A stretch of 64,000 bases of DNA. Source: Candidatus Gallimonas intestinigallinarum. Lineage in GTDB: Bacteria > Bacillota > Clostridia > Christensenellales > Borkfalkiaceae. The notes under the pieces are model-generated. The model ran no database searches and was not told the origin of the DNA. It saw only the letters and a list, made by a program, of their open reading frames with translations. The stretch covers positions 403 through 64,402 of the forward strand of contig CALVLM010000011.1 in NCBI GenBank assembly GCA_944338075.1, written 5' to 3'. Made by a program: the position numbers and the translations under genes. This document shows positions 1 to 64,000 of the stretch, one piece after another (positions within the stretch are counted from its first letter, which is position 1; each line of letters starts with the position of its first letter).

Positions 1-559
1 CGGGATAGGCAGGCATCTCCCAAGGATTATCCTCGGGGGATGTCTTTGTATATTTGAAGAAAATTTGGATCTTATCGTCGAACACGACGATTTTCTCGAT
101 CAAAGCGCGGATCAGCCGCCTTGGTGCCTGACGGAGCGGATCTGTCAGGTAGCTGATGACTTTGTCTTTTGTCAGGCGGTTTTGATGTTTGCACTGTTCT
201 ATGGCGATCTTGTCGTCGATCTCACTGCGCCGCTGTTCGAGTTCGTCCATGCGCGTCTTGGTCGTCTCATTGAAGATGCCTCGTTCGATCGCCTTCATGA
301 TGTTTGCAAGCGAGCGTGTCACTTCTTCCCTGTCGCGCTCTAAAAGCTGCAAGACGGATTGATCGCTCTTTCGTCTCTCATTGATGCGCATGATTTCATC
401 TGCAATCTTTTCAGTTGTCGCTTTGTCTCCAAAGAGTTGGCAGACGATGCCGATTACAAATTGCTCAACCTCGATTCCATGGTAAAAGACCCAAGTAACG
501 ATTTGCTTGGGTCTAAATTTTTTTGTGCCGTAATTTAAGTAAAAATTCTTTGATTTGTC
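1..559 (-). pseudogene. 3' fragment of a large serine recombinase gene. Only the C-terminal region is present. There is no start codon and no resolvase domain, and the 3' end runs off the left edge.
   Basis: Minus-strand translation reads YHGIEVEQFVIGIVCQLFGDKATTEKIADEIMRINERRK..ANIMKAIERGIFNETTKTRMDELEQRRSEIDDKIA..LIRALIEKIVVFDDKIQIFFKY. This is the coiled-coil/C-terminal pattern of large serine recombinases. The frame is closed upstream by TGA at 560-562 with no Met in between. Confidence 0.55.
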
Positions 560-886
560 TCAAATGACACTATAGGGAAAGATCTGAGGTATGGTTTTGA
601 AGAATTCATCCGAGAGGGACTTCAATTTTTGCAATAAGACAGAGACCTCTTTTACAGTGTAAGGTATAATAAAAAATTCTGTCAAAGAAATTTCAAGGGC
701 GTCACAAATCATACAAACCGTTTGTAATGTTGGCAGTCTGTGGTATTTGCGCGATTTATACAGTGTATCGACAGAAATATCGGCGGAGAGACAAAGCCGA
801 TACAATGACCAGTTTCGATTATTCAGAAAAAAATTTAATCGGTCAAAAAATGTTTCGCTTGTCCAGAAGCTGCAGTTATTTATCAT
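560..886 (-). CDS. XRE/Cro-C1 family helix-turn-helix transcriptional regulator
   Basis: 108-aa ORF with an HTH_3-like core (WSLYRLCLSADISVDTLYKSRKYHRLPTLQTVCMICDALEISLTEFF). It is divergent from the recombinase across an AT-rich intergenic region. Confidence 0.7.
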   Translation of the reverse strand: MINNCSFWTSETFFDRLNFFLNNRNWSLYRLCLSADISVDTLYKSRKYHRLPTLQTVCMICDALEISLTEFFIIPYTVKEVSVLLQKLKSLSDEFFKTIPQIFPYSVI

Positions 887-1002
887 TGTGACGCCTCCTA
901 AATTTTATCATGTGTAAGAAAAATATCTGATAAAAAGCATGCTTTTCAGTATAAATATATTATAGAACAGAATGGATATTATGATAAAATAACACATAGT
1001 GA

Positions 1003-2823
1003 ATGGACGATATCAGAGGCGATGTAAGGATGGATGAATATCGGGAGGCGGACAAAAATCAAACGGCAGAGTTGAATGCGTATTATATTCCGGCGAGAGC
1101 GAAAGAGGAAATTTACCAAAATACAAAAATTCGTGTATGCGCCTATTGCAGAGTATCCACGGACAGTGATGCACAGTCAACGTCATTTGTTTTGCAAAGA
1201 GAACATTATCAGAATTTAACGAATGCGCATCCTAATTGGATCCTGAAACATATTTATGCGGACGAGGGAATATCAGGGACGTCATTGAAAAGACGGGATG
1301 AATTTAATAAAATGATTGCTGCGTGCAGAGCGGGGGAATACGACCTAATCGTTACAAAATCGGTTTCGCGCTTTGCAAGGAATTTGGTCGATTGCATATC
1401 TTTGGCGAGAGAACTGAAAAATCAGAATCCTCGCGTCGGAATTTATTTTGAAACAGACGGTCTCAATACTCTGATGGAGGATTCCGAATTGAGACTTTCG
1501 ATCCTGGCTTCATTTGCGCAGGAAGAATCGGTCAAAAAGAGCGAAAGCATGGTCTGGTCTCTCAAAGAGCGTTTTAAGAATAAAAAGTTACTTACTCCAG
1601 AATTATATGGGTATCGTCGGCCGCGAGATGCCGGAGGGCATTTCATAAAAGGGGATGCTCTTGAAATAGATACGTCTGAGGCGGCGGTAGTGAAATTTAT
1701 ATACGATTCCTTTTTGGCGGGCAGTTCCACGGAAAATATTTCAGCGACGCTGACTGACTTGGGGATCCCGACAAAAATCGGAAACCCAAAATGGAGTGCG
1801 GGTTCTGTCAATTATATACTACGCAACGAAAGGTATTGCGGAAGTGTATTGACATGGAAAACATTTACCTACGATATTTTTGAACATAAAAAGCGGAAGA
1901 ACAAAAAAGACCGTGATCAGTATTTATATAAGGCACATCATCCTGCCATTGTGACGGTGGAACAATATGAGGCCGTTCAGACTCTTTTGGATGCAAAACA
2001 CAAAGGCATGAGGGGTGGACTGCATTATATGCATGTTGTCGATGAAGGCATATTTCGTGGATACGTTCCGATCGATCATCGATGGATCAATGATGATCCG
2101 GATATCTATTTTCAAGCGTCGGAGAGCGTGCAGGAGGACAAAAGAGAAAGATTGGTAAGGCGGTCCTGTTTCAGTCACTTTGATTTATCGGGATATCAGG
2201 TGGTGCGCGGTCAATACCTTACCGCAAGGTCGGAGCTTCCGGGGATGAGTATATTTGAAAACAGAATCGTATTTAACAGTTCGTGCGGGAACAAATTAAA
2301 AAATTTTTCTTATATACAACTTCTGTTGCATCCAACTGAACGAAAAATGGCGATCAGACCTTGCGGGCAAAACGATGTTTTTAGTATATATTGGAATACG
2401 AAGAAAGTTTCATTGAATAAAACGATATTTTGCCCCTATTTCGGGAAGGCCTTGTTTCGGATTATGGAGTGGGATCCGGAATTTCACTATAGAGTATTCG
2501 GAACGTGGATAAAAAAAGATGACGACTGTATCATGATATTCAATTTAACGGAATCAGTGCCCTTCATTTCTTATAAGGAAAACAGTTCAAATAAAAAGAG
2601 GGAAACGGCGGTATGCCCCGAAGGGTGGGACGATACGTTCGGAGAAGAGTTTTACCACTTCAGTCTTGAAAACAATTTATATTACAGCCGCGAAAAGGCC
2701 GGTTGGAACAGTCGGACCGAATGTAAATGTATTGAAGAACATCCTGCCGTTCGCATCATGTCCCCGATGGAGTTAAAGGAATGTGCGGCGGGATTAAAAC
2801 GGAAAACGGAGCAGCTCGAATGA
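1003..2823 (+). CDS. Atypical large serine recombinase: resolvase catalytic domain, recombinase domain and a non-canonical C-terminal domain
   Basis: Catalytic-Ser motif VCAYCRVSTDSD, then ADEGISGTS..DLIVTKSVSRFARN and a recombinase-domain-like YGYRR..NYILRNERYCG. No CxxC zinc ribbon or long coiled coil is visible after it. An alternative start is Met10 at 1030. Confidence 0.85.
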   Translation: MDDIRGDVRMDEYREADKNQTAELNAYYIPARAKEEIYQNTKIRVCAYCRVSTDSDAQSTSFVLQREHYQNLTNAHPNWILKHIYADEGISGTSLKRRDEFNKMIAACRAGEYDLIVTKSVSRFARNLVDCISLARELKNQNPRVGIYFETDGLNTLMEDSELRLSILASFAQEESVKKSESMVWSLKERFKNKKLLTPELYGYRRPRDAGGHFIKGDALEIDTSEAAVVKFIYDSFLAGSSTENISATLTDLGIPTKIGNPKWSAGSVNYILRNERYCGSVLTWKTFTYDIFEHKKRKNKKDRDQYLYKAHHPAIVTVEQYEAVQTLLDAKHKGMRGGLHYMHVVDEGIFRGYVPIDHRWINDDPDIYFQASESVQEDKRERLVRRSCFSHFDLSGYQVVRGQYLTARSELPGMSIFENRIVFNSSCGNKLKNFSYIQLLLHPTERKMAIRPCGQNDVFSIYWNTKKVSLNKTIFCPYFGKALFRIMEWDPEFHYRVFGTWIKKDDDCIMIFNLTESVPFISYKENSSNKKRETAVCPEGWDDTFGEEFYHFSLENNLYYSREKAGWNSRTECKCIEEHPAVRIMSPMELKECAAGLKRKTEQLE

Positions 2824-3413
2824 AGGAAGAATACTGCCGAATGATACCGGAAGAGGAAGAACAAGAGACGGTAAGTCTGGCCGGGTATCAGGTTGCAAAG
2901 GCTGAATTGTTTGCCCATACGCGTGAACCGGCAATAACCGTCTGGCAAAATAAAATCAAGTTCAATATGGCGTGCCTTCGCAGGTTCCCGGGCGTGAAGT
3001 ACATACAGCTTTTAATTCATCCGGAAGAACTACGGTTGATTGTGCGACCGTGCGAAGCAGATGCCCCCGACTCGCTGCGTTGGGCAAATGGAGGAGGGGA
3101 AAAGGAAATAAAAAACCGTGATATGATCTGCCAGATATTCGCTGCAAAACTATTCGATCTCATGTCCTGGCAGAAGGAATATCGCTATAAAATGCTTGGC
3201 AAGCCGGCAGTTTACAAAAATGAGGCGCTATATTTGTTTAAATTGACAGATTTTGAATTGTTTGTCAATAACGGAACAAAAAAACAGAGATCATGGCTGC
3301 CTGAAGATTGGCGCGAGTGTTTCGGCGTCCCGTTTGAACGGCACGATGATTCATACAAGATAAATTTAGCGGAAGGCTATATTACAACAAATAAAATGGG
3401 AGGATCGAGATGA
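2820..3413 (+). CDS. Hypothetical protein, paralog of the recombinase C-terminal domain (copy 2)
   Basis: ATGA overlap with the recombinase stop. GYQVAKAELF..ITVWQNKIKFN..YIQLLIHPEELRLIVRPC..YRYKMLG aligns with recombinase residues ~395-520. The track ORF 2781 is an upstream alternative-start extension. Confidence 0.7.
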   Translation: MKEEYCRMIPEEEEQETVSLAGYQVAKAELFAHTREPAITVWQNKIKFNMACLRRFPGVKYIQLLIHPEELRLIVRPCEADAPDSLRWANGGGEKEIKNRDMICQIFAAKLFDLMSWQKEYRYKMLGKPAVYKNEALYLFKLTDFELFVNNGTKKQRSWLPEDWRECFGVPFERHDDSYKINLAEGYITTNKMGGSR

Positions 3414-3838
3414 ACGACGCACTGATCAACGAAATTGATCTGGACGGATATCAGATTGTAAGAAGTCAGTACTTTCAAAAACAGTCTGAACCGGTAATAA
3501 CTCTATTTCAAACAGCGCTTGCTTTCGGGCAGGGCACGTTTCAGGCACTCAATAACTGCGAGGCGATCCAAGTGTTGCTCAATCATCGCGGCAGGAGTAT
3601 TGTGATACGTCCGGTATCATCCAATACGCCCGATGCAGTCATGTGGAAAAAGCGTGCGGAACCGAAGTATACGAAGATCGAATGCCCGCAGCTTACGCGC
3701 AACATTTATGAGCGGTGGGGATTGGATAAGAAATGTCATTATCGGGCTTTTGGTAAAACGGTGCAAGCGGATAAAAAAATACTGATATTATTTGATTTTA
3801 CCGATCCGGTCGTATATGAAGGATTGAAAAGGGTATAG
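3410..3838 (+). CDS. Hypothetical protein, same paralog family (copy 3)
   Basis: ATGA overlap with the preceding gene. Carries GYQIVRSQYF..ITLFQTALAFG..AIQVLLNHRGRSIVIRPV..HYRAFG. Confidence 0.7.
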   Translation: MNDALINEIDLDGYQIVRSQYFQKQSEPVITLFQTALAFGQGTFQALNNCEAIQVLLNHRGRSIVIRPVSSNTPDAVMWKKRAEPKYTKIECPQLTRNIYERWGLDKKCHYRAFGKTVQADKKILILFDFTDPVVYEGLKRV

Positions 3839-3841
3839 ACC

Positions 3842-4195
3842 ATGCCAAACGATACAGCGTATGTTTCATTTTATATGAGGAGCAATACCATACGGATTTT
3901 TAAGAATACAATACGAGCGATGGGGTCTCCTAAATTTATCAGATTACGTATCCACGATAGAGAGAAAACGATCATTATAGAGCCCTATGACAGAAGCACA
4001 TTTTCGTCGTTCCGAGTGCCTTTGCCGCTGAATGCGGCAAAGGAAGGATTGGATATTCACAGTAAGCTTTTTATCCGAATTGTTGCGAAGCGTATGCGGT
4101 GGGATATGGAACGGACATACCGGGTGTCCGGAGAATTATACGAAAGGCAGGGAATTGTAAAATTAGATCTGGTGCGAGCCGTAAAAATATCGTGA
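3842..4195 (+). CDS. Hypothetical protein, divergent member of the same paralog family (copy 4)
   Basis: Starts 3 nt after the previous stop. Carries IRIFKNTIRAM..FIRLRIHDREKTIIIEPY..TYRVSG. The last AT-rich gene before the GC-rich flank. Confidence 0.6.
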   Translation: MPNDTAYVSFYMRSNTIRIFKNTIRAMGSPKFIRLRIHDREKTIIIEPYDRSTFSSFRVPLPLNAAKEGLDIHSKLFIRIVAKRMRWDMERTYRVSGELYERQGIVKLDLVRAVKIS

Positions 4196-4357
4196 ATGCT
4201 TTCGATGTCAATCACTTCACGGTGCGTAGTGCTGCGGCACGCGTTAGCCCGCCCGGAAGGGCCTCGGGGAAAACGATCACGATTGGCGCGAAGCATTCTG
4301 CGCAGGGAGTGCAAGTATATTTTTTCAAAATTTTTCTCCCAAAGTGCGCAAAAACAG

Positions 4358-4386
4358 TTGCAAAGCCTTTGCGGATATGCTATAAT
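4358..4386 (+). promoter_or_regulatory. Sigma-70-type promoter for tRNA-Glu
   Basis: TTGCAA (4358-4363), 17-nt spacer, TATAAT (4381-4386). It lies 18 nt upstream of the tRNA 5' end. Confidence 0.5.
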
Positions 4387-4403
4387 AACAAAGCTTTTGA
4401 CGA

Positions 4404-4478
4404 GGCCTTGTGGTCAAGCGGTTAAGACGGCGCCCTCTCACGGCGCAATCCCGGGTTCGATTCCCGGCAAGGTCACCA
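4404..4478 (+). tRNA. tRNA-Glu (anticodon CUC) with encoded CCA
   Basis: The cloverleaf can be read directly. Acceptor stem is GGCCTTG/CAAGGTC (one G-U pair). Anticodon stem is GCGCC/GGCGC with loop CTCTCAC, giving CTC at 4437-4439. T arm is CCGGG-TTCGATT-CCCGG, and the 3' end is CCA. The sequence closely resembles Firmicute tRNA-Glu. Confidence 0.9.
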
Positions 4479-4483
4479 GCAAA

Positions 4484-4512
4484 ATGAGCAGACGTTGGTC
4501 TGCTCATTTTTT
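4484..4512 (+). terminator. Rho-independent terminator of tRNA-Glu
   Basis: Stem ATGAGCAGAC / GTCTGCTCAT with loop GTTG, followed by TTTTTGTT. Confidence 0.75.
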
Positions 4513-4683
4513 GTTGGTGACCTTGCTGGGTGCGAGAAACGGGCGGGTGCGCCCGACGCGCAGCGGCGCACGCCCGACACGCGCAAGAAATGTCTGCTTG
4601 CAGGGACATTTCGCCGCCGTGGCGCACGAGAGCCGTAGGATCGATGTAGCACGAAGCACGAAATATTCCCGGTTTTCCGTTTT

Positions 4684-4714
4684 AAAAAACGGCGCATCTG
4701 AAGATGCGCCGTTT
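4684..4714 (-). terminator. Rho-independent terminator of the M20 peptidase gene
   Basis: Stem AAACGGCGCATC / GATGCGCCGTTT with a 4-nt loop. On the minus strand it is followed by a T run (TTTTTTAAAA). Confidence 0.7.
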
Positions 4715-4717
4715 CGA

Positions 4718-5989
4718 TTATTTTGTCAATTCAAAGATCGCCTGTTTGTATACGTTCAGGAGGAGTCTGACCCGCTCCAGCGTGATATATTCGTCCGCCT
4801 GGTGTACGACGGGCTCGTCGTCTGCCATCTCGGGACCGAACGCCACGCCGCATTTCAATGCCCGCGCGTATGTACCGCCGCCGATTGCGATGGGCTCCGC
4901 CTGCGTGTGCGTGCAGTTCTCGTAGGTCTTGAGCAGCGTCTGCACCAGCGCGCTGTTTTTTTCCTGCATCAGCGGCGCCTGATGGTGCAGCGTCTCAAAT
5001 TTGACGCCGATTTTTTTCAGCTTTTCCACGACGTCCGCATAGGGGACGGTCGCGGGGTAGCGGATATCGCAGATGACCTGAAGTTCACCCTTGCGGAATT
5101 TGATGATATCGGGCGAAAGGGTGAGCCTGCCTGTCTCGTCCGCAAGTTCGGTAAGTCCGCAGGCATCGCGGAACAGGCAGTCGATCACCTTTTTTACGTC
5201 CGCGCTCTTGTTTTCAAAAAAGGTGAGAATGGGCAGGATGGCGTTCTTGCCCAGTTCGGGCGTCGAACCGTGCGCGGATTTGCCGTACGCGATGATCTTT
5301 TTGCCCTTGATCTCCAGTCCCAGTTCGCGGGCGCGCGTGACGGTGAGCGTGCGCGGCGTCGCAGAGCATTCTGCGCACACCATGTTGACGCTCGTTCCGC
5401 CCGACAGGTAGCTGAAGGGGGGATTTTTTACGGGGAAGTGCAGCCGCACATGCAGAATTCCCTTTTCCGCATAGATGACGGGGAAACTCCCGTCGGGTGA
5501 GAAGCCCTCTTCGGGCATCGTGGAGACCTCGTTGAAGTGGCCGATGCAGCCCCAGCCGGCCTCTTCGTTGCACCCAAGCAGAAAACGGATGCGCTTTTTG
5601 GGCACAAAGCCCTCGTCCTTGAGCTGCTTCATGGCGTATAAGACGCAGAAGGCAGGACCTTTGTCGTCCATCGCGCCGCGTCCCCAGATCTTATCGTCTG
5701 AAACTTCGCCGCCGAAGGGATCCTTTGTCCAGCCGCTGCCCGCGGGCACGACGTCCAGATGCGCAAGTATGGCAAACTCCGCAGGACCTGTGCCGAAGGT
5801 CACTTCGCCGATGTAGTTGTCATAATTATGTGTTTCAAACCCCAAATCCTGCGCGAGGGAAAGGAAGTGTGCAAGACAGTTCGCCGCGCCCTTGCCAAAC
5901 GGCATTGCCGGCGTCGGGTCTTTGAGAGAGGAATCGAAACGGATGCTCTCGGAGATACTCTTTACGGTTTGCTCAAAACAATCAGTCAT
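4718..5989 (-). CDS. M20 family metallopeptidase (PepV/Sapep-like dipeptidase)
   Basis: 423 aa with AILAHLDVVPAG..W..DPF and WGRGAMDDKGP metal-site motifs. GGAGAAG Shine-Dalgarno sequence upstream. Confidence 0.85.
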   Translation of the reverse strand: MTDCFEQTVKSISESIRFDSSLKDPTPAMPFGKGAANCLAHFLSLAQDLGFETHNYDNYIGEVTFGTGPAEFAILAHLDVVPAGSGWTKDPFGGEVSDDKIWGRGAMDDKGPAFCVLYAMKQLKDEGFVPKKRIRFLLGCNEEAGWGCIGHFNEVSTMPEEGFSPDGSFPVIYAEKGILHVRLHFPVKNPPFSYLSGGTSVNMVCAECSATPRTLTVTRARELGLEIKGKKIIAYGKSAHGSTPELGKNAILPILTFFENKSADVKKVIDCLFRDACGLTELADETGRLTLSPDIIKFRKGELQVICDIRYPATVPYADVVEKLKKIGVKFETLHHQAPLMQEKNSALVQTLLKTYENCTHTQAEPIAIGGGTYARALKCGVAFGPEMADDEPVVHQADEYITLERVRLLLNVYKQAIFELTK

Positions 5990-6183
5990 ACAGCTTCTCC
6001 AATCAATTTCAATTCATTATACTCCTTGTAAAATGAGTTGTCAAGTATTTGCCGTATTTCGATTGTTTTGCGGGTGGGCAGAAAGCGGGTTTTTATCGAT
6101 TTCTTTGAATTTACGAGAGAAATTTAATGCTTTTTTGATGCAAAGCTCAGAAAAATATGATACAATAGCAATAAGGTGGAATT

Positions 6184-6900
6184 ATGCACGAGGGACACAG
6201 ACAGCGCATGTTACAGCGGCTCGAGGACGCAGAGCATTTACAGGATCACGAACTTCTGGAGATCCTGCTGTTCAACGCCATCCCCCGTAAAAATACCAAC
6301 CCGCTCGCCCATGAACTGCTCGCGGAGTTTGTCTCGCTGGACGGGCTTATGCGCGCGAGCTATGAAGAACTTCTGAACGTGCAGGGCATCGGGAAGGAGA
6401 CGGCGGCGTATCTGCGCTGCATCGCCATTTTGTGCGAGCGGTTAAAAAAGCGCGAGGATCCTCTGCCGCGGCTCTTCAATGTGCGCGACTTTTCGGGGTT
6501 CTTATTTGAGCGCCTTGCGCCGCTCAAGGAGGAAGTCATCGAGCTGTTCGCGCTGGATGCGCAGCAGCACATTATTGCCGAAAAACGCTTTACCGTGTGC
6601 GCAACGGACAGAGCGGCGCTCGAGCCGGAGGCGGTCAACCAGTTCCTTGCCGTGCGCAAGCCTGCGGGGCTTGTGGTGGCGCACAACCATCCCGCCGCGC
6701 CCGCGCACCCGTCTGCGGCGGACGATAAATTTACCGCGCAGATGCAGGTCGTCTGTTCCATGAATAACGTCCGTTTTTACGATCATATCATCGTCGGCAC
6801 GGACGGCACATACAGCTATTTCCTGGTCGGACGTATGGAGGAGATCCGCCGCGCGTTCGATCTCAATGCGATCGTGGGAGGGAAGATTCTCCGTGACTAA
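6184..6900 (+). CDS. radC: RadC-family JAB-domain protein
   Basis: N-terminal HhH-like region (LLNVQGIGKETAAYL) and JAMM-like VAHNHPAAPAHPSAADDKFT. Confidence 0.85.
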   Translation: MHEGHRQRMLQRLEDAEHLQDHELLEILLFNAIPRKNTNPLAHELLAEFVSLDGLMRASYEELLNVQGIGKETAAYLRCIAILCERLKKREDPLPRLFNVRDFSGFLFERLAPLKEEVIELFALDAQQHIIAEKRFTVCATDRAALEPEAVNQFLAVRKPAGLVVAHNHPAAPAHPSAADDKFTAQMQVVCSMNNVRFYDHIIVGTDGTYSYFLVGRMEEIRRAFDLNAIVGGKILRD

Positions 6901-8149
6901 TCGTCTGCATCAGATCCTTGCCTTTTTGTTCAAATGGGGCTCCTTCATCATCTTCGGGCTGCTCGTATTCGTAGAGTTTCTTCTCCTCGTCAATAACTGG
7001 AATGCTGTCTTTTTCGGGCATGTGCGCGCGTTCTGGGTGCTGCTGCCCGTGACCGCGTTCTTTACGATAGAGAACGCCGTCAAGCTGTGGGGACTGAAAA
7101 AGTTCACGCAGCGCATTCCCTGCTATGTGCTGGATATCCTCTGTCTCATTGTCCTGACCATCTTCTCGGACGGGATGCTCATTTCGACGCTGTATATCAT
7201 CATCCTGTCCGAATTCTACCTCGGGCAGACCAGCCTCATGGGCAGCGTGGCGATGGGGGTAGCGAGCATCGTGCTCTTTCTGATTGCCTTTGCCGTTTCG
7301 GGTGCGCTCAAGGAGCAGAACGTCAACATCGCCATGCTCATCTCCAACGGCTTTAACGATATCCTCTTAATGGCGCTGCACTTTCTGGGCTTTAACTTTG
7401 TCCTGCACATCTACCGCACGAACAACGAGATGAGCGCGGCGCTCGAGGAGATCGAGGAGAGTAACCGCCGCCTGCAGGCGGCAAATGCAGAACTCAATGA
7501 GAACAGGCAGAAACTCCAGGAGGCATACAAGAACCTGCAGGAGGTGACGGTGCTGGAGGAGCGCCAGCGCATCGCGAAGGACATCCATGACACGGCGGGG
7601 CACTCCATTACGACCATTATCATGCAGACGGAGGCGGCAAAGCTGGTCATCGACAGCGACCCCGAGGACGCCAAGCGCAAGATCGCGGCGGCAAACCTGC
7701 AGGCGCGCAGCGCCCTGGAGGAACTTCGGGAGAGCGTGCATCTGCTCTCCGGCGCGTCCGAGCAGCTTACCCTGCGCGAGGCGCTCATGAATATCATCCA
7801 CGAATCGACGGACGGCACGGGGATCGTCATCCGCGCCGACATTGACGATATCACGCTGTGCAGCGCGAAGCACCGGTTTCTGTGCAATACCTTAAAGGAG
7901 GGCATCTCCAACGGGCTGCGGCACGGAAATGCGACGGCGTTCTACTTTGAACTCAAGAAAAAGGGAGACAGGATCGCCTTCCTTCTGTCCGACAACGGCA
8001 GCGGCGTGGACGGCGCCAAGCTCAAAAAGGGGTTCGGGCTCAGGGGCATGACGGCGCGCGTCGAGGCGCTGGGCGGCGAGGTCTCGTTTGAGAGCGAGCC
8101 GGACGAGGGGTTTGAGATCCACATTTCCCTTCCTGCGGACAATTTGTAA
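6893..8149 (+). CDS. Two-component sensor histidine kinase (HisKA_3, DesK/LiaS type), multi-pass membrane protein
   Basis: About 5 TM helices, a coiled coil, H-box IAKDIHDTAGHSI, and a HATPase region (NGLRHG..DNGSGV..GFGLRGM). A GTG start at 6893 follows GGGAGGGA. The track start at 6866 is the alternative. Confidence 0.85.
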   Translation: MTNRLHQILAFLFKWGSFIIFGLLVFVEFLLLVNNWNAVFFGHVRAFWVLLPVTAFFTIENAVKLWGLKKFTQRIPCYVLDILCLIVLTIFSDGMLISTLYIIILSEFYLGQTSLMGSVAMGVASIVLFLIAFAVSGALKEQNVNIAMLISNGFNDILLMALHFLGFNFVLHIYRTNNEMSAALEEIEESNRRLQAANAELNENRQKLQEAYKNLQEVTVLEERQRIAKDIHDTAGHSITTIIMQTEAAKLVIDSDPEDAKRKIAAANLQARSALEELRESVHLLSGASEQLTLREALMNIIHESTDGTGIVIRADIDDITLCSAKHRFLCNTLKEGISNGLRHGNATAFYFELKKKGDRIAFLLSDNGSGVDGAKLKKGFGLRGMTARVEALGGEVSFESEPDEGFEIHISLPADNL

Positions 8150-8169
8150 TCTTTTATCGGGAGAAGACG

Positions 8170-8823
8170 ATGGAACATAAAATACGGGTTTTGCTTGCGG
8201 ACGATCAGTCCATTCTTGCGGACGGCATTAAGAGCGTCCTGTCCTCGTGCGAGGACATTGAGGTCGTCGGGATCGCTTCGGACGGGTTTGAAGCGCTCGA
8301 TCTGCTCGAAAAGTGCCTGCCGGACGTCATTCTGATGGACATACGCATGCCCAACATGAACGGCGTCATCGCGACGCAGGAGGTCAAGCGGCGGCATCCC
8401 GAAGTCAAGGTGCTCATTCTGACGACCTTTGACGACAGCGACTACATTCTCAACGCCATCAACAACGGCGCGAGCGGGTATCTTTTGAAGGATACTTCCT
8501 CCGCGGCGCTCATCGACGCCATTAAAAACGCCTATGCGGGCGATACCATCCTGCCTGCCAAGATCGCGCGGCGCATTGCCGACGCGGCGCGTATGGTGTC
8601 CTCCGACCGCGAGATCAAGTTAAAGCGCTGCTTCGGGCTGTCCGACAGGGAGGTGGAGATCGCGCTCATGATCTATGAGGGCTTCACCAACAAACAGATC
8701 GCATCTGCGCTCAAGCTCACGGACGGCACGGCGCGCAACTATATCTCCGCCATCTATGAGAAGGTCGGCGCGTCCTCGCGCAGCGAAGCGGTCGAGAAGA
8801 TGAAGGAAGTCATATCTTGTTAA
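8170..8823 (+). CDS. NarL/LuxR-family response regulator
   Basis: REC domain (VLLADDQ..DVILMDIRMP..ILTT) and a C-terminal LuxR HTH (LSDREVEIALMIYEGFTNKQIASALKLTDGTARNYIS). Confidence 0.9.
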   Translation: MEHKIRVLLADDQSILADGIKSVLSSCEDIEVVGIASDGFEALDLLEKCLPDVILMDIRMPNMNGVIATQEVKRRHPEVKVLILTTFDDSDYILNAINNGASGYLLKDTSSAALIDAIKNAYAGDTILPAKIARRIADAARMVSSDREIKLKRCFGLSDREVEIALMIYEGFTNKQIASALKLTDGTARNYISAIYEKVGASSRSEAVEKMKEVISC

Positions 8824-8915
8824 AGGGGGGAATGCGATGAATCGTGTCAGGATCACCGTTATACCCCGGTTACGGACTGATTGAAATGTCCGGTCATTTG
8901 TAAATTCCGTATACG

Positions 8916-8958
8916 AAAAAAGGAACTTCCGCAATCATTGCGCGGAAGTTCCTTTTTT
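8916..8958. terminator. Bidirectional hairpin terminator between the response regulator gene and hydA
   Basis: Stem GGAACTTCCGC / GCGGAAGTTCC (11 bp), flanked by an A run on the 5' side and a T run on the 3' side. Confidence 0.7.
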
Positions 8959-8983
8959 GTTCTTGAAAATTTGCCCCGGAGCG

Positions 8984-10717
8984 TCAGATTCTCTTGTCCT
9001 CGTGGTAGTGGGTGTGCAGGACCTCGTGCGACTTGTGGCTGTTGGGGAAGATGAAGTAATCTTCGTACAGCATGTCGATGACGGGGGAGCCGGAGGAGCG
9101 GCGGAGCTCGTTCTGGTTGTCGCTCATATACAGCGCCTTGGCGCGCGTCTCCTTGAGTTCGGTGGAGTTGCGCACGCTGTCCGAGAGCGTGGGCTGACCG
9201 CCGCCGTTGACGCAGCCGCCCGGGCACGCCATGATCTCGACGAAGTCGTACTTCTTCTCGCCCGACTTGATCTGCTCGAGGAGCGTCGCGGCATTTTCAA
9301 GCCCGGAAGCGACGGCAACGCGCAGGGTGTGTCCCGCGACGAGGAAGGTCGCCTCCTTGATGGGGTTGGAACCGCGCACGGCAAAGAAGTCGAGCACTTC
9401 AAAGTTGCCGTCCAGCATGTGCGCCGCCGTTCTCAGCGCCGCTTCCATGACGCCGCCCGTCGCGCCGAAGATGGCGCCGCCGCCCGTCGCGGTCGCGAAG
9501 GGGTTGTCGAACTCTTCGTCGGGCAGCTCCGTAAACTTGATGCCCGCGGTCTTGATCATGCGCGCAAGTTCGCGCGTCGTGATCGCCGCATTGACTTCGC
9601 CCTCCATTTCGGGGCGATGGCACTCGTACTTCTTCGCCGTGCAGGGGATGACGGAGACGGTATAGAGATCCTCGGGACGGATGTGGTGTTTTTCGCACCA
9701 GTACGTCTTGAGGAGCGCGCCGAACATCTGCTGGGGCGACTTACAGGACGAGAGGTGGGGGATCATCTCGGGATACTTCTGCTCCACGAACTTGACCCAC
9801 GCGGGGCAGCAGGAGGTGAACATGGGCATGGGCTTGCCCGTCTTGATGCGGTTGATGAGCTCGCTCGCCTCTTCCATGATGGTCAGGTCCGCGGTCACGT
9901 CCATGTTGAACACTTCGCAGGGACCCAGACGGCGGATCGCGGCGACCATCTTGCCCTGAACGTTGGTGCCGATGGGCATATCGAACGCCTCGCCCAGTGT
10001 CGCGCGGATGGAGGGCGCCGTGAAGAACACGACCTTCTTGGTCGGATCCGCGAACGCCTTCCAGACCTCGTCGATCGTGGAGCGCTCGGAGAGCGCGCCG
10101 ACGGGGCAGGCGACGATGCACTGACCGCAGCCCACGCACACCGATTCAAAGAGGGGCATATCGAACGCGCTGCCGATATGCACGTTGAAGCCGCGCCCGA
10201 TGGGGCCGATCGCGTTGACGTGTTGCTTTCTGCACGCCGCGACGCAGCGCATGCAGTTGATGCACTTGTCGTTGTCTCTCACCACGTAGGGCGCGGAGGT
10301 ATCGATTGGCAGGACGAAGTCCTCGCCCTTGAATCTGTCCTCGTCCACGCCGTAGCCGAGGGAGAGCTTCTGCAATTCGCAGTTGTGGTTTCTCTCGCAG
10401 GAGAGGCACTTTTTCTTGTGCTTGGAGAGGAGCAGCTCCAGCGTCATCTTTCTGCTTTCGCGGCACTTCTCGGTATTCGTTCTGACCTCCATGCCCTCGG
10501 CGACGGGGTACACGCACGCGGCGACGAGACCTCTCGCGCCCGTCGCTTCCACGACGCACATACGGCAGGAGCCGACGCAGGAGACGTCCTTCAAGTAGCA
10601 CAGCGTAGGGATCTCGATGTGCGCCTTTCTCGCCGCCTGCAAAATGGTCGTTCCCTCGGGAACGGTCACGGAAATATTGTTGATGGTCAACGTAACGTCT
10701 TTTGCCATGTTACTCAC
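8984..10717 (-). CDS. hydA: [FeFe] hydrogenase catalytic subunit, group A3/bifurcating type
   Basis: N-terminal 2Fe-2S and 4Fe-4S Cys motifs. H-cluster motifs are FTSCCPAWV, PCTAKKYE and EIMACPGGCVNGGGQP. Confidence 0.92.
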   Translation of the reverse strand: MSNMAKDVTLTINNISVTVPEGTTILQAARKAHIEIPTLCYLKDVSCVGSCRMCVVEATGARGLVAACVYPVAEGMEVRTNTEKCRESRKMTLELLLSKHKKKCLSCERNHNCELQKLSLGYGVDEDRFKGEDFVLPIDTSAPYVVRDNDKCINCMRCVAACRKQHVNAIGPIGRGFNVHIGSAFDMPLFESVCVGCGQCIVACPVGALSERSTIDEVWKAFADPTKKVVFFTAPSIRATLGEAFDMPIGTNVQGKMVAAIRRLGPCEVFNMDVTADLTIMEEASELINRIKTGKPMPMFTSCCPAWVKFVEQKYPEMIPHLSSCKSPQQMFGALLKTYWCEKHHIRPEDLYTVSVIPCTAKKYECHRPEMEGEVNAAITTRELARMIKTAGIKFTELPDEEFDNPFATATGGGAIFGATGGVMEAALRTAAHMLDGNFEVLDFFAVRGSNPIKEATFLVAGHTLRVAVASGLENAATLLEQIKSGEKKYDFVEIMACPGGCVNGGGQPTLSDSVRNSTELKETRAKALYMSDNQNELRRSSGSPVIDMLYEDYFIFPNSHKSHEVLHTHYHEDKRI

Positions 10718-10718
10718 C

Positions 10719-12611
10719 TCACTGTCTCACGACTGCGCCAAACTTGCAGTTCGCCATACATACGCCGCACTTGATGCAGATATCCTTGTCGATGACGTGC
10801 ACCTCGCGCACCTTGCCGGAAATGGCGTGGGTAGGGCAGTTGCGCGCACAGAGCGTACAGCCGCGGCACTTGGTGGGATCGATGGAATAGGTCAGCAGCG
10901 CCTTACATACGCCTGCGTCACAGTGCTTCTTTTCAATGTGGTCCACATACTCCTGACGGAAGTAGCGGAGGGTGGAAAGGATGGGGTTGGGCGCGGACTG
11001 CCCCAGCGCACAAAGCGAGGATTGCTTCATGTGCGAGGCGAGTTCCTCGATCTTGACGAGGTCCTCCGGCTCGCCCTTGCCCTCGGTGATCTTGGTGAGC
11101 AGCTGTAAAAGCCGCTTGGTGCCGATGCGGCAGGGCGTACACTTGCCGCAGCTCTCGTCCGCGGTGAATTCCAGGTAGAACTTGGAGATGTCCACCATGC
11201 AGGTGTCCTCGTCGAGGATGATCATGCCGCCCGAGCCCATCATGGAGCCGATCGCGAGCAGGCTGTCATAGTCGATGGGGGTGTCGATGCACTCTGCGGG
11301 GATGCACCCGCCCGAAGGTCCGCCTGTCTGAGCCGCCTTGAACTTCTTGCCGCCCGGAATACCGCCGCCGATCTCCTCGACGATCTCGCGGAGCGTCGTG
11401 CCCATGGGAACTTCCACGAGGCCGACGTTGGTGATCTTGCCGCCGAGCGCGAACACCTTGGTGCCCGTCGAGGTCTGCGTGCCGATCTTGGCGAACCATG
11501 CCGCGCCGTTGACGATGATGGGGTTGACGTTCGCCCAGGTCTCCACGTTGTTGAGGATGGTGGGCTTGCCGAAGAGTCCCTTGACGGCAGGGAAGGGGGG
11601 ACGGGGACGGGGTTCGCCGCGGTGACCCTCGATGGAGGTCATCAGCGCCGTTTCCTCGCCGCAGACGAACGCGCCCGCGCCGAGGCGGATTTCGATGTCA
11701 AAGTCGAAGCCGAGCCCTAAGATGTCCTTGCCCAGCAGCCCGTATTCGCGCGCCTGCTTGATCGCGATCTTGAGGCGCTCGACGGCGACGGGGTACTCTG
11801 CACGCACATAGATATAGCCCTGATGCGCGCCGATCGCATAGCCCGCGATGGTCATTGCCTCCAGCACGCAGTGGGGATCGCCCTCCAGCACGGAGCGGTC
11901 CATGAACGCGCCGGGGTCGCCCTCGTCGGCGTTGCAGCAGACGTACTTGATATCGCCGGCCGAAGCCTTTGCAAACGACCACTTTCTGCCCGTCGGAAAG
12001 CCCGCGCCGCCTCTGCCGCGCAGCCCGGAGGCGGACATCTCGTTGATGACGTCGTCGGGCGTCATGCTCGTTAATACCTTTTCCAGCGCCGCGTAGTCGC
12101 CCGCCGCGATGGCTTCCTCGATATCCTCGGGCGCGATGACGCCGCAGTTTCTCAGCGCAATGCGCATCTGCTTTTTATAGAAGGGGGTCTCCGCAAAGGG
12201 GATGATGGTGCCGTCCTCAGCGACCGTGCCCTGATAGAGAAGCTCTTTGACGATCTTGCCGCCCTTGACAAGGTGCTGTTCGGCGACCGTCTTGACGTGC
12301 TCGGGGGTCATCTGCGCATAGAACGCGCCCTCGGGATAGACGATCATGATAGGGCCGAGCGCGCACAGACCAAAGCACCCCGTCTTTACGACGAGCACGT
12401 CGGTGATGCCCAGCTCCTGCAGGGACTGCTCCAGCTGCGCGATGACCTTCATCGAGTGCGAGGATGTGCAGCCCGTACCGCCGCAGACGAGGACCTGCTT
12501 TCTGTAGCCCGTCTGCTTGGCGAGTTTTTCGCCCTGTTCGCGCACGACGCGCCTGACGTCGATGAGTGCCTTTTTCTTCTGACGGATGGCGTCAAGTTCC
12601 TTGATGGTCAT
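10719..12611 (-). CDS. hydB: NuoF-like NAD(P)H/FMN-binding hydrogenase subunit
   Basis: GLRGRGGAGFPTGRKW, the FMN/NADH site, a C-terminal ESCGKCTPCR cluster and 2x[4Fe-4S] ferredoxin motifs. Thioredoxin-like N-terminus. Confidence 0.92.
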   Translation of the reverse strand: MTIKELDAIRQKKKALIDVRRVVREQGEKLAKQTGYRKQVLVCGGTGCTSSHSMKVIAQLEQSLQELGITDVLVVKTGCFGLCALGPIMIVYPEGAFYAQMTPEHVKTVAEQHLVKGGKIVKELLYQGTVAEDGTIIPFAETPFYKKQMRIALRNCGVIAPEDIEEAIAAGDYAALEKVLTSMTPDDVINEMSASGLRGRGGAGFPTGRKWSFAKASAGDIKYVCCNADEGDPGAFMDRSVLEGDPHCVLEAMTIAGYAIGAHQGYIYVRAEYPVAVERLKIAIKQAREYGLLGKDILGLGFDFDIEIRLGAGAFVCGEETALMTSIEGHRGEPRPRPPFPAVKGLFGKPTILNNVETWANVNPIIVNGAAWFAKIGTQTSTGTKVFALGGKITNVGLVEVPMGTTLREIVEEIGGGIPGGKKFKAAQTGGPSGGCIPAECIDTPIDYDSLLAIGSMMGSGGMIILDEDTCMVDISKFYLEFTADESCGKCTPCRIGTKRLLQLLTKITEGKGEPEDLVKIEELASHMKQSSLCALGQSAPNPILSTLRYFRQEYVDHIEKKHCDAGVCKALLTYSIDPTKCRGCTLCARNCPTHAISGKVREVHVIDKDICIKCGVCMANCKFGAVVRQ

Positions 12612-13108
12612 GCCTGTGCCTCCTTTCTGTAGCCGTCAAGGATGCCCTTGACCATCTCGGGCGTGAGTTTGCCGTGCACTTCCTCGTTGATCATGAGGAC
12701 GGGCGCAAGCCCGCACGCGCCCACGCAGCGGCAGCTGTCGATGGAGAACATGCCATCCTCCGTGCATTCGCCGCACTTGATGCCCAGCTCCTTTTCCACT
12801 TCGGCAAGGATCTTGTCCGAGCCCTTGACGTAGCACGCCGTCCCCAGGCACACGCTCACGCGGTACTTGCCCTTGGGCTTGAGCGAGAACTGGGAGTAGA
12901 AGGTGACGACGCCGTACACCTCCGCAAGCGAGATCCCCAGACCCTCCGCGATCGTCTTCTGGACGGGGAGAGGGAGATAGCCGTAAATGCCCTGTGCCTC
13001 CTGCAGGATGTGCATCAGACACCCGGGGGTCGTGCGGGACTCTTCGATGACAGCCTGAAGCTTCTCCAGCTGTTCGGGCGTGCCGCACGCGCCTTCGCAT
13101 TCTTTCAT
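12608..13108 (-). CDS. hydC: NuoE-like 2Fe-2S hydrogenase subunit
   Basis: CLGTACYVKG..C..VGACGLAP motif. The start was moved to the internal Met (MKECEG) at 13108, which is preceded by AAGGAGG. The track start is 13171. Confidence 0.88.
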   Translation of the reverse strand: MKECEGACGTPEQLEKLQAVIEESRTTPGCLMHILQEAQGIYGYLPLPVQKTIAEGLGISLAEVYGVVTFYSQFSLKPKGKYRVSVCLGTACYVKGSDKILAEVEKELGIKCGECTEDGMFSIDSCRCVGACGLAPVLMINEEVHGKLTPEMVKGILDGYRKEAQA

Positions 13109-13185
13109 AACAATCCTCCTTATCTTGATGCGAATTTCTCTGCCGCGTTTTGGGAAACGGGAGAAAAACAAAATGACATAAATTG

Positions 13186-13214
13186 ATTATATCACGGACG
13201 CAAAAATTTTTCAA
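13186..13214 (-). promoter_or_regulatory. Candidate promoter of hydCBA
   Basis: Minus strand reads TTGAAA, 17-nt spacer, TATAAT, with a TGn extended -10. Confidence 0.45.
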
Positions 13215-13300
13215 TAGAATTTGAGAAAATGTAAAAAATTGTCGTTGATTTTTTCAATTTTTTCGCGTGCGCATACAGAGGAATTGATTGGGAAAAGCGT

Positions 13301-13329
13301 TTGACATTGCCATTTCCTTGTGTTAGAAT
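13301..13329 (+). promoter_or_regulatory. Candidate promoter of glgP
   Basis: TTGACA, 17-nt spacer, TAGAAT, with a TGT extended -10. It lies ~50 nt upstream of the ATG. Confidence 0.45.
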
Positions 13330-13380
13330 AAAAAATCGGCGAACGAACAAATTTATTTACGTTACGAGGTTGAAATTATC

Positions 13381-15687
13381 ATGCATTTCGATCAGAAGAA
13401 TTTCCTTGCCGACGTGGAGCGCGTGCTCCATGCGGAATACGCCTGCGACATCAAGTCCGCGGGCAAGTATGAACTCTATAATGCAGTTTCCCGCGCGGTG
13501 ATGGAGGAGGCGTTCGAGGACTGGAACCGCGAAAAGACCTCCGATCGCCGCCGCTGCGGTTATTTTTCGGCGGAGTTCCTGATGGGGCGCGCCATCTACT
13601 CCAATCTTTTGAATCTCGGCATTCTGGACGGCGTCAACGAGGCGCTTGCCTCCGTGGGCGAGGACCTCAAGCAGTTTGAGGAGGTCGAGGACGCGGCGCT
13701 CGGCAACGGGGGCCTCGGCAGGCTCGCGGCGTGCTATCTGGAGAGCGCGGCGTCCAAGAACATCGCCCTGGACGGCTACGGCATCCGCTACCGCTACGGG
13801 CTGTTCCGCCAGACGTTTGTGGACGGCTACCAGCACGAGGAAGGGGACGACTGGCTCAGGTGGGGAGATCCCTGGAGCGTACGCATCGAGCGCGACGCGG
13901 TGCTCGTGAAGTTTGCCGACCAGACGGTCAGGGCAGTTCCCTATGATATGCCCATCTTCGGCTACAAGAACGGCGTCGTCAATACGCTGCGCCTGTGGCA
14001 GAGCGAGCCCGTGCAGGCGTTCGACTTTGCCTCCTTCAACGATATGAAGGGCGAAGTCAAGGCGACGGATAACTTCAACGCGACCAAGATCACCGACGTG
14101 CTCTATCCCAACGACAACACGATGGTCGGCAAGATCCTGCGCCTTCGTCAGCAGTACTTTATGGTCAGCGCGTCGCTGCAGGATATCGTCAGAAAGTTCA
14201 AGGCGACGGGCAAGTCTCTAAAGCAGCTGCCCGAGAAGTGGTGCTTCCAGCTCAACGACACCCACCCCGTCATCGCCATCCCCGAGCTTCTGCGCATCCT
14301 GCAGACGGAAGGACTCTCCTTTGACGAGGCGTTCGAGGTCTGCGCCGCTTGCTTCAACTTCACCAACCACACCATCATGGCGGAGGCGCTGGAGAAGTGG
14401 GACGCCCTGGCGCTCTCCGATCTTCTGCCCGACGTCTACGAGCAGATCCTCAACTGCCAGAGAAAGCTGGAGGCAGACGGGCTGGATCCGAATGCCTTTT
14501 ACATCGTGCGCGACAACGTCATTCACATGGCGAACCTCGCGATCTTCGTTTCCTCGCACGTCAACGGCGTCGCAGAGATCCACACCAATATCTTAAAGAC
14601 GCAGACCTTCAAAAACTGGTACGAGCGCTTCCCGGAAAAGTTTGTCAACATCACCAACGGCATCACGCCCCGCCGCTGGCTGCTTCTCAACAACCCCGAA
14701 CTTGCGCGCGTCATCGACGGGAAGATCGGCGCCGGCTGGCACACCGAGCTCTCCGAGCTCAAAAAGCTCACGCCTTACCTTGCCGAGATTCTGCCCGACT
14801 TCAAGCGCATCAAGCACGCAAACAAGGAGAAACTCGCCGCCTATATCCGCGCGCACGAGGGCGTGGAGGTCTCCCCCGACTTCATCTTTGATGTACAGGT
14901 CAAGCGTCTGCACGAGTACAAGCGCCAGATGCTCAATGCGCTGAGTGTGCTTTACTTCTACTTCGGCATCAAGGACGGCTCGATCACCGACTTCCCGCCC
15001 ACGGCGTTCCTGTTCGGCGCAAAGGCGGCGCCCGGCTACTATATGGCAAAGGCGATCATCAAGTTCATCAACGAGATCGCCAACCTTGTCAACAACGATC
15101 CCGACGTCCACGACAAGATGAAGGTCGTGTTCATGCAGAATTATAACGTCTCCTATGCGGAAAAGATCGTCTGCGCGGCGGATATCTCCGAGCAGATCTC
15201 AATGGCGGGCATGGAGGCATCGGGCACGGGCAACATGAAGTTCATGCTCAACGGCACCGTGACGCTCGGCACAATGGACGGCGCGAACGTGGAGATCTGT
15301 GAGGAAGCGGGCAGAGAGAACAACTATATCTTCGGCGCGACGGTGGAAGAGGTCGCGGCGGTCAAGAAGTACTATTGCCCCCGCGAGCAGGTGGAGGGCA
15401 ATCCCCGCCTCAAGCGCGCGCTGGAGACGCTCATCGACGGCACCTTCCCCGATGAGGCGGGCATGCTGAAAAAGCTGTACGAGAGCATGGTCAGTGGCTA
15501 TGAGCCGGACAGATATCTCGTCCTCTATGATTTCGCCGACTATGTGCGCGTCAAGGAGCAGCTTCTGCGGGACTATGGCTCGGACGAGTACTTCATGAAG
15601 TGTCTTATCAACCTTGCCAATGTGGGCAAGTTCTCGGCGGACCGCTCCGTCACTGACTACGCAAATCTCATCTGGCATCTGAACTGA
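13381..15687 (+). CDS. glgP: Glycogen/maltodextrin phosphorylase
   Basis: 768 aa with the PLP-lysine motif EASGTGNMKFMLNG, plus GNGGLGRLAAC and TNHT motifs. Confidence 0.95.
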   Translation: MHFDQKNFLADVERVLHAEYACDIKSAGKYELYNAVSRAVMEEAFEDWNREKTSDRRRCGYFSAEFLMGRAIYSNLLNLGILDGVNEALASVGEDLKQFEEVEDAALGNGGLGRLAACYLESAASKNIALDGYGIRYRYGLFRQTFVDGYQHEEGDDWLRWGDPWSVRIERDAVLVKFADQTVRAVPYDMPIFGYKNGVVNTLRLWQSEPVQAFDFASFNDMKGEVKATDNFNATKITDVLYPNDNTMVGKILRLRQQYFMVSASLQDIVRKFKATGKSLKQLPEKWCFQLNDTHPVIAIPELLRILQTEGLSFDEAFEVCAACFNFTNHTIMAEALEKWDALALSDLLPDVYEQILNCQRKLEADGLDPNAFYIVRDNVIHMANLAIFVSSHVNGVAEIHTNILKTQTFKNWYERFPEKFVNITNGITPRRWLLLNNPELARVIDGKIGAGWHTELSELKKLTPYLAEILPDFKRIKHANKEKLAAYIRAHEGVEVSPDFIFDVQVKRLHEYKRQMLNALSVLYFYFGIKDGSITDFPPTAFLFGAKAAPGYYMAKAIIKFINEIANLVNNDPDVHDKMKVVFMQNYNVSYAEKIVCAADISEQISMAGMEASGTGNMKFMLNGTVTLGTMDGANVEICEEAGRENNYIFGATVEEVAAVKKYYCPREQVEGNPRLKRALETLIDGTFPDEAGMLKKLYESMVSGYEPDRYLVLYDFADYVRVKEQLLRDYGSDEYFMKCLINLANVGKFSADRSVTDYANLIWHLN

Positions 15688-15699
15688 CAAAAAACAGCT

Positions 15700-15727
15700 G
15701 CGCCCGCGCGAATTCTCGCGCGGGCGC
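15700..15727. terminator. GC-rich hairpin in the convergent glgP/ridA gap
   Basis: 12-bp stem GCGCCCGCGCGA / TCGCGCGGGCGC. The T run is on the minus-strand side only. Confidence 0.5.
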
Positions 15728-15746
15728 AATGATCATATAATAAAAG

Positions 15747-15780
15747 CCGCGCCGTTTCGCATTTGTGCGAAACGGCGCGG
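15747..15780. terminator. Second hairpin terminator in the glgP/ridA gap
   Basis: 15-bp stem CCGCGCCGTTTCGCA / TGCGAAACGGCGCGG with a 4-nt loop. Confidence 0.55.
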
Positions 15781-15796
15781 TTGCTATTTCATCACT

Positions 15797-16171
15797 TCAG
15801 TCGCAAAGGGCGATGACTTCGATCTCGGCAAGTACGTTCTTGGGGAGTGTCCTGACGGCGACGCAGCTTCTGGCGGGCTTGCCCGTGAAGTAACTGCCGT
15901 AGACCTCGTTGAATGCCGCAAAGTCCGCCATGTCGGCTAAAAAGCAGGTCGTCTTGACGACTTTTTCCAGAGAGCTTCCCGCTGCCGCAAGCACGGCTTT
16001 GAGGTTCTCGCAGATGCGCGTCGTCTGCTCCCTGATGCCGCCCTCGACGACGGCGCCCGTCTCGGGGACGAGTGCGATCTGTCCGGACGTAAAGACCATT
16101 CCGTTTGCCTTGACCGCCTGGGAATAGGGTCCGATGGCGGCGGGGGCGAGAGGGGTGTGTACGGTTTGCAT
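15797..16171 (-). CDS. ridA: RidA/YjgF family reactive-intermediate deaminase
   Basis: 124 aa. Carries [38 protein letters not shown]. Confidence 0.92.
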
Positions 16172-16186
16172 ATTGATACCTCCTGA

Positions 16187-17392
16187 TCAGAGCGTCTCGC
16201 AGAGCTTGAAGCCCGCGTCTGTCAACGCCTTTTTGATTTCATTGATCTGTGCGAAGTCGCGCGTCTCCATGTCGATGCGCAGGTAGCAGCCGATGACCTC
16301 GCTGCCTGCGTTGGCATGTTCGTGGTGGACGCCGACGACGTTCGCGCCGCACTTTGCAATGATCTGTGATACGGCGACGAGCTGCCCGGGCTTGTCCAGA
16401 AGCTCGATGTTCAGCGTGCACTGTCTGCCGCTCGTCACAAGTCCGCGCGTGATGACGCGGCTCAAGATGGTGACGTCGATATTGCCGCCCGAGACGAGGC
16501 AGCACACCTTCTTGCCGTCCAGCTGGGGGAGTTTGCCCGCCATGATGGCGGCAACGGGCGTCGCGCCCGCGCCCTCGGCGACCAGCTTCTCCTTTTCGAT
16601 GAGTGCGAGGATGGCGGTGCAGATCTCGTCCTCGGTGACGGTGACAACGCCGTCGACGTACTCCTTGCAGTATTGGAAGGTGTGCTCGCCCGGTTGCTTG
16701 ACGGCGATGCCGTCCGCGATCGTCGAGACGGAGTCAAGACATTCGATCTTGCCGTCTTTGAGCGAGAGAGCCATGCTGGGCGCGCCCGCCGCCTGTACGC
16801 CGTACACCTGCACATGGGGTGCAAGGTGCTTGATTGCAAACGCGACGCCCGCGATCAGCCCGCCGCCGCCGATGGGCACGACAACCGCGTCCACGCCCGA
16901 AAGCTGGGACAAGATCTCCATGCCGATGGTCGCCTGACCCGCGATGACGTCCTCGTCGTCAAAGGGGTGGATGAAAGTGTAGCCGTACTCCTTTTGCAGC
17001 TCGACCGACTTCTGGTATGCGTCGTCATACACGCCGTGCACGAGGCAGATATCCGCCCCGTAGCTGCGCGTCGCCTCTACCTTGGAGATGGGCGCGCCGT
17101 CGGGCAGGCAGATGAGCGCCTTGATGCCGTTCTTCTGCGCCGCGAGCGCGACGCCCTGCGCGTGGTTGCCTGCCGAGCAGGCGATGACGCCCCGCGCCTT
17201 TTCCTCGGATGAGAGCTGCGAGATTTTATAATACGCGCCCCTGATCTTGAAGGAGCCCGTCTTTTGCAGGTTCTCTGCCTTGATGAACAGCTCGCAGCGG
17301 TCGGTGAGCTTGCTTGTGGGCATGATGTCCGTTTCGTAGAGCGCTTCTTTCAGGACGCTCTGTGCATGTCTGATCTTATCGAGTGTAAGCAT
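16187..17392 (-). CDS. ilvA: Threonine ammonia-lyase (PLP-dependent, C-terminal ACT-like domain)
   Basis: PLP lysine motif QKTGSFKIRGA and a GGGGL loop. The start was moved to Met12 (17392), because the track start at 17425 lies immediately downstream of the -10 hexamer. Confidence 0.9.
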   Translation of the reverse strand: MLTLDKIRHAQSVLKEALYETDIMPTSKLTDRCELFIKAENLQKTGSFKIRGAYYKISQLSSEEKARGVIACSAGNHAQGVALAAQKNGIKALICLPDGAPISKVEATRSYGADICLVHGVYDDAYQKSVELQKEYGYTFIHPFDDEDVIAGQATIGMEILSQLSGVDAVVVPIGGGGLIAGVAFAIKHLAPHVQVYGVQAAGAPSMALSLKDGKIECLDSVSTIADGIAVKQPGEHTFQYCKEYVDGVVTVTEDEICTAILALIEKEKLVAEGAGATPVAAIMAGKLPQLDGKKVCCLVSGGNIDVTILSRVITRGLVTSGRQCTLNIELLDKPGQLVAVSQIIAKCGANVVGVHHEHANAGSEVIGCYLRIDMETRDFAQINEIKKALTDAGFKLCETL

Positions 17393-17427
17393 TCTGTTCC
17401 TCTGAACGCATAGATTGCGTAACAAAA

Positions 17428-17456
17428 ATTATACGCCCATTGCGGGCGTTTGTCAA
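17428..17456 (-). promoter_or_regulatory. Consensus promoter of ilvA-ridA
   Basis: Minus strand reads TTGACA (17456-17451), 17-nt spacer, TATAAT (17433-17428). Confidence 0.6.
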
Positions 17457-17518
17457 TCATTTGCAGGCCCTGTACCTTTCACGCGGCGAATGGGCGCAAT
17501 CGGTGTCATGCATTACGC

Positions 17519-17530
17519 GGGGGGGGGGGG
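17519..17530. repeat. G12 homopolymer between divergent promoters
   Basis: Twelve consecutive G, counted directly in the sequence. Confidence 0.95.
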
Positions 17531-17571
17531 AAGGGCGCCTCTTCCCGCGGTGTAAAAATATATAGCGGGTA

Positions 17572-17600
17572 TTGACAAATCATGGGGGGGGGGTTATAAT
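17572..17600 (+). promoter_or_regulatory. Perfect-consensus promoter of the fused ABC transporter, with a G10 tract inside the spacer
   Basis: TTGACA (17572-17577), 17-nt spacer, TATAAT (17595-17600). Spacer positions 17584-17593 are G10. Confidence 0.65.
17584..17593. repeat. G10 homopolymer (simple-sequence contingency-type tract)
   Basis: Ten consecutive G, counted directly in the sequence. Confidence 0.95.
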
Positions 17601-17678
17601 AGAGAGGTGCTTCAGACTTTAGAAAAGTGTGGCGTTACGGTTATAGCCGGAAGTATATGAAAAAACAGGAGAAGGAAT

Positions 17679-20405
17679 ATGATCGAATTGCGCAACGTAT
17701 CAAAGACGTATCGTCCTAAGAAGGGAGTGCCCGTGCAGGCGTTGAAGAACGTCTCCGTCACGTTTCCCGATCGCGGGATGTATTTTATCCTCGGGCGTTC
17801 GGGGAGCGGCAAGACGACCGCGTTGTATCTGCTCGGCGGGCTGGACGCGTGCACCGAAGGCGATCTGTTGGTCGACGGGAAATCGACCAAGCACTTTTCG
17901 CAGAAAGATTGGGACGCCTATCGGAACCGGGAGGTCGGATTTGTCTTTCAGGACTACAATCTGTTCGAGCGCTTCAATGTAGTACAGAATGTCTCCCTCG
18001 CCTCGGAACTGCAAGGGGAAAAGCGGGATGACGGGCGGGTTGCGCAGGTCCTGCGGGCGGTCGGCATGGAGGGCTACGAAAAGCGCGCGCCCAAAGAGCT
18101 TTCGGGCGGTCAGCAACAGCGCGTTGCCGTTGCCCGCGCGCTCATCAAGGACCCTTCCGTCCTGCTTGCGGACGAGCCGACGGGTGCGCTCGACGAAAAG
18201 ACGGGCGAAGAGCTGTTCGGGCTTCTCAAAGAGCTGTCCAAACAAAAGCTGGTCATCGTCGTCTCGCACGATCGGGATTTTGCCGAAAAATACGGCGACG
18301 GGATCCTGGAGTTTGCAGACGGCGAGGTCATCCGCGACACCGTCAGCGGCGCCGCGGCAAACGAGCGCCGCGATCAGGACGGGGAAGCGGCAAAACACAC
18401 TGTCCGTTCCAGACGGCGGGGGCTGGGGATCGCTTCCCGCCTGCGCCTGTCCGCGAAGGGGCTTGTGCAGCATCCCGTGCGCATGGTCGTCACGATCTTT
18501 CTGGCGATGATCTGTTTTGCGCTTGCGGCATTTACCAACAGCGTTTCTTCCTATGATCGGGACGAGGTCATCCTGCGCTCCATGCGGGAGGCGGGCGTCT
18601 CCTACATCGGCTTCGGGATCAATACCTCCATTGTGTCGGATAACAGCGGCGGGAGCCCTTATGAATGGGGCCGCTGGACGCTGCAGGACGAAGCAAACTT
18701 TATCGAGCGAACAGGCGCGGAACGGATCGACTATGCGCTCTCCGATTTGCAGGACGAGTATGCGTCGCCCGAAGAGGTCTTTTTTACGGGCGGGCTTCCG
18801 CTGAAAGAAGGGATGATGGAGCTGTATGGGCTGCGCCTTCTCGGCGGCAGGCTGCCGGAGATTGTTTCGGGCGATGCACCGCAGGAGGTCGCGATCTCGG
18901 AATTTATCTTCCGCAAATTTGTCGAACAGGGGTATGAGGAATACGCGTATCGGACCGATCTTCCCTATGGGGACGGCACGGGTTACGCTCTGACGGGGCG
19001 CGTGCTTCCTGTTTCCGAATATGACGATCTGCTCGGGCAGGTGCTGCTCATCGGGGGGCATTGCTATACCGTCGTCGGGATCCTTGACACGGGCTACGAC
19101 TTTGAGCGCTACGGCGACCTCGACGAGAACGACCCCATGTCGGAAGAGCTGCACAAAGAGTCGATCACGGGCGAATTGCTGCAGCTGCACCGCATTGCCT
19201 TCCTGTGCGGCGACTACGAGGATCTCGTTTCGTTCGGGCTGGAACACTTTGTTTCCTTTCAGTCCTGGAGGAGCATGACGGGGACCATGGATGGCAATCA
19301 GGACGACTGGGTTTCGCTGGACGGCGTCGGATCACACCCCGCCGAGGATCTGACGATCTGGTATCGCGACGGCGCAAGGGAGCTTGGGGAGTCGGATGTG
19401 TTGCTTCCGTTGTCTGTTTTGTCGGAATTTGACGATCGTCAGACCCTGAACGAGATCAGGATGCGATACATCCGTGAATTCGCAGAGGAACATGCTGCGC
19501 AGACCGATCTCAATACGGAGGCTTATATCGATTATATCATTTCGACGGAGTTCGGCGAAAACAACTATCACCCGGGATACAACTTCGCATATTTCGACCG
19601 CCTTGCCCTGTTGGAGCTTGCGCAGGACGAGACCGTGTTCGACCGCTTTGAAACCATCACGCTGGATCTGGCGGGATATGTGTTTGAAGATATGAATATC
19701 GTCGGCTATTACGATAATACGCAGCTGCCTGCGCGGGAGGAATGGCCGGCGGTCGTCCTCTGTCAGGAAGAACTGGTGCTCTATATGGACGGGCTGAGCG
19801 GTACGGAGCAGTATTCCATGCTGTTTGTGCCGCTCACGGGCGATGATGCGCGCGACGCAAGGCTGCTGAATGACATGATTCTCATGGCGGTCGACGGCGT
19901 ATCGTACACGACGCTTTCGTTTACGGGCGGCAGGCAGCTGATTTCGGGCAATGTGCAGATCACTTCCGTGCAACACTCGCATAATCTCCTGCGCACCTTT
20001 GCCAATTTGTTTGTCTGGGTTTCGGTCGGATTCGCCGTGTTCGCCTGCGTCATGTTCTTTAACTATATCCATGCCAGCATTACGGGGCGGCAGCGGGAGA
20101 TCGGCATTTTCCGAAGCATGGGGGCAAGTAAGAAGGACGTGTTCCTGCTCTTCTTCGGGGAAAGCATTCTCATCGCGTTGCTGAGTGCGGTGTTCGCGAT
20201 CGTTCTGTTTGCGGCAGCGGTTGCGGGATTCAATTTCTATATGCAGACTGCGCTTCTCCTTCCCATCACGCTTCTCTCTGTCCAAGCGGTGCAGATCGTC
20301 CTGATCGTCGGTCTGAGCGCGGCGGTCGCGCTGCTTGCGACATTTCTTCCCTGCTACATCAATTCGCGGAAAAAGCCCATTGACGTCATCCGCAGTGCGT
20401 TTTGA
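17679..20405 (+). CDS. Fused ABC transporter, MacB/FtsX type: ATPase, large extracytoplasmic domain and FtsX permease
   Basis: Walker A GRSGSGKTT, signature LSGGQQQRVAVARAL and Walker B LLADEPTGALD. These are followed by a TM helix, a ~470-aa acidic domain and a C-terminal FtsX-like 3-TM block. AGGAGAAGG Shine-Dalgarno sequence. Confidence 0.9.
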   Translation: MIELRNVSKTYRPKKGVPVQALKNVSVTFPDRGMYFILGRSGSGKTTALYLLGGLDACTEGDLLVDGKSTKHFSQKDWDAYRNREVGFVFQDYNLFERFNVVQNVSLASELQGEKRDDGRVAQVLRAVGMEGYEKRAPKELSGGQQQRVAVARALIKDPSVLLADEPTGALDEKTGEELFGLLKELSKQKLVIVVSHDRDFAEKYGDGILEFADGEVIRDTVSGAAANERRDQDGEAAKHTVRSRRRGLGIASRLRLSAKGLVQHPVRMVVTIFLAMICFALAAFTNSVSSYDRDEVILRSMREAGVSYIGFGINTSIVSDNSGGSPYEWGRWTLQDEANFIERTGAERIDYALSDLQDEYASPEEVFFTGGLPLKEGMMELYGLRLLGGRLPEIVSGDAPQEVAISEFIFRKFVEQGYEEYAYRTDLPYGDGTGYALTGRVLPVSEYDDLLGQVLLIGGHCYTVVGILDTGYDFERYGDLDENDPMSEELHKESITGELLQLHRIAFLCGDYEDLVSFGLEHFVSFQSWRSMTGTMDGNQDDWVSLDGVGSHPAEDLTIWYRDGARELGESDVLLPLSVLSEFDDRQTLNEIRMRYIREFAEEHAAQTDLNTEAYIDYIISTEFGENNYHPGYNFAYFDRLALLELAQDETVFDRFETITLDLAGYVFEDMNIVGYYDNTQLPAREEWPAVVLCQEELVLYMDGLSGTEQYSMLFVPLTGDDARDARLLNDMILMAVDGVSYTTLSFTGGRQLISGNVQITSVQHSHNLLRTFANLFVWVSVGFAVFACVMFFNYIHASITGRQREIGIFRSMGASKKDVFLLFFGESILIALLSAVFAIVLFAAAVAGFNFYMQTALLLPITLLSVQAVQIVLIVGLSAAVALLATFLPCYINSRKKPIDVIRSAF

Positions 20406-20417
20406 GCGCCTGACAAA

Positions 20418-20448
20418 CAAAAAGACGGCAGCGTGTTGCCGTCTTTTT
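20418..20448. terminator. Bidirectional terminator between the ABC transporter and GDPD genes
   Basis: Stem AAAGACGGCA / TGCCGTCTTT, flanked by A and T runs. Confidence 0.75.
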
Positions 20449-20451
20449 GCA

Positions 20452-21192
20452 TTATGCAAGGAAATGTTCGAAGATGATGTTGTCGACGTACGGCTTGAGG
20501 CGATCCGCTTCCTCCTGCGAGCGCACCGTCCAGGCGAGTTTTGTTTTGGGGTACGACGTCAAAGCGGGCGAGGGGTAGTCCTCGGCGCGGTAGCTTAAAA
20601 AGTCCAGCTTTTCTGCCCAGCGGAGGCTCATATTCCTGACCGCAAACGCCTTGATGCGCCACACGGGCGAGCCGTCGAAGTCGGACTTTTTCATTGCTTC
20701 GCCCGAGCCTAAAATGCCGCAGGCGATTTCGGGGCAGAGCTTTTTGTACGCCCGTACATAGGCGGGCTGGAAGGACTGCACGGCGTATTCGCCGGAAAAA
20801 GTGCGCATCGCCTCGTGTACGGCGCGTGCCACCGTGTCCGCGGGGACACCGGGCATGTCCTTGATCTCAAGAAGAAGGGGCGCACGGCCGGAAAGGCAGG
20901 CGAGCGCGTCCTGAAAGAGGGGGATGCGCTGCTCGCTCCCTGCAAGGTGCAGCTTGGTAAGCTCGGCGGCGGTACATTCGGCGACGGCGCCCTCCTGCCC
21001 CGTCATGCGCGCGAGCAGGGCGTCGTGAAAGACGATCAGCTGCCGGTCTTTGGAAAAGTGCACGTCCGTCTCGACGGCATACCCATGCCGTATGGCGTTT
21101 TCAAATGCCGCAAGACTGTTTTCGGGATACCTTTCATCGTGCAGGCCGCGGTGCGCGATGGGCGTGTGCGTGAGAAAATCGGGAAGTTTCAT
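20452..21192 (-). CDS. Glycerophosphodiester phosphodiesterase family protein
   Basis: MKLPDFLTHTPIAHRGLHDERYPENSLAAFENAI..ETDVHFSKDRQLIVFHD (GDPD HR..EN..E.D motifs). Only the last 246 codons of the track ORF 20452-22140 are coding. The remainder is antisense to lepA. Confidence 0.85.
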   Translation of the reverse strand: MKLPDFLTHTPIAHRGLHDERYPENSLAAFENAIRHGYAVETDVHFSKDRQLIVFHDALLARMTGQEGAVAECTAAELTKLHLAGSEQRIPLFQDALACLSGRAPLLLEIKDMPGVPADTVARAVHEAMRTFSGEYAVQSFQPAYVRAYKKLCPEIACGILGSGEAMKKSDFDGSPVWRIKAFAVRNMSLRWAEKLDFLSYRAEDYPSPALTSYPKTKLAWTVRSQEEADRLKPYVDNIIFEHFLA

Positions 21193-21294
21193 GCGTATAT
21201 TGTAGCAAATCGGCGGAAAGATTTCAATAGCGGTTGCAAAATTTTCATAAATTTTGTATAATATGGGTCGATAAGAAAGGTTTTGGGAGACGGC

Positions 21295-23109
21295 ATGGCA
21301 AAAGCAAGCAAGTATCTTCGCAATTTCTGCATCATTGCGCATATCGACCACGGCAAGAGCACGATCGCCGACCGCATCATGGAACTCACCGGGCAGGTGA
21401 GCAAGCGCGACATGGAGGATCAGCTCCTCGATTCCATGGACATCGAGCGCGAGCGCGGCATCACGATCAAACTCACGCCCGTCAGAATGTATTATAACGC
21501 CCTGGACGGGAACGAGTACGAATTCAACCTCATCGATACGCCCGGACATGTGGACTTTACCTATGAAGTCAGCCGCTCGCTCGCTGCGTGCGAGGGGGCG
21601 TTGGTTGTCGTAGACGCGACGCAGGGCGTGGAGGCGCAGACGCTCGCAAACGTCTATCTTGCGTTGGAAAACAATCTCGAGCTGGTGCCCGTCATCAACA
21701 AGATCGACCTGCAATCTGCGCGCATCGAGGAGACCAAGGCGGAGATTGAGGAAGTCATCGGGCTGGACGCCTCCGAAGCGCCCTGTGTCTCGGCAAAAGA
21801 GGGCACCAATATCCGCGATATTCTGGAGGCGGTGGTCAAATTCGTCCCGCCGCCCGAGGGGGACACGGACGATCCCCTGCGCGCGCTCATCTTTGACAGC
21901 TATTACGATAACTACAAGGGCGTCATTCTGTTCGTGCGCATCAAGGACGGGCAGGTCAAGGTGGGAGACAAGATCAGGACGTTTCTCTCCGAAAAGACGT
22001 ACGACGTCACCGAAGTGGGCGCATTCGCCCCGCAGATGCAGCCTAAAAACATTCTGCTGGCGGGCGAGGTCGGCTATATCGCCGCGAGCATCAAGTCTAT
22101 CGAGGACGTCGAGGTGGGCGACACCGTCATCAGCGCGCAAAATCCCGCCGCGCAGCCGCTGCCCGGCTACAAAAAGGTGCAGCCCGTCGTCTTTTGCGGC
22201 ATCTATCCCCTGGACGGCAGCAAGTTCGTAGACCTGCGGGAGGCGATCTTAAAACTCAAGCTCAACGACGCGGCGCTCACCTTTGAGCCGGACAACTCCG
22301 TCGCGCTCGGGTTTGGCTTCCGCTGCGGCTTTTTGGGGCTATTGCACATGGAGATCGTGCAGGAGCGCATCGAGCGCGAATTCAACCTCGATATCATCAC
22401 GACGGCGCCCTCCGTCTCCTACCTCGTTCACAAGACCAACGGCGAGAGCTTCTATGTGGACAACCCGTCCCACCTCCCGCCGCCCACCGATATCGATTAC
22501 ATGGAGGAGCCCATCGTCAAGGCGGAGATCTACACCCCGCCCGAATACGTCGGCTCCATCATGGAACTGTGCCAGGACAAGCGGGGCGTCTACAAGGACA
22601 TGACCTATCTCGACGCCCGCCGCGTCCGCCTGGAGTATCGGCTTCCGCTCAACGAGATCGTCTATGACTTCTTCGACGAACTCAAGTCCCGCACCAAGGG
22701 GTATGCGAGCTTTGACTACGAGGTCGCGGGCTATGAAAAGAGCAAACTGGTCAAACTGGATATCCTTCTGAACGGCGAGGTGTGCGACGCGCTCTCGACC
22801 ATCGTGCACGAGGATCACGCCTACCGCCGCGGCAGGATGCTCGCGGAGAACCTGAAGGAGGCGATCCCCCGTCAGCTGTTTGAGGTGCCCATTCAGGCGG
22901 CGGTCGGCGGCAAGATCATCGCCCGCGAGACGGTCAAGGCAGTCAGAAAGGACGTCCTTGCCAAGTGCTACGGCGGCGACATTACGAGAAAGAAAAAGCT
23001 GCTCGAAAAGCAGAAAGAGGGCAAGAAGCGCATGCGCCAGGTGGGCACGGTGGAAGTGCCCAGCGAGGTATTCATGGAGATCTTAAAGACCAATAAGGAC
23101 AGAAAATGA
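21295..23109 (+). CDS. lepA: Translation elongation factor 4
   Basis: [19 protein letters not shown] and NKID GTPase motifs, and a LepA-type C-terminus. The ATG at 21295 follows GGGAGA. The track TTG start is 21283. Confidence 0.95.
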
Positions 23110-23441
23110 GCGGACGTACCCCCAAAAACGCGACCAATACGAGGCTGTTTGAGCGCGTGTACGAATTTGTCAGGCGCGTGCCCAAGGGCAAGGTCGTCAC
23201 ATACGGACAGGTGGCGGCGGCGATCGGCGCGCCGCGCTGCGCAAGGCAGGTGGGCTGGGCGCTGCACGTCAACCCCGAGCCCGGCGTCATTCCCTGCCAC
23301 CGCGTCGTCAACCGTGAAGGAAGGCTCGCGCCCGCATTCGCCTTCGGCGGCCAGGAGGTGCAGGCAAGCCTTCTGGAGGCGGAGGGCGTGCAGGTCGAAG
23401 GCGGTTACGTCGATCTGAACAAATACCGCTGGGAGGAGTAA
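23106..23441 (+). CDS. MGMT-fold protein (methylated-DNA-protein-cysteine methyltransferase DNA-binding domain only)
   Basis: 111 aa with [13 protein letters not shown] and an intact PCHRVV active-site motif. ATGA overlap with the lepA stop. Confidence 0.8.
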
Positions 23442-23442
23442 T

Positions 23443-24552
23443 ATGGCAGGCATCTATATTCACGTTCCCTTCTGCAAACACAAGTGCACGTACTGCGACT
23501 TTGTCTCCTTTCCCAACCGCATGGACGTCGCCGAGGCGTACATGGCGTGCGTCCTCAAAGAACTGGAGATGCGCGGCAAGGAGCTGGAGGGCAGAGCGTT
23601 TGACACCGTCTATTTCGGCGGCGGCACGCCCAGCGTCGTCGACCCCAAGTATATCTATGCCGTCATGCGGCAGATCAAAAAGTGCTTTACGCTCTCCGCC
23701 CGCCCTGAGATCACGATCGAAATGAACCCCGGAACGGTGAGCGAACAGAAGATCGCCATGTACAAGCGCGCGGGCATCAATCGCTTCTCCATCGGCTTGC
23801 AGACGGCGATCGACGAGCAGCTTGCGGATCTGGGCAGAATCCACACCGTGCGCGACTATCTCTATTGCACCTCCTTGATCAAAGGGGAGAACTTCTCCGC
23901 CGATATCATGCTGGGCATCAAGAACCAGACGCAGGAGGACGTCAGAAAGACCATCGAGATCGCCGCGGGCAGCGGGGCAAAGCACATTTCCATGTATGCC
24001 CTGACGCCCGAGGACGGCACGCCCATCTACACCGATTATCTCAACGGCGAGCTGCCCGACGGGGACGAGGTCGCCGCGCTCTATGACTTCGGCTGTAATC
24101 TGCTCAAAGAGAAGGGGTATCACCGCTATGAAGTGAGCAACTTCTGCAAAAAGGGGTTCGAGAGCAGGCACAACCTCAACTACTGGCGGCGCGGAGAGTA
24201 TGTCGGCGTCGGGGTGAGCGCAAGTTCGTTTATGAGCGGGCGGCGGCTGCTCAATACCGCCAACCTGGACGAGTACATGAAGTGCATCTTGTCCGGCTTC
24301 CTTCCCGTCATCGACAGCGAGGAGGTCGGCGTGCAGGACGCCAAGTTCGAGACGGTCATGCTCGGGCTGCGCACGGTGTACGGCTTCTCGCCGAGCGAAT
24401 ATCAAAAGCAATTCGGAACCGACTGGAAGGAGGACTTTGCCGCAGCGTACAAAAAGACGAGGCAGTACCTCTTGGAGGAGGGGGACAGCGTGCGCATCAG
24501 GGACGAGTACCTGTATGTGCAGAACATGATTCTCTCCGAGTACGCGCAGTGA
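23443..24552 (+). CDS. hemW: Radical SAM haem chaperone HemW (HemN-like)
   Basis: GIYIHVPFCKHKCTYCDF CxxxCxxC motif. The lepA-hemW synteny is typical of Firmicutes. Confidence 0.9.
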   Translation: MAGIYIHVPFCKHKCTYCDFVSFPNRMDVAEAYMACVLKELEMRGKELEGRAFDTVYFGGGTPSVVDPKYIYAVMRQIKKCFTLSARPEITIEMNPGTVSEQKIAMYKRAGINRFSIGLQTAIDEQLADLGRIHTVRDYLYCTSLIKGENFSADIMLGIKNQTQEDVRKTIEIAAGSGAKHISMYALTPEDGTPIYTDYLNGELPDGDEVAALYDFGCNLLKEKGYHRYEVSNFCKKGFESRHNLNYWRRGEYVGVGVSASSFMSGRRLLNTANLDEYMKCILSGFLPVIDSEEVGVQDAKFETVMLGLRTVYGFSPSEYQKQFGTDWKEDFAAAYKKTRQYLLEEGDSVRIRDEYLYVQNMILSEYAQ

Positions 24553-24570
24553 CACAGGACAATACAAAGA

Positions 24571-24609
24571 AAAAACGGGATGCGTTTTGAACAACGTATC
24601 CCGTTTTTT
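24571..24609. terminator. Bidirectional terminator between hemW and the amidase-like gene
   Basis: Stem ACGGGATGCGT / ACGTATCCCGT, flanked by A and T runs. Confidence 0.65.
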
Positions 24610-24625
24610 GTACCAAGTATGCAGT

Positions 24626-25474
24626 TTACCAGATATTCTGCGGGTCAAAACCGAACACCTGCACGACTTCGAACAGGTCGCTGTGAACGATATCCCGCGT
24701 CGTGCAGACGGGGCCGCCGTCTGAATCGATGTCATAGCCGTAGTACCAGTACGCCTGCCAGACGAGGTGGGAACAATGCGTCTCCTGCGGCGTGACGCCC
24801 TGGTCCTTGGGGGAGAGAATGCCCACCGTGATCGAATAGGGGACCCTGTTCAGCCGATCGAGCGCAGTCTCGGCGATCTGCGCGCGCTTTGCCTCGTCCG
24901 CGTCCTTGAGGCGCAGTACCACAAAATTGGGGCTTTGGCGGAAGAAGTTGACGTTGCTGGAATTGTTGCTCGGGATGCCGAGCGAGATGGACTCCAGGAT
25001 CGTATTCGTGCGGGCGTTGGTGACGATGGCGGCATGTCCGTTCTGCCAGCCGTAGGTGTGACAGGTGGACGTGACGAGGACGTCGCCGTCCTGCAGATCG
25101 ACGATGGGGGCGCGGTAGCCGTCTGCAAACCGATCGTGCTGGGTGGTGATCGCCGCCGCGACGTGTTCGATCTCCCCGTCGTAGAAAAAGGCGTCCTGGA
25201 ATTCGAGGATGCGATCAGGCTTGTCCTTCATCTCGTCGAGCGCCGTGCGGGAAAGTCCCGTCTGCGCATACAGCGTCTCGTAGTCCTGTTCCGACCAGCT
25301 CTCCTTTGCGAGGATCTCGGTGAGATCGGCCCTGGCATAGGAGGGAACCCAGCGCACCGCCGTATCGACGATCGCGTCGGCGATCAGCATAAAACAGACC
25401 ATGGCCGCTAAAAATATGCATAGAGCGAGCAGGAACGCGAGTGCGATGCGACCCGCGCGTTTTGCGATCTTCAT
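24626..25474 (-). CDS. Membrane-anchored permuted papain-fold hydrolase (YiiX/C92, NlpC/P60 superfamily-like)
   Basis: N-terminal TM helix. The His-containing block GDVLVTSTCHTYGWQNGHAAIV precedes the Cys block ETHCSHLVWQAY, which is the permuted order. The family assignment is from memory of the motif pattern. Confidence 0.5.
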   Translation of the reverse strand: MKIAKRAGRIALAFLLALCIFLAAMVCFMLIADAIVDTAVRWVPSYARADLTEILAKESWSEQDYETLYAQTGLSRTALDEMKDKPDRILEFQDAFFYDGEIEHVAAAITTQHDRFADGYRAPIVDLQDGDVLVTSTCHTYGWQNGHAAIVTNARTNTILESISLGIPSNNSSNVNFFRQSPNFVVLRLKDADEAKRAQIAETALDRLNRVPYSITVGILSPKDQGVTPQETHCSHLVWQAYWYYGYDIDSDGGPVCTTRDIVHSDLFEVVQVFGFDPQNIW

Positions 25475-25553
25475 GACATCCTCCTGTTGTATCTTGTAAC
25501 AGTATATCCGCTTTTTCGCGCGCTGTCAATCGCTCGCGGGGCAAAAGCGCGTG

Positions 25554-25581
25554 AAAAAACCGCCCGTCGGGGCGGTTTTCA
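25554..25581 (-). terminator. Terminator of the lipoprotein gene
   Basis: Stem AAAACCGCCC / GGGCGGTTTT with loop GTCG. There is a T run on the minus strand. Confidence 0.7.
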
Positions 25582-25615
25582 AAAATTTTGGACACAGTGC
25601 GCCAAAAAATGGAAA

Positions 25616-26263
25616 TTATGTCGCGCGGTGGGCGAGGATCTCTCCCGTCTGCGCATCGATTAAAAGTGCGATCTGCTCCTCGCCGTCCGTCACGGCGACA
25701 TAGTAGTAGTTTTGTTCCCGCCGCAGCAGACGTACACGGAATTCGCCGCAGAACACGCCCTCTTTCCGCATGCGGTTGAGTGTCTCGTTTTCGCTCTCCG
25801 TGAGCACGGCGAGCGCTGCTTCCGGCGAGAGGGTTTCCTCCGTGCGCACGCTCGTCGCGGCGACCTCATAAGTGCGCTCCCCCCAGGCGATGCGCAGGTC
25901 GACACTGCCCGCGGGGAAGGTGTCCACCCCCTGGGAAAAGCGGTAGTCGCCATGCACCGCCGAAAAGGACGCCTCGCCGCCCCAGCTCTCGTCGGCGGCG
26001 TAGACGAGGACGTCGCCCGCAGGGGAGACGGCGGGGGTGAGCGTGACTTCGATCAGGTCGGACATGGGGCAGGCGATGCCGTCGTCCGCATAGGGGTATT
26101 CGCGTGACGTGCACGAGAGCGTGAGCGTAAAGTCCTCCGTCTGCGCACAGAAAATGTCCCGCCGCACCTCGGAGATGTGCTCCGTGTAGTCCTCCTGTCT
26201 GCATGCCGAGAGTACGGGCAGGAGTGCAGCGAGAAGTATGATGCTTGCAATGCGTCGTCTCAT
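25616..26263 (-). CDS. Putative lipoprotein with a PepSY-like C-terminus
   Basis: Signal peptide and lipobox MRRRIASIILLAALLPVLSAC. The C-terminal IALLIDAQTGEIL pattern resembles PepSY. The start was moved to the internal Met; the track start is 26341. Confidence 0.65.
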   Translation of the reverse strand: MRRRIASIILLAALLPVLSACRQEDYTEHISEVRRDIFCAQTEDFTLTLSCTSREYPYADDGIACPMSDLIEVTLTPAVSPAGDVLVYAADESWGGEASFSAVHGDYRFSQGVDTFPAGSVDLRIAWGERTYEVAATSVRTEETLSPEAALAVLTESENETLNRMRKEGVFCGEFRVRLLRREQNYYYVAVTDGEEQIALLIDAQTGEILAHRAT

Positions 26264-26406
26264 GTCTACACTGTATGCGCTTTTGCTGCGGGAAATGACT
26301 TTTCGGGCGACTTTTTTGTGATTTTCTGTTGCATTTTTCATGCGCGTGTGATAGAATGGATAAAATCATCATTCCAGAGGGTCAGCGCTCGCGCGTTTAC
26401 GATATT

Positions 26407-28477
<2,071 letters not shown>

Positions 28478-28534
28478 ACCTCAAAAACGCCCGCACGGGC
28501 GTTTTTCACATGACATTACAATATGGAGATGACT

Positions 28535-30070
28535 ATGCAACACGAAAGAGTGCTCGTTCTCGACTTCGGCGGACAGTACAACCAACTCATTGCGCGCCGC
28601 GTGCGCGACCTGAAGGTCTATTGCGACTTAAAGCCCTGCGACATGACGGTGGAGGAGATCAAGGCGTACGATCCCATCGGCATCATCTTCACGGGCGGCC
28701 CCAACAGCGTGTATGACGCGGGTTCGCCTCATATCGATCCCGCAGTCCTGCAGCTCGGCATTCCCGTGCTCGGCATCTGCTACGGCTGCCAGCTCATCGC
28801 CTACACGCTGGGAGGTAAAGTAGAGCACGCCGCGACCAGCGAGTACGGCAAGCGCACCTTCTCCTTTGTCAAGCCAAGTCCGCTCTCCAAGGATATCCCC
28901 GAGAGCAGTATCTGCTGGATGAGCCATACCGATCACGTCACGCAGGTTCCTGCGGGCTTTGAAGTGCTCGCTTCCACACAGACCTGCCCCGTTACGGTGT
29001 ACGGGAGCGAGGAAAAGCGCATCTACGGCGTGCAGTTTCACCCCGAGGTCGTCCACTCCGAGTACGGCAACAAGATTCTGGAAAACTTCCTCTATGAAGT
29101 CTGCGGCGCCAAGGGCGACTGGACGATGGGCGGCTTTGTTGCCGAACAGGTCGAAAAGATCAGGTGCAAGGTGGGAGGCAAAAAGGTGCTCTGCGCCATG
29201 TCGGGCGGCGTCGATTCCGCCGTCGCCGCGACGCTCATCCATAGGGCGATCGGCAGTCAGCTCATCTGCGTGTTCGTCGATCACGGTCTGCACCGCAAGA
29301 ACGAGCCGGAGGAGGTCATGTCCGTATTCCGCGACGGGCTGGGCATGAACCTCATCAAAGCGGACGCCGCCGATAGCTTCCTTGCGAAACTTGCGGGCGT
29401 CACCGACCCCGAGCAGAAGCGCAAGATCATCGGCGCGGAGTTCATCAACGTCTTTGAAAAAGAGGCGAAAAAGATCGGCGCGGTGGACTTTTTGGTGCAG
29501 GGCACCATCTATCCAGACGTCATTGAGAGCGGCAAGGGCAAGAGCGCGGTCATCAAGTCCCATCACAACGTGGGCGGGCTTCCCGACGTCGTCGATTTCA
29601 AGGAGATCATCGAGCCGCTGCGCGACCTCTTTAAGGACGAAGTGCGCCGCGTCGGCACGGAATTGGGGCTTCCCGACTCCGTCGTCTGGCGGCAGCCCTG
29701 CCCCGGTCCCGCGCTCGCCATCCGTATCATGGGCGAAGTCACGCGCGAGAAGCTGGAGACGCTGCGCGACGCGGACTATATCTTCCGTGAGGAGATCGCA
29801 AAGGCGGGGCTGGACAAGAGCATCTGGCAGTATTTTGCCGTCATCACCAACAGCAAGACGGTGGGCGTGCAGGGGGACTTCCGCACCTATGAGAACGTCA
29901 TTGCCCTGCGCGCGGTCATGAGCGTGGACGCCATGACGGCGGACTGGGCGCGTATTCCCTATGACGTTCTGGAGACGGTCTCCAACCGCATCACCAACGA
30001 GGTAAAGCACGCCAACCGCATCGTGTACGACATCACCAGCAAGCCCCCGGCGACCATCGAGTGGGAGTGA
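28535..30070 (+). CDS. guaA: GMP synthase (glutamine-hydrolysing)
   Basis: GATase (VLGICYGCQ), ATP-PPase SGGVDS and a C-terminal dimerisation domain ending in IEWE. The start is uncertain (28523, 28529 or 28535). Confidence 0.95.
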
Positions 30071-30184
30071 GCCATTGGAATGTAAAGGACGCATTTTCAG
30101 CGAATGAAAGAAACCTGCGAGACTTGACACAAAGCCGAAGCGGGTTTTTTGTTGAAACGTGTTTGGTAAAGCTGAGGAGCTATT

Positions 30185-30579
30185 ATGGAGATAAGAGAAT
30201 TGGGCTTAGAGCAGACGGAAGAGATAAAGCGATTGATGGTTGAAATTTTTTCCAAAGAACCGTGGAATGATATGTGGACGGATACGCAGTTGCATGCGTA
30301 TGTGTTGGAACTGATTTGATCGGCATGGCATTGGGCAGGATCAGGAGTTGGTATGAGGGGACGGAATACTGGATCGATGAGTTTGGAATCGCATCCGAAA
30401 TGCAATGCCGCGGGGCAGGAACGAAGTTTCTCACTGAATTGGAATGCCTTCTCAAAGGTAGAGGGGTAAAACACATCGTGCTGCTCACAGAACGGAGCGT
30501 TCCAGCCTATCGTTTTTATCTGAAAAACGGTTTTTCGGAACAACAGGGAACGGTGTTCTTTGTAAAAGCCATAGGATGA
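30185..30579 (+). pseudogene. GNAT N-acetyltransferase disrupted by an internal deletion or frameshift
   Basis: The 44-codon N-terminal piece MEIRELGLEQTEEIKRLMVEIFSKEPWNDMWTD..YVLELI stops at TGA 30317-30319. The GNAT core continues in another frame (LIGMALGRI..YWIDEFGIASEMQCRGAGTKFL..VLLTERSVPAYRFYLKNGF). Confidence 0.6.
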
Positions 30580-30625
30580 TACGTCAAAAACGCATTAATT
30601 TTTCTGAAAATATTCATTCAAACGC

Positions 30626-30656
30626 TTGCTCGTGACGCGGCGTCATATGTTAGACT
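30626..30656 (+). promoter_or_regulatory. MerR-type promoter with a 19-nt spacer containing a dyad operator
   Basis: TTGCTC (30626-30631), 19-nt spacer, TAGACT (30651-30656). The spacer holds the palindrome TGACGC-G-GCGTCA (30633-30645). Confidence 0.5.
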
Positions 30657-30685
30657 ATCCTTACAATCCTTACAAGGAGAAACGT

Positions 30686-31462
30686 ATGCCGAAAACAGAC
30701 TACATGACCGTTGGCGAGGCGGCGAAGAAAATGGGCGTCAGCGTCCGTACTTTGCAGTATTACGACAAGCTCGGGCTGCTCGCACCCTCTGCGCAGAGCG
30801 AGGGCGGGCGGCGGCTGTATGCGCAAAGAGATCTCGTCCGTCTGCATCAGATTTTGTCCCTGAAGTCGCTCGGCTTTTCGCTCGAGGACATCAAAGAAAG
30901 GCTCCCCGCGCTGGATACGCCCGCCGAGGTCGCAGACGCGCTCAGCGCGCAGGCAGAGGACCTCCGCAGCCGCATCTCACGGCTTTCCGACTGCCTTGCC
31001 GCGGTCGAAGGGCTGCGCGCGGAGGTCTTGCAGATGCAGGCGGTGGACTTCAAGAAGTACGCGGATATCATCGTCAATCTTCAGATGAAGAACGAGTACT
31101 ACTTTCTCATCAAGCACTTTGATGAAGAAACGCTCGATCACATCCGCACCCGGTTCGATGCCGAGAGCGGCAAGGAGTTCATCGAAAGGTTCATGTACCT
31201 GTGCGATCGGGCGCTTGCAATGCAGAAAGAGGGCGTCCCGCCCGAGAGCGAGGTGTGCCAGCAGCTTGCGAAAACATTCTGGGAGATGGTCGTCGAGTTC
31301 ACGGGCGGCGATATGCGCCTTTTGCCCAGGCTCATGGCGATCGGAGAGGCGAAGGGTGACGACGGCTGGCACAAGAAGCAGGCGCAAATCAACGCATACC
31401 TCGGCCCCGCGCTGGAGATCATGTTCGAGCGGCAGGGCACAAATCCCTTTTCAGGAGAATGA
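30686..31462 (+). CDS. MerR-family transcriptional regulator with a TipAS-like C-terminal domain
   Basis: YMTVGEAAKKMGVSVRTLQYYDKLGLL..GGRRLY. AGGAGA Shine-Dalgarno sequence. The track start at 30626 coincides with the -35 hexamer. Confidence 0.88.
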   Translation: MPKTDYMTVGEAAKKMGVSVRTLQYYDKLGLLAPSAQSEGGRRLYAQRDLVRLHQILSLKSLGFSLEDIKERLPALDTPAEVADALSAQAEDLRSRISRLSDCLAAVEGLRAEVLQMQAVDFKKYADIIVNLQMKNEYYFLIKHFDEETLDHIRTRFDAESGKEFIERFMYLCDRALAMQKEGVPPESEVCQQLAKTFWEMVVEFTGGDMRLLPRLMAIGEAKGDDGWHKKQAQINAYLGPALEIMFERQGTNPFSGE

Positions 31463-31463
31463 C

Positions 31464-32375
31464 ATGCGCGATATTATCACGATCGACCATTTAAGCAAGC
31501 ACTTCGGCGAAGTGAAGGCGGTGCAGGATCTTTCCTTCCGCGTCAGGGAAGGGGAGCTGTTCGCCTTCCTCGGCGTCAATGGCGCGGGAAAGAGCACGAC
31601 CATCCATATCATGTGCGGGCAGCTCAAAAAGGACGGCGGCAAGATCGTCATCGACGGCGCGGACCTCGACGGCGGCGCCGACCCCGTCAAGCAAAAGCTG
31701 GGCGTCGTCTTTCAGAACTCCGTACTGGACGGCGCGCTCACCGTGTGGGACAACCTCGAAAGCCGCGCCGCGCTCTACAAGATCACGGGCGCCGCGTTCA
31801 AAAAGCGCTTTTCAGAGCTTGACGCGCTGCTCGGGATCGGCGAATTCAAGAGGCGGGCGGTCGCCAAGCTCTCGGGCGGGCAGCGGCGGCGCATCGACAT
31901 TGCGCGGGCGCTGTTGCACCGCCCCAAGATCCTCATCCTCGACGAGCCGACCACGGGGCTGGACCCGCAGACGCGCAAGCTCCTCTGGGGCGTCATCGCG
32001 CGGCTGCGGCAGGAGGAGGGAATGACAGTGTTCCTCACAACGCACTACATGGAGGAGGCAGCGGAGGCGGACTTTGTCGTCATCCTCGAAAGCGGAAAGA
32101 TCGCCGCCGAGGGCACGCCGCTCTCGCTCAAAAACAGATACACGGGCGACTTCATTACGCTCTACGGCGCGGACGAGGAGACCATCATGGGGTTGGGGCT
32201 TTCCTATGAAAAGGTCCCGGGCGGATTCCGCCTGTCCGTGCCCGATACGGCGCACGCGACGCAGCTCATCCTCGCCCATCCCGAAGTATTCCTCGATTAT
32301 GAGGTCACAAAGGGCAGAATGGACGACGTCTTTCTTGCCGTGACGGGCAGACAGCCGGAAGGAGGGATGCAATGA
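31464..32375 (+). CDS. ABC transporter ATP-binding protein (ABC-2/drug-exporter type)
   Basis: Walker A GVNGAGKSTT, signature LSGGQRRRIDIARAL and Walker B ILILDEPTTGLD. The start follows AGGAGA. The upstream part of track ORF 31119 overlaps merR out of frame. Confidence 0.92.
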   Translation: MRDIITIDHLSKHFGEVKAVQDLSFRVREGELFAFLGVNGAGKSTTIHIMCGQLKKDGGKIVIDGADLDGGADPVKQKLGVVFQNSVLDGALTVWDNLESRAALYKITGAAFKKRFSELDALLGIGEFKRRAVAKLSGGQRRRIDIARALLHRPKILILDEPTTGLDPQTRKLLWGVIARLRQEEGMTVFLTTHYMEEAAEADFVVILESGKIAAEGTPLSLKNRYTGDFITLYGADEETIMGLGLSYEKVPGGFRLSVPDTAHATQLILAHPEVFLDYEVTKGRMDDVFLAVTGRQPEGGMQ

Positions 32376-33262
32376 CTGTTCTCATTCTCATCAAACGCAA
32401 CATCAAGCTCTTTTTCAAGGACAAGGGCATGTTCTTCACCTCGCTCATTACGCCCGCCATCCTGCTCATTTTGTATGTGACCTTTCTGAGCAATATCTAT
32501 CGGGACAGCTTCCTTGCAGGTTTTCCCGCGGGGATGTCCGTGCCCGAGGACGTCATCGACGGGCTGGTGGCGACGCAGCTCATCTCCTCCATGCTCGCCG
32601 TGTCCTGTGTGACCGTGGCGTTCTGTTCCAACTTTCTCATGGTGCAGGACAGGGTGACGGGCGCCATCCGCGATCTGCGCATCTCGCCCGTGAAGCCCGC
32701 TGCGCTCTCGCTGAGCTACTACGTTGCGACGCTCGTCTCCACGCTGCTCATCTGCTATGCGGCGACGGCGATCTGCCTCATCTATGTGGCGGTCGCTGGG
32801 TGGTATCTCTCGGTCGCGGACGTGTTCCGGCTGCTGCTCGACGTGTTGCTCTTGGTGTTGTTCGGCACGGCGCTCTCCTCCGTCATCAACTTCTTCCTCT
32901 CCACGCAGGGGCAGATTTCGGCGGTCGGTGCGATCGTCAGCGCGGGCTATGGGTTTATCTGCGGCGCGTACATGCCAATCTCCTCCTTCGGCGAGGGGCT
33001 GCAGACGGCGATCGGCTTCCTTCCGGGGACATACGGCACCTCGCTCATCCGAAATCACGCCATGCAGGGCGCATTCCATGAGCTCGGCGCGCAGGGACTG
33101 CCGTCGGAGGCGGTGGAGGCGCTGCGCGACGCGGTGGACTGCAACCTCTACTTCTTCGGGGAGCAGGTCGGACTGCCCGCCATGTACCTCGTCCTTGCAG
33201 GCGCAACGCTCGCGCTGCTCCTTGTCTATATCCTGCTGAATGTGCTCAGAAAGCGTGGATAA
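32372..33262 (+). CDS. ABC-2 type transporter permease
   Basis: 296 aa with ~6 TM helices. 4-nt overlap with the ATPase gene. Confidence 0.85.
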   Translation: MTVLILIKRNIKLFFKDKGMFFTSLITPAILLILYVTFLSNIYRDSFLAGFPAGMSVPEDVIDGLVATQLISSMLAVSCVTVAFCSNFLMVQDRVTGAIRDLRISPVKPAALSLSYYVATLVSTLLICYAATAICLIYVAVAGWYLSVADVFRLLLDVLLLVLFGTALSSVINFFLSTQGQISAVGAIVSAGYGFICGAYMPISSFGEGLQTAIGFLPGTYGTSLIRNHAMQGAFHELGAQGLPSEAVEALRDAVDCNLYFFGEQVGLPAMYLVLAGATLALLLVYILLNVLRKRG

Positions 33263-33295
33263 ACGCCGCATTTTGCGGTTTCGCCGAAGCATATG

Positions 33296-33328
33296 CCGCG
33301 CCCGCCGAACGTCGTTCGGCGGGCGCGG
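33296..33328. terminator. GC-rich hairpin after the ABC-2 operon
   Basis: Near-perfect inverted repeat CCGCGCCCGCCGAACG / CGTTCGGCGGGCGCGG. There is no clear T run. Confidence 0.4.
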
Positions 33329-33390
33329 AATTATAAAATGAAATCCGCGTGTCCTTTGAAAAAAATCTATGAAAAAATGCAAATTAGGTC

Positions 33391-33418
33391 TTGACGAACG
33401 CTGTATTTGTGCTATAAT
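33391..33418 (+). promoter_or_regulatory. Candidate promoter of the alcohol dehydrogenase gene
   Basis: TTGACG, 16-nt spacer, TATAAT, with a TGC extended -10. Confidence 0.5.
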
Positions 33419-33471
33419 ATCTTTTGGAAATCAAGTGAACGTTGTTCACGAAAAAGGAAAAGGAGTTTCAA

Positions 33472-34689
33472 ATGGCAAGGTTTACGTTACCCAGAGATCT
33501 CTATCATGGCAAGGGCTCGTTGGAAGTCCTCAAGACGCTCGAAGGCAAGAAGGCGATGATCTGCGTCGGCGGCGGCTCGATGAAGAAGTTCGGCTTCCTC
33601 GACAGAGCGGTGAATTACCTCAAGGAAGCGGGCATGGAAGTGGAAGTGTTCGAGGGCATCGAGTCCGATCCTTCCGTCGAGACGGTCATGCGCGGCGCTG
33701 AAGCGATGCTCAAGTTCGAGCCTGACTGGATCGTCGCAATGGGCGGCGGTTCGCCCATCGACGCGGCAAAGGCGATGTGGATCAAGTACGAATATCCCGA
33801 TACGACCTTCGAGGATATGTGCAAAGTGTTCGGGCTTCCCAAGCTGAGGAAGAAGGCGCACTTCGTCGCGATCCCCTCCACGTCGGGCACGGCGACCGAG
33901 GTCACGGCGTTCTCCATCATCACCAACTATCAGAATGGCATCAAGTACCCGATCGCAGACTTCGAGATCACGCCCGATATCGCGATCGTCGATCCCGATC
34001 TCGCGGAGACCATGCCCAAGAAGCTGGTCGCGCACACCGGTATGGACGCAATGACGCACGCGATCGAAGCTTACGTCTCCACGGCGAACTGCGACTACAC
34101 CGATCCGCTCGCCATCCACGCGATCGAGATGATCCAGGAAAATCTCATTCCCTCCTACAACGGGGATATGGAAGCGCGCGACAAGATGCACAACGCGCAG
34201 TGCCTTGCGGGACAGGCGTTCTCCAACGCGCTGCTCGGCATCGTCCACTCCATGGCGCACAAGACGGGCGCGGCGTTCGCTGATTACGGCGCACACATCA
34301 TCCACGGCGCAGCAAACGCAATGTACCTGCCCAAGGTCATCGCCTTCAACGCGAAGGACCCCACCGCGAAGAAGCGCTACGGCGTCATCGTGGACTACAT
34401 GGGGCTCGGCGGCAAGGATGACGATGAGAAGGTCGCACTGCTCATCGCGCACCTGAGGAAGATGAACGACGAGCTCAATATCCCTCACTGCATCAAGAAC
34501 TACGGCGCAGACAGCTATCCCTGCGAGCAGGGCTTTGTGCCCGAGGACGTGTTCCTCTCCCGCCTGCACGACATCGCCGTCAACGCGATCGGCGACGCCT
34601 GCACGGGCTCCAATCCCCGTCAGCCCTCCGTCGAGGAGATGGAAAAGCTGCTCAAGTGCTGCTACTACGATACCGAAGTCGATTTCTGA
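33472..34689 (+). CDS. Iron-containing (group III) alcohol dehydrogenase
   Basis: GGGSMKK..GGGSPIDAAKAM and metal-binding His motifs (HTGMDAMTHAIE, HSMAHK..HG). The start follows AAGGAG. The track TTG start is 33442. Confidence 0.9.
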   Translation: MARFTLPRDLYHGKGSLEVLKTLEGKKAMICVGGGSMKKFGFLDRAVNYLKEAGMEVEVFEGIESDPSVETVMRGAEAMLKFEPDWIVAMGGGSPIDAAKAMWIKYEYPDTTFEDMCKVFGLPKLRKKAHFVAIPSTSGTATEVTAFSIITNYQNGIKYPIADFEITPDIAIVDPDLAETMPKKLVAHTGMDAMTHAIEAYVSTANCDYTDPLAIHAIEMIQENLIPSYNGDMEARDKMHNAQCLAGQAFSNALLGIVHSMAHKTGAAFADYGAHIIHGAANAMYLPKVIAFNAKDPTAKKRYGVIVDYMGLGGKDDDEKVALLIAHLRKMNDELNIPHCIKNYGADSYPCEQGFVPEDVFLSRLHDIAVNAIGDACTGSNPRQPSVEEMEKLLKCCYYDTEVDF

Positions 34690-34701
34690 TCGATTTAGCG
34701 C

Positions 34702-34732
34702 AAAAAAGGAAGCCACACGGCTTCCTTTTTTT
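34702..34732 (+). terminator. Rho-independent terminator of the ADH gene
   Basis: Stem AAAAAGGAAGCC / GGCTTCCTTTTT with loop ACAC and a T run. Confidence 0.8.
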
Positions 34733-35051
34733 GTGCCCTGAAATGCCCGTTGATTCGGCGGAAGGGGCGTGTGTTTTGAAAGTTGTCAAAATATCCCTTC
34801 TTTCGGCTGTGCCGCAGGGGATTGGTCAATCCATTTGAAATGCGCCGAAAAACGGCGATTTCGCGCATTTTGCCGCAAAATGGCGCGGGCGGGAGGGGCG
34901 AAAAATGCAGATTTTCGTGTCGGAAGGAAGTATATTTCGATTATTATCTAAATAAATGCCATCATGCCAGTCAGGAGTTTTTCCTCTTTGGAACGGGGAA
35001 ATCCCTGCCTTTTTCTTTTTTCGCCGCTCCGTTTACCTGGGCGCGCAAAGT

Positions 35052-36116
35052 TCACTTGGCAGATCTTGGCAGCATGCCGATGCTCTCAAAATAGGTTTGA
35101 TTGTGAAGGACGGAGGGATGCGTCGGGGCGAGCGCGGCGGCGCGCTTGTGATACTCCAGTGCAGCGTCCTTTTTTCCGAGCAGGGAATTGCAATAGACGA
35201 GCCCCAGCAGCGGATAGAGCGTGCGTTCGTCGGGCACGTCGAAGTCGCCCTCCGCGGAGCGGTCGGGGCAGGCGAGCGCCCGTTCGTACCACCAGACGGC
35301 CTCGCCAAGTTTCCCGTCCTCCTGGAATGCCCTGCCGATGGTGTGGCAGACGCCCCCGCGCGGCAGTCCGAAGGAGAAGCTGCGAAAGAGGGTGTTGAGC
35401 GCCCGGGTTCGCTCTCCCTTGGCAGCATAGCAGCTCGCAAGCACTTTGCACGCTTCGATCTGGTTGACGTACCAGCCCTCACTCGCAAGCATCTCCTCCA
35501 GGACGGCGATCGCCTCGGTATATAACTTGTTGTAGTACAGCTCGCGCCCGTAGTAGAACAGGTCGCGCGCCGAGAGCGGCTCCTCCGCGCGCCACTTCTG
35601 GTAGATATGCAGGTTGCGCGCGCCGCGCGGCTTGTCGCTTCTCAGGTGGGTCACCGTGAAGTCGCTGCCGATCACTCTGCCGAAGGGGGAGATACACTCA
35701 TGCACGCGTCCCACCCAGCGCGCTCTTTCGCACCGCCTGACGATGCGCTCGCGCCGAAAGGAGAGTCCGCCGCCCGCATACCCGCACACGACCATATCGG
35801 CGGGGTCGCGCTGCAGTTGTTTTTTGAGTGCAACAAGGCGGGGGAGTTGCTCGGGCGCGATGACGTCGTCGGCGTCCAGCCACATGAGATAGTCCCCGCC
35901 CGCCCTTGCAAAGGAGACGTTGCGCGCCCGTGCAAAGTCGTCCTGCCATAGCTCGTCATAGAGTTTGTCGGTGTAGCGCGAGGCGATCGCACGGGTTGTA
36001 TCCGTGCTCCCCGTATCGACGATGACGATCTCATCCACGGCATCCTTCACGCTGTCCAGACAGCGGGAAAGGACGTCCTCTTCATTTTTTACGATCATGC
36101 ACAGGGAAAGCTGCAT
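35052..36116 (-). CDS. Family-2 glycosyltransferase fused to TPR repeats
   Basis: LSLCMIVKNEEDVLSRCLDS..IVIVDTGSTD..WLDADD (GT2 DxD motif), then TPR-like repeats. The start Met at 36116 follows GGAGGT. The track start is 36203. Confidence 0.85.
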   Translation of the reverse strand: MQLSLCMIVKNEEDVLSRCLDSVKDAVDEIVIVDTGSTDTTRAIASRYTDKLYDELWQDDFARARNVSFARAGGDYLMWLDADDVIAPEQLPRLVALKKQLQRDPADMVVCGYAGGGLSFRRERIVRRCERARWVGRVHECISPFGRVIGSDFTVTHLRSDKPRGARNLHIYQKWRAEEPLSARDLFYYGRELYYNKLYTEAIAVLEEMLASEGWYVNQIEACKVLASCYAAKGERTRALNTLFRSFSFGLPRGGVCHTIGRAFQEDGKLGEAVWWYERALACPDRSAEGDFDVPDERTLYPLLGLVYCNSLLGKKDAALEYHKRAAALAPTHPSVLHNQTYFESIGMLPRSAK

Positions 36117-36146
36117 CGTCACCTCCGTAGTCAAAGTTGGATATAA

Positions 36147-36557
<411 letters not shown>

Positions 36558-36741
36558 GGGAAAGGAAGGATCGCTTCATATCCGTTGCGTGAAATGTGCC
36601 GATCGCCGTATGAATCGGCTGGGTCAATCATTGCGCATACGAAAAAATTGTGATATAATAGAGTCATTCCCTGGTTATTTCGGGTATCGCGAAAGATGCG
36701 TCGCTGCAGACGGCGATGAGTTTCTGCATGAGGAAAGGGCA

Positions 36742-37700
36742 ATGAACAATATCATTTTTTCGATGATCCCTTTTATATTGTTTGCATTCATTTGCGTCGT
36801 TCTGACCATGAGAAGATTCTCGCGGGCAGTGACATACATCGCGTGGGCGGTGCTCGTCGGTGCGATCGTCGCCGTCTATCTCGGGCTCGGTTTTACCCGT
36901 CTGGACAATGCGTTCCTCATCGCGCTTATGCCCGTCACGGCGTATCTTCCCGTCATCATAGCGGTGTTTGTGCTCTCAAAGAGAAGTTTTACGGGAAATG
37001 TCTTTGTGATATCCGTCTCCCTGCTTGCATGCGTCATCGCGGGGCTTGTAAGAAAACTTGTCGTCACGTTCGGCTTTGACGGGGTGTGGGGCGGCGTGCT
37101 CTGCGCGCTCATCGTCGCCGCAGTCAGCGCCGTCATCGCGTTTGTCGTCTACTATTATCTGCGTGGCATCTTCCGCGACTATGACAAGACGGAAAAGAAA
37201 AACCTCTTTCTTCTGCCGGTCATGTTTCTGCCGGTCGTGCTGTCGCTGTATCAGATCTCAAGCGTGAGCGATCTCACCGCCATCCTTCTCCTGCTCGCCG
37301 CCGACCTGTGCGTGTTCGGCGTCACGACGGCATATATCGTGACCCGCTACAAGAACATGAAGCTGCGCATCGAGCGCGAAGAGGCGCTCCGTCAGGTGGA
37401 GATCGAGCGGGAGGAGTACAAGCTCTCCGAACAAAAGCTGGAACTTGGCAGGCGCTACCGTCACGACATGCGCCATCACTTTGCTGCCATCCGCGGGCTT
37501 TTGGTGCAGGGCGACACGGGGCAGGTGGTGGAGTATCTCAACACGCCGTCGCGCTCGGGGAGGACGGACTGCCCGTCGCAACAAAGACGGACGAGCACGG
37601 CTATGGCATGACGAGCATCCGCTATATTGTCCAAAAGTACAGTGGGGTTCTCAAGTGCGAGAGTACGGAAGAAAGTTTTTCCATCCGGCTTGTCCTGTTT
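36742..37700 (+). pseudogene. AgrC/LytS-like GHKL sensor kinase with an internal deletion and frameshift
   Basis: About 6 TM helices and the H-box RYRHDMRHHFAAIRGLL in one frame. The G2/ATP-lid end (TKTDEHGYGMTSIRYIVQKYSGVLKCES..FSIRLVLFE) follows only ~30 codons later in another frame. No N-box region is present. Confidence 0.55.
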
Positions 37701-38303
37701 GAAACATCGGACGTGAGCTCCCCGCGCCGCAGGAAGCGGGGCAGCGTGCGCGCCCTCACCGCTGTCCCGCTCGGTCTGGTCGCGGCGATCATCTCCCTCA
37801 ACTGCATGCCCGCCACCGTGAGCGCACTCGAGGACGTTCCCGTGCTCGGCGCGGCGGTCTCCGCCGTCGATTTCGCAACTGGGGATTTGGCTGGGGGGAC
37901 AGCGAGCTGGATGTCACCTACCCGGAGACGGGCAATGAAACGATCGATAAGACAATCGAGGACTATATCGACGCGTGCGTGGACGAGTTTATGACCTATT
38001 ACGGCCTGCGCGATCAGGGGTACGTCGGCGCGGATATCATGAGCTCCGTCCTCGTGGAAAATGAGGCGATGCTCACGATCAGGGTCAGCTACACGCTGAA
38101 CATCGGGAGCTCGCTCTCCTATGAAAGGTATTTTGTCATCGATAAGGAGCGCCTATCCCAATCTTACGCAGGACGAATATGTGGACGAAATGCTGCGCCT
38201 GTTCAAAGAGGCGGGCGTTTTTCTAACGCGCGAAGAGCTGGAAAAATTGCTCATGCTGCGCCGGCAGACAGATCTGCTGTTGCTTGATCAATTTGGCAAA
38301 TAA
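37701..38303 (+). pseudogene. Decayed RsiV/DUF3298-like membrane protein gene with at least two frameshifts
   Basis: The TM segment ALTAVPLGLVAAIISL, then FRNWGFGWGDSELDVTYPETGNETIDKTIEDYIDACVDEF..MLTIRVSYTLNIGS, then YPNLTQDEYVDEMLRLF lie in three different frames. There is no independent start codon. Confidence 0.45.
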
Positions 38304-38359
38304 AGGAGTGCGGCGCAGGCAAGGCGCTGCAATGGTAAGAAAATTTGAAAAGTTTAAGG

Positions 38360-38390
38360 GCAGGCTGCCGCATGTACTGCGGCAGCCTGC
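38360..38390 (+). terminator. Perfect 13-bp hairpin after the decayed genes
   Basis: GCAGGCTGCCGCA / TGCGGCAGCCTGC with a 5-nt loop. The downstream T run is weak. Confidence 0.45.
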
Positions 38391-38492
38391 TATTCGTTTA
38401 TGCGCACAGGCGGGCGCGGAAGCTTCATATTATGATAGGGGGCAGGTGTCCAAATCATCCTGACGGAGGAGCAGAATACGGAAAATCAGCCA

Positions 38493-38657
38493 ATGCAGCC
38501 GCAGGAGCCGTGCAGCGCTCCTCCGACCTCGGAAAAGACATACGAGGCGGATGGACAAAAGTGCCTCGTCATCAGACATTTTACGGGGGATGCACCGCTT
38601 TCTAAAATCGTTCTGGAGGTCGCCGTGCGCCGGGTCGATCGGGAGATGGGCTTATGA
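38493..38657 (+). CDS. Small ORF (54 aa) translationally coupled to the serine recombinase
   Basis: MQPQEPCSAPPTSEKTYEADGQKCLVIRHFTGDAPLSKIVLEVAVRRVDREMGL. Its stop overlaps the recombinase ATG (ATGA). It resembles small proteins I recall upstream of Clostridial transposon recombinases, but this is unverified. The RBS is weak. Confidence 0.4.
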   Translation: MQPQEPCSAPPTSEKTYEADGQKCLVIRHFTGDAPLSKIVLEVAVRRVDREMGL

Positions 38658-40240
38658 CGGCTCCCCTCGGGCGTACGGGGATCTATATGCGCCTCTCGCG
38701 CGACGACGAGAAGGCGGGCGAGTCGATGTCCATTGAAAATCAGCGCGCGATGCTTCTGCAATATGTCGCGGAAAATGGCGGCACGGTCGCGGGCGAGTAT
38801 GCGGACGACGGCTGGTCGGGCACCGACTTCGAACGCCCGGGCGTTGCGCGCCTTCTGGAGGATGCCAAAGAGGGAAAGATCGACACGATCATCGTCAAAG
38901 ACCTGTCCCGCTTCGGGCGCAACTATATCCGCGTCGGGCAGTATATCGACTATCTCTTTCCCGCCTACGGCATTCGCTTTATCGCCCTCGCGGACAACGT
39001 GGACACCGCGGACAGGTCGGGGGCGGGCATGGACATGATGCCCATCATGAACGTGTTCAATGAATGGCACGCAGCGAATACCTCCAAGAAGATTCGCGCG
39101 GTGCTGGAGAGCAACTGGCGCGCGGGCAAGTACACCAACTGGGCCTATCCCTACGGCTACAAAGCGAGCACGGACGAAAAACGTACGGCGGTCATCGACG
39201 GGGAGGCGGCGGGCATCGTGCGGCGCATCTATGACATGCGCCTGCAGGGAAATTCCGCCCGCACGATCGCGCGGCGGCTGACCGATGAGGGCGTCCCCAA
39301 CCCCGCGACCTACTTCACGCGGCTGGACGGCAAAAAATCGGACCGCCGCTGTTCGCCCCACTGGACGCCCAAGACGGTCATGGGCATCCTCTGCAATCCG
39401 ACCTATATCGGCACGATGACACAGCACAAGACGACGCGCTTTTCCTATAAAAACCACAAGGTCGTCACCGTGCCGGAAGGGGAGCGCATCGTAAAGGAAG
39501 ATGCGCACGCTGCGATCATCTCCCGCGAGGTCTGGGAACAAGTGCAGGCGATGCGCGCCGCACCGCGCGGCAGGGCGGATCAGGCGCAGGAAGTGCACCC
39601 CCTGTCCGGACTCCTCGTCTGTGCCGACTGCGGCAAGAAGATGAAGCGCAGGGCGTCGAAGGGGAAAAACGCCTGCTACGCCTGCCGCACCTATATTGAC
39701 CTCGGCAAACAGTATTGCACCTCCCACAGCATCGGCGAGCGGCAGTTGGAGGAACTGCTCCTGCGCGACATCCGCGCCATGCTCGGCAATGTCTCAATCG
39801 ATGCGGGGGTCGTCGGGAAGGCATACCTTAAAAAGCTGGAAGCGCGCGGCGCGCAGGACAGGCGCGCCGGGGAAAGGGAACTGCGCGCTTGCAGGGCAAG
39901 GCTTGTCCAATTGGACAGTCTGATCGCATCGGCGTTTGAGGAGCGGGTGCTGGGAAAACTCCCGGAGAGCGTCTGCAAGTCGCTGTGCGAGCGCTACCAG
40001 GCGGAAAAGGTCAGAATCGCGGAGCAGATCGCCGCGCTGGAGGCGCACCTTGCGCGCCCGGACGACGCGCAGACCGCAAGGCAGTATGCAGCGCGCCTTG
40101 TGCATTACGCCGCGTGCGAAGAGCTCACCCGCGAGCTGTGCCTGCAGCTCGTTGAAAAGATCGTAGTGGGGGAGCGGGTATCGTCGCGCACGATCGAGAT
40201 CTATTACCGCTTTTGCGCGCCCATGGCGCCTTCGCCATAG
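38654..40240 (+). CDS. Large serine recombinase
   Basis: GIYMRLSRDDE catalytic Ser, DTIIVKDLSRFGRN, a recombinase domain, a Cys-pair zinc ribbon (CADCGKKM..CYACRTY..C) and a coiled coil. Confidence 0.9.
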   Translation: MTAPLGRTGIYMRLSRDDEKAGESMSIENQRAMLLQYVAENGGTVAGEYADDGWSGTDFERPGVARLLEDAKEGKIDTIIVKDLSRFGRNYIRVGQYIDYLFPAYGIRFIALADNVDTADRSGAGMDMMPIMNVFNEWHAANTSKKIRAVLESNWRAGKYTNWAYPYGYKASTDEKRTAVIDGEAAGIVRRIYDMRLQGNSARTIARRLTDEGVPNPATYFTRLDGKKSDRRCSPHWTPKTVMGILCNPTYIGTMTQHKTTRFSYKNHKVVTVPEGERIVKEDAHAAIISREVWEQVQAMRAAPRGRADQAQEVHPLSGLLVCADCGKKMKRRASKGKNACYACRTYIDLGKQYCTSHSIGERQLEELLLRDIRAMLGNVSIDAGVVGKAYLKKLEARGAQDRRAGERELRACRARLVQLDSLIASAFEERVLGKLPESVCKSLCERYQAEKVRIAEQIAALEAHLARPDDAQTARQYAARLVHYAACEELTRELCLQLVEKIVVGERVSSRTIEIYYRFCAPMAPSP

Positions 40241-40279
40241 CCCGCGCTGCGATAGGGGGCATTTCACAAGAAAAAGAAT

Positions 40280-40308
40280 GCGGGCGTTCGGCTGTGCCGA
40301 ACGCCCGC
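40280..40308. terminator. Bidirectional terminator between the recombinase gene and galK
   Basis: 13-bp stem GCGGGCGTTCGGC / GCCGAACGCCCGC. Confidence 0.65.
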
Positions 40309-40323
40309 AAGTGTATCAGAAAT

Positions 40324-41454
40324 TCAGGAGAGCTTTGTGATGCTCACGCCGTCCTCAATGGTCGTATCGTAGAAGGATGCCTCATAGCCGACTGCCTCCC
40401 TGTACGCCTTTCCGACGTTCTCGCGGAAGGCGTCCGTCTTGCCCTTTTCCACAAGGCTGATGGTGCAGCCGCCAAAGCCCGCGCCGATCATGCGCGAGGC
40501 GATGCAGCCCTCCTGTGCCCGCGCCGCGTAGGCGAGCGCATCAGGCTCCCTGCCTGTTACCTCGTAGAGCTTGGAGAGACTGTCGTGCGAGGCGTTGATG
40601 AGCCTGGCGAGCGTCTCGATCTTGCCCGCCTTGAGCGCCTCCGCTGCCTCTGCGACGCGTGCACATTCATAGACGACGTGCGTTGCGCGGTCGAGGATCT
40701 TGCCGCTCAGAACGTGCTTGGCGCGCTCGAACATGTCGGGCGTAAGGTCGGCAAGACAGCTGATCGAGGGGTACACCTGTTGCAGCTGTTCCAGCGCGCG
40801 CTCCACTTCGGCGCGGCGCTCGTTGTACTTGCTCTCCACAAGGGCATGCGGCTTGTTGCAGTTGGCGACGATGAGCTCGTAGTTTCCAAGATCGAGGGGG
40901 ATATACTCATAGTCCAGCGTCTTGCAGTCGAGCAGGATGGCGTGATCCTTCTTGCCCATTGCCGAGGCAAACTGGTCCATGATGCCGCAGTTGACGCCGC
41001 AGTACTCGTTCTCCGCCTTCTGCGAGAGGAGGGCGACTTGCTTCAAATCGGGCGTCTCGCCCGCAACGGTCGCGAGGGCAACCATCGTGCTGACCTCGAT
41101 GGCGGCGGAGGAGGACAGCCCGCTGCCGAAGGGGACGGAGCAGTCCTGCAAAATGTCGCATCCGACGAGTTTGTGCCCCGCCTGCTGCCACATATAGGCG
41201 ACGCCCGCGGGATAGTCGGCATATTTCACCTTGCGGTAGTCGTTGAGCCGCCCGATCTCCAGCGAGATGCGCGCGGGGATGTCCGTCCACGCAAGGTTGA
41301 TGCGGTCGGTGCCGTTGGGACGGATGTAGACGGTGTTTTTAAGCGAGAGCGCCGCGGGCATGACCTTGCCGCCGCAGTAGTCGATGTGCTCCCCGATGAG
41401 GTTGATGCGCCCTGCCGCCGAGACGGCATACATGAACTGTTTTTCATTTTCCAT
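40324..41454 (-). CDS. galK: Galactokinase
   Basis: GRINLIGEHIDYCGG signature and the GHMP motif PFGSGLSSSAA. Confidence 0.95.
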   Translation of the reverse strand: MENEKQFMYAVSAAGRINLIGEHIDYCGGKVMPAALSLKNTVYIRPNGTDRINLAWTDIPARISLEIGRLNDYRKVKYADYPAGVAYMWQQAGHKLVGCDILQDCSVPFGSGLSSSAAIEVSTMVALATVAGETPDLKQVALLSQKAENEYCGVNCGIMDQFASAMGKKDHAILLDCKTLDYEYIPLDLGNYELIVANCNKPHALVESKYNERRAEVERALEQLQQVYPSISCLADLTPDMFERAKHVLSGKILDRATHVVYECARVAEAAEALKAGKIETLARLINASHDSLSKLYEVTGREPDALAYAARAQEGCIASRMIGAGFGGCTISLVEKGKTDAFRENVGKAYREAVGYEASFYDTTIEDGVSITKLS

Positions 41455-42916
41455 AGGTGAAACCTGCCTTGTGGATGAGGAATTGTGCCGTGTCCGAGGG
41501 GGCCTCGAAGACGGCGGTATTTTTCAGGATACGGCTGCATACGCTCGCCAGCTCCGTCTTGACTGCTTCGTGCGCCGATTGCGGCGTAAAGGCGGGGGAC
41601 ATTGCCTTCATCTCCGCAAAGAGCATCGCGTAGTCTGCGTACTGCTCCGGCAGAGGCGCGCCCGATATAAGGAGCGCTTCGAGGTCGGCAAGTTCATGCA
41701 CCAGCCGTCCGGGGAGAATGAACAGCCCCTGTGCCTCGATGAGCCCGATGGACTCCTTCTTGATGACGTGGAACTCCGGGTGCGCATGGAACACGCCGTC
41801 CGGGTATTGCGCCGAGGTGATATTGCTGCGCAGGATGAGATTCATTTCGTAGCCGTTTTGCGTCTTGATGACGGTCGGGCTGACGGCGTGGTGTACGCCG
41901 TCGCCGTCAACGGGGATGAGCCCGCGCGCGGCGTCCTCGTAGGCGCACCATGCCTCGCGCACGCGCTCGGAGAGGTCCGCGATCTGGTCGGCATTCTTTC
42001 CGCTGAGGCGCACCGCCGTGCCCTGCCAGTCAATGACGCCCGCCCTGATTTCCGGAAAGTCGGGATGGGAGAGCGGGACGGCGATGGAGGCGCGGTGCAG
42101 CGGAAGCACTTCGCCGCCGCCCTGGTAGTGGTCGTGGGCGAGCACGCTGCCGCCGATGCGCGGCAGGGGCGCGTTGCAGCCGATGAAGTAGTGCGGGAAC
42201 AGGTCGACAAACTGCATGAGCCGGACAAAGGTGTCCCTGTCGACGTGCATGGGGATGTGCTTTTGATTGACGGCGATGCCGTGCTCGTGGAAGTAGCCGT
42301 AGGGGGAGAACTGCCAGAACCACGGTTCCCCGCCAAGCTCCAGCGAGACGGTGCGCAGCGTGCATTTGTTGCGCCCGACAAATCCCTCGTTCTCGCGGCA
42401 GATCGTGCAGGCGGGATAGCCGCCCCTGACGCTGTTGCCGCTCGCCGCCTTTTTGGGGTCGCGGAATTCGGGCTTTGCGCAGTTGATCGTGACGATCAGC
42501 CCGTTCTCTGCCGTAAAGCGGGGGTTGGCGTCCAGTTTCTTCTTTTTGACGTAGTCGGCGTGCACGCAGTAGTCGTACAGCCACCTCGTCGCCTCGGCGG
42601 AGGAGACGCGCATGTGCGCGGCAAATGCCTCTTCGACCGCCTCGGGGGAGAGCATCAGCGCGCCCATCACGCCGTCGGTGAGTCGCTCGGGCTGTTCGGC
42701 GGCGGGAAGCCCCGCTTCCGCGCAGGCATTGACCAGGTCGCTTAAGAGGTCGGAGACCTCCCGCCCGTCATAGACTGCGCCGCTGTCTTCGTAGCTCTGC
42801 GCGCCCACGAGTCCGAGTACGGTGTTGCGCGCATAGACCGCATTGCGCGACGAAAGTCCGAGTTTTTCGCGCGCATAGGCGATGAGTGCGTCGATTGCAT
42901 GAGATAGGTTGTTCAT
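41444..42916 (-). CDS. galT: Galactose-1-phosphate uridylyltransferase (type 2, Firmicute form)
   Basis: About 490 aa, with FSPYGYFHEHGIAVN and GGSVLAHDHYQGG. The start Met (MNNLSHAIDALI) at 42916 follows GGAGG. The track ORF extends to 43222. Confidence 0.9.
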   Translation of the reverse strand: MNNLSHAIDALIAYAREKLGLSSRNAVYARNTVLGLVGAQSYEDSGAVYDGREVSDLLSDLVNACAEAGLPAAEQPERLTDGVMGALMLSPEAVEEAFAAHMRVSSAEATRWLYDYCVHADYVKKKKLDANPRFTAENGLIVTINCAKPEFRDPKKAASGNSVRGGYPACTICRENEGFVGRNKCTLRTVSLELGGEPWFWQFSPYGYFHEHGIAVNQKHIPMHVDRDTFVRLMQFVDLFPHYFIGCNAPLPRIGGSVLAHDHYQGGGEVLPLHRASIAVPLSHPDFPEIRAGVIDWQGTAVRLSGKNADQIADLSERVREAWCAYEDAARGLIPVDGDGVHHAVSPTVIKTQNGYEMNLILRSNITSAQYPDGVFHAHPEFHVIKKESIGLIEAQGLFILPGRLVHELADLEALLISGAPLPEQYADYAMLFAEMKAMSPAFTPQSAHEAVKTELASVCSRILKNTAVFEAPSDTAQFLIHKAGFTYGK

Positions 42917-42945
42917 GATCGTTTGCCTCCGGGCAAATGGGGGGG

Positions 42946-42980
42946 GACAATGAGGCGATGATTCCGATCGCCTCATTGTC
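42946..42980 (-). promoter_or_regulatory. 14-bp perfect hairpin flanked by C runs in the galT 5' region
   Basis: GACAATGAGGCGAT / ATCGCCTCATTGTC with a 7-nt loop. A G8 run (42939-42946) and a G6 run (42988-42993) flank it on the plus strand. Confidence 0.35.
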
Positions 42981-43075
42981 AGGGGTTGGGGGGATTTTGA
43001 ATAGACAATCTTTGTGGCGGGATTTGCGCACGGCGAGCGATCTTCCGGCGCTGCTGCTCTTCTTTTCGCCCATAT

Positions 43076-43451
43076 TATACTGTAAGGGAAAAATACGAAC
43101 CACGCCTTTGGCGGTATCTTTTTGGCAGCTTTCCGCTCATCTTCCTCGCAATACGCGGGTATTACTTCGTCATCGCGTCGCGGCAAGGCGCGTTTTGCGA
43201 AAGTTCGGCTTACGCCAAACATTGCGCTTTGATCGCCTGCCGCTCCTTTTTCTCAAAATTCTTCACAAAGAATTTTGAGAAAAAGCTGAGGTGCTCGCCA
43301 AAGGTGCAAAGCAATCAAAAGCGGCAAGATGTGCGTCTCAGACAAGGCGAAAGGCGCAGGGCGTGCCCGGTGGCACGGTCAAGCCTTTCAACACAGTATG
43401 AGCGTGCAGTTTCCGCTTTTGATCGGGTTCGCATTACTCCCTTACAGTATA
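43076..43451. repeat. 376-bp dyad-symmetric non-coding unit (terminal inverted repeats plus a central perfect palindrome)
   Basis: The left end TATACTGTAAGGGAAAAATACGAACC (43076-43101) and the reverse complement of 43426-43451 (TATACTGTAAGGGAGTAATGCGAACC) match at 23 of 26 positions. The central palindrome is 17 bp per arm (43247-43284). Confidence 0.6.
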
Positions 43452-43598
43452 CCTGCTCTTTGCGGGCATGGCAAGCAATGTATTGTCCGTTTTTGGACAA
43501 TTATTGACATAATACGGCCGCATGCTTTCCTGTTTTTGCGCAACTGAAAGAAAAGCGGGGAATGCACGCGATTTTTTTGAGGAATTGCGGTATTTTAA

Positions 43599-43627
43599 TT
43601 GACAAATTCTGCAATACCCGTTATACT
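43599..43627 (+). promoter_or_regulatory. Promoter of the polyamine operon
   Basis: TTGACA (43599-43604), 17-nt spacer, TATACT (43622-43627). Confidence 0.55.
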
Positions 43628-43925
43628 CAAAGCAAAGGTATGGCGTGTTCGGAGTCCATGCAAATATTCGGCGGCGTGTGCCGCATTATTGATTGAGATA
43701 AGGCTGTTCGCCTAGACTCAAATTTTATAAGTTGGACAGGGCAACCTGTTTGAATTTAGCCGATAAAAGGCGTCACTTGTGAAACGGTCAATAAGAGTAT
43801 TAAAAGTATTTGCTGTATAGACTCTGATCCACGTGCATCAAGCAAAAGCGATTTTTTACGCATGCATGCGCACTGTCGAGGGACGTCCTTGTTCGGGACA
43901 TCCCTTATTTTTTTGGAAGAGAAGT
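43628..43925 (+). promoter_or_regulatory. Long structured 5' leader (candidate riboswitch or attenuator, class not recognised)
   Basis: About 300 nt lie between the promoter and the ATG, with no credible ORF. Several local hairpins are present, and an intrinsic terminator ends 12 nt before the start codon. Confidence 0.45.
43879..43914 (+). terminator. Leader terminator/attenuator hairpin
   Basis: AGGGACGTCC / GGGACATCCCT stem with one mismatch, followed by TATTTTTTT. Confidence 0.6.
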
Positions 43926-45374
43926 ATGAGCGAGTTCAACCAAAGAAGCGCCCCCCTCTACGAAGCGCTTGAAAAATTCCGCAAGCAGCGGGTCGTTCCC
44001 TTCGACGTGCCCGGGCACAAGCGCGGCCGCGGCAATCCCGAGCTCGTCGAGCTGCTCGGCGAGAAGTGCGTGGGGCTGGACGTCAACTCCATGAAGCCGC
44101 TGGACGATCTGTGCCATCCCTCCTCGGTCATCCGTGAGGCGGAGGCGCTCGCAGCCGAGGCATTCGGCGCGGCGCACGCCTTCTTTATGGTGGGCGGCAC
44201 GACCTCCGCCGTGCAGAGCATGATCCTCTCCGTCTGCAAGGAAGGGGACAAGATCATCATGCCGCGCAACGTGCACAAGTCGGTCATCAACGCGCTCATC
44301 TTGAACGGCGCGATTCCCGTCTATGTCAATCCCGAAGTGGACCAGAATCTTGGCATCGCGCTGGGGATGGAGCCGGAGAAGCTGAAAAAGGCGGTGGAGG
44401 ACAACCCCGACGCAAAGGCGGTGCTCGTCAATAACCCGACCTATTACGGCATCTGTTCGGACATGCGCTCCATCGTGAAAATTGCGCACGAACATGGCAT
44501 GAAGGTGCTCGCGGACGAGGCGCATGGCACGCACTTTTCCTTTCATCCCGATCTGCCCGTGTCCGCCATGGCGGCGGGGGCGGACATGTCGGCGGTCTCC
44601 ATGCATAAGTCGGGCGGCAGTCTGACGCAGAGCTCTCTGTTGCTGCTCTCCGGGAGCATGAACGAGGACTACGTCCGTCAGATCATCAACCTGATGCAGA
44701 CGACGAGCGCATCTTATCTGCTCATGTCCAGCCTGGATATCTCCCGCCGCAACCTCGCATTGAATGGCGAGGCGTCCTTTGAAAAGGTGATGAAGATGGC
44801 ATCCTACGCGCGGGAGGAGATCAATGGCATCGGGGATTATTACGCCTACGGGAAGGAACTCATCAACGGCACTTCGGTGTACGACTTTGACGTCACCAAG
44901 CTCGCCGTGTACACGCGCGATCTGGGGCTTGCCGGCATCGAGGTGTACGATCTTCTGCGTGACGAGTACAATATCCAGATCGAGTTCGGCGACATCTCCA
45001 ATATCCTCGCGTACGTCTCCATCGGGGACAGGCTGCAGGATATCGAACGGCTGGTCGGCGCACTGTACGATCTCAAGCGGCTGTACAAGAGGGACAAGGC
45101 GGGCATGCTGAGTGCGGAGTACGTCTCGCCCAAGGTCGCCGTGCCCCCGAGGAAGGCGTTCTACTCGGACAAGGTCTCCCTTCCCTTGCAGGAGGCGGAG
45201 GGGAAAGTGTGCACGGAGTTTGTCATGTGCTATCCGCCGGGCATTCCCATCCTTGCGCCCGGGGAGCTGATCACCAGGGACATCATCGAATATATCGTCT
45301 ATGCCAAGGCGAAGGGCTGTTCCATGCAGGGTACGGAGGATTTCGCCGTCGAGCGGCTCAACGTATTGAAATAA
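43926..45374 (+). CDS. speA: Orn/Lys/Arg decarboxylase family 1 enzyme (probable arginine decarboxylase)
   Basis: FDVPGHKRG and the SMHKSGGSLTQSS PLP-lysine motif. The operon context includes agmatine deiminase. The start is the Met (MSEFNQ) internal to the track ORF. Confidence 0.85.
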   Translation: MSEFNQRSAPLYEALEKFRKQRVVPFDVPGHKRGRGNPELVELLGEKCVGLDVNSMKPLDDLCHPSSVIREAEALAAEAFGAAHAFFMVGGTTSAVQSMILSVCKEGDKIIMPRNVHKSVINALILNGAIPVYVNPEVDQNLGIALGMEPEKLKKAVEDNPDAKAVLVNNPTYYGICSDMRSIVKIAHEHGMKVLADEAHGTHFSFHPDLPVSAMAAGADMSAVSMHKSGGSLTQSSLLLLSGSMNEDYVRQIINLMQTTSASYLLMSSLDISRRNLALNGEASFEKVMKMASYAREEINGIGDYYAYGKELINGTSVYDFDVTKLAVYTRDLGLAGIEVYDLLRDEYNIQIEFGDISNILAYVSIGDRLQDIERLVGALYDLKRLYKRDKAGMLSAEYVSPKVAVPPRKAFYSDKVSLPLQEAEGKVCTEFVMCYPPGIPILAPGELITRDIIEYIVYAKAKGCSMQGTEDFAVERLNVLK

Positions 45375-45398
45375 CCAAAGAAAAGGGAGGGATTGCAT

Positions 45399-46256
45399 AT
45401 GGAAATGTGGTTTTCGGACATCCATACGCCCAATATCAAGCTGAATATCCGCGTCAAAAAGCAGCTCTTTTCCGAGCGCAGCGATATCCAGCAGGTGGAC
45501 GTATTCGACTCGGAGGATCTGGGCAAGTTTATAAGTCTGGACGGCGAGGTCGTCTTTTCGGAAAAGGACGAGTTCATCTATGACGAGATGGTGGCGCACG
45601 TCCCCATGGCGGTACACCCGCATGTTCGCAACGTGCTGGTCATCGGCGGCGGCGACGGCGGCGTCGCCAAGGAACTGTGCCGCTATCCCGAGATCGAGCG
45701 CATCGACGTCGTGGAGGAGGACGAAATGTTCGTCTACGTCTCGCGCACTTTCTTTCCGGAGACGGCGGCGGGACTCACCGATAAGCGCGTCAACTTATAC
45801 ATTCAGGACGGGCTGAAATTTTTGCGCGGCAAGGTGGGGGAGTACGACCTCATCATCAACGATTCCACCGATCCGTTCGGGCCCACGGAGGGGCTGTTCA
45901 CCAAGGAGTTCTACGGCAGCTGCTTCAAGGCGCTCAACGATACGGGCGTCATGGTCTACCAGCACGGCAGTCCCTTCTATGCCGAGGACGAGGAGGAGTG
46001 CCGCAAGATGCACCAGAAGGTGTTCCGCTGCTTCCCCGTCTCCAAGGTCTATCAGGCGCACATTCCCACCTGTTCTTCGGGCTACTGGCTGTTCGGCTTT
46101 GCCAGCAAGCAGTATCATCCGCTGAAGGACTTCAACCCTGCAAAGTGGAAGGAGCGCGGCATTCCCACGCGCTATTATACGACCAACCTGCACATGGGCG
46201 CCTTCATGCTGCCCAAGTATGTGGAGGACATTCTGCTCGCCGCCGAAAAGGACTGA
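45399..46256 (+). CDS. speE: Polyamine aminopropyltransferase (spermidine synthase family)
   Basis: VLVIGGGDGGVAKE and DLIINDSTDPFGP motifs. The ATG follows GGGAGGG. Confidence 0.9.
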   Translation: MEMWFSDIHTPNIKLNIRVKKQLFSERSDIQQVDVFDSEDLGKFISLDGEVVFSEKDEFIYDEMVAHVPMAVHPHVRNVLVIGGGDGGVAKELCRYPEIERIDVVEEDEMFVYVSRTFFPETAAGLTDKRVNLYIQDGLKFLRGKVGEYDLIINDSTDPFGPTEGLFTKEFYGSCFKALNDTGVMVYQHGSPFYAEDEEECRKMHQKVFRCFPVSKVYQAHIPTCSSGYWLFGFASKQYHPLKDFNPAKWKERGIPTRYYTTNLHMGAFMLPKYVEDILLAAEKD

Positions 46257-46328
46257 GCGCGGCAAAACTATGCCCGCCGCGGAATGCGGGCGCTGAAATT
46301 TCAGATATCTCAGAGGGAGGATATAATT

Positions 46329-47585
46329 ATGAAACTGTTGGTCATCGGTTGCGGCGGCGTTGCGCAGGTCGCCATCCAGAAGTGCGCGCAGGCGGACGAC
46401 GTGTTCACGGACATTCTCATTGCCAGCCGCACGGAGAGCAAGTGCAAGGATCTCGTTGCAAAGATCAAGGACAAGACCAAGGCAAAGCTTACTACCGCCA
46501 CGGTCAATGCCGACAACGTGGAGGCGCTCGTTTCGCTCATCGAGTCCTTCCGTCCCGTCGCCGTGCTCAACGTGGCGCTGCCCTATCAGGACCTTGCCAT
46601 CATGGAGGCATGCCTGCGTACCAAGGTGCACTATATCGACACCGCAAACTACGAGTGTGAGGACACGGACGACCCCGTCTGGCGCGCAAAGTATGAAGCG
46701 CGCGTCAAAGAGAAGGGGTTCACCGCCTACTTTGACTATTCCTATCAGTGGGACTACTTCAAAAAGTATGAGGACGCGGGCATCTGCGCGCTCCTCGGTA
46801 CGGGCTTCGATCCGGGCGTCACGCAGGTGTTCTGCGCCTATGCACAGAAGCACTACTTCGACACGATCGAGACCATCGATATTCTGGACTGCAACGGCGG
46901 CGACCACGGCTATGCGTTCGCGACCAACTTCAACCCGGAGATCAACTTGCGCGAGGTGTCGGCGAACGGCTCGTATATCGAAAACGGCAAGTGGGTGGAG
47001 ACCAAGCCTTTGGAGATCAAGCGCGAGTATGACTTCGACGAAGTGGGCGTCAAGGATATGTACCTGTTGCACCACGAGGAGCTGGAAAGCCTCGCCAAGA
47101 ACATAAAAGGCGTCAGGCGCATCCGCTTCTTCATGACCTTCGGGCAGAGCTATATCCAGCACATGAACTGCTTAAAAGACGTCGGCATGCTCTCCACGAC
47201 CCCCGTCAGCTTCGAAGGCAAGGAGATCGTCCCCATCCAGTTCTTAAAGGCACTGCTGCCCGACCCCGCAACGCTGGGCGCGCGCACCAAGGGCAAGACG
47301 AATATCGGCTGCATCTTTACGGGCGTCAAGGACGGCAAGCCCCGCTCGCTGTATATCTACAACGTCTGCGACCATCAGGAGTGCTACAAAGAGGTCGGTT
47401 CGCAGGCGATCTCCTACACGACGGGCGTGCCCGCCATGATCGGCACCATGCTCGTTGCGACGGGCGTCTGGAACAAGCCGGGCGTCTGGAACTGCGAGGA
47501 GTTTGACCCCGATCCCTACATGGACGCGCTCAATAAGTACGGGCTGCCCTGGAAGGTGGTGGAGAATCCCGTCCCGGTCGACTGA
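46329..47585 (+). CDS. Carboxynorspermidine/carboxyspermidine dehydrogenase (saccharopine dehydrogenase family)
   Basis: MKLLVIGCGGVAQV Rossmann motif. About 418 aa, adjacent to the decarboxylase partner. Confidence 0.85.
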   Translation: MKLLVIGCGGVAQVAIQKCAQADDVFTDILIASRTESKCKDLVAKIKDKTKAKLTTATVNADNVEALVSLIESFRPVAVLNVALPYQDLAIMEACLRTKVHYIDTANYECEDTDDPVWRAKYEARVKEKGFTAYFDYSYQWDYFKKYEDAGICALLGTGFDPGVTQVFCAYAQKHYFDTIETIDILDCNGGDHGYAFATNFNPEINLREVSANGSYIENGKWVETKPLEIKREYDFDEVGVKDMYLLHHEELESLAKNIKGVRRIRFFMTFGQSYIQHMNCLKDVGMLSTTPVSFEGKEIVPIQFLKALLPDPATLGARTKGKTNIGCIFTGVKDGKPRSLYIYNVCDHQECYKEVGSQAISYTTGVPAMIGTMLVATGVWNKPGVWNCEEFDPDPYMDALNKYGLPWKVVENPVPVD

Positions 47586-48697
47586 TGAAAGTTTGCGAAC
47601 TTCCCACGCCCGTCTACGTCATCGACGAGGACGCGCTCCTTCACAATCTGGAGATCTTGCGCGCGATCGAGGTGCGTACGGGCTGTAAAATTTTGCTCGC
47701 GCAGAAGGCGTTCTCCTGCTATTATTTCTATCCGCTCATCTCGGCGTATGTAAGCGGCACGACGGCGAGCGGACTGTATGAAGCCAGGCTCGCGCACGAG
47801 CACTTCAGGGGCGAAAATCATGTCTTTTGTCCTGCCTATCTGGAGGACGAGTTTGACGAGATCGCGTCCATCTGCGATCATATCGTCTTTAACTCCTTCC
47901 GCCAGCTGGAAAAGTTTGCGGGCAGGGCAAAGCATGCGAGCATCGGACTGCGCATCAATCCGCAGTTCTCCACGCAGGGCGGCGGCATCTACGACCCCTG
48001 CGCACCCTTCTCCCGCCTCGGCATCCCCAAGGAGAACTTCCGCCCCGAGCTTTTGAGCGGGGTGGAGGGCCTGCATTTCCACACGCTCTGCGAGCAGGGC
48101 GCCGAGGATCTGGCGGCGACCGTCGCGGCGTTCGAGCGCGAGTTCGGGGCGTATCTTCCAGGGATGAAGTGGCTCAATCTCGGCGGCGGGCACCATATCA
48201 CCAAGCCGGGCTACGATATTGCTCTCCTGGAGGAGACCGTCAAGCGGCTCGCAGATCGCTACGGCGTGCAGGTGTACCTGGAGCCGGGCGAGGCGATCGC
48301 TCTCAACGCGGGGTACCTGCGTACGCGCGTCCTGGAGATCGTGCACAACGGCATGGACATCGCCATTCTGGACAGTTCTGCGGAGTGCCATATGCCCGAC
48401 GTCCTGGAAATGCCATACCGCCCGCCCCTTGAAGGCGGCGGAAAGGCGGGCGAAAAGCCGTACACCTACCGCCTCTCCTCGCGTACCTGCCTTGCGGGGG
48501 ACGTCATCGGGGACTACTCCTTCGACCGTCCGCTTGCAGAGGACGACGTGCTCACCTTCGGGGACATGGCGATCTACACCATGGTCAAAAACAACACCTT
48601 CAACGGCATGCCGCTGCCCGCCATCGCGCGCATGCGCGGCGGGGAATGCGAACTCATCAAGACCTTCGGATACGCCGACTTCAAATGCAGACTATGA
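47585..48697 (+). CDS. nspC: Carboxynorspermidine/carboxyspermidine decarboxylase
   Basis: TPVYVIDEDAL..ILLAQKAF (PLP lysine). Alanine-racemase-fold decarboxylase pattern, 370 aa. Confidence 0.85.
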   Translation: MKVCELPTPVYVIDEDALLHNLEILRAIEVRTGCKILLAQKAFSCYYFYPLISAYVSGTTASGLYEARLAHEHFRGENHVFCPAYLEDEFDEIASICDHIVFNSFRQLEKFAGRAKHASIGLRINPQFSTQGGGIYDPCAPFSRLGIPKENFRPELLSGVEGLHFHTLCEQGAEDLAATVAAFEREFGAYLPGMKWLNLGGGHHITKPGYDIALLEETVKRLADRYGVQVYLEPGEAIALNAGYLRTRVLEIVHNGMDIAILDSSAECHMPDVLEMPYRPPLEGGGKAGEKPYTYRLSSRTCLAGDVIGDYSFDRPLAEDDVLTFGDMAIYTMVKNNTFNGMPLPAIARMRGGECELIKTFGYADFKCRL

Positions 48698-49782
48698 CGA
48701 CCCCCAAACGCGACAACTTTTATATGCCCGCCGAGTACGCGCCGCACGCCGCGACCATCATGATCTGGTGCGAGCGCGGCGGCAGCTGGATCTACGGCGC
48801 AAAGTACGCGCGGCCCGTCTTTGCGGAGATGATCAAAGCCATCAGCCGCAGGGAGAAGGTATACCTCGCCGTGTCCGAGCGGGGAAAGATGAGCGCGCTG
48901 GAATATTTGCAGACTGAGGTCAACGAGGGGCGCGTTGAGCTTGTCGGAATCCCGACGGACGACAGCTGGGCGCGCGACATGGCGCCCACGTTCGTCACCG
49001 ACGGCAGGGAAGTGCGCGCCGTGGACTGGGCGTTCAACGCCTGGGGCGGCGACTACAACGGGCTCTACAAGGACTACCAAAGCGACGACGCCTTTGCAGC
49101 GCAGTTTGCAAAAAGGTACGGCTGCAAGTGCTATCCTGCGCGTCCCTTTGTTTTAGAGGGCGGCTCGGTGCACACCAACGGAAAGGGCACCGTTCTCACG
49201 ACGGAGGAGTGTCTGCTCTCGCCAGGGCGCAATCCGCAGCTGACGAAGGAAGAGATCGGGGAGAAATTGATGGAGTACCTCGGCGCGGAGCGCGTCGTTT
49301 GGCTTCCGTACGGCGTAGAAGGGGACGAGACGGACGGGCACGTCGATAATATCTGCGCGTTCGTATCGGAAAATGAAGTTGTCCTCGGCTGGACGGAGGA
49401 GGGCGAACAGGGCAGACGCTGCCGCGCCGATCTTGAGGCTTTAAAGGCGGCGGGGCTCACCGTCCACAAGCTGCCCTTTCCCAAGACGCCCGTCTGCTTT
49501 ACGCAGTTTGAAGTGGACGGCTTTTCGCCCGAAGAAGGGGAGGACATGCGCGAGGTCGGCGAGAAGCTCGCGGCGAGCTACGTCAATTTCTACGTCTGCA
49601 ATGGCGCGGTGCTCGTGCCGCAGTTCGGCGACGAAAACGACGGCGTCGCCGTGCGCATCCTGTCCGGGCTGTTCCCGGGGCGGGAAGTCGTGCCCGTGTA
49701 TGCCCGCCAGCTCATCATCGGCGGCGGCAACATCCACTGCCTGACGCAGCAGATCCCCGCGCCCTCGCAAAAGGAGAAGTGA
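48694..49782 (+). CDS. aguA: Agmatine deiminase
   Basis: FYMPAEYAPH, SWARD, and the C-terminal GGGNIHCLTQQIP catalytic Cys. ATGA overlap with nspC. Confidence 0.9.
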   Translation: MTTPKRDNFYMPAEYAPHAATIMIWCERGGSWIYGAKYARPVFAEMIKAISRREKVYLAVSERGKMSALEYLQTEVNEGRVELVGIPTDDSWARDMAPTFVTDGREVRAVDWAFNAWGGDYNGLYKDYQSDDAFAAQFAKRYGCKCYPARPFVLEGGSVHTNGKGTVLTTEECLLSPGRNPQLTKEEIGEKLMEYLGAERVVWLPYGVEGDETDGHVDNICAFVSENEVVLGWTEEGEQGRRCRADLEALKAAGLTVHKLPFPKTPVCFTQFEVDGFSPEEGEDMREVGEKLAASYVNFYVCNGAVLVPQFGDENDGVAVRILSGLFPGREVVPVYARQLIIGGGNIHCLTQQIPAPSQKEK

Positions 49783-49784
49783 GT

Positions 49785-50657
49785 ATGAGAAAGATAAAAC
49801 TTGCCTGCGTGCAGATGCGCTGCTCGACTGACCGCGGCGAAAATGTTCAGAAAGCCGCGTCCTTTGTAAGACAGGCCGCAGCGAACGGAGCAAATGTCAT
49901 TCTGCTGCCCGAGCTGTTCGAGCGCCCCTATTTTTGTCAGGAGCGTAACTACGACTACTATGCCTATGCCGAGGAGACGGGAAAGAACGCCGCCGTTTTG
50001 GCGCTGTTGCCTCTTTCTGCGGAGCTGAAGACCGTCATTCCCGTCAGTTTTTACGAAAGAGAGGGGAACGTGCTGTACAATTCCGTTGCGATGCTCGATT
50101 GCGGCAAGCTGCTCGGCGTGTACCGCAAGACGCACATTCCCGACGATCACTACTATCAGGAGAAATTCTACTTCACGCCCGGGAATACGGGATTTCGTAC
50201 CTTTCAGACGACGCATGGGTGTATCGGCGTGGGCATCTGCTGGGATCAGTGGTTCCCGGAGACGGCGCGCGCGCTCGCTATCAACGGCGCGGAGGTGCTG
50301 CTCTATCCCACGGCGATCGGCTCCGAGCCCATTCTGGAGACGGACAGCGCGGGGCACTGGCAGCGGGTCATGCAGGGGCATGCCGCCGCCAATCTGATGC
50401 CCGTTGCGGCGGCAAACCGCATCGGCGAGGAGCGCGTCGCGCCGAGCGCCGGAAACGGCGGGCAGAGCTCGTCGCTCACCTTCTACGGTTCTTCCTTTAT
50501 CGCCGACAACACGGGCGCCAAGCTCGTTGAGGCGGGAAGGAGTGAGGAACGCGTGATTGCGGCGGAGTTTGACCTCGATGAACTTGCCAAGGCGCGCCTT
50601 GCGTGGGGGCTGTTCCGCGACCGTCGCCCGGAGTGCTATAAGGATCTCACAAAATAG
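49785..50657 (+). CDS. aguB: N-carbamoylputrescine amidase (CN-hydrolase family)
   Basis: LLPELF (Glu), YRKTHIP (Lys) and GVGICWDQWFPE (Cys) form the catalytic triad context. Confidence 0.9.
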   Translation: MRKIKLACVQMRCSTDRGENVQKAASFVRQAAANGANVILLPELFERPYFCQERNYDYYAYAEETGKNAAVLALLPLSAELKTVIPVSFYEREGNVLYNSVAMLDCGKLLGVYRKTHIPDDHYYQEKFYFTPGNTGFRTFQTTHGCIGVGICWDQWFPETARALAINGAEVLLYPTAIGSEPILETDSAGHWQRVMQGHAAANLMPVAAANRIGEERVAPSAGNGGQSSSLTFYGSSFIADNTGAKLVEAGRSEERVIAAEFDLDELAKARLAWGLFRDRRPECYKDLTK

Positions 50658-50700
50658 AGCGAAGAAGCCTTTTTTGTGTCGCAAACAGGTTCTTTGCATG

Positions 50701-50735
50701 AAAAAGAGCATGGGAAGCACCCCTGCTCTTTTTTT
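50701..50735 (+). terminator. Terminator of the polyamine operon
   Basis: AAGAGCA(T)GGG / CCCTGCTCTT hairpin followed by T7. Confidence 0.65.
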
Positions 50736-50855
50736 ATGCGCTGTGGTCCGGATGCATACGATTGTTGCGGGTGCGGCGCACGGATATGTATCCTGCGCAG
50801 CAGAGGCGACGCATCCCTTGTCTAATAAAAAGTTATATAATTTCCTGCCGTACAC

Positions 50856-50884
50856 TTGCTAAGCGAAAAGATTTGTGATAGAAT
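50856..50884 (+). promoter_or_regulatory. Promoter of the 8-gene McrB-like/surface-protein operon
   Basis: TTGCTA, 17-nt spacer, TAGAAT, with a TGA extended -10. It lies ~35 nt upstream of the first gene. Confidence 0.5.
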
Positions 50885-50917
50885 AATAATAATCTTGTGT
50901 AAGGGTCGCGAAGAACC

Positions 50918-51652
50918 ATGATGATTTTTGTTTTGATAGCATTTTCAGCCGGATTGATATGCGCCATTGTTCTGTGCTGTAAGGTGCTGTATAAACTGCA
51001 TCTCAACGTTCATGCCTTTCTGCGCGGGACGCCTGACATCGGCGTCGCGAGGTACAACCTGAAAGACGGGATTTCCGTCATGTACCGTGCGCCTGCTCCG
51101 TCCGATCGGGCATTGCGCGGATATCAAATATATACCATGCAGAAGAGAAAGGAAAAGTTTTTTGTCGCGGAGTGGGCGGACGGCGCGCGGAGTGCCGAAT
51201 ATGATCTTGTGCTGTACGACGCGTGCAACCGCGTGATCGATATCATGCGGATCGCGGAGGTGCGCGGCGGACGGGCATATACGCACAAATATACGCTCCC
51301 AGCAAAGACGGACTATCTTTCTCTCTCCGTGCGCTCCGTCAATGGCGGACGGCTTGTCTCCGGCTGCGCAATCTCCCTCAAAACGTGCGCCCATATCTTG
51401 TTTGCGGCAGTCGTTTCCGCGCTGTTTGCGTGTGTGATCGCCTGGGTTACATGTTCCATCGTGTTTCTGGCGCAGAGCGGCCTTGCGGGCATCTCGTTCG
51501 GCGGCTGGATGCATCTGCTGCCTGCTTCCGGCTTTGCTGCTTTCGGGTGCTCCGTGCTCATCTCCCTGTATCCTGTTGCCGCGGGGGCATTCCGTGCATG
51601 GGCGGAAAGGATCCGCAGATCACGCCTGAAAGGAGGCGGTCATGGGATATAG
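50918..51652 (+). CDS. Hypothetical membrane protein: N-terminal TM helix, ~120-aa soluble domain and a C-terminal TM bundle
   Basis: 244-aa ORF. Hydrophobic segments MMIFVLIAFSAGLICAIVLCC and HILFAAVVSALFACVIAWVTCSIVFL. No family recognised. Confidence 0.6.
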   Translation: MMIFVLIAFSAGLICAIVLCCKVLYKLHLNVHAFLRGTPDIGVARYNLKDGISVMYRAPAPSDRALRGYQIYTMQKRKEKFFVAEWADGARSAEYDLVLYDACNRVIDIMRIAEVRGGRAYTHKYTLPAKTDYLSLSVRSVNGGRLVSGCAISLKTCAHILFAAVVSALFACVIAWVTCSIVFLAQSGLAGISFGGWMHLLPASGFAAFGCSVLISLYPVAAGAFRAWAERIRRSRLKGGGHGI

Positions 51653-52154
51653 TGCTCCGGTCTATACATACAGCCAAAATGAGCAGAAGGACTTCCCCGT
51701 ATTTGTCAGTCAACTGCTCCTGTATAATGAAAACGGGTGCGTCCTCAGCCTGCGCGTGCGAAATGTGATCGGGGTCATCGTGACGGGGTTGCGGATCAGA
51801 CTGCGCATGTACGACGCCAAGGGCGGGCTGATCGGCGCAAAGCAAATGGAGTTTGACGGGCTTGCCTGCGTGTCAGGATCGGAATGTATCTTGCCCAATA
51901 TCATCATGGCGAAGGAATGCTGTTCGGTCGCGGCAGAAGTGGAACTTGTCCGCTCCGGGCGCTACGAATATTCGCTGTCAGAGGGGAAGGTGAAAGTTGT
52001 ATACCGCCGCGAAGGGGAAGAAGTGCGCATCGGGCGGCGTCCCTTTCATTGCAGTTTTCTGCGTTCGCCGACATATCGCAGATTTTCCGTGCTGTTTACG
52101 TTGCTCTTTGTGAGCGCGGTATCTGCGGCGGTGCTGATCCTGGCGTTCGTGTGA
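51642..52154 (+). CDS. Hypothetical protein with a C-terminal TM anchor
   Basis: 170 aa. 11-nt overlap with the preceding gene. C-terminal FSVLFTLLFVSAVSAAVLILAFV. Confidence 0.55.
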   Translation: MGYSAPVYTYSQNEQKDFPVFVSQLLLYNENGCVLSLRVRNVIGVIVTGLRIRLRMYDAKGGLIGAKQMEFDGLACVSGSECILPNIIMAKECCSVAAEVELVRSGRYEYSLSEGKVKVVYRREGEEVRIGRRPFHCSFLRSPTYRRFSVLFTLLFVSAVSAAVLILAFV

Positions 52155-52187
52155 TAAAGATATTTTTAATTTCGACGGGGCACGTCC

Positions 52188-55100
52188 ATGTTAAAACACA
52201 AAAATGAAATAGAAAAACTTACGCTGCGTCAGAAGACGGCGCTGCTGACCCAATTTGACCGTCTGTCCGACAGCGGGATCAACAGCGCGGGGATCCCGCG
52301 TGTAAAGCGTGCGGAGCTGGACGATCTTGTAAGAGAGAGCGAATACCCCGCTTATTCCTCGATTATCAATTGCTGGGACTCTGCGCTGATTGAACAGATG
52401 ACGACCGAACTTGCCCTGCGCGCAAGGGAGGCCGGTTACAATTTTCTCGTCACGCCCGATCTGAAGGCAGTGAGCAATCCGTACAAGGAGGGCTTGTCCG
52501 AGGACGCCTTTCTGAACGGCAAGGCAGGGGCTGCGATCAGCCGTGCCGTCAAAGCGGCGGGGGCGGCTTGTTGTCTGGAGGGACTGTACCTCGGGGAAGA
52601 GGACGCGGAGTTCCTGGATATGGAACAGGATCGATCCGCGGTCTGTTCCCTGTTTGAAATGCCATTTTTTTACGCCTTGGAGGATACGTCCTGCGATGCC
52701 GTGGGCTGTTCCATGGCTTCGGCGGGCTGCGGGTACGCCTTCGTGAATGCGGAGCTGTTTGATGCCGCAGTTGGAGGTCGGTATGGCAAGGATGCCTTCG
52801 TCGTTGGCAGAGATATCGCGCCCGATACCGACTTTCACGATTTTCTCAACGGAAATACCTGTATCGGCGGCGCTACGCTAGCACTGGACAGGGCGGCGGT
52901 CCGCTATACGCAGTTAAAAGAGTATATTGCCGAGGGGGGAGCTACGGACCGCGATCTGCAGGTCGCGATAGCGGACGGGAAGGCGATCTCGCAGGAGACA
53001 ATCGACAGCGCGGTCGACGGGGTCATCGCATTTGCGCACCGCGTGTCCTCGAGGCGTCCCGCGACCATCGCGTCGCCTGCTGAAAATACCGTCGCTGAGG
53101 CCGCACGCGCTTCCATCGTCTTATTGAAGAACAACGGCGTTCTGCCTATCAGGAAGGGCGCGTCCGTCGCCGTGATCGGGGATTTCCGGAACTGGAAAGA
53201 TGAGATCGCGGCATACTATCCCGTCTCCGGGACGGCTGCCGGGTATGAGACGCTTGCAGAGCGCAGCGACGACTTGCTCTTTGCGGCAGGAGAGGCGGCA
53301 AAGTCTGCCGACGTCGTGGTGGCGGTCCTGGAGCAGCGCCGCACCACAGACAGAGCTGCGCGAAGCCTGATGCTCCCGGCAAACAGACTGGCGCTGATCG
53401 ATACGCTGCGCAGCAACACGAAAAAGCTGATTGCCGTAATCGTCGGAGACGCGCCCGTCGATCTGTCTTTCGATGCGTGCTGTTCGGCTGTCCTGATGGT
53501 ACCGTCCGGCGGCGCGTCCTGCGCAAAGGCGCTCGCGGAGGTGCTCAGCGGCGCTTATAATCCGTCCGGGCGGCTTGCCCGCACCTGTTATGACGGCGGA
53601 GATGCCTTTTTTGCGCAGCTGAAAGATCAGATACGTTCAGGTACAAAGCAAGTCGGAAGCCTGTCCGGTTACAGATATCTCGCATCGGAAAAACTGCGAG
53701 TGCGCTATCCCTTCGGATACGGACTCAGCTATACCAGATTTTCCTACTCCTCGCTCAGGATCGACGGGACGAACGTCACATTTACCATCAAAAATACGGG
53801 ACGCCGCGATGGGGTCGAGACGGCGCAGGTGTATGTTGCATACGGGTGCGGAGGGGTAAAAGAACTCAAGGGCTTTGCAAAAGTTTCTCTGAAGGCGGGG
53901 GAGAGCAAGACGGTTCGCGTCTCCATCCCGCCTGTGAAGCCGCAATCGGATGAGACGGGAAGGCAGACGGAATGCCGTACCGTCTATGTCGGCTCGTCGT
54001 CTCAAAATATTAAGCTCAAGGGGACGATGGGCGGCATGGTGCATAAACTGGCGTCGGTTGCCTCCGCCTTCCCGACAGTTCTTTTGCGCTTTGTTAAGGG
54101 GGGCGCAAAGATGCCTTCTGCGTTTCGCATGTCAGCCGTCAGCGACGGAGAGAAGGGATATGAAACATATTCCCCCGGCGCCGTCATGGGCGCGATCTTT
54201 ATTATAGCTGCCATTCTTACGATGGTCATATCGGCATCCTGCTATGTGTTTCTCGGAGCGCAGTTTTTGATCTGGCAATGGGTCCTGGTCGCGGGCGCAG
54301 GGGGCTTGGTCCTCGTCGAAGTAGCTGTCTATATCGCCATGAAACTGCACCGCGAGAAGTTGCTGCATAAACTGGATGCGGAGGACGAAAAAAAGCAATT
54401 TTTATCCGATGCGAAGAGCGCGGTCACGCCTGAGGGCGCATTTGAAGATGCCTTTGAAAAGACGCAGAGCGCCGTACAGACGAGCGAGCCCGTCAGGGAG
54501 GGATTGCACTATTACGAGAAGGGGTTTACCTTTTCGCTGCTGTCCGGGCAGCTGAAAACATTTTTTTCGGAACGCGGTCTGCTGGCGGAAAACAACGTCC
54601 TGTTTGACCTGATCGGTGCATTGACTTGTTCCCGTCTCCTTCTCGTACCCGGGAAGTACACGGAACAGATGTATTCGATGTGCCGCGTGCTGGCAGAGTA
54701 CTTTGGCTGTGCCTCCTATCGCGACAATGCCGCAGGGGTCGCGCAGGCGGGCGGGTTGTTTGTCGTGCGCGATCGGAACGGCATGCGAAGTACTAATTTA
54801 AGAGCGGCCGTGGAACAGGCGTCGCGAAATACACGCGTTCCCCATGTGGCGGCGGTCGGACATATTTGTGGACAATATGCGCAGGAATTGCTGGGGACGC
54901 TTGCGTGGGGGCTGGAGCAGCACGGCGGCAATCCCGCGCACTTTGAAGCCTACGCCGACGGGCTGAGTGCCGTGCACAGCCTTCCGCCCAATTTGTGGAT
55001 CGTCGCCGCGGTCGACGGCGATATCGACTCTCTCTCGGAGACGTTGACGGAAATCGCGACCGTTTTCATTCCCGATTTTCTCAGGGGACCCGTCTCGTCC

Positions 55101-55526
55101 GAAACGTCGCTGTGCAAACCGCTCAGTTATTTTCAGTTTGAAAATATGCGGCGGTTGGTGCGAGAGCAGTTCCCGCTGGAAGAACAGTTCTGGAAGCGGG
55201 TGGACCGTCTGGAAGAGGGGATTGCGGGGATGCGTCCATACCGGGTGGGAAACAGGCTCTGGAACAAGATGGAGATATTTGCCTCTGCCTTTGCGGCGTC
55301 CGGCGGCACGGAGGCGGATGCGCTCGACGGCGCAGTCGCCTGTTGCCTGTTGGCGGGGGTCTTTACCGATCGTCAGGACAAAGAATACGCGGGGCAAGTC
55401 CTTGCAGAGCTGGAAGCGGCGCTTGGAGAGGAACAGACTACGCAGTGCAAGCGGATGATGCAGTTGCTGCAATCTTTCGGAGAACAGCCCGATCCCCAAT
55501 TCAAGGAGGCTAAATCAAGTGAGTAA
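52188..55526 (+). CDS. GH3-like domain, TM hairpin and degenerate McrB-like AAA+ domain fusion protein
   Basis: The N-terminal ~600 aa are GH3-like, including the Fn3-like LRVRYPFGYGLSYTRF..FTIKNTGRRDGVETAQVYV..ELKGFAKVSLKAGESKTVRVSI. Two TM helices lie at ~54181-54350. The C-terminal ~340 aa are collinear with the two downstream AAA+ proteins but lack Walker A and Walker B. Confidence 0.8.
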   Translation: MLKHKNEIEKLTLRQKTALLTQFDRLSDSGINSAGIPRVKRAELDDLVRESEYPAYSSIINCWDSALIEQMTTELALRAREAGYNFLVTPDLKAVSNPYKEGLSEDAFLNGKAGAAISRAVKAAGAACCLEGLYLGEEDAEFLDMEQDRSAVCSLFEMPFFYALEDTSCDAVGCSMASAGCGYAFVNAELFDAAVGGRYGKDAFVVGRDIAPDTDFHDFLNGNTCIGGATLALDRAAVRYTQLKEYIAEGGATDRDLQVAIADGKAISQETIDSAVDGVIAFAHRVSSRRPATIASPAENTVAEAARASIVLLKNNGVLPIRKGASVAVIGDFRNWKDEIAAYYPVSGTAAGYETLAERSDDLLFAAGEAAKSADVVVAVLEQRRTTDRAARSLMLPANRLALIDTLRSNTKKLIAVIVGDAPVDLSFDACCSAVLMVPSGGASCAKALAEVLSGAYNPSGRLARTCYDGGDAFFAQLKDQIRSGTKQVGSLSGYRYLASEKLRVRYPFGYGLSYTRFSYSSLRIDGTNVTFTIKNTGRRDGVETAQVYVAYGCGGVKELKGFAKVSLKAGESKTVRVSIPPVKPQSDETGRQTECRTVYVGSSSQNIKLKGTMGGMVHKLASVASAFPTVLLRFVKGGAKMPSAFRMSAVSDGEKGYETYSPGAVMGAIFIIAAILTMVISASCYVFLGAQFLIWQWVLVAGAGGLVLVEVAVYIAMKLHREKLLHKLDAEDEKKQFLSDAKSAVTPEGAFEDAFEKTQSAVQTSEPVREGLHYYEKGFTFSLLSGQLKTFFSERGLLAENNVLFDLIGALTCSRLLLVPGKYTEQMYSMCRVLAEYFGCASYRDNAAGVAQAGGLFVVRDRNGMRSTNLRAAVEQASRNTRVPHVAAVGHICGQYAQELLGTLAWGLEQHGGNPAHFEAYADGLSAVHSLPPNLWIVAAVDGDIDSLSETLTEIATVFIPDFLRGPVSSETSLCKPLSYFQFENMRRLVREQFPLEEQFWKRVDRLEEGIAGMRPYRVGNRLWNKMEIFASAFAASGGTEADALDGAVACCLLAGVFTDRQDKEYAGQVLAELEAALGEEQTTQCKRMMQLLQSFGEQPDPQFKEAKSSE

Positions 55527-56835
55527 CGTTATCAACGTATTGACTGCGGATGGCGCGTCGAGCGTGCTGGAGATCCTGACAAGTCCTTTGCTCATCATTA
55601 TTTATATTGCCGTCGTCATCCTTCTCATCCTGCTCGTGGTGATCTCCGTCATGATCAACGAACGCCGGTTTAATCAGTCGGTCAAACGCATTCTCTCGCA
55701 GGCAAAAAAGACGGAAAAGCTCGATCAGCTTGAACGGGAGGAAAAGGCGGGAAAGAACAAAAATCGTTTTGAACTGCTCAAAAAGATCGATGCGGAGGGG
55801 GTGAACAAACGCAGCGATTTTACGCAGTCGTGCACCCTCCATGAGATCTGCGATGAATTCCGCCTCTTTGCCGCAAACCGCCTGAATTTGTACTATGATA
55901 TCTCCGATATCAGGCAATTTGTCGCGGGGCTTGCTGTTTCCCGCATCCTGATCCTGCAGGGTATGTCGGGTACGGGCAAAACGTCGCTCGCGTATGCGTT
56001 CGGGGAATTTATCGATAATTCCTCTGTCGTCATTCCCGTGCAGCCGATGTGGAAGGAGCGCACCGACCTGCTCGGGTACTACAATGAGTTCACCCGCCGC
56101 TTCAACGAAACGCTGCTTTTGGAGAAGATGTATGAGGCGGGCGAGCGGGAGGACATGTATATCACGATCATGGACGAACTCAATATCGCCCGCGTGGAAT
56201 ACTATTTTGCAGAATTTTTGTCTCTGCTGGAGATCCCCAATCCTGAGGCTCGCTATCTGGAAGTGGTGTCCGATCATTGGGAGACCGACCCCGCGAAGCT
56301 AAAGAACGGGCGTATCAGGCTGCCTGAAAACATGTGGTTTGTAGGGACGGCAAACAACGACGATTCCACGTTTTCCATCTCCGACAAGGTGTACGACAGA
56401 GCGATGGTCCTCAATCTTGACCGCAAGTCGGAGCCCTTTCAGACTTCGAGCAGCAAAAAGATGCCGCTCACCGCGAAAAAGTTCGATGAACTGGCACGCA
56501 AGGCAGTAGAGGACTATTCTGTCACGCAGGAAAGTCTTGCGCGCCTCGATCAGCTGGATAAATACCTGATCGAAAAGTTCCAGATCACTTTCGGCAACAG
56601 AATCATGCGTCAGATTCTGCGCTATATTCCGATCTTTATCGCATGCGGCGGAACGGAGCCGGAAGCACTGGACGATATTCTGACAAAGAAGGTACTGCGT
56701 AAACTGGAGACGCAGAATACTGCCTACTTGCGCAGCGAATCCGAGGAACTTTGCAACTATATTGAGGGATTGTTCGGCGAGAACGCCATGCCGCGTTGCA
56801 CCGAGTATATCCGCCGTATTGCAAGGAATATTTGA
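55519..56835 (+). CDS. Membrane-anchored McrB-like AAA+ GTPase (paralog 1)
   Basis: N-terminal TM helix SPLLIIIYIAVVILLILLVVISVMI. P-loop LILQGMSGTGKTS and Walker B region ITIMDELNIARVEYYFAEFLSLLE. McrB-signature-like WFVGTANNDDSTFSISDKVYDRAMVL. A GTG start follows AAGGAGG. Confidence 0.85.
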   Translation: MSNVINVLTADGASSVLEILTSPLLIIIYIAVVILLILLVVISVMINERRFNQSVKRILSQAKKTEKLDQLEREEKAGKNKNRFELLKKIDAEGVNKRSDFTQSCTLHEICDEFRLFAANRLNLYYDISDIRQFVAGLAVSRILILQGMSGTGKTSLAYAFGEFIDNSSVVIPVQPMWKERTDLLGYYNEFTRRFNETLLLEKMYEAGEREDMYITIMDELNIARVEYYFAEFLSLLEIPNPEARYLEVVSDHWETDPAKLKNGRIRLPENMWFVGTANNDDSTFSISDKVYDRAMVLNLDRKSEPFQTSSSKKMPLTAKKFDELARKAVEDYSVTQESLARLDQLDKYLIEKFQITFGNRIMRQILRYIPIFIACGGTEPEALDDILTKKVLRKLETQNTAYLRSESEELCNYIEGLFGENAMPRCTEYIRRIARNI

Positions 56836-56845
56836 GGCGTAAAAC

Positions 56846-58663
56846 ATGACGCAGACCGATCTGTATTTTCGTGCATATCTCGACTATAAAACGGCGCTCC
56901 AAAAGGACAGGGAGACGTCCACACTTCGCGCCGCCCTTGTGCAGGCGGAGCAAGCGGAGCATATCGCCAGCGTGCGCGCAGTTTGTGAGATCGAAAACGA
57001 TTGGGTGGACGCCGTCGAGCGCGGGCTGATCTATATCGGAAGGTCGATCGATGAGGAGCGACAATTCATCCTTTCCCAGGGCGAAGTCCAGCCCATCGAG
57101 AAGATCAAGCGCGTCTCCAAGGAATCGGTGGAGCACCTTGCGCGGCACAGCAACCTGATCATGCACGAACAAAAGAGTGCAGATGATATTGTACCCGACA
57201 AACTCTATACGGTGGAAAGGTTGAGCAATTATGCCGTATACGAGAACAGGTTTTTATTCATGCTCCTGAACATGGTCAAAGATTTTGTCTCGGTGCGCTA
57301 TAACGCCATCGTCCGCCTGACCAATACATATCACGGGAAACTCTCGGTCGACAAGGCGGTCTCCCTGGGAAAGCACAGGCTGCGCTATCGGCTGGAGCTG
57401 GACGATGAGCGTGAGGATGATCCTGTCATGCGCGCGAATAATAACGTCCGCGAGACGCTGGAGCGTATGGAGATCATCTTGCGTACGGTGCACTACTATC
57501 TGAATACGCCGCTGATGACGGAGGTCGCGAAGGCGGATAAGCTCAAGCCGCCCATCACCAAGACCAATCCGCTGCGCATGGATAAAAATCTCAAGGAGAC
57601 GGTCGTCCTCTATGAGTTTCTGATGGCGTATGAGAAGGACGGCTACACGATCACGCAGGAGGAACAATTGCTCAATCCGCGAAAGGGGGATGTGGCGGAC
57701 GAACTTGTCGATCCCGCTCTGCTCGCCGCCTTTCTCACATACGAAAGCACGCTTGCCCTGAAAGACGAGCTGCTGCGCCGCTATCAGGAGGAGGAAGCGC
57801 GCAGGCGGGCGGAGGAACTGCGCGAAGTCGAGGCACAGCTATCGTCCATCCGCGACCGGATGCGGGAAACGGGCTGGACAGAGCGTTATATCGCACTGTT
57901 GGAAAAGAAAAACAGTCTGCTGGAGCGCGAGAATGAGCGCGTCGCTGCGTTGCGTTCGCGCATGGAGGAGCTGGAAGGATTAAACAATGCGCTTCATGAG
58001 CAGATCGCCGCGCATGCGGCAGAGCTGGAATGCATCGGCGAGGCACACGCCAGAGAGATTTCAGATTATCAGGCGCGCCTTGATGAGCAGCGGCAAAAGC
58101 TTGCCGAGGAAATGGCAGAGCGCGCCAATGAGCGCAGCCGTCTGGAAGAACAGAGGCGTGCGGAACTTGCGAAGCTGCGGGAGGAGACGGATGCACTGCT
58201 CGCCGAAAGAGACGGCCGCTATCTGGAAAAATCGCGCGAGGCAGAGGATTTGACGGAGCGCCTTGCACGGCTTGCAAAACAAAAAGCCCTCAACGATGCC
58301 CGTCTGAACGGGCTTCGGCAGCAATACGGACTGTTGTCTCCCATGGATGATTTTTCCTCCGAGGAAGCCTTTACGGAACTGGAAGATGAACTTGAGGCGC
58401 TGTATGAGTTGGTTCGTGGCGAATGGAAGAATGCGAAAGAGATCTTGCGGAGAAATTTCCTGCATGACCTCAAGGACATTATAAGCGGTAAAAAACGCAA
58501 AGCTGCCGCTGCGAAAAAGGCAGAAGTTTTGCCGGAGGAAGACGAGGCCGCTGCTGCACATGAGGCTCCGGAGCAGGTTGCGGCAGAGCCCGCAGAACAG
58601 GACGGCGGCGAAATTGCATTAGCGGAGGGCGAACAGCGCAATGAAGAAACAAGAAGGACCTAA
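56846..58663 (+). CDS. McrC/DUF2357-like N-terminal domain fused to a long coiled coil; no nuclease motif seen
   Basis: LSNYAVYENRFLFMLLNMV and KPPITKTNPLRMDKNLKETVVLYEFL resemble the McrC N-terminal (DUF2357) pattern, recognised from memory. Residues ~300-540 are heptad-rich and Glu/Arg/Leu-rich. The tail is acidic. Confidence 0.6.
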   Translation: MTQTDLYFRAYLDYKTALQKDRETSTLRAALVQAEQAEHIASVRAVCEIENDWVDAVERGLIYIGRSIDEERQFILSQGEVQPIEKIKRVSKESVEHLARHSNLIMHEQKSADDIVPDKLYTVERLSNYAVYENRFLFMLLNMVKDFVSVRYNAIVRLTNTYHGKLSVDKAVSLGKHRLRYRLELDDEREDDPVMRANNNVRETLERMEIILRTVHYYLNTPLMTEVAKADKLKPPITKTNPLRMDKNLKETVVLYEFLMAYEKDGYTITQEEQLLNPRKGDVADELVDPALLAAFLTYESTLALKDELLRRYQEEEARRRAEELREVEAQLSSIRDRMRETGWTERYIALLEKKNSLLERENERVAALRSRMEELEGLNNALHEQIAAHAAELECIGEAHAREISDYQARLDEQRQKLAEEMAERANERSRLEEQRRAELAKLREETDALLAERDGRYLEKSREAEDLTERLARLAKQKALNDARLNGLRQQYGLLSPMDDFSSEEAFTELEDELEALYELVRGEWKNAKEILRRNFLHDLKDIISGKKRKAAAAKKAEVLPEEDEAAAAHEAPEQVAAEPAEQDGGEIALAEGEQRNEETRRT

Positions 58664-60083
58664 AAAACACTACAAGCTGTCCATATTTTTCATCGCGCTT
58701 GTCGCCATTGCGGGCGGACTGTTGCTGACTGCCCTGATCTACTTGCAGGTTACGGGTCAGTTTGCCGCGCTCACGGAGGCGATCCGGGAAATTGTCGCGC
58801 AGAACACCATCTACGGGATCCTGATCCTATTCTGGGTCATCATCATTCCGTTGATGCTCGTCCTGATCTTTGTGCTCAATCTGTTCAGGAGGGACAGGTT
58901 CAAGAAGATCAAAAAGGGCTGGGAGGACGCGGCGCGGATCGTCGCCGAAAAGGAGGCGGCAGCCAGGAAGCGGGAAGAGGAAAAGAAAAAACAGACCATT
59001 TCCCGCTTCGGGACACTGAACAGCTACGATCACAAATCGCCCGCCCGTAAGGCGGACCAGGCGGCGCTTACGCTCACGCTCGGCGATTTTTGCGACAACT
59101 TCCGTATGTTTGCGGCGCAGAAGTTTCGATTGTACTATGATATTTCCGTCATCAGACAGTTTGTGGCGGGGCTTGCCGTCTCGCACCTGATGATCTTGCA
59201 GGGCATGTCGGGCACGGGCAAAACATCGATCGCCTATGCGTTCGGCGAGTTTCTCGGAAATTCTTCGGAGATCGTTCCCGTGCAGCCCGTCTGGAAGGAG
59301 CGCACCGATCTTCTGGGCTATTACAATGAGTTTACAAAAAAGTATAACGAAACGCCTTTCCTGCAAAAGATGTACCAGGCAAACGCAAGCGATAAGCTGT
59401 ATGTCGTCGTCCTGGATGAGCTGAACATTGCACGCGTGGAATACTACTTTGCGGAGTTTCTCTCACTGCTGGAGATCCCCGATCCCAATTCTCGCTACCT
59501 TGAAGTCGTACCTGACCGCTGGCCGACCGATCCCGCAGGTCTGCAAAACGGGAGAATCAGACTGCCCGACAACATGTGGTTTATCGGCACGGCAAACAAC
59601 GACGATTCCACCTTCGCGATCTCCGACAAGGTGTACGACAGGGCAATGGTCATCAATCTTGACAGCAAGGCAGAGCCCTTCTTGCCGGACGGCGACGAGG
59701 TGCGCTGTGTTCCCATTTCCGCCGCCGGATTCAGGAAGTTGATTGCCTCTGCGCAGGCGGGGTATGAGATCACCAACCGCAATATGCGCAGGCTCAGAGA
59801 GTTGGACGAATACCTGATCGAAAAATTTCAGATCACCTTCGGAAACCGTATCATGCGGCAGATCAAGGACTATATTTCCGTCTATGTCGGATGCGGTGGT
59901 GACGAAATGGAAGCGCTCGATGATATCATATCCAAAAAAGTGCTTCGGAAGTTGGAGATGCAGAACGCCGTATACGTCAAAAATCAGGCGGAAGCGCTGT
60001 GCAACTACCTTTGCGAGCTGTTCGGCGAAACTAAAGTTCCCAAGTGCATTGCATATGTCAGGCGCGTCGCGCGGAATGCGTAA
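58641..60083 (+). CDS. Membrane-anchored McrB-like AAA+ GTPase (paralog 2)
   Basis: Two N-terminal TM helices. MILQGMSGTGKTS, VVVLDELNIARVEYYFAEFLSLLE and WFIGTANNDDSTFAISDKVYDRAMVI. The core is highly similar to paralog 1. Confidence 0.85.
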   Translation: MKKQEGPKKHYKLSIFFIALVAIAGGLLLTALIYLQVTGQFAALTEAIREIVAQNTIYGILILFWVIIIPLMLVLIFVLNLFRRDRFKKIKKGWEDAARIVAEKEAAARKREEEKKKQTISRFGTLNSYDHKSPARKADQAALTLTLGDFCDNFRMFAAQKFRLYYDISVIRQFVAGLAVSHLMILQGMSGTGKTSIAYAFGEFLGNSSEIVPVQPVWKERTDLLGYYNEFTKKYNETPFLQKMYQANASDKLYVVVLDELNIARVEYYFAEFLSLLEIPDPNSRYLEVVPDRWPTDPAGLQNGRIRLPDNMWFIGTANNDDSTFAISDKVYDRAMVINLDSKAEPFLPDGDEVRCVPISAAGFRKLIASAQAGYEITNRNMRRLRELDEYLIEKFQITFGNRIMRQIKDYISVYVGCGGDEMEALDDIISKKVLRKLEMQNAVYVKNQAEALCNYLCELFGETKVPKCIAYVRRVARNA

Positions 60084-60092
60084 GGAGGGTAT

Positions 60093-62369
60093 ATGAACGG
60101 TAGATCCAGACTTTTATATGTTTTTGGTACGATCGTTGTCGTCCTTATTTCGGCAGTGATCATTGCCGCATGCCTGATCGGTGCCGGAAACGGTTTTGGA
60201 CTGATCAACTGGTCAGCATTGGGATCGGGCGGTACGGGCGGCGGCACGGGCGGCGGTGGTTTGCCCGGCGGCGGTGGTTTGCCCGGCGGCGGTGATACGC
60301 AGATCGAGTGCCACGAGCATGAACTGACTTACTTGGAGCAGAAAGACCCGACCTGTACGGAAGAGGGAAATATCGCGTGCTGGTACTGCGAAACATGTGA
60401 TGTGTATTTTGTGGACGCGTGCGGGCAGATTGTCCTGTCGGAGGACGAGGTGTTTCTCGACTCGCTCGGACATGATTTTTCCGAGGAATGGGAGTACACC
60501 ACCTCAGAGCACTATCATCCCTGCATTCGCTGCGATGCGCAGTCCGGCAATGAGGAGCATATTTATAACGCGAGCGATGTTTGTATCGTGTGCGGATATG
60601 AAAAGCCTGAGGAAGTTCCGCCTGAAGGCGGCGGAGGCGGAGAGTTTTCCGGACTCGATCTGAGCGGCCTGATCAGAGGACCGATGTTTTACAATGATGC
60701 CGTAATTGCATATGTCTATTCCGATACGTCCGGCGGCGAGTACCTCAAAGTCAAGAGTTTTGGCGACTATGCCGGCTTTATGTGGGATTCTGCGGAGGCG
60801 TATGACGGGAGACTTGTTGCCGATTACTCGATGAATTATCTCACGGGGGCTTGGATGGGAAATGAGCATGTGCCGTCAAAAATGACCATCCTCAACAAGA
60901 CTTCGCTCTATATTCTTCCGAGCTATCTGGCTGTCGGGGCGGGCGGATACGAGATACAGAGCAGCGACGTGCTGTATGTCGGCAAGTATACGGCGAGCTA
61001 TACGGTCCCGTATTCCACCAATGCGGACGTCAGGGGGAGTCTTTCCTCTGCCCCCGATCTCGGCGCGTACAGCGCCGCGGAGGCAGCGTACAGGCAGTAT
61101 GTTTATGAAAACTATCTCTCCGTTCCCGCGTCAACATTGGAGTTTTTGTTGCAGTATGCGGAGGAACACGGCATCTCTCCCTCCGATGAGAATTTGATTT
61201 GGGAAATTGAGGCGCTGATCCGTTCCTCTGCAACGTACAATATGCAATATGACAGAGACATGGATGCGGAGGAGGATATCGTGGTCGCGTTTCTCGATCG
61301 TTATCGAGAGGGGACGTGCTCGCATTTCGCTTCGGCTGCGACGTTGATGTATCGCGCACTTGGTATCCCGGCGCGCTATGTAACGGGGTGCGTCTGTACG
61401 ACTTCCGCCGGGCAGTACGCCGTCGTGACGGGCAATCAGGCGCATGCCTGGACGGAGATCTATCTCGATGGCTGCGGCTGGATCACGATCGATGCCACTG
61501 GGAGTGGGGGGCTTGGCGGAGGGCTGCCTGGTGGAGGACTGCCCGGCGGGGAAGAGCCCGGCGGAGAACAGCCCGGCGGGGAAGAGCCCGGCGGAGAACA
61601 GCCCGGCGGGGAAGAGCCCGGCGGGGAAGAGCCCGGCGGAGAACAGCCCGGCGGGGAAGAGCCCGGCGGAGAACAGCCCGGCGGAGAACAGCCCGGCGGA
61701 GAACAGCCCGGCGGAGAACAGCCCGGCGGAGAACAGCCCGGCGGGGAAGAGCCCGGCGGGGAAGAGCCCGGCGGGGAAGAGCCCGGCGGGGAAGAGCCCG
61801 GCGGGGAAGAGCCCGGCGGGGAACAACCCGGCGGACAACAGCCGCCTTCCATTGCTCCCACCCGTACATTACAAATCACGACCCAGGACATCGTTGCCGA
61901 ATATGACGGTACGGCGCATTTCAGCGAGGACTTCTCCGTTGTCGGGCTGGCGAGCGGGCACAGAATTCAAACATTCAACGTGACGAAATTGACGAGGGTC
62001 GGCGTCGCGACCAATGAAGTGGCGGGAATTCTCGTCTATGACAGCCTCGGAAACGATGTCACGACCATGTACAAGATGGAATATACCTATGGAACGATTA
62101 CCGTGACGCCGCGGTCGATCACGATCGAGACAGGCTCGGCATCCAAGGTATATGACGGAACGCCGTTGCAATGCGATACATATTCGGTCACGTCGGGCGC
62201 GCTTGCGGAGGGCGATCAGATCGGCGAGATTGTTTTTACCGGCACTCAGACCGAGCATGGAAGAAGTCAGAACGGCATTTCCGACCTTGTGATATACGAT
62301 CGTAACGGGACGGATGTAACCACATGCTATTCGATCGAGGTCGTCGCAGGCACATTGACGGTCTATTGA
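60093..62369 (+). CDS. Membrane-anchored surface protein: Cys/His-rich module, transglutaminase-like core, PGGE(E/Q) linker and two MBG-type repeats
   Basis: N-terminal TM helix. Transglutaminase core GTCSHFASAATLMYRALGIPARYV..AHAWTEIYLDGCGWITIDATG. 20 x PGGE[EQ] units. KVYDGTPL-type repeats. AAGGAGG Shine-Dalgarno sequence. Confidence 0.85.
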   Translation: MNGRSRLLYVFGTIVVVLISAVIIAACLIGAGNGFGLINWSALGSGGTGGGTGGGGLPGGGGLPGGGDTQIECHEHELTYLEQKDPTCTEEGNIACWYCETCDVYFVDACGQIVLSEDEVFLDSLGHDFSEEWEYTTSEHYHPCIRCDAQSGNEEHIYNASDVCIVCGYEKPEEVPPEGGGGGEFSGLDLSGLIRGPMFYNDAVIAYVYSDTSGGEYLKVKSFGDYAGFMWDSAEAYDGRLVADYSMNYLTGAWMGNEHVPSKMTILNKTSLYILPSYLAVGAGGYEIQSSDVLYVGKYTASYTVPYSTNADVRGSLSSAPDLGAYSAAEAAYRQYVYENYLSVPASTLEFLLQYAEEHGISPSDENLIWEIEALIRSSATYNMQYDRDMDAEEDIVVAFLDRYREGTCSHFASAATLMYRALGIPARYVTGCVCTTSAGQYAVVTGNQAHAWTEIYLDGCGWITIDATGSGGLGGGLPGGGLPGGEEPGGEQPGGEEPGGEQPGGEEPGGEEPGGEQPGGEEPGGEQPGGEQPGGEQPGGEQPGGEQPGGEEPGGEEPGGEEPGGEEPGGEEPGGEQPGGQQPPSIAPTRTLQITTQDIVAEYDGTAHFSEDFSVVGLASGHRIQTFNVTKLTRVGVATNEVAGILVYDSLGNDVTTMYKMEYTYGTITVTPRSITIETGSASKVYDGTPLQCDTYSVTSGALAEGDQIGEIVFTGTQTEHGRSQNGISDLVIYDRNGTDVTTCYSIEVVAGTLTVY
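60252..60294 (+). repeat. 18-nt tandem duplication (about 2.4 copies) encoding GGGLPG
   Basis: GGCGGTGGTTTGCCCGGC occurs at 60252-60269 and 60270-60287, followed by a partial third copy. Confidence 0.85.
61542..61841 (+). repeat. 15-nt tandem repeat x20 encoding PGGEE/PGGEQ
   Basis: Units of CCCGGCGGGGAAGAG or CCCGGCGGAGAACAG run in phase from 61542. Only the last two units are degenerate. Confidence 0.95.
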
Positions 62370-62381
62370 CAGGGGATCAGA

Positions 62382-64000
62382 ATGCTCTATCAATCGTATC
62401 AACAAAAACTTGATCATCTGACAGCGATTTTTGCGAAAATCTGGCACTTTCGCATTCTCATTGTCTGCGCCGTCGTATTTGTCGTCGCATTGATAGGCGT
62501 TTTGCTGGGTATCACAGGGACCATCGTTTCGTTCCGCTGCGATTCGTCGGTATGGTATGGCGATGAATTGCAGGTCTCGGCTTCGGCGATCTTTAAGGGC
62601 GTAACGTATGAGTATCGGCAGGCGGGCGGAACCTGGGGCAGCGAGCGTCCGACAAAAGTTGGCAACTATGAGGTGCGGGCGTCGGCGGACGGCATCGGCG
62701 GAACACGGTACAGTCAGGTTCTTTCGTTTTCGGTGCTGCCGCGTCCCACCGAAGTAACGATCGTGCAGGAAACTCTGGTCTATGGGGAGACGCCCGTTGC
62801 GACGGCAGAGCTTGTCTATTCCGATGAGATCCTATCGCAGTCCGTAGCGTATGAAATCGAGGATGCGAACTTTATGATTTCCTCGGCAGAGCTCACTGTC
62901 GTCAACGAAGCGGGCGAGGAGGTCACGGAAAACTATCAGTTTAGCTTTCAGCCTTGCAGCGTCGCCATGGCGCCCCGCCCCATCACGATCTCCGTCGAGG
63001 ACGCCGTAAAAGTGTATGACGGCACGCCGCTCACGTCCCGCGAATATTGCATTGCCGATGGCTCGCTGGTCGAAGGGGATCGCCTTGAAGTGGACTTTTC
63101 CGCTTCCGTGACCTTGGCATCGACGGTCGAAAATACGCCCGTGGTTCATATCTTGGATCGTGCCGGTACGGATATTACCGCGTACTACGATATCACCATC
63201 GATGTGGGGATGCTTGTGGTGGAGCCGATGGAGATCATGTTGACGACAGGAAGTGCGCAGAGCGTATATGACGGCGCAGATTGGTCAGAGGAGTCATATA
63301 CGGCAAGCGTGCCTCTCCCTGCCGGGCACACTGCAGTATGCTCTGCATTCCCGTCCGTTCGCAATGTGGGCACCTATGAAAATACGGCAACTGTTGTGAT
63401 CGTCAATGCGGAAGGGGAGGACGTGAGCGGAAGTTTTCGCTTACAGATGACGTTCGGAACCCTGACCGTGTTGCCAAGAACGCTGGAGGTGACGACGGGC
63501 TCGCAGACGTGGGCATATGACGGCTTGCCGCATTCCTGCAAGGAGTTTTCCGCCGTTGGTTTGGTTGAAGGCCATGCGATGCAGGTCATGTCTGCAACGT
63601 CCGTCAAGGAGGTCACGGATGACGGCGACATTCCCGGCTATGTGGAGAATATTTTGACGTTTTCCATTATGGATGCACAGAATACGGACGTGAGCGCCAA
63701 CTATTCTCTTCAGATCGACTACGGCAGCTTGCGCATTTCTGAAGCGGTCATCGTGCGCGTGTTCGGGTTGGAAAAGTATTATGACGGAACGCCGCTTTCC
63801 TATACGGAGGACGATTATCGGGTCATCCATCATCCGGAAGGGTACGATGTGCGTGTGATGATCAATGGATCTTTGACCGAACCGGGAAAGCGGACGCCGC
63901 AGGTGACGGTACAGGTCTTTGATGAAAGCGGCAGAGATGTCACAGCACAACAGATGATTTCTGTGATCGGCGAATGCTATCTGCGTGTGCTGCCTCGGAA
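62382..64000 (+). CDS. Membrane-anchored MBG-repeat (YDG-type) surface protein, partial (continues past the window end)
   Basis: This ORF is absent from the track because no stop codon lies in the window. MLYQSYQQKLDHL..TM helix ILIVCAVVFVVALIGVLLGI, then at least 5 repeats with VKVYDGTPL / QSVYDGADW / TWAYDGLPH / EKYYDGTPL cores. Confidence 0.75.
   Translation, partial: MLYQSYQQKLDHLTAIFAKIWHFRILIVCAVVFVVALIGVLLGITGTIVSFRCDSSVWYGDELQVSASAIFKGVTYEYRQAGGTWGSERPTKVGNYEVRASADGIGGTRYSQVLSFSVLPRPTEVTIVQETLVYGETPVATAELVYSDEILSQSVAYEIEDANFMISSAELTVVNEAGEEVTENYQFSFQPCSVAMAPRPITISVEDAVKVYDGTPLTSREYCIADGSLVEGDRLEVDFSASVTLASTVENTPVVHILDRAGTDITAYYDITIDVGMLVVEPMEIMLTTGSAQSVYDGADWSEESYTASVPLPAGHTAVCSAFPSVRNVGTYENTATVVIVNAEGEDVSGSFRLQMTFGTLTVLPRTLEVTTGSQTWAYDGLPHSCKEFSAVGLVEGHAMQVMSATSVKEVTDDGDIPGYVENILTFSIMDAQNTDVSANYSLQIDYGSLRISEAVIVRVFGLEKYYDGTPLSYTEDDYRVIHHPEGYDVRVMINGSLTEPGKRTPQVTVQVFDESGRDVTAQQMISVIGECYLRVLPR

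Follow-up and report, generated by a model that had tools for sequence, protein, structure and literature searches.

A serine recombinase operon carrying one fused and three free-standing copies of a previously undescribed domain in mobile elements of gut Clostridia

In large serine recombinases (LSRs), the zinc-ribbon/coiled-coil domain (ZD/CC) governs site selectivity and one-way behaviour, and it is this part of the enzyme that genome engineers try to tune. Direction is set by the presence or absence of directionality factors (RDFs), usually expressed separately from the integrase; to our knowledge, the RDFs described so far bear no relation to their integrases and are regulated on their own. 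In the XisF-XisH-XisI system of the Anabaena fdxN element, the LSR requires small proteins whose genes directly follow its own, and the Mu repressor/MuA pair, Tn5 Inh and IS1 InsA are examples of regulators built on a DNA-binding domain that the enzyme also has. Serine recombinases that have no ZD/CC, such as those of Tn3/gamma-delta res, Sin and Hin/Fis, gain selectivity via extra DNA-bound subunits beside the crossover site.

Excision by LSRs needs an RDF, which normally acts via the coiled-coil motif (Rutherford 2013, PMC3783163; SPbeta cryo-EM, PMC11722253). In streptococcal/Firmicutes ICEs, serine integrases have also been described as triplets, three same-orientation genes near an element end (Ambroset et al. 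2016, PMC4701971), with traG as one target gene and 'one or several CDSs' sometimes lying between triplet and target. In that study PF13408 was absent from 10 of 42 serine integrases, no C-terminal domain, paralogous small ORFs or AAA_25 gene was described for the triplets (PMC4701971); these are not known to have been functionally dissected. Here we analyse a 64,000-nucleotide stretch of DNA (the window) in which an earlier note had pointed to a serine recombinase followed by three related small genes.

A serine recombinase gene and its three coupled neighbours

The conserved module spans positions ~487-4197 of the window and comprises an operon of four translationally coupled genes and, transcribed divergently from it, an HTH regulator gene. 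The genes of the operon, all on the forward strand, encode a serine recombinase (1003-2823, 606 aa) and three free-standing paralogs of its C-terminal domain: c2 (2820-3413, 197 aa), c3 (3410-3838, 142 aa) and c4 (3842-4195, 117 aa). ORF coordinates bore out the junctions described earlier, in which ATGA overlaps at 2820 and 3410 join the recombinase gene to c2 and c2 to c3, and 3 nt separate the TAG of c3 from the start of c4. The regulator, a 108-aa Cro/CI-type HTH protein, lies on the reverse strand (560-886; Pfam HTH_26, E 3.6e-6); an HTH_26 gene was found at the equivalent position for 10 of 100 upstream ORFs censused, also in sister elements. A terminator-like hairpin found by terminator scan (487-514, forward strand) marks the left edge of the module; homology to the related loci L031 and L032 begins there in the alignment, with blastn matches to L031 starting from ~533. 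The right boundary was placed at 4196-4197 from blastn end points, junction sequences and composition: here 74-82% identity to relatives ends, and G+C changes from ~0.43 to ~0.55 or more.

Within the recombinase, a Resolvase-type catalytic domain (1138-1584, residues 46-194; PF00239, E 3.9e-24) is followed by a Recombinase domain (1675-1992, residues 225-330; PF07508, E 2.7e-23). The nucleophile, Ser52, sits in the CRVST motif of the catalytic domain, and both CAYCRVST and TKSVSRFARN are invariant among 23 recombinase orthologs, in agreement with the earlier observation that the catalytic Ser motif and the Recombinase domain are kept. Judged by its sequence, this is a catalytically competent enzyme of the large-serine type. 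Its closest solved structure is 3g13, the recombinase of a C. difficile conjugative transposon (E 4e-36). PDB sequence matches are confined to residues 41-327; the best NCBIfam match, CcrB, covers the N-terminal half only, and the NCBIfam XisF model aligns solely to the N-terminal 290 residues.

Set against the features of an LSR, the enzyme has the Resolvase-type catalytic domain and the PF07508 Recombinase domain, and lacks the PF13408 zinc ribbon and the embedded coiled-coil motif. The earlier note had already reported that a Cys4 zinc ribbon and a long coiled coil were missing, and Pfam, AlphaFold 2 (AF2) and an alignment of the 23 orthologs now concur. A Pfam search of the recombinase found no Zn_ribbon_recom (PF13408) at E<=1, and equivalent searches detected this family in neighbouring canonical LSRs. 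At the zinc-ribbon/coiled-coil position, the 23-ortholog alignment reveals a conserved linker of ~60 aa (1993-2172, forward strand) between the Recombinase domain and the new C-terminal domain (C-domain), with the consensus ..VIDDGIFRGYVPINHHW.NDDP..YY.ASNSV.. and no conserved Cys; residues 279-428 likewise hold zero conserved Cys in the alignment of the 23 full-length orthologs. Because the linker is too short, a coiled coil cannot fit between the two domains, and no long helical hairpin is seen in the AF2 model of residues 385-606, in which the helices are short (9-17 residues) and the tail is of low confidence. As for cysteines, the earlier note was right that there is no Cys4 ribbon, yet the C-domain does hold four conserved, scattered ones: Cys454 and Cys477 occur in all 23 orthologs, Cys428 and Cys538 in 22/23. 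These lie far apart in sequence and do not make up a CxxC...CxxC ribbon.

The paralogous domain

The recombinase C-terminus (residues ~391-556; recC), c2, c3 and c4 are true paralogs, as the earlier collinear alignment had indicated. BLASTP matched recC to c2 (1e-28, 31% over 159 aa), c3 (2.5e-23) and c4 (7e-5), and c2 to c3 (3e-17) and c4 (1.6e-5), with pairwise BLASTP returning no match between c3 and c4. When c4 was retested without circularity, by comparing a profile of 18 c4 orthologs with a profile of 18 recombinase C-domains, hhalign gave a probability of 98% (E 2e-13, 108 columns). The four copies have in common a core of ~110-140 aa, which in the recombinase-fused copy 1 occupies 2173-2592 (forward strand, residues ~391-530). 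Alignments and AF2 place the recombinase's C-terminal extension, a low-confidence tail and a terminal helix in the remainder of the gene (2593-2823). This extension (motif CPEGW..FGEEFY) is common to the recombinase (CPEGWDDTFG) and c2 (LPEDWRECFG). The free copies form a nested series, c2 having N-segment, core and C-extension, c3 having lost the C-extension, and c4, which is without the N-terminal 'L.GYQVV' segment as well, being core only. Orthologs cluster by operon position, with 31-95% identity within groups and 14-28% between them, and the duplication that gave the four copies is, as far as the sequences indicate, ancient.

The domain family is large (2,231 clusters at 50% identity), and the domain is without a Pfam family, a name or a reliable structural homolog; PHROGs, NCBIfam and PADLOC searches returned nothing that exceeds noise. 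Basic in charge and alpha+beta in fold, it represents a family not described before. The earlier note had recognised no family, and profile searches assign the domain to none described; nor did the Pfam and AF2/Foldseek checks that it had proposed turn up a well-known recombinase accessory domain. Pfam gives a match of DUF6128 (PF19623) to c2 that falls below the gathering threshold (18.7 bits, E 0.0018, against 27 bits); with only 4 of 49 family members matching at E<=0.1 (best E 0.0016), membership of DUF6128 was rejected. An AbrB/MazE/SpoVT swapped-hairpin relationship was also rejected, hhalign giving a probability of 2.6% against seven AbrB/MazE-type sequences; among the 49 domain-family members, PF04014 and PF02381 had zero matches.

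AF2 modelled the core of the recombinase C-domain at pLDDT ~85-94, with residues 142-199 of the construct below 50 and a helix at 204-220, and c3 at pLDDT 86.7 and pTM 0.75. The cores have basic pI values of 8.9-10.5, c4 being the highest at 10.5. The best Foldseek matches had E-values of 3e-3 to 5e-3 (PCNA-like in the PDB) and poor TM-scores. Sliding clamps (PCNA/DnaN) topped the PDB list for two independent models (E 5e-3 to 2e-2) and also appeared among weak BFVD matches; their superposition is weak (probability 0.25-0.44, TM 0.14-0.19, rmsd ~15 A). As there is no reliable structural homolog, the fold itself is no indicator of DNA binding.

Conservation and genomic setting

A search for the recombinase-plus-paralog architecture in other genomes, suggested in the earlier note, recovered the series recombinase, ~200, ~150 and ~120 aa, complete with its four copies, at 24 further genome loci; 26/26 complete IMG/VR loci agree in order and in size. 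c4 is present at every complete locus, and Heliusvirales phages carry a three-copy variant. Spacing at all three junctions ranges from -23 to +17 nt across 25 loci, one insertion being the exception. The exact sequence of c3 was found on 256 contigs, and c2 has 836 homologs, with an informative name on none of the 120 listed.

All four copies are under purifying selection (dN/dS 0.05-0.24), so that the small ORFs, kept in the same order elsewhere, passed the conservation check raised earlier. c4 is the fastest-evolving copy (dN/dS 0.24, against 0.058 for c2 and 0.051 for c3). Of all genes in the module c2 is the best conserved, at 64-95% identity over 24 loci, above the N-terminal half of the recombinase itself (50-89%). 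Fast-evolving recC, c3 and c4 beside a conserved c2 fit a conserved hub with specificity-bearing subunits; contact with a host factor could explain the strong conservation of c2 equally well.

The module is carried by islands and phages of gut Clostridia, and its neighbours are always MGE genes. At 28/52 loci the module is preceded on the same strand by two canonical zinc-ribbon LSRs, and at 36/52 an AAA_25 ATPase gene (RepA/DnaB/KaiC-like) is its immediate upstream neighbour; its recombinase usually comes third in a cluster. TraG::recombinase chimeric ORFs also exist. The window begins inside an ORF (1-391, reverse strand) that is the C-terminal remnant of a canonical zinc-ribbon-type LSR, with 39% identity to residues 349-475 of the 498-aa LSR of locus L036 (BLASTP, E 3e-22), and a tmRNA gene adjoins this remnant just left of position 1 (ARAGORN; L035 6186-6572). 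Given the two canonical LSRs upstream elsewhere and the remnant here, the element may have a further integrase besides this recombinase, or the recombinase may not be its integrase at all; the canonical LSRs, present at most loci, could be the real integrases.

In several cases the module lies at or near the element end; it is not always terminal, as cargo genes come after c4 at many loci. A search for an empty site or a circular junction found none, and the right boundary (~4196/4197) alone was placed. Downstream, ARAGORN identified tRNA-Glu(CTC) at 4404-4478 (forward strand). Identity to L034 and L036-L041 stops exactly at 4478, different elements following, and in sister strains MGEs unrelated to the module insert preferentially at the 3' end of this tRNA gene, which is not the module's att site. 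Short direct repeats or palindromes occur in clusters within ~100 nt 3' of c4 at about half of the related loci, and are possible candidate binding sites; no repeat cluster was found 3' of c4 in the window's own element.

Possible functions and known counterparts

Our preferred reading, which we hold tentatively, is that c2-c4 are co-translated accessory subunits that help the recombinase C-domain in site recognition or in the control of synapsis. An ancient triplication of the C-domain would have left c2, c3 and c4 as free copies, which would be produced in fixed proportion with the recombinase. We infer that the proteins associate physically: via their shared fold, c2-c4 may join the C-domain on DNA and, together with it, take over the ZD/CC tasks of site recognition and choice of synapsing sites, and so have a part in selecting sites or setting direction. 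In most relatives, they would act beside the two canonical LSRs and the AAA_25 ATPase encoded just upstream. A more elaborate version, in which the four domains, often with the AAA_25 ATPase, form a hetero-oligomeric, possibly ring- or clamp-like apparatus that selects sites and licenses synapsis, is improbable on present evidence. If true, it would amount to a serine integrase/transposase machine of several subunits with a Tn7/Mu-like organisation, unlike known serine recombinases and widespread among the MGEs and phages of gut Clostridia.

Several other readings have to be weighed against these accessory subunits. One, rather unlikely, is that the module serves another DNA transaction (replication or maintenance, multimer resolution, inversion, or AAA-ATPase-assisted target choice) and the canonical LSRs carry out integration. 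The paralogs would then bind the repeat clusters right after c4, which resemble the iterons that follow a rep gene; the upstream AAA_25 gene (36/52), the two canonical LSRs nearby (28/52) or, in phage L058, elsewhere in the genome, and the cargo after c4 at many loci all suit such a role. However, the window, L031, L047 and L003-type elements have no AAA_25 gene or intact canonical LSR within reach, and in them the module is still intact and under selection; moreover, it ends at a homology boundary with a G+C shift, as an integrase module at an element end would. Alternatively, the free copies might be antagonists or decoys that compete for DNA sites or cap an oligomerisation surface of the recombinase, keeping recombination rare. 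Their descent from the enzyme's own domain, nested truncation, basic cores and co-expression from the same operon would all suit an antagonist, with truncated transposase derivatives and the Mu repressor/MuA N-domain pair as parallels. Yet a single inhibitor would be enough, whereas there are three ortholog groups in fixed order across distant lineages, and c2 is better conserved than the enzyme, both facts being commoner in structural subunits; obligatory co-translation of inhibitor and target also provides no regulatory switch, and we consider this reading unlikely.

That one or more of the free copies are classical RDFs, switching the recombinase between integration and excision, an idea raised in the earlier note, is less likely still. 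LSR excision needs an RDF, this enzyme is without the coiled-coil motif that RDFs normally act through, and XisF-XisH-XisI offers a precedent for accessory genes 3' of an LSR. However, c2-c4 are translationally coupled to the recombinase at every locus, so that alone they cannot define direction. RDFs are normally expressed separately from the integrase and c2-c4, at all 25 loci, are not; this tight coupling argues against a classical, separately regulated RDF and favours obligate stoichiometric subunits. Moreover, Pfam, NCBIfam and similar profile searches matched c2-c4 to no known RDF family, and none of the three matched the XisH or XisI Pfam families at E<=1. Finally, it could be argued that the small ORFs are functionless, as decaying duplicates or gene-calling artefacts, since they carry no annotation anywhere searched and the similarity of c3 to c4 is below BLASTP detection. 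Their dN/dS of 0.05-0.24, the order and intact frames kept at >50 loci, the 836 c2 homologs and the confident c3 model effectively refute this.

The operon points to a form of site-specific recombination, not described before, that may be run by several subunits: a large, abundant clade of recombinases manages without ZD/CC and has instead an unknown domain along with three paralogous subunits of its own. Should these subunits determine which sites are used, or in which direction, they would represent a second, modular answer to the directionality problem and might yield recombinases in which specificity is carried by small, separable proteins. They would also provide a concrete hypothesis for the unexplained serine-integrase 'triplets' of Firmicutes ICEs. 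Current LSR mining rules, which demand an att site <=500 nt from the gene (PMC10083194), would overlook such systems.

Like the canonical LSRs (phiC31, Bxb1, A118/LI, SPbeta SprA), this MGE-borne recombinase of islands and prophages has a Resolvase domain with an RVS(T) motif and then a Recombinase domain; unlike them, it lacks ZD/CC and has a new alpha+beta domain and three co-translated paralogs. Its likeness to the triplets, by description, lies in a ZD-less recombinase after two canonical LSRs (28/52 loci) and in the TraG::recombinase ORFs, whereas the window holds one intact recombinase and an opposite-strand LSR remnant. As in XisF-XisH-XisI, small genes lie directly 3' of a serine recombinase, but XisF is a canonical LSR, and XisH and XisI are not its paralogs and have their own Pfam families. 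CcrA/CcrB of SCCmec also recombine by means of paralogous polypeptides from adjacent genes; both are full recombinases, whereas paralogy here is limited to a non-catalytic domain. In the Mu repressor/MuA, Tn5 Inh and IS1 InsA cases, too, the element encodes a stand-alone copy of the enzyme's non-catalytic domain, but as a single inhibitor of a DDE transposase rather than three ancient, co-translated paralogs beside a serine recombinase. The repeat clusters by c4, at half of the loci, would fit an accessory-site synaptosome, with the difference that synaptosome accessory subunits are recombinase copies or host proteins and those encoded here are dedicated single-domain paralogs.

Four tandem copies of an unnamed domain

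The first 4.2 kb of the window have a G+C content of 42-43%, against 55-62% elsewhere. In this low-G+C left region, a divergent HTH_26 gene (560-886, minus strand) is followed on the plus strand by a gene for a 606-aa serine recombinase (1003-2823) and by c2 (2820-3413), c3 (3410-3838) and c4 (3842-4195), which encode free-standing paralogs of the recombinase C-terminal domain (recC). The junctions, an ATGA overlap of c2 with the recombinase gene, another of c3 with c2 and a 3-nt gap before c4, are exactly as read in the earlier note, and the collinear fourfold paralogy claimed there was confirmed by both BLASTP and hhalign. In BLASTP comparisons, recC matched c2, c3 and c4 at 1e-28, 2.5e-23 and 7e-5, respectively, and c2 matched c3 (3e-17) and c4 (1.6e-5); similarity between c3 and c4 was undetectable by this method. 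When c4 was retested with hhalign, using independently built profiles of 18 c4 orthologs and 18 recombinase C-domains, the two matched at 98% (E 2e-13, 108 columns). All four copies have in common a core of ~110-140 aa. Since a C-terminal extension (C/LPE.W...FG) is found only in the recombinase and c2, and the N-terminal 'L.GYQVV' segment is absent from c4, the copies form a nested series. Among metagenomic homologues, P0001 combines a recC core with a c2 tail, P0015 reads through from recC into c2 and P0017 carries c2 followed by recC; these hybrids suggest recombination between paralogous copies, or misassembly.

When 1.84 billion representatives were searched exhaustively with a profile, the domain family comprised 2,231 clusters at E ≤ 1e-3, of which 1,122 passed E ≤ 1e-10. 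In some, the domain is fused to a recombinase of ~610 aa and begins near residue 390; in many, it stands free, in proteins of 110-280 aa. No source searched held an informative name for these proteins. DUF6128, the only Pfam family to come up, scored 18.7 bits with c2 against a cut-off of 27 bits, and membership of DUF6128 was rejected as below threshold (4 of 49 members of the domain family match it at E ≤ 0.1). PHROGs and NCBIfam yielded nothing meaningful for the domain proteins, PADLOC defence models did not match any of the four, and a sequence-profile search of the PDB gave no match for the domain; in the literature, we found neither a paper mentioning DUF6128 nor one describing the paralog series.

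AlphaFold2 modelled the core with confidence, at a pLDDT of ~85-94 for recC and a mean pLDDT of 86.7 and a pTM of 0.75 for c3. The predicted core topology is b-b-a-b-b, loop, b-a-b-b-b, and the core is basic (pI 8.9-10.5). Foldseek returned no match below E 1e-3 in either the PDB or BFVD. For both models the PDB lists were topped by PCNA/DnaN clamps. In the BFVD list, phage proteins without characterisation ranked first, and clamps and processivity factors came lower; all these matches, PDB and BFVD alike, have E 3e-3 to 2e-2 and superpose very poorly. The clamp fold, recurrent among these structural matches, was never significant. With E-values this weak and superposition this poor, we count none of them as a reliable structural homologue, and the Pfam, AlphaFold and Foldseek checks proposed earlier for the unit led to no named family. 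An AbrB-like swapped hairpin for the first half, an idea taken from the b-b-a-b-b pattern, was not supported by hhalign (2.6%) and was dropped.

A serine recombinase without zinc ribbon or coiled coil

Across 23 orthologs the catalytic motifs of the recombinase are invariant. Solved structures of large serine recombinases (LSRs) align with residues 41-327 only, the linker from the Recombinase domain to the new domain is ~60 aa long, highly conserved and Cys-free, and nothing in the AlphaFold2 model resembles a long coiled coil. Because the linker is short and Cys-free, the structural matches stop at 327 and the model lacks a coiled coil, the zinc-ribbon/coiled-coil region must be considered absent, as the earlier note had claimed. 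Taken together, these comparisons show a serine recombinase that is predicted to be competent and is devoid of this region. Its C-domain contains four conserved, widely spaced cysteines (Cys428, Cys454, Cys477 and Cys538, with codons at 2284, 2362, 2431 and 2614), two of which (454 and 477) are present in 23/23 orthologs and two (428 and 538) in 22/23. Three of the four are kept in c2, one in c3 and none in c4, and they may form a structural metal site that only the tethered copy has.

A protein with both a zinc ribbon and this domain (P0107) is not trusted as proof of their coexistence: it may be an assembly chimera, because its C-terminal part is near-identical to that of P0042 and the N-segment is absent. 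In a set of in-frame fusions (P0040, P0041, P0042 from locus L057, P0044, P0077 and P0086), the C-terminal part of the Recombinase domain, the linker and the novel domain follow an N-terminus derived from a T4SS coupling protein (TraG/VirD4), a topoisomerase, DUF6551 or unknown sequence; P0042 is known from a single 3.6-kb Logan contig. These fusions could be assembly chimeras; alternatively, they could have arisen when an element integrated into traG through an att site lying within the recombinase gene. In streptococcal ICEs with single rumA-targeting serine integrases, 3' gene parts are reported to be reciprocally exchanged upon integration.

Conservation and boundaries of the module

A locus scan covering one genome per species yielded 30 loci, which come from gut Clostridia MAGs or isolates (including Christensenella, Anaerocaecibacter muris, Pumilibacter muris, Ruminococcus sp. 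JE7B6, Oscillospiraceae and Acetatifactor) except for one MAG labelled Bacteroidaceae. All four copies, in the order recombinase (~610 aa), ~205, ~150 and ~125 aa, are present at 24 of the 30; at one of the other six (L004) a weak fragment is all that follows the recombinase, and five run off contigs. IMG/VR added 32 loci, with the same gene order at all 26 complete ones, and in INPHARED a variant with three copies is present in 23 phage records, most of them from 'Heliusvirales' gut phages. This search for the architecture in other genomes, suggested earlier, found the small ORFs to be conserved across genome, IMG/VR and phage loci. In Agathobacter phage NatCom_6238 (L058, 4098-11800), the recombinase is followed by c2 and a single further copy; next come an unknown protein of 338 aa, one with DUF6551, and two canonical LSRs encoded on the opposite strand, beside the endolysin gene.

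At 25 loci, neighbouring genes are spaced by -23 to +17 nt at each of the three junctions, with the sole exception of a 1.76-kb insertion between c2 and c3 in L015 (9285-11045, 57-65% G+C, encoding a putative 435-aa membrane protein). As L016, which is 97% identical, lacks this insertion, it may be a MAG chimera or recent. Orthologs cluster by gene position. Compared with the window, c2 is 64-95% identical, the recombinase N-half 50-89%, its C-domain 41-79%, c3 34-91% and c4 31-84%; the triplication is therefore old, with c2 under the tightest constraint of all components. Relative to L031, a relative of 82% identity, dN/dS is 0.059 for the recombinase N-half, 0.10 for its C-part, 0.058 for c2, 0.051 for c3 and 0.24 for c4, where dS (0.50) is about half that of the other module genes (~1.0). 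A sliding identity plot revealed no localised block of conserved DNA, and the 3' end of c4 showed no additional conservation at the nucleotide level. At the level of sequence, the data show four paralogous domains, ancient and all under selection, and an arrangement in which co-expression of the recombinase with c2-c4 would be obligatory, in an MGE setting.

About half of the related loci have clusters of short direct repeats within ~100 nt of the c4 stop (L015 12045-12095; L016 8862-8911; L018 10135-10185; L047 11468-11515; L005/L008/L010 ~10060-10110; L017 7423-7475; L031 ~9755-9790); there is none after c4 in the window. Among the motifs are TGCACCCCC (three copies at ~20-nt spacing in L015), AATGCAAC (two to three copies, together with a palindrome in L018 and L047) and ATTGTGGGG (three copies); the motifs are almost absent elsewhere in their loci. 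Palindromes with 10-12-bp arms are also present, and in one of them L018 and L047 differ by a compensatory change. These clusters are candidate binding sites.

Homology to relatives (74-82% identity) spans ~487-533 to 4197, ending two bases beyond the c4 stop codon at the G+C jump; in other elements too the module end adjoins host DNA (for example in L003, L017 and L047, the last followed by feoB). To the left, window 1-391 (minus strand) is the C-terminal remnant of a decayed canonical LSR (E 3e-22 against an intact LSR; ORF of 150-267 aa, depending on the strain). As this remnant adjoins the tmRNA (ssrA) gene (locus L035, 6186-6572), the site seems to carry the decayed remains of an older element that targeted ssrA. 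The 12-nt ATTCTGCGCAGG is common to the tmRNA T-arm region (L035 6554-6565) and window 4295-4306 (E 0.05), within a terminator-like hairpin (4293-4312) ~100 nt right of c4; the match could be what is left of an earlier att duplication, or a coincidence.

To the right of the module lies tRNA-Glu(CTC) (4404-4478). Sister strains (L034, L036-L041) are at least 99% identical up to 4478, beyond which at least four different MGEs are found among them; these encode a zinc-ribbon LSR or tyrosine integrase of their own, besides Mob/Rep genes and a cargo of TIR, RyR, SNF2-SMC-Metallophos or RES. tRNA-Glu(CTC) is a hotspot for insertion at its 3' end, a phenomenon separate from the module, and the tRNA gene was ruled out as the module's att site, since other MGEs insert right after 4478 and the module stops at 4197. 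A search for an empty site via the neighbouring peptidase gene found the module in all contigs. A 21-nt inverted repeat (18/21) links 1848-1868 (recombinase codons 282-289), near the fusion point of the TraG::recombinase chimeras, with the module's right junction (4192-4212); it was rejected as an internal recombination site, being at chance level, and the flank contains no other recombinase-like remnant.

Possible roles and related systems

The system is a real, widespread and unannotated variant of the large-serine-recombinase system. What the earlier note observed stands; its interpretation, a new DNA-binding or regulatory domain in place of the missing region, with the free copies as accessory or directionality factors, is supported in part and incomplete. 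We tentatively favour a reading in which c2-c4 would be stoichiometric subunits, acting together with the C-domain tethered to the recombinase to recognise sites or to control synapsis. A classical recombination directionality factor switch is argued against by the translational coupling of c2-c4 to the recombinase, and small proteins serving as simple decoys by the conservation of three distinct orthologous groups.

The neighbourhood bears on another alternative, a non-integrase role for the recombinase module. Among 52 loci with enough upstream sequence, an AAA_25 ATPase gene lies directly upstream of the recombinase at 36, at least one canonical zinc-ribbon LSR is nearby at 37, and at 28 two such LSRs stand in tandem upstream on the same strand. 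The frequency of these neighbours leaves room for such a role, which we judge unlikely. In most relatives the order before the recombinase is two tandem LSRs, a divergent HTH gene and AAA_25 (RepA/KaiC-like), whose gene overlaps or adjoins that of the recombinase (loci L005-L090; for example L008 1217-6837). Genes 3' of the module frequently look like defence cargo (Metallophos, PIN_12, methylases, Abi).

In a catalogue of streptococcal ICEs, PF13408, the zinc-ribbon family, is absent from 10 of 42 serine integrases (PMC4701971). The same catalogue describes triplets of serine integrases, with traG among their targets and CDSs sometimes lying between triplet and target (PMC4701971); we found no functional work on them and no mention of paralogs in this literature. 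It is these streptococcal triplets that the clusters described here, of two canonical LSRs and a recombinase lacking the zinc ribbon and coiled coil, resemble.

Follow-up and report, generated by a model that had tools for sequence, protein, structure and literature searches.

A guanine tract of variable length within the promoter spacer of a MacB-like ABC transporter gene, a candidate promoter-strength dial in an uncultured gut Clostridia species

Across 44 sequences of one locus in an uncultured gut Clostridia species, a guanine tract that lies between the −35 hexamer and the −10 hexamer of a gene for a MacB-like ABC transporter varies from G7 to G10, and the spacing of the predicted promoter varies with it from 14 to 17 nt. 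We judge the chance to be somewhat better than even that this variation has functional meaning as a promoter-strength dial of the type represented by porA and tp0126. The locus was analyzed in a window of 64,000 nucleotides (the whole stretch of DNA considered here; positions are counted from its first letter). The features of the promoter region and its flanking genes are as follows.

15797-16171: ridA, located beyond ilvA.
16187-17392, minus strand: ilvA (threonine ammonia-lyase), divergent from the ABC gene.
17428-17456, minus strand: ilvA promoter, TTGACA-17-TATAAT, outside the inserted cassette; its 17-nt spacer (window 17433-17449) is almost all palindrome ACGCCCGCAATGGGCGT.
17519-17530, plus strand: upstream G12 tract, with 41 nt between it and the −35 hexamer.
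17553-17564, plus strand: A/T block TAAAAATATATA, 8-19 nt 5' of the −35 hexamer; invariant in the alignment.
17572-17577, plus strand: −35 hexamer, TTGACA; unchanged in 44 of 44 sequences.
17584-17593, plus strand: G10 tract within the 17-nt spacer (17578-17594); G7-G10 across contigs, with the following T present or lost.
17595-17600, plus strand: −10 hexamer, TATAAT; unchanged in 44 of 44 sequences.
17601-17678, plus strand: 5'-UTR of the ABC gene, with a predicted transcription start near 17607; indels in some lineages.
17667-17671, plus strand: ribosome-binding site AGGAG, 7 nt 5' of the ATG of the ABC gene.
17679-20405, plus strand: ABC gene, coding for a 908-aa MacB-like fused ABC ATPase/FtsX-type permease (Pfam, NCBIfam, AlphaFold2, and Foldseek).

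The arrangement described in the earlier note (G12 tract, TTGACA, 17-nt spacer, G10 tract, TATAAT, and divergent ilvA promoter) was found on the sequence at exactly the positions it gave. The ABC promoter was identified by consensus and, in the window, matches it at 12 of 12 positions with a 17-nt spacer. A second promoter-like site was not found on the plus strand of the ABC/ilvA intergenic region, and because the upstream gene is divergent, read-through cannot supply transcription of the ABC gene. From its sequence, the TTGACA/TATAAT motif is therefore presumed to be the active ABC promoter, and the A/T block is a candidate UP element. The 5'-UTR has no riboswitch or leader known to Rfam, whether 17300-17800 is scanned by E-value or the whole window at the gathering threshold, and its fold is no better than those of shuffled sequences (z = −0.78).

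The promoter of ilvA is the same in every contig with the ABC gene and is also present in a sister lineage that lacks it. In an outgroup, the same position reads TTGACA-17-TATACT. The palindrome ACGCCCGCAATGGGCGT in the ilvA spacer is kept in the sister lineage, is missing from the outgroup promoter, and may be an operator. Distant homologues of the ABC gene have sigma-A-like promoters. Together with conservation of the ilvA promoter position in the sister lineage and outgroup, this indicates that the consensus promoter type is used in the clade. No G tract was found upstream of the distant homologues (L019-L022) or of a homologue that is 44% identical (L062), whose promoters are AT-rich or whose operon context differs. 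The tract is thus specific to this cassette.

Homopolymers and paired perfect promoters exceed chance expectation in the window. There are three G/C runs of at least 7 nt in the 64 kb, two of which are in the ABC/ilvA intergenic region. Markov expectations per 64 kb are 0.07-0.12 for runs of at least 10 G and 0.005-0.01 for runs of at least 12 G. Likewise, three promoters match the consensus at 12 of 12 positions, relative to an expectation of ∼0.01 per 64 kb (our own arithmetic, from base composition alone), and two of the three face each other in this intergenic region. The third perfect TTGACA-17-TATAAT is at window positions 6016-6044 on the minus strand, before a gene for an M20-family peptidase (4718-5989, minus strand). 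This genome seems unusually rich in perfect consensus promoters.

The comparison set consists of the window and 43 independent metagenome contigs of the locus, which were found by exact-protein look-ups and one pattern scan in ENA metagenome assemblies, Logan assemblies, and a metagenome collection. The flanks of the spacer tract are nearly identical across the 44 sequences. The tract is G9 in 38 sequences (four of which lack the T before TATAAT), G8 in three, G7 in one, and G10 in two, the window and contig L031. Spacing between the hexamers is consequently 17 nt in two sequences including the window, 16 nt in 34 (77%; all G9), 15 nt in seven, and 14 nt in one. The earlier note had proposed that tract length be checked for invariance across isolates or metagenomes. 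Lengths of G7-G10 among 44 sequences are not invariant, and we therefore consider the spacer tract a true hot spot of mutation, one that resets the geometry of the promoter.

Changes in the spacer have occurred repeatedly. On a neighbor-joining tree of 2.37 kb of flanks in which the tracts were masked, spacer states require at least five independent changes. A group of seven contigs with an identical 908-aa ABC protein, whose sequences diverge at ∼10 sites or fewer over 4.27 kb, adds two G9-to-G8 events on different SNP backgrounds, for at least seven in all. Six of the seven events shorten the spacer and one lengthens it. Indels are otherwise few, with only ∼5 events over 2,359 columns of alignment outside the tracts.

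The ABC gene and its promoter are located in a 2.9-kb insertion flanked by copies of its target sequence.

17509-17532: left copy of the target duplication, TGCATTACGC[G12]AA; it reads TGCATTACGCAAGGAA in seven contigs.
17533-20447, plus strand: lineage-specific insertion of 2,915 bp, with the UP-like A/T block, promoter, 5'-UTR, ABC gene, and a bidirectional terminator.
20418-20449: bidirectional terminator hairpin CAAAAAGACGGCA / TGCCGTCTTTTTG, perfect and in the cassette; it also serves the convergent GDPD gene.
20448-20463: right copy of the target duplication, TGCATTATGCAAGGAA, which includes the GDPD stop codon (TTA, 20452-20454).

The sister lineage (L032-L041) is without the insertion, and in it the GDPD gene adjoins ilvA across an intergenic region of 121 bp. 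The outgroup (L079-L082; LepA 93% identical) is also without the ABC gene. Because the insertion is absent from both, it is the derived state. Comparison of the junctions shows that a 16-bp direct duplication, TGCATTAYGCAAGGAA, is present at both ends of the insert and as a single copy in the lineage lacking the ABC gene. The cassette begins GGGCGCCTCTTCCCGCGG... and ends ...GCCGTCTTTTT, and the terminator hairpin is missing from the lineage without it. We considered presence/absence of the cassette as strain-level variation and rejected it. The ilvA sequences of the lineage lacking the ABC gene are only ∼92% identical at the nucleotide level, so this lineage is a sister (sub)species.

The insert has a target-site duplication, as transposons and insertion sequences do, and otherwise none of the features expected of them. 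Terminal inverted repeats were not found in it, nor was a recombinase or transposase gene; the ABC gene is its sole open reading frame. Searches for further copies of the 16-mer TGCATTAYGCAAGGAA found none, and searches for the cassette on plasmids and phages returned only generic matches to the ATPase domain. The insert bears no hallmark of a known mobile element. One reading of these data is that the 2.9-kb unit represents a new kind of self-contained expression cassette, whose delivery would duplicate 16 bp of target sequence and leave behind, or seed, a homopolymer at the junction, such that the tract would belong to the unit by design and not by local accident. We regard this reading as improbable.

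The upstream tract is part of the left copy of this duplication of 16 bp. It is G7 in 11 contigs, G8 in one, G9 in 23, and G12 in the window only, and at least six independent changes are required on the flank tree. In seven of 43 contigs, AAGG is in place of the homopolymer and both promoters are intact. These contigs carry the unmodified repeat ...CGCAAGGAA... and belong to at least three clades, with recombination or recurrence as candidate explanations. This G12 represents a second run prone to slippage, which arose at the insertion scar, in the left copy of the duplication. Since seven contigs have AAGG and intact promoters, it is dispensable. The suggestion in the earlier note that the G12 tract could modulate either divergent promoter is therefore unsupported: the AAGG contigs keep both promoters, and the lineage without the cassette keeps that of ilvA.

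The predicted product of the cassette gene resembles MacB in architecture. Pfam domains are ABC_tran (residues 22-168) and FtsX (781-898). In an AlphaFold2 model (mean pLDDT of 79.7), the first transmembrane helix (TM1) spans residues ∼266-290, three further helices start from ∼759 (TM2 onward), and an extracytoplasmic domain of ∼470 aa lies between TM1 and TM2. Foldseek ranks MacB first among full-length matches (E=1e-29; target-normalized TM-score of 0.63-0.66). A MacB-like fused ABC transporter with an exposed domain of ∼470 aa, as had been proposed from the sequence, is thus borne out by Pfam, a sequence search of the PDB, AlphaFold2, and Foldseek.

Similarity to MacB has limits. The extracytoplasmic domain of MacB is ∼200 aa, which is much smaller than the ∼470 aa of the protein studied here. 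Both have an N-terminal nucleotide-binding domain (NBD), a four-helix FtsX-type domain, and an extracytoplasmic domain between TM1 and TM2 (PDB 5lj7 and 5nik), but sequence identity is 16%. Matches in sequence to solved structures cover essentially the ATPase, extending at most into the neighboring linker and TM1 of MacB (residues 2-309). The NCBIfam model for MacB (NF007826) scores 182 bits, far below its cut-off of 966, over residues 2-281, which correspond to the ATPase and the linker/first transmembrane segment. A gene for a MacA-like adaptor was not found beside the ABC gene. The protein therefore has the fused NBD/FtsX architecture of the MacB type (type VII) and has neither orthology to MacB nor an adjacent MacA-type adaptor. 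It is predicted to work like a mechanotransmission pump of the MacB family and is not MacB itself.

Patterns of variation indicate that the gene is functional. Across strains, pN/pS is 0.18, as expected under purifying selection. Two contigs have disrupted or shortened alleles. In L054, a 1-nt deletion (equivalent to window position 18385) splits the gene into open reading frames of 276 and 632 aa. We considered the frameshift as a second switch, based on a coding homopolymer, and rejected this because the deletion removed one A in GGGGAAGC, where there is no homopolymer. In L063, from a strain seen in two samples, an in-frame deletion removes 67 aa from the extracytoplasmic domain (equivalent to residues ∼552-620). 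When the ABC protein was compared with GTDB species representatives, no close orthologue turned up, and the best matches were segments 33-56% identical from metagenome-assembled genomes (MAGs) of other Clostridia. The next nearest homologue is the one that is 44% identical, in a different operon (L062, 2700-8639). It is downstream of genes for an ECF-like sigma factor and a 229-aa protein of unknown function and upstream of genes for Flg_new-repeat surface proteins. This context points, tentatively, to a link between the protein family and functions of the cell envelope.

The strength of sigma-70/SigA promoters depends on the spacing between the −35 and −10 hexamers. Spacings that range from 17 to 14 nt should therefore grade transcription from maximal to near-off. 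Under the mechanism we propose, the spacer tract (17584-17593) sits in what appears to be the sole recognizable promoter of the ABC gene, a consensus promoter of the sigma-A type. Slippage during replication would lengthen or shorten the tract and change the spacing, leaving the hexamers untouched, and lineages would inherit promoters of different strengths. The 17-nt spacing of the window is predicted to be maximal, the 16-nt spacing of most strains somewhat lower, and spacings of 15 and 14 nt weak to near-off. The difference in effect between 16 and 17 nt may be small. Slippage is the probable mutational mechanism of tract change, and by analogy to other bacteria, spacing is expected to alter expression of the ABC gene. 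Variation in the tract would then presumably matter to fitness.

On present sequences, the locus resembles a dial of promoter strength that mostly rests at one setting more than it resembles an ON/OFF switch, and any fast, reversible switching inside a population, the strict sense of phase variation, is conjectural. Dominance of G9 with 16-nt spacing (77%) is a narrower distribution than the usual spread at classic contingency loci. That six of seven events shorten the spacer and that some variants inactivate the gene hints at recurrent selection for lower expression; a bias of slippage toward deletion fits equally. The strains are all close relatives, and the tract's persistence among them is therefore uninformative on whether selection maintains it.

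Mutability does not distinguish the spacer tract from other homopolymers in the window. The remaining G/C run of at least 7 nt served as a control.

42939-42946, minus strand: C8 on the galT strand, between a leader hairpin with a 13-bp stem and the ribosome-binding site.

Across eight sequences, this run varies among C7, C8, and C9, at a rate comparable to that of the spacer tract. A nearby C6 run in the galT leader (∼42993-42998; galT is at 41444-42916, minus strand) varies between C6 and C7. Long G/C runs in this species vary wherever they are present. This undercuts the argument, made in the earlier note, that two long homopolymers so close together are unlikely to be neutral. Because the control varies as much, variability alone is generic, and from mutability by itself it does not follow that the variation is put to use. 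What sets the spacer tract of the ABC gene apart is its position, not its mutability.

The control data are the main support for an explanation in which the tracts are neutral hot spots: non-coding homopolymers drift by slippage, changes in spacing are incidental, 16 nt is adequate, and variants are neutral or mildly deleterious. All three G/C runs of at least 7 nt are non-coding in a window that is ∼91% coding, a distribution that is as expected if such runs are purged from coding DNA. Replacement of the upstream tract by AAGG in seven contigs with nothing else changed, and the prevalence of G9 in 38 of 44 sequences, are also consistent with neutrality. Set against these, the spacer tract is located exactly between two perfect hexamers, so each change in its length must alter promoter geometry. 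Its changes are mostly in one direction, with six shortenings relative to one lengthening, and the frameshift in L054 and in-frame deletion in L063 suggest recurrent selection on the amount of protein. We view a neutral explanation as possible, though rather doubtful.

Two further explanations would place the effect of the tracts elsewhere or remove it. The first supposes that tract length tunes a DNA structure or the binding of a protein, not promoter spacing. The G12 tract followed by AAGGG could in principle provide the four G3 runs of a G-quadruplex, and tracts of the opc and fim types position regulators (PMC7864442). However, the common alleles (G9, G7, and AAGG) are unable to form the same quadruplex, and an intramolecular one would need a longer run than the spacer tract by itself. 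There is also no regulator gene in the cassette, and a search for a repeated operator-like motif found none. Such a role is unlikely. The second supposes that differences in length are miscalls and that the true locus is invariant. Several sequencing platforms make errors in long G runs, G12 is seen in the window alone, and both tracts of the window are the longest observed. One Logan contig (L030) ends within the tract, which is compatible with heterogeneity in the sample and equally with sequencing error; other Logan contigs (L071 and L076-L078) pass straight through it.

Conversely, tract states are consistent within clades and across methods. Sister contigs have variant states in common (L057, L060, and L061 are all G7; L052 and L055 lack the T, as do L004 and L018), and in one clade, ten contigs from different samples are all G9/G9. 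Several assemblers are concordant. G10 was recovered independently in L031, from the Logan assembly of run ERR4096379. Moreover, the third tract of the window is not inflated, as its C8 is equal in length to those of L064 and L069. We hold it highly improbable that the differences are artefacts. A strength dial, with the probability given at the outset, is the explanation we favor.

Homopolymers that set promoter spacing have precedents. According to PMC7864442, porA of Neisseria meningitidis has a poly-G tract between −35 and −10, an optimum of 17 nt, and graded expression. The likeness to the ABC locus is in a G homopolymer that sets the spacing of a sigma-70-type promoter and in a target that is an envelope protein. 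The two systems differ in that N. meningitidis is a Gram-negative pathogen and the species studied here is an uncultured commensal of the gut in the Clostridia, with a MacB-like ABC transporter as the target. They also differ in that here, one length dominates and variation is known from sequence differences between populations. In Treponema pallidum, tp0126 also has a poly-G tract between −35 and −10 and its transcription is optimal with a 17-nt spacing, and tprL has tracts of 7-11 G within isolates, with G9 dominant (PMC7864442). The range of tprL, G7-G11 with G9 dominant, is strikingly like that of G7-G10 with G9 dominant at the ABC locus. In Treponema, however, variation within isolates and effects on reporters were measured, whereas here the variation is between populations.

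Relative to the promoter-spacer homopolymers of the porA/tp0126 class, the ABC locus has the tract within the −35/−10 spacer and differences in length between strains with conserved flanks. It does not have variability above that of tracts without a regulatory position. A different repeat is found in Haemophilus influenzae, in which TA repeats between hifA and hifB reportedly change −35/−10 spacing, as van Ham et al. are said to have described in 1993 (a study cited in PMC5084427). As in the ABC locus, a repeat tract in a divergent intergenic region alters spacing. But the hifA and hifB promoters overlap and share the repeat such that both genes switch together. In contrast, 115 bp separate the ilvA promoter from that of the ABC gene, the tract is in the ABC promoter only, and the ilvA promoter is kept in lineages without the cassette.

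Most known cases of heritable variation in gut commensals, whether graded or on/off, involve invertible promoters and methyltransferase switches. To our knowledge, the documented cases of promoter control by repeat tracts are mainly from Gram-negative pathogens, mycoplasmas, and spirochaetes. The mechanism we propose is thus a known one, placed in a new organism (an uncultured species of gut Clostridia), on a new target (a MacB-like transporter), and in a new setting (a self-contained inserted cassette). If confirmed, the locus would be a case in which such a species tunes an envelope transporter by homopolymer slippage, and loci of this kind would be shown to be open to direct detection and genotyping in public metagenome assemblies. 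Because the ABC gene is a lineage-specific insertion that has been frameshifted once and deleted in frame once, it is a candidate target of fluctuating selection, which could be imposed by, for example, phage, bacteriocins, or the host.

Other parts of the window also vary in composition and content. In positions 1-4475, the first ∼4 kb has a GC content of ∼42%, relative to ∼57% elsewhere in the window, includes a gene for a large serine recombinase (1003-2823) and small open reading frames without a Pfam match, and ends beside a tRNA gene (4404-4475). An integrated mobile element or prophage probably ends here. The neighborhood of ridA is rich in insertions and deletions. In the gap between ridA and the gene for glycogen phosphorylase (window 15688-15796), some strains have an open reading frame of 188 aa that has no Pfam match and is absent in the window. 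In other strains, different small open reading frames replace the glycogen phosphorylase gene (region variants in L001 5655-6221, L006 6040-7794, and L008 6772-7665).

Follow-up and report, generated by a model that had tools for sequence, protein, structure and literature searches.

A conserved operon of gut Firmicutes that combines a predicted membrane-anchored, nuclease-less McrBC-like module with genes for surface proteins

The end of a 64,000-nucleotide stretch of the genome of Candidatus Gallimonas intestinigallinarum (contig CALVLM010000011.1; this whole stretch is called the window below) carries eight tightly spaced open reading frames on the + strand, g1 to g8, which run from position 50918 to beyond position 64000 (Table 1). 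The successive junctions measure -11, +33, -8, +10, -23, +9 and +12 nt, in agreement with a preliminary description that had noted eight same-strand genes with overlaps or gaps of 35 nt or less. The operon does leave the window, as had been said, since g8 crosses its end, but only by a short distance. In contigs taken to be of the same species, because they encode an identical g6 protein and have the same upstream genes, the stop codon of g8 is found about 270 nt further on, so that the whole operon comprises eight genes. The promoter proposed for it is present as a site, but such sites are no more frequent in the region than in shuffled sequences (9 found versus 7.7 expected), and it is its position upstream of g1 that makes this candidate plausible. 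Housekeeping genes adjoin the cassette on the chromosome, the upstream neighbour is the same in four same-species contigs, and the identical g6 protein is present in 507 collection blocks and in hundreds of samples. In one same-species contig (L089), a TIR-domain gene and one for a serine recombinase lie directly downstream of the cassette.

Table 1. Coordinates of the genes, domains and other features of the operon (positions in the window; TM, transmembrane helix)
Feature	Position	Strand	Content and evidence
Promoter candidate, sigma-70-like	50856-50884	+	TTGCTA-17-TAGAAT, TG-extended, 9/12; in the 260-nt gap upstream of g1, after a polyamine operon
g1, 244-aa membrane protein	50918-51652	+	N-terminal TM, beta-rich module of about 120 aa, two more TMs, basic C-terminus
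g2, 170-aa tail-anchored protein	51642-52154	+	Cytoplasmic beta module and C-terminal TM
g3, 1112-aa fusion protein	52188-55526	+	Pfam Glyco_hydro_3_C (E 8e-28), Fn3-like
g3 residues 44-613, GH3-like and Fn3-like domain	52317-54026	+	End-to-end alignment with the GH3 beta-glucosidase 8j9f, E 9e-37
g3 residues about 660-720, TM hairpin	54165-54347	+	Hydropathy
g3 residues about 770-1100, degenerate McrB-like AAA+	54495-55487	+	Collinear with the AAA+ and lid of g4 and g6
g4, 438 aa	55519-56835	+	One TM (residues about 23-45), short charged helix, NxD-type McrB-like GTPase domain; Pfam AAA_5
g5, 605 aa	56846-58663	+	
g5 N-terminal half, residues 1-300	56846-57745	+	DUF2357 (McrC N-terminal domain); Pfam; AF2 pLDDT 76.6
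g5 C-terminal half	57758-58663	+	Coiled coil of about 250 residues, short conserved helical segment, acidic low-complexity tail; coiled-coil matches only
g6, 480 aa	58641-60083	+	Two TMs, NxD-type McrB-like GTPase domain; Pfam AAA_5; AF2 pLDDT 80
g7, 758-aa N-terminally anchored surface protein	60093-62369	+	Cys-rich segments, transglutaminase core, pentapeptide repeat linker, Ig-like (YDG/MBG-like) domains
g7 transglutaminase core	61203-61496	+	Cys/His/Asp present; Pfam Transglut_core, E 4e-21
15-nt tandem repeat within g7	61541-61834	+	About 20 copies, encoding (E/Q)PGGE units
g8, repeat adhesin, 627 aa in full	62382-64000 (window end)	+	Cytoplasmic N-tail MLYQSYQQKL..., TM, ectodomain

The products of g4 and g6 are AAA+ paralogues. 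The motifs on which their McrB-type character had been proposed, QGMSGTGKTS, (I/V)(M/L)DELNIARVEYYFAEFLSLLE and GTANNDDSTF(S/A)ISDKVYDRAMV, are found in both, as is a Pfam AAA_5 match. Among 27 aligned members from distant lineages, GMSGTGKTS and LDE(L/M)N do not vary. Walker A is present in 114 of 120 active-type proteins, and between lineages as far apart as Clostridia and Anaeroplasmataceae the AAA+ domains share 50-65% identity. No DNA-reader domain is matched on either protein: as first described, TM helices occupy its place at the N-terminus, followed by a short charged helix, and in g6 the helix runs about 35 residues past the second TM.

Both proteins appear to belong with McrB. The best single-sequence PDB match of the AAA+ domains is E. 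coli McrB, midasin and dynein being weaker, and in a profile search it is the sole PDB match; the hhalign comparison with it gives a probability of 96% (E 3e-9), and McrB is also the top AAA match in NCBIfam. The possibility that these proteins fall into a clade such as MoxR or dynein is countered by all of these comparisons and by the N-x-D motif described below, but not by structural comparison. With the AF2 model of g6, Foldseek places RavA, MCM and NorQ narrowly above Thermococcus gammatolerans McrB, at similar E-values; the comparison shows membership of the H2-insert AAA+ group but does not separate McrB from MoxR or MCM. At the sensor-1 position, an N and a D flank a variable residue in all 118 representatives, and the residue that follows is D in 84, E in 28, Q in 3, A in 2 and V in 1, with S-T next. 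A sensor-1 motif shortened to N-x-D, usually with D or E next, is the signature of the NxD clade of McrB-like GTPases (Bell et al. 2024, eLife 13:RP94800, PMC11090510). From their sequences, g4 and g6 would be members of this clade, although the NNDD of the window, taken alone, is also readable as NxxD, which is how the ungapped HMMER alignment with McrB shows it.

A third AAA+ module is carried by g3. Pfam matches, hydropathy and the loss of motifs agree with the earlier view of this protein as a fusion of a GH3-like domain, a TM hairpin and a dead AAA+ domain. The GH3-like part has no signal peptide and is predicted to be catalytically inactive: aligned with 8j9f, it has VVGRD where VVSDW is expected and LEG where KHF is expected, and neither the SDW nucleophile nor the KH pair is conserved in g3 or in 19 family members. 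In the AAA+ part, neither of the Walker motifs A and B nor NxD survives, and Walker A is missing from all of 53 dead-type AAA+ proteins. In 35 loci the set consists of exactly two active AAA+ genes and a dead one, which supports the idea, already put forward, of a hetero-oligomeric motor. All three modules are predicted to lie on the cytoplasmic face of the membrane, each with TM helices of its own.

Between the two active paralogues lies g5, in which a McrC/DUF2357 half had been recognized, with a coiled coil replacing the nuclease. The sequence bears this out. DUF2357 is matched with E 1.4e-5 on the full protein, above the gathering score, and with E 4.6e-7 on residues 1-320; 26 of 40 members of the g5 family match it independently. 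The coiled coil extends over residues 305-560 approximately. No nuclease family, PD-(D/E)xK included, was found in the 40 homologues, nor any nuclease family among the eight products of the cassette. It is to Pfam that g5 owes its putative McrC-like assignment, since neither Foldseek on the N-terminal model nor an hhalign comparison with one McrC sequence, that of E. coli, gave a match. The most conserved stretch of the protein, residues 73-128, is disordered in the AF2 model.

The upstream genes g1 and g2 encode, as had been described, two small membrane proteins, with three TMs and a tail anchor, respectively. The former has no match in Pfam, and its family is present in 17-20 related loci. 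The beta modules of the two proteins are homologous (hhalign 77%, E 2e-5), and in three loci (L015, L025 and L042) a module of the g2 type, with its TM, is found at the head of giant BspA-like LRR surface proteins.

The last two genes had been said to encode a TM-anchored transglutaminase-core protein and an MBG-repeat protein. The TM anchors and the transglutaminase core are clearly present, but the MBG assignment of g8 is weak: AgI_II_C2 (E 3e-8) is the one Pfam match above threshold, MBG_3 and MBG reaching only E 0.006 and 0.07. The Cys-His-Asp triad is present in g7, with the motifs GTCSHFA, HAWTE and IDAT, as in a putative transglutaminase. The length of g7 is 654, 662, 665 or 758 residues in contigs taken as the same species. 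The transglutaminase core is detected in only 32 loci and is undetected in seven of the nine Mollicutes- or Bacilli-labelled loci checked, including all those of Anaeroplasma and Acholeplasmatales; it is therefore no universal component. The g8 protein has no LPxTG motif. In 31 loci, its N-terminal tail and TM can be recognised at the very start of the last giant protein, and while this cytoplasmic tail and TM are conserved, the ectodomains of the g8 type are only 25-35% identical.

The order g3-g4-g5-g6-(g7)-g8 is kept across 78 genome loci fetched for comparison, wherever the flank suffices, so that the gene linkage seen in the window is a recurrent one. The carriers are Clostridia, Christensenellaceae, Lachnospiraceae, Anaeroplasmataceae and Acholeplasmatales. 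In the wall-less Anaeroplasmataceae and Acholeplasmatales, the adhesin genes are still attached. The flanks are unrelated between species, and no further gene family, and no helicase or nuclease gene in particular, recurs beside the cassette in the 78 loci. A wider genome scan brought at least 592 relatives, confirmed among 600 stretches examined; the operon is conserved in hundreds of species of gut Firmicutes. A viral collection of 2.9 million contigs gave two distant matches only, and no plasmid match was found at 60% identity or above: collections of phages, viruses and plasmids contain almost no trace of the cassette. With housekeeping neighbours, a stable upstream gene and this scarcity in viruses and plasmids, no mobile or defence context is obvious. 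Taken together, these observations strongly support a self-contained cassette of eight genes, built around a motor of the NxD clade derived from McrBC.

How does this cassette compare with known systems? With E. coli McrBC it shares the AAA+ fold, the McrB-type Walker B region and sensor motif, and a partner of the McrC N-terminal domain family. It differs in having TM helices in place of the DNA reader, N-x-D instead of the N-x-x-D of McrB, three paralogous AAA+ modules instead of one, and no PD-(D/E)xK domain. Membrane transglutaminase-like proteins are also encoded with an H2-insert AAA+ ATPase in the MoxR-VWA-transglutaminase (Bat-like) operons. However, the ATPases of the cassette match AAA_5 and McrB and not the MoxR model AAA_3, their partner is a DUF2357 protein, and the cassette contains no VWA or DUF58 gene.

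Among annotated proteins, the nearest relatives are AAA proteins whose gene precedes one for DUF2357, in operons of the CoCoNuT type (CnuB). Identity is 35-40% with the AAA genes of Deinococcus and Polaromonas plasmid operons, in which the order is PP2C, kinase, helicase, X, AAA, DUF2357. CoCoNuTs, which combine CnuB/CnuC with the helicase CnuH and the nuclease CnuE (Bell et al. 2024, PMC11090510), have GTPases of the same NxD clade, extensive coiled coils, and a DUF2357 partner in which an active nuclease is often missing. Nevertheless, their GTPases are soluble proteins that begin with a long coiled coil, whereas those of the cassette are anchored by TM helices. In addition, a CoCoNuT always comes with a nuclease of its own, of the HEPN, PLD or Vsr kind, and in most cases with a UPF1-like helicase and a TerY-P triad; the cassette contains none of these.

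A sister system is CoCoPALM, a name introduced by Bell et al. (2024, PMC11090510), who deferred its description to a "forthcoming publication". In this McrBC-like module with coiled coils and a TM anchor, which is associated with genes for signal peptidases or pili, the GTPase is of the NxD type and is fused to an FtsB-like TM and coiled-coil domain. Three of our loci (L084-L086), which fit this published definition, encode one GTPase of about 505 residues with a leucine-zipper FtsB-like helix, in operons with four SipW-type signal peptidase paralogues, a protein with a SipW-dependent signal peptide, and EAL. Like the cassette, CoCoPALM is found in Clostridia and has a TM-anchored NxD GTPase, genes for extracytoplasmic structures linked to it, and a nuclease-less DUF2357 partner with a long coiled coil; the g5 profile matches the CoCoPALM-type partners at E 1e-30 to 1e-42. 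The GTPases of the two groups are about 44-46% identical and form sister clades in a rough NJ tree. The cassette differs by its two active and one dead AAA+ proteins, its pseudo-GH3 fusion, its transglutaminase and its repeat adhesins, and its g1 and g2 modules are absent from the CoCoPALM loci. A signal peptidase, readily found in L086, has no match in g1-g8 at E values up to 0.1. The GTPases of the cassette do have a TM with a contiguous helix, but the FtsL-like match is below threshold (E 0.067) and the leucine-zipper segment present in the GTPases P0257 and P0264 is absent. Because it lacks a signal peptidase but has three AAA+ paralogues and different accessory genes, we regard the cassette as a new variant and not as a member of CoCoPALM. 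The preliminary description knew of no system of this composition. A search of the accessible literature did not find this composition either, but its sister had already been named, and the idea of a membrane-bound McrBC that does not function in restriction is not wholly new.

Another member of the McrB family, PcdA of Staphylococcus aureus, has been co-opted for the selection of the division plane (PMC10602043) and is thus an NTPase with a non-restriction job at the envelope. However, PcdA keeps its EVE readers, has degraded Walker motifs, has lost the lid and has no McrC-like partner, whereas the cassette has both intact catalytic motifs and an intact McrC-like partner.

The TM anchors, the McrB matches and the lack of a nuclease favour a membrane-bound McrB-like motor whose output is not DNA cleavage, as had been proposed. 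The reading that we prefer, with a probability of about 0.5, is that of a hetero-oligomeric GTPase ring in the cytoplasm, which the McrC-like protein would activate and whose targets would be surface proteins anchored in the membrane. The AAA+ paralogues g3, g4 and g6 would assemble into the ring. The conserved loop of g5 would enter it and stimulate GTP hydrolysis, as McrC does for McrB, and the coiled coil would dimerise or serve as a strut where the nuclease would be. The work of the motor would be spent not on nucleic acid but on type-II-anchored surface proteins, namely g8, g7 and, elsewhere, the giant LRR proteins with a g2 module. These it would contact via their conserved cytoplasmic tails, the TM segments and the beta modules of g1 and g2, and the outcome would be control of their insertion, clustering, anchoring or conformation. 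Outside the cell, the transglutaminase g7 may cross-link or process the adhesin layer, and the pseudo-GH3 domain of g3 may serve as a scaffold or sense a ligand. All of this is predicted: the formation of a ring, its GTPase activity, the topology of the proteins and their contact with g7 and g8.

For such an action on surface proteins speak the conservation of the g8 tail and the fusions of the g2 module with LRR proteins, which appear to tie the cytoplasmic machine to the surface, and the fact that the sister operons with FtsB-like-fused GTPases also carry genes for surface structures. Against it, motors of the McrB family are known to act on nucleic acids and, to our knowledge, none is known to act on membrane proteins; the rest of the NxD clade is predicted to be defensive; and g1 and g2 were detected in only about 20 loci.

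The descent from McrBC raises the alternative of an envelope-linked defence against phages or plasmids, in which infection would be sensed at the membrane, for instance when DNA enters or when the surface receptors g7 and g8 are disturbed, and answered by an abortive or blocking response without a nuclease of its own. The close kinship with CoCoNuT GTPases, which occur in predicted defence operons (PMC11090510), the TIR-domain and recombinase genes of L089, and the strain-variable repeat of g7, as expected of a surface protein exposed to phages, are consistent with this. So is a match of g4 and g6 to the PADLOC candidate model PDC-M26A (E 1e-47 to 5e-53), but every NxD GTPase tested matches this model, and does so only through the GTPase domain common to the clade. 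Moreover, neither the cassette nor any gene that recurs beside it encodes a recognised effector such as a nuclease, HEPN, helicase or methyltransferase. The stable chromosomal site, the identical protein in hundreds of samples and the near absence from phage, viral and plasmid collections are not what defence would predict, and it offers no obvious explanation for the strict co-inheritance with giant adhesins. We consider a defence function rather unlikely.

An outside-in signalling switch is more doubtful still. The adhesin, the LRR proteins and the transglutaminase at the surface would sense contact or a ligand, the pseudo-GH3 domain would read a sugar or an envelope precursor, and the GTPase ring with its McrC-like activator would be a slow NTPase relay, informing the cytoplasm of the state of adhesion or of the envelope. 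Dead GH3-like and AAA+ domains are typical of sensors and scaffolds, the tails of the surface proteins are conserved, EAL c-di-GMP phosphodiesterase genes occur in the sister operons, and there is a precedent in PcdA, a McrB-family protein that has turned into a switch of cell division with weak NTPase activity (PMC10602043). Yet the cassette has no output domain (no HTH, kinase, cyclase or EAL), and the catalytic motifs of g4 and g6, invariant across distant lineages, fit an active motor better than a degenerate switch. Finally, a factor of cell division or envelope morphogenesis, associated with the divisome through FtsB/FtsL-like N-termini and having the surface genes as mere neighbours, is very improbable: the precedent of PcdA (PMC10602043), the FtsB-like fusion of the sister clade (PMC11090510) and FtsL, FliL and LiaS-like matches at the N-terminus of g4 would speak for it, but these matches (E 0.007-0.07) are far below threshold, no division or cell-wall gene recurs nearby, and wall-less bacteria keep the cassette together with its adhesin genes.

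If the preferred reading, a ring acting on surface proteins, is carried further, a GTP-driven hetero-hexameric McrB-type ring in the cytoplasm, with the coiled-coil McrC-like protein as a lever, might pull or reposition the cytoplasmic tails of giant type-II adhesins, a new kind of trans-membrane mechanochemical machine. This we hold to be unlikely. Such a machine would resemble in function the ATPase motor inside Mycoplasma mobile, by which the Gli surface "legs" are driven. Were it true, wall-less and thin-walled gut Firmicutes would gain energy-dependent control of adhesion, of adhesin turnover and even of surface motility and, together with CoCoPALM, a whole branch of McrBC would have moved from nucleic-acid defence to the mechanics of the cell surface.

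McrBC is the textbook GTP-driven restriction motor. The operon suggests that this restriction machine has been re-used to build or operate surface structures, and the sister SipW-linked system points in the same direction. The cassette makes the role of nuclease-less coiled-coil McrBC descendants testable, and it is well suited to the question, being widespread, strongly conserved, devoid of any nucleic-acid-related domain and syntenic with surface adhesins. A ring with two active paralogues and a dead one would also be a useful natural model for AAA+ mechanics. If a McrB-type ring does work on membrane proteins, this would be a new activity for the family and a new use for an immune ATPase, and it would reveal a new route of surface-protein handling in poorly studied, mostly uncultured gut bacteria.

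The cassette, g1 to g8, consists of eight open reading frames on the + strand from 50918 onwards, whose junctions (-11, +33, -8, +10, -23, +9 and +12 nt, in order) bear out the run of closely spaced or overlapping genes proposed in the preliminary description; no convincing + strand terminator was found inside the run. Two of the products, g4 (438 aa) and g6 (480 aa), are AAA_5 proteins according to Pfam, have McrB as their best NCBIfam AAA match and do carry the McrB-type motifs attributed to them: GMSGTGKTS, LDELNIARVEYYFAEFLSLLE and GTANNDDSTF. The catalytic assignment of both is strongly supported. Hydropathy and an AF2 model agree with the hydrophobic N-termini reported for these proteins, giving one transmembrane (TM) helix to g4 and two to g6, where the helix after the second TM runs about 35 residues further into the cytoplasm. 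From the charge distribution, both AAA+ domains are predicted to be cytoplasmic, and this predicted arrangement, with membrane anchoring, is also strongly supported. The third paralogue is part of g3, a protein of 1112 aa that has no signal peptide. Residues 44-613 of g3 align end to end with GH3 beta-glucosidases (E 9e-37), with the GH3 K-H pair and SDW nucleophile replaced and neither of them conserved in the g3 family. A TM hairpin follows this GH3-like part, and the last ~330 residues are collinear with the AAA+ domain and lid of g4 and g6. This region has lost the sensor motif as well as Walker A and Walker B, and its reading as a dead AAA+ domain is strongly supported. Walker A is found in none of 53 dead-type proteins and in 114 of 120 active-type ones, and 35 loci combine precisely one dead AAA+ gene with two active ones.

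Sequence tests favour the McrB-type clade to which these domains had been assigned. In the single-sequence PDB search, E. coli McrB ranks first, with weak midasin and dynein matches behind it; in the AAA+ profile search it is the sole match, and hhalign gives it a probability of 96%. Among 118 representatives, the sensor-1 signature reads N (118), any residue, D (118), then D or E in 112 and Q, A or V in the other 6, and finally S-T. It is by such an NxD variant, in which E or a second D usually comes next, that Bell et al. 2024 (PMC11090510) define the clade of CoCoNuT and CoCoPALM. The nearest annotated relatives, 35-40% identical, are 800-aa AAA genes from Deinococcus and Polaromonas plasmids, with a DUF2357-type gene after them, in operons (PP2C, kinase, large helicase, X, AAA, DUF2357) that have the CoCoNuT type II/III layout. 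With the g6 model, RavA, MCM, NorQ, BrxL, dynein and McrB score alike in Foldseek, which confirms the H2-insert AAA+ group only; the attempt to separate McrB from MoxR structurally was dropped, as these scores do not discriminate. A separate clade of NxD McrB-like GTPases in the clustered protein library (P0274-P0371, e.g. P0275 and P0288), 550-840 aa long with 4-6 N-terminal TM helices and about 40% identical to g6, appears to be undescribed.

The g5 protein (605 aa, without TM) matches DUF2357, the McrC N-terminal family, above the Pfam threshold at residues 76-160, and an independent DUF2357 match was obtained for 26 of 40 homologues, in agreement with the McrC-like N-terminal half recognized earlier. 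The coiled coil was recovered as well, residues about 305-560 matching coiled-coil proteins only, and none of the 40 homologues contains a nuclease family. A nuclease-less partner of the McrC-N type is strongly supported. The McrC-like assignment rests on Pfam DUF2357, because the other tests gave no support: a Foldseek search of the PDB with an AF2 model of residues 1-320 (pLDDT 76.6) returned no match at E below 0.09, and hhalign against the single E. coli McrC sequence and the PDB profile search returned nothing, or coiled-coil proteins only. The most conserved stretch of g5, residues 73-128, is disordered in the model, which would fit a segment that folds only inside its partner.

A gap of 260 nt separates g1 from a polyamine-synthesis operon. 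The promoter proposed in this gap, TTGCTA-17-TAGAAT with a TG, is present, but such sites are not enriched, 9 being observed in the region against 7.7 in shuffled sequence. The polyamine operon encodes an arginine/ornithine decarboxylase, a spermidine synthase, a saccharopine-dehydrogenase-like protein, a pyridoxal-dependent decarboxylase, an agmatine deiminase and a CN-hydrolase. It looks complete (agmatine to putrescine to spermidine, or carboxyspermidine-type) and borders the cassette on the left, as a conserved neighbour, in all four same-species contigs. At the other end, the cassette does leave the window, but only by ~270 nt, since g8 has a full length of 627 aa in four contigs, taken as the same species because they share an identical g6 protein and the same upstream genes. 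In these contigs a gap separates g8 from a small BclA_C-like gene. The DNA after that gene varies between strains and contains integrase fragments, a MarR/acetyltransferase pair, or a TIR-domain protein with a large serine recombinase (locus L089). Elsewhere in the window, positions 1-4500 have 42-43% G+C, against about 58% in the remainder, and are probably the end of an integrated element. The second large serine recombinase of the window is followed by two + strand ORFs without Pfam matches (40213-41460 and 41384-42745), the latter overlapping a - strand GalT-like ORF (41444-43222).

Features in and around the cassette; L-numbers are fetched genome loci, other positions refer to the window
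Feature	Position	Location	Remarks
Large serine recombinase	1003-2823	within low-G+C segment 1-4500	
tRNA-Glu(CTC)	4404-4478	adjoins low-G+C segment 1-4500	
Second large serine recombinase	38654-40237		Resolvase, Recombinase, Zn_ribbon_recom, DUF4368
Polyamine-synthesis operon	43833-50657	upstream of g1	
15-nt tandem repeat	61541-61834	inside g7	about 20 copies; (E/Q)PGGE units
BclA_C-like gene	L087-L090, within 15300-21400	downstream of g8	173-187 aa; weak BclA_C (C1q-like exosporium) match
LRR proteins headed by g2 module	L015 2216-6625; L025 1120-6432; L042 4145-6724	g2 position, between g1 and g3	

The AAA+ family has very many members: the protein search gave 8000 scored matches, and in the 50%-clustered library E is no higher than 1e-3 for 8844 representatives and no higher than 1e-30 for 822. 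At least 592 relatives are found among the matches listed (600 stretches examined, one genome per species). Among these matches, the carriers are uncultured Clostridia, Christensenellaceae, Oscillospiraceae, Lachnospiraceae, Pumilibacteraceae (including the cultured Pumilibacter muris), Anaeroplasmataceae, Acholeplasmatales and Haloplasmataceae, mostly from animal guts. Comparison of 78 fetched loci by tblastn and all-against-all clustering established that the gene linkage is conserved: the order (g1, g2) g3, g4, g5, g6, (g7), g8 is found wherever the flank suffices, and no recurrent family other than the cassette's own surrounds the loci, the flanks being unrelated. Strict synteny of the core with membrane-anchored surface proteins is strongly supported. 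The transglutaminase core was detected in 32 loci. Of the 9 loci checked that are labelled Mollicutes or Bacilli, 7 gave no detectable core, among them every Anaeroplasma and Acholeplasmatales one. In a Lachnospiraceae variant (L074, L077, L078, L079), the dead AAA+ domain is carried by a short TM protein of 339-472 aa without the GH3-like domain. The two surface genes are inverted in these four loci, a small g8-like gene preceding the transglutaminase gene.

The small membrane proteins g1 and g2 have no match in Pfam, NCBIfam, PADLOC or PDB-profile searches; their beta modules are mutually homologous (hhalign 77%, E 2e-5). Since g2 is tail-anchored, its module is placed in the cytoplasm. A cytoplasmic beta module of the g2 type, with its TM, heads BspA-like LRR surface proteins of 859-1770 aa in three loci. 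These LRR proteins end in Cys-rich CxxC segments resembling those of g7. The g8 protein, described as an MBG-repeat protein, is indeed an N-terminally anchored repeat adhesin, but its MBG matches are weak and AgI_II_C2 is above threshold; no LPxTG motif was found in it. In 31 loci the last giant protein starts with a recognizable counterpart of the first 60 residues of g8 (cytoplasmic tail MLYQxYxxKL and TM); the g8-type ectodomains share only 25-35% identity. As for g7, it is the TM-anchored transglutaminase it was said to be, with an N-terminal anchor and a core (E 4e-21) that retains Cys/His/Asp, to which a pentapeptide repeat linker and Ig-like domains are added. In same-species contigs, g7 measures 654, 662, 665 or 758 aa, and in L089 it is apparently broken, leaving a 460-aa transglutaminase ORF. 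The repeat variation looks like contingency-type length polymorphism of a surface protein; more speculatively, the Q-rich (E/Q)PGGE units could be transglutaminase donor sites.

CoCoPALM was presented in one paragraph as an NxD GTPase fused to an FtsB-like TM and coiled coil, with a coiled coil on the McrC homologue and signal-peptidase-family genes nearby, details being deferred (Bell et al. 2024, PMC11090510). No later CoCoPALM paper was found in the literature, nor any details in text form in the supplements of the CoCoNuT paper. The operons of L084-L086 (genes around 10001-11584) fit the published definition: they encode EAL, small proteins, an NxD GTPase of about 505 aa with an FtsB-like fusion, a DUF2357 coiled-coil protein (541-983 aa), four paralogous signal peptidases of the SipW type and a protein whose signal peptide is SipW-dependent. 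The library representatives P0257 and P0264 (about 505 aa), to which these loci belong, combine an amphipathic N-terminus with one TM and a leucine-zipper helix. A 2567-aa Flg_new protein lies near the L084 operon and an LRR_5 protein near that of L085. The g5 profile matches the DUF2357 partners of CoCoPALM-type loci (E 1e-30 to 1e-42); those of g1 and g2 match nothing there. For this reason, and since SipW paralogues are easily found in the same loci, the idea that g1 or g2 corresponds to CoCoPALM's "signal peptidase family" protein was rejected. In a rough NJ tree, the CoCoPALM-type P0257 group is the sister of the g4/g6 group, the coiled-coil-only (CoCoNuT-like) and 4-5-TM groups falling outside this pair. 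Because the window's cassette has no signal peptidase, g1 and g2 are absent from the CoCoPALM-type loci and the two groups are sisters in the tree, the cassette is, judging from sequence, a distinct sister variant of CoCoPALM and not a member.

We favour, with a probability of about 0.5, a machine for the biogenesis or operation of the cell surface. The three AAA+ paralogues (g3, g4, g6) would form a mixed ring. Insertion of a g5 loop would activate it, an analogy drawn from the McrBC structures that PMC11090510 and PMC10602043 cite, and the g5 coiled coil might be a strut or dimeriser. Such a motor may use the g1/g2 modules to act on g8, g7 and the LRR proteins, at their cytoplasmic tails and TM segments, with the g7 transglutaminase perhaps cross-linking or processing outside the cell. 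The main rival, a defence role, follows from the ancestry of the clade; we consider it unlikely and prefer the surface role because the cassette has no nucleic-acid-related domain, its sister system is SipW-linked, its chromosomal context is stable and made of housekeeping genes, and it is nearly missing from phage, viral and plasmid collections. Carriage by phages or plasmids was accordingly discarded, essentially none being found in those collections. The PADLOC PDC-M26A match was rejected as evidence for defence: CoCoNuT-type, CoCoPALM-type, multi-TM and coiled-coil NxD GTPases all match via a common domain, and since every NxD GTPase tested does so, the match says nothing specific about the cassette. 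A signalling switch seems less probable still, and a role in division very improbable. A MoxR/Bat-like transglutaminase operon was rejected, AAA_3, VWA and DUF58 all being missing. A sporulation role, to which weak SpoVK matches, the transglutaminase and the downstream BclA_C-like gene might lead, was set aside, as the cassette occurs in Anaeroplasmataceae and Acholeplasmatales. These bacteria are not known to sporulate.

The overall finding of the preliminary description is real, and its interpretation as a membrane-bound, nuclease-less McrB-like module holds. Literature searches on PDC-M26, on CoCoPALM follow-ups and on McrB in combination with membrane, transglutaminase or SipW uncovered no account of the cassette, and its composition (two active and one dead AAA+, a pseudo-GH3 fusion, g1/g2, a transglutaminase and repeat adhesins) was not met there. 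It is an McrBC derivative of the NxD clade whose closest relative, CoCoPALM, has so far merely been named. The general idea was foreshadowed by the CoCoPALM note, and the function of the cassette is wholly inferred. Widespread and clearly non-canonical, it renders the role of nuclease-less McrBC modules testable.

Follow-up and report, generated by a model that had tools for sequence, protein, structure and literature searches.

A catalytically dead McrB-like AAA+ domain fused to a degenerate GH3 protein in an operon of membrane-tethered McrB-like GTPases

In a 64,000-nucleotide stretch of DNA from Candidatus Gallimonas intestinigallinarum (the window; all features described below lie on its + strand), a gene delineated by its open reading frame and its orthologues (52188..55526) encodes a 1112-aa fusion protein that consists of a pseudo-GH3 part, a TM hairpin and a catalytically dead McrB-like AAA+ domain. 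The dead domain (residues 775-1096; 54510..55475) is a diverged paralogue of both adjacent NxD-type McrB-like AAA+ GTPases, A1 and A2, and it has kept the AAA+ core fold together with the family-specific helical lid. Profiles, motif columns, AF2 and Foldseek thereby support the original prediction of a third, catalytically dead McrB-like copy fused to a GH3-like protein. Through the dead domain, an accessory module is probably plugged into a relative of McrBC that is tethered to the membrane and has no nuclease.

Results

Homology and fold of the C-terminal domain

In a BLASTP comparison, residues 747-1112 matched the 438-aa A1 with 25% identity over 162 aa (E 1e-12), placing LPPNLW...GGTEADALD of the dead domain against LPENMW...GGTEPEALD of A1, and matched the 480-aa A2 at E 8e-8. 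These matches cover only the C-terminal half of the domain, and the N-terminal half with the P-loop region needs profiles. When a profile of 121 dead-domain sequences was aligned by hhalign with one of 120 sequences of the AAA+ proteins, the two were collinear over 321 columns (domain 3-324 to A1 100-436), with a probability of 99.9 and E 6e-35; comparison with the single paralogues gave E 1.2e-35 for A1 and 4.9e-37 for A2. In this register, LLLVPGKYTEQMYS lies under LILQGMSGTGKTSL and HVAAVGH under ITIMDEL, and plain MAFFT gave the identical register. BLASTP, hhalign and MAFFT between them reproduced all three alignments quoted in the original prediction, collinear with both downstream AAA+ proteins. 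The homologous stretch is C-terminal, as had been claimed, but it ends at residue 1096, the last ~16 residues being an unconserved tail.

Across 78 loci, an HMM of the dead domain scored 112-159 bits on every active paralogue, and the AAA+ HMM scored 23-83 bits on most dead domains. The AF2 model of the domain (pLDDT 85, pTM 0.88) has a beta-alpha-beta core and a helical lid; its input alignment held the active paralogues and is therefore biased towards the AAA+ fold, but homology is established without the model. Foldseek with this model retrieved MCM, McrB (6hz4, 6ut6), NorQ, CbbQ and RavA at E 7e-6 to 1e-3, and the top matches are all helix-2-insert-clade AAA+ proteins, McrB among them. By hhalign, AF2 and Foldseek, the domain thus belongs by descent to the McrB-type AAA+ proteins, with their alpha-beta-alpha core and lid. 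The prediction had been staked beforehand on profile-profile similarity and an AAA+ fold, and both were found.

Loss of the catalytic signatures

It had been claimed that PGKYTEQM replaces the P-loop and GH replaces the DE of Walker B. The hhalign and family columns confirm both, with Q827 at the position of the Walker A lysine and G891-H892 at that of DE. The degenerate Walker A equivalent (residues 821-828; 54648..54671) aligns under GMSGTGKT. No canonical P-loop, GxxGxGK[ST], occurs in the dead-domain orthologues (0/121 and 0/42), and the seven commonest residues in the lysine column of the 121 orthologues are L, D, Q, E, T, A and S, not K. The Walker B equivalent is VAAVGH (residues 887-892; 54846..54863; hhalign and MAFFT), and its DE columns vary across the family (T/D/R/N and G/N/D/H).

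The NxD/sensor-1 motif and the trans-acting arginine, neither of which figured in the original prediction, are likewise lost. Opposite NNDD of A1 and A2, the dead domain has D943-G944 and a two-residue deletion, and the conserved Asn is absent (hhalign, MAFFT and family columns). E955 (55050..55052) stands opposite the invariant trans-acting Arg, R294 of A1. A1 D293-R294 align with R347-R348 of E. coli McrB, and the trans-acting role is taken from R425/R426 of TgMcrB (PMC7680126). This column of the dead domain holds E in 64, D in 23, N in 12, R in 5 and K in 5 of the 121 orthologues, an acidic residue in 87/121.

All four signatures, Walker A, Walker B, NxD/sensor-1 and the trans-acting arginine, are lost in every orthologue examined (121 + 42), so that the domain is an old, selectively maintained pseudo-NTPase. 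Conservation common to the dead domain and the active paralogues (N935, W937, GN, CG, ALD, FG) is confined to strand beta4 and the helices of the lid. The strand, LPPNLWIV (residues 932-939), which is followed by the lost NxD/sensor-1 motif (54981..55019), carries N935 in 119/121 and W937 in 110/121 orthologues, both shared with the active paralogues. The helical lid region (55128..55475; BLASTP E 1e-12) has the motifs WKRVDRLE, GNR, (C)GG, ALD, FGE and C in common with them, and its co-conserved columns are 1021-1022, 1038-1039, 1045-1047, 1079-1080 and 1087. At E<1e-3 the dead domain is matched by 396 cluster representatives (50% identity), and among the 150 of these matches listed most are ~1100 aa long with the matching region C-terminal. 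The domain has been kept with constant boundaries and near-invariant residues in hundreds of divergent orthologues (25-37% mutual identity); its maintenance is the work of selection.

The pseudo-GH3 part and the membrane anchor

Residues 2-288 (52191..53051) form a degenerate GH3 N-terminal (catalytic) domain, recognized by hhalign against true GH3 enzymes (probability 100, E 6.7e-40). PF00933 is undetected in the 1112-aa protein and in all its orthologues, and is detected in all true GH3 matches. A GH3 C-terminal domain (residues 310-515; PF01915, E 7.7e-28) and an Fn3-like domain (residues 544-582; PF14310, E 1.6e-8) follow at 53115..53933. Comparison of 41 family members with 23 true GH3 enzymes showed that the DGPxGxR, KHF and SDW nucleophile motifs are lost family-wide. 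The EsEGxDR segment (acid/base) of the true enzymes is deleted in the fusion family, and the GH3 pocket residues are unconserved.

The sequence of the fusion protein contains no N-terminal signal peptide, placing the GH3 part in the cytoplasm. A TM hairpin (residues ~662-718; 54171..54341; Kyte-Doolittle scan) is followed by a charged linker of ~54 residues (54342-54503), and the alignment gives the orthologues an even number of TM segments as well. The fusion protein has a 99%-identical counterpart (P0271) and ~19 orthologues. On these predictions the GH3 part is a cytoplasmic, catalytically dead pseudoenzyme. The 'sensor domain' proposed originally is thus GH3-like, but has to be redefined as a cytoplasmic pseudo-GH3 that lacks the nucleophile and substrate-binding motifs, so that any sensing would occur by ligand binding and not by catalysis.

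The surrounding operon

The fusion gene belongs to an operon conserved in ~50 of the 78 loci fetched from gut Clostridia, in the order small membrane proteins, pseudo-GH3/dead-AAA, TM-McrB-like GTPase, McrC-N-like coiled-coil protein, second TM-McrB-like GTPase and membrane-anchored adhesin-like proteins. The first gene encodes S244 (50918..51652), a small polytopic membrane protein (hydrophobic residues 1-31 and 150-225) with an orthologue at the equivalent position in ~50 loci and a distant relative in the variant operon described below. S170 (51642..52154) is a small protein with a C-terminal TM anchor (residues 147-170); neither S244 nor S170 has a Pfam family. The position of S170 is conserved and it co-occurs with the GH3/dead-AAA gene. 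Elsewhere it is fused to giant BspA-type LRR proteins (LRR_5 fusions of 1659-2032 aa in loci L026, L036 and L080).

A1 (55519..56835; Pfam AAA_5, NCBIfam McrB) has an N-terminal TM helix (within residues 12-51), Walker A at 55960-55983, the DE of Walker B at 56173-56178 and NNDD at 56353-56364; it matches McrB in the PDB at E 5e-5 and PADLOC PDC-M26A at 1.4e-47. A2 (58641..60083; Pfam, NCBIfam and PADLOC) begins with TM segments (hydrophobic residues 10-39 and 50-85). The active motifs of both, GMSGTGKT, DE, NNDD and DR, do not vary among 10 aligned homologues. With Walker A and B intact and N-x-D followed by D, A1 and A2 are predicted McrB GTPases of the NxD branch. Between them, C605 (56846..58663) consists of a McrC N-terminal-like (DUF2357) domain, a long coiled coil and a short conserved C-terminal motif, with no nuclease domain. 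Its Pfam DUF2357 match (E 1.4e-5) is above the cut-off, and the family was matched in 9/14 orthologues. The coiled coil spans residues ~300-550, as judged from the alignment and from PDB and Pfam matches, and a PDB profile search returned coiled-coil matches only. Downstream lie a 758-aa membrane-anchored transglutaminase-core protein (60093..62369; PF01841, 4e-21; TM within residues 4-40) with a PGGE-repeat linker, a 15-nt tandem repeat (61541-61834) and a YDG domain (2e-3), and a partial gene whose open frame runs off the window (62382..64000), encoding a TM-anchored surface protein (TM within residues 13-53) with YDG-type repeats and an AgI/II C2-like region (AgI_II_C2, 3.3e-8).

No nuclease Pfam match was found in S244, S170, the fusion protein, A1, C605, A2, the 758-aa protein, the partial ORF or seven annotated loci, and PADLOC matched the AAA+ proteins only. 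The N-termini of A1 and A2 carry no DNA-binding specificity domain, and have TM segments and a charged linker instead. At its core the operon encodes two McrB-like GTPases tethered to the membrane, a McrC-N-like coiled-coil protein that has no nuclease, and adhesin-like proteins anchored in the membrane. Five variant loci (L024, L034, L041, L057 and L066) keep A1-C605-A2 and the surface proteins and lack the fusion protein and S170, which makes the fusion protein an accessory subunit; the fusion gene itself strictly co-occurs with the motor genes. The operon is chromosomal with housekeeping flanks, was not found on plasmids or phages at >42% identity, and occurs in several hundred or more species-level genomes of Clostridia from gut and rumen, among them that of the cultured Anaerocaecibacter muris. 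The literature searched holds no experimental study of any of its components.

Discussion

A probable role for the dead domain

We favour, as the probable explanation, that the dead domain co-assembles with A1 and A2 and couples the pseudo-GH3 scaffold to the motor for an envelope process. As a non-catalytic protomer or adaptor, it would use its retained AAA+ and lid surfaces to join the A1/A2 ring beneath the membrane, either filling a ring position or docking on the ring. The pseudo-GH3 scaffold, a possible ligand binder, and the co-occurring S170 would thereby be physically coupled to a McrBC-derived motor whose target may be an envelope or surface-protein process, and not DNA. Several features hint at such co-assembly: the gene overlaps (8 nt for fusion/A1 and 23 nt for C605/A2), the tethering of the dead domain, A1 and A2 alike to the cytoplasmic membrane face by ~50-residue linkers, the beta4/lid conservation and the co-occurrence with the motor genes. 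Membership of a mixed ring with A1 and A2 is plausible. Given an E or D at the trans-arginine position, however, the dead domain within a ring would silence two interfaces, not one; its disabling of the adjacent active site might speak for a capping or regulatory role over that of an ordinary protomer. The variant operons imply that it is unnecessary for ring formation.

The dead domain might instead lie outside any ring, as a lateral adaptor on C605 or on an A1/A2 hexamer, at its outside or its lid face, held there by the lid motifs of the dead domain and localizing the pseudo-GH3 by the motor. The confinement of common conservation to the lid helices and the beta4 strand, away from nucleotide-pocket and interface residues, would suit such an arrangement, as would the acidic trans-arginine position and the occurrence of the motor core without the dead domain. 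Nevertheless, a complete, confidently modelled AAA+ alpha-beta core exceeds the needs of an adaptor that works through its lid, and the tethering and linker length are those of A1 and A2, so that we regard a lateral position as possible but doubtful. Catalytic elements have been lost both in cis and in trans, most orthologues having E/D at the arginine position. This loss and the fusion to a fold of the ligand-binding type would also fit a negative regulator or decoy, which mimics a protomer, caps or poisons A1/A2 and keeps the GTPase inactive for as long as the pseudo-GH3 has no ligand bound. We think this unlikely: a stoichiometric structural subunit accounts better for a gene that is co-transcribed, and probably translationally coupled, with those of its targets, the GH3 pocket residues are unconserved and no ligand is in evidence. 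A pairwise identity of just 17-25% between the dead domain and the active paralogues might even suggest a chance or compositional match, or the functionless, decaying remnant of a duplicated AAA+ gene. The profile-profile E-value, the constant boundaries and near-invariant residues in so many divergent orthologues, and the confident AF2 fold make such an origin improbable in the extreme.

Co-assembly with A1 and A2 also admits a bolder form. The McrB hexamer of McrBC contains one protomer with a loose, non-catalytic interface on either side (PMC7680126). The dead domain could be an 'asymmetry subunit' that hard-wires this loose-interface position in a membrane-tethered A1/A2/dead hetero-hexamer, a restriction motor exapted as a nuclease-free envelope machine, although we consider this speculative and rather unlikely. 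A paralogue with neither a P-loop in cis nor an arginine in trans would fit as the loose-interface protomer. The coiled-coil protein would insert its McrC-N-like finger through the ring, the machine would assemble, anchor or tension giant adhesin-like surface proteins, and the pseudo-GH3 and pseudo-McrB, as a double pseudoenzyme, would serve as stator and input module.

To our knowledge, McrB-type GTPases are known almost exclusively as DNA-restriction motors. The module described here derives from McrBC but no longer has a nuclease, and is tethered to the membrane in three paralogous copies, of which one is permanently inactive and joined to another pseudoenzyme. Should the dead copy prove to be a subunit of the ring, it would create the first hetero-oligomeric McrB ring of which we are aware, and a natural experiment on how a McrB motor is controlled by built-in asymmetry. 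The operon would also be a tractable case in which a defence motor has been exapted to serve the cell envelope, and would give substance to 'CoCoPALM'-like systems, hitherto merely named.

Comparison with known systems

The pseudo-GH3 shares a homologous N-terminal domain, GH3_C and an Fn3-like domain with multidomain GH3 beta-glucosidases/xylosidases of the BglX type. Unlike these, it no longer has the nucleophile Asp or the substrate-binding motifs, its acid/base segment is deleted and PF00933 is undetected; moreover, BglX-type enzymes are secreted or periplasmic, whereas the pseudo-GH3 is predicted to be cytoplasmic and membrane-anchored.

Non-catalytic subunits of AAA+ fold include delta and delta' of the bacterial clamp loader and the degenerate AAA5 and AAA6 of dynein. 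Like these, the dead domain has a paralogous AAA+ fold, has lost its nucleotide motifs, is conserved and is encoded with active paralogues; here, in contrast, the dead module shares its polypeptide with a membrane anchor and another pseudoenzyme, and its place in a ring is proposed. We found no reported case of a dead, non-catalytic subunit in the McrB family.

With McrB of the type IV McrBC systems of E. coli and T. gammatolerans (6hz4, 6ut6) the operon proteins share AAA+ clade and fold, A1 and A2 by sequence and the dead-domain model by structure, and the partner C605 carries the DUF2357/McrC N-terminal domain. The dead domain differs from McrB in lacking Walker A, Walker B, the signature motif and the trans arginines; the McrB-like proteins of the operon have TM segments in place of the DNA-binding N-terminal domain, C605 has no nuclease and the setting is a chromosomal housekeeping context. 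McrBC type IV restriction or CoCoNuT defence was rejected as an identity for the operon, in whose scanned genes from the window neither a nuclease nor a McrB specificity domain was found, a nuclease being absent from the seven annotated loci as well; without HEPN or another nuclease it does not qualify as a CoCoNuT.

The NxD branch of McrB GTPases, with N-x-D followed by D, has been described together with CoCoNuT and CoCoPALM (Bell et al., eLife 2024, PMC11090510). The motif register of A1 and A2 is common to the NHDE homologue of Deinococcus and the NTDE homologue of a Lactococcus plasmid, which are paired with DUF2357/nuclease genes; the Deinococcus coiled-coil McrB homologue, whose partner is a DUF2357 protein, has NxD[DE] and the lid motifs of A1 and A2. 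CoCoPALM is a class named but not described, with TM and coiled-coil (FtsB-like) segments on the McrB GTPase, a coiled coil on the McrC homologue and signal-peptidase-family (pilus assembly) genes (PMC11090510); that paper mentions no dead McrB paralogue, GH3 fusion or tandem McrB paralogues. The only similarity of the A1/A2 N-termini to an FtsB-like segment is to FtsL (E 0.067, not significant), with no DivIC/FtsB Pfam match, and neither the operon genes of the window nor the precomputed Pfam annotation of loci L001-L007 includes signal-peptidase-family genes, their place being taken by transglutaminase, YDG, AgI/II and BspA-LRR proteins. As in CoCoPALM, C605 is a McrC homologue fused to a coiled coil, without a nuclease; the N-terminal TM and charged helical segment of A1 and A2 may correspond to the TM and coiled-coil segments of that class. 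As in the CoCoNuT/CoCoPALM branch, the neighbours are surface or adhesin-type genes. In these predicted features, the active paralogues resemble the CoCoPALM class.

The fusion gene and its operon

Positions 54500–55526 make up the 3′ part of the 3339-nt ORF (52188–55526, + strand) for the 1112-aa fusion protein, in which Pfam recognizes only a GH3 C-terminal domain (residues 310–515) and an Fn3-like domain (544–582). It is followed on the same strand by four genes that overlap or lie about 10 nt apart: A1, a 438-aa McrB-like GTPase (55519–56835, overlapping the fusion gene by 8 nt); C605, a 605-aa McrC-N-like coiled-coil protein (56846–58663); A2, a 480-aa McrB-like GTPase (58641–60083, overlapping C605 by 23 nt); and a 758-aa transglutaminase-core protein (60093–62369). 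An adhesin-like ORF, open at the window end (62382–64000), then encodes a TM-anchored protein with ‘YDGTPL’-type (YDG/MBG) repeats and an AgI/II C2-like region. Two small membrane proteins encoded upstream of the fusion gene, S244 (50918–51652) and S170 (51642–52154), matched no Pfam family. The transglutaminase-core gene carries a 15-nt tandem repeat (61514–61834; about 20 copies, 93% matches) that encodes an (E/Q)PGGE linker, and a shorter GGxGG-coding repeat at 60228–60294.

Directly 5′ of the operon, at 46284–50657, mutually overlapping genes form a polyamine biosynthesis cluster that encodes a saccharopine-dehydrogenase-family protein (PF03435/PF16653), which we read as carboxynorspermidine dehydrogenase, a PLP-dependent decarboxylase, agmatine deiminase (PAD_porph) and a CN-hydrolase of the N-carbamoylputrescine amidase type. 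At the far end of the window, positions 1–4500 have a GC content of 0.42–0.43, compared with ∼0.58 elsewhere, and contain a large serine recombinase gene (1003–2823; Resolvase and Recombinase domains); this stretch stops near tRNA-Glu(CTC) (4404–4478) and probably marks where an integrated mobile element borders the window's other genes.

The C-terminal domain is a third McrB-like AAA+ copy

In BLASTP, residues 747–1112 matched A1 with E 1e-12 over 162 residues and A2 with E 8e-8. The alignment to A1 begins exactly at LPPNLW/LPENMW, and takes in GNRLW/GNRIM and GGTEADALD/GGTEPEALD; the N-terminal half of the domain gave no BLASTP match to either protein. Because BLASTP was blind to that half, we built profiles of the domain. 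Queried with the C-terminal domain by itself, a word-indexed homologue search returned zero matches; when 1.84 billion cluster representatives were searched exhaustively with phmmer, 396 relatives emerged, and among the 150 matches listed most are about 1100 aa long and match at their C-terminus. When a 121-sequence profile of the domain was compared by hhalign with a 120-sequence profile of the AAA+ proteins, the probability was 99.9 and the E-value 6e-35 over 321 collinear columns, with positions 3–324 of the domain corresponding to 100–436 of A1. The register, identical in an unsupervised MAFFT alignment, places LLLVPGKYTEQMYS beneath LILQGMSGTGKTSL and HVAAVGH beneath ITIMDEL, exactly as originally predicted. 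Across 78 related loci, an HMM of the domain scored all active paralogues at 112–159 bits, and the AAA+ HMM scored most of the dead domains at 23–83 bits. The collinearity of the C-terminal residues with both downstream AAA+ proteins is thus far beyond chance.

The predicted fold agrees. AlphaFold gave no usable model from the single sequence (pLDDT 37); an alignment of orthologues together with paralogues (57 rows) raised pLDDT to 85, with pTM 0.88, for a beta-alpha-beta core with a beta-hairpin insert, a disordered pre-beta4 loop and a six-helix lid. The top Foldseek matches to this model in the PDB were all AAA+ proteins of the helix-2-insert clade, namely MCM, McrB (6hz4, 6ut6), NorQ, CbbQ, RavA and dynein, with E-values from 7e-6 to 1e-3. 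Residues 775–1096 are therefore predicted to be AAA+ rather than an unrelated fold, and the proposal that a third McrB-like copy is fused to the GH3-like protein had the identity of the domain right on both profile homology and predicted structure.

Catalytic signatures are lost across the family

The original prediction also held the domain to be catalytically dead, and its loss of all four catalytic signatures is family-wide. The Walker A lysine column is Q827 in the fusion protein and L, D, Q, E, T, A or S in 121 orthologues, and the next column, Thr/Ser in Walker A, is F or L; a canonical P-loop was present in 0 of 121 and 0 of 42 orthologues. A shifted ‘GK[ST]’ surviving as a vestige around the P-loop was weighed and rejected, as it occurs in only two of the 121 and is unconserved. 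The Walker B DE is replaced by G891-H892, both columns being variable across the family, and the invariant NNDD of A1 and A2 lies opposite D943-G944, with two residues deleted. For the trans-acting arginine, D293-R294, invariant in A1/A2, corresponds to R347-R348 in E. coli McrB; in TgMcrB it is the equivalent helix that provides the trans-acting sensor II/arginine-finger pair (R425/R426; PMC7680126). The dead domain has E955 at this position, and an acidic residue (E or D) stands there in 87 of the 121 orthologues.

Dead and active families share the beta4 strand P-x-N-x-W-F (N935, 98%; W937, 91%) and the lid motifs GN 1021–1022, CG 1038–1039, ALD 1045–1047, FG 1079–1080 and C1087. Such conservation is typical of a pseudoenzyme in which the fold and the surfaces facing partners are retained. 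Its distance to A1 (1.2e-35) and to A2 (4.9e-37) is the same, which singles out neither as the source of the domain, and the inactivation is therefore old; we regard the domain as a McrB-family member by descent only.

The pseudo-GH3 region and membrane topology

By hhalign, residues 2–288 are a homologue of the GH3 catalytic domain (E 6.7e-40). PF00933, present in every true GH3 match, was absent from the fusion protein and from all its orthologues. When 41 family members were aligned with 23 true GH3 enzymes, the DGPxGxR, KHF, YNxxNG and SDW (nucleophile) motifs proved unconserved in the family, and the EsEGxDR (acid/base) segment is deleted. The fusion protein is thus a double pseudoenzyme, its GH3 part (window 52191–53933) also being dead.

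The fusion protein has no signal peptide, and residues ∼662–718 form a hairpin of two hydrophobic segments followed by a 54-residue charged linker; the pseudo-GH3 and dead AAA+ modules are therefore both cytoplasmic. At their N-termini A1 carries a single TM segment and A2 carries two, and a charged linker of about 50 residues follows in each protein. All three AAA-type modules thus lie at a similar distance beneath the membrane.

Partner proteins and distribution

A1 and A2 match Pfam AAA_5 and the NCBIfam McrB model; their match in the PDB is E. coli McrB (E 5e-5), and among PADLOC candidate families it is PDC-M26A (1e-47 and 5e-53). DUF2357 is the N-terminal domain of McrC and inserts into the McrB ring. 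C605 matches it above the Pfam cut-off, and the match is seen in 9 of 14 orthologues; the rest of C605 is a variable coiled coil with a short conserved C-terminal motif, in which no nuclease fold was found. A PDB search with the C605-family profile returned only coiled-coil proteins and no McrC, so the McrC-N assignment rests on Pfam DUF2357. The transglutaminase core, the YDG repeats and the AgI/II C2-like region encoded downstream all belong to TM-anchored proteins, and in several other genomes S170 forms the C-terminus of BspA-type LRR proteins of 1659–2032 aa (Pfam LRR_5, E down to 1e-210; L080:677-6772, L026:1117-6618 and L036:2247-7223). Adhesin-type proteins, not nucleic-acid enzymes, thus surround the system.

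The order S244, S170, pseudo-GH3/dead-AAA, A1, C605, A2, large surface proteins is conserved in contigs fetched via A1 homologues. Species-representative genomes were scanned with the AAA+ alignment, which matched at least 537 places, and the order recurs in about 50 of the 78 loci obtained in this way. The carriers are all gut or rumen Clostridia (Christensenellaceae, Ca. Gallimonas, Ca. Scatosoma, Pumilibacteraceae and Oscillospiraceae), mostly MAGs, with one cultured carrier, Anaerocaecibacter muris CLA-AA-M11 (L080). Housekeeping genes flank the operon and are not the same from genome to genome: polyamine biosynthesis here, and SAM synthetase, TyrRS, Era/RecO and SleB/YpeB among those elsewhere. 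Among plasmid and phage records, no homologue exceeded 42% identity or spanned the whole protein. With no nuclease, varying housekeeping flanks and no close plasmid or phage homologues, we rejected a reading of the locus as a defence island or mobile element.

Five loci (L024, L034, L041, L057 and L066; e.g. L057:9157-17865) carry a variant operon in which A1, A2 and a shorter C605 are retained, together with YDG-repeat surface proteins and a polytopic membrane protein resembling S244; it has neither S170 nor the fusion protein. The fusion protein is therefore an accessory module on a self-sufficient core.

Possible roles of the dead domain

We infer that the dead module may co-assemble with A1 and A2, and that it would thereby link the pseudo-GH3 region, and S170, to the motor. 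Within a ring it would silence two interfaces, that at its own pocket and that at the neighbouring pocket which needs its arginine. In McrBC, one McrB protomer is flanked by two loose, non-catalytic interfaces (PMC7680126); the dead domain might hard-wire an asymmetry reminiscent of this into the ring, a reading which we put forward with low confidence.

A lateral adaptor outside the ring is a tentative alternative, to which we give a modest chance; a decoy or cap regulator seems improbable. That a domain with this pattern of conservation is a functionless relic is scarcely credible. Co-assembly with A1 and A2 is the reading we favour. The original interpretation is partly supported, with the identity of the domain correct and its docking into a ring a hypothesis.

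Relation to known McrB systems

Searches of the literature on PDC-M26, on McrB with GH3 and on McrB with transglutaminase found nothing relevant. Plasmid homologues of A1, 32–39% identical, belong to typical McrBC pairs: that of Deinococcus is an AAA protein of 800 aa, fused to a coiled coil and followed by a DUF2357 protein, and that of Lactococcus, flanked by IS elements, is an AAA protein with a partner that has a nuclease domain. G-T-x-N-H-D-E (Deinococcus) and N-T-D-E (Lactococcus) align opposite N-N-D-D of A1/A2, and the lid motifs GNR, GG and A-x-D are common to all. A relative of the AAA+ domain of A1, 35% identical and covering 71% of A1, is also encoded by an unannotated ‘Bacteriophage sp.’ contig derived from human faeces (MT835511.1:39956-41107).

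The NxD branch of McrB GTPases, defined by N-x-D followed by D/E, contains the nuclease-associated CoCoNuTs (Bell et al., eLife 2024; PMC11090510). The same paper names ‘CoCoPALM’, without description, for a GTPase with an FtsB-like TM/coiled-coil region, a coiled-coil McrC and signal-peptidase-type pilus-assembly genes; a dead paralogue, tandem McrB paralogues and a GH3 fusion are not mentioned in it or its supplements. The present operon shares with CoCoPALM the NxD signature and the coiled-coil McrC, but no signal-peptidase gene was found in it or in seven annotated loci. A TM segment is fused to its GTPases as in CoCoPALM, with a similarity to FtsB that is not significant. On these likenesses we class A1 and A2, provisionally, as McrB GTPases of the NxD branch from a system that resembles CoCoPALM.
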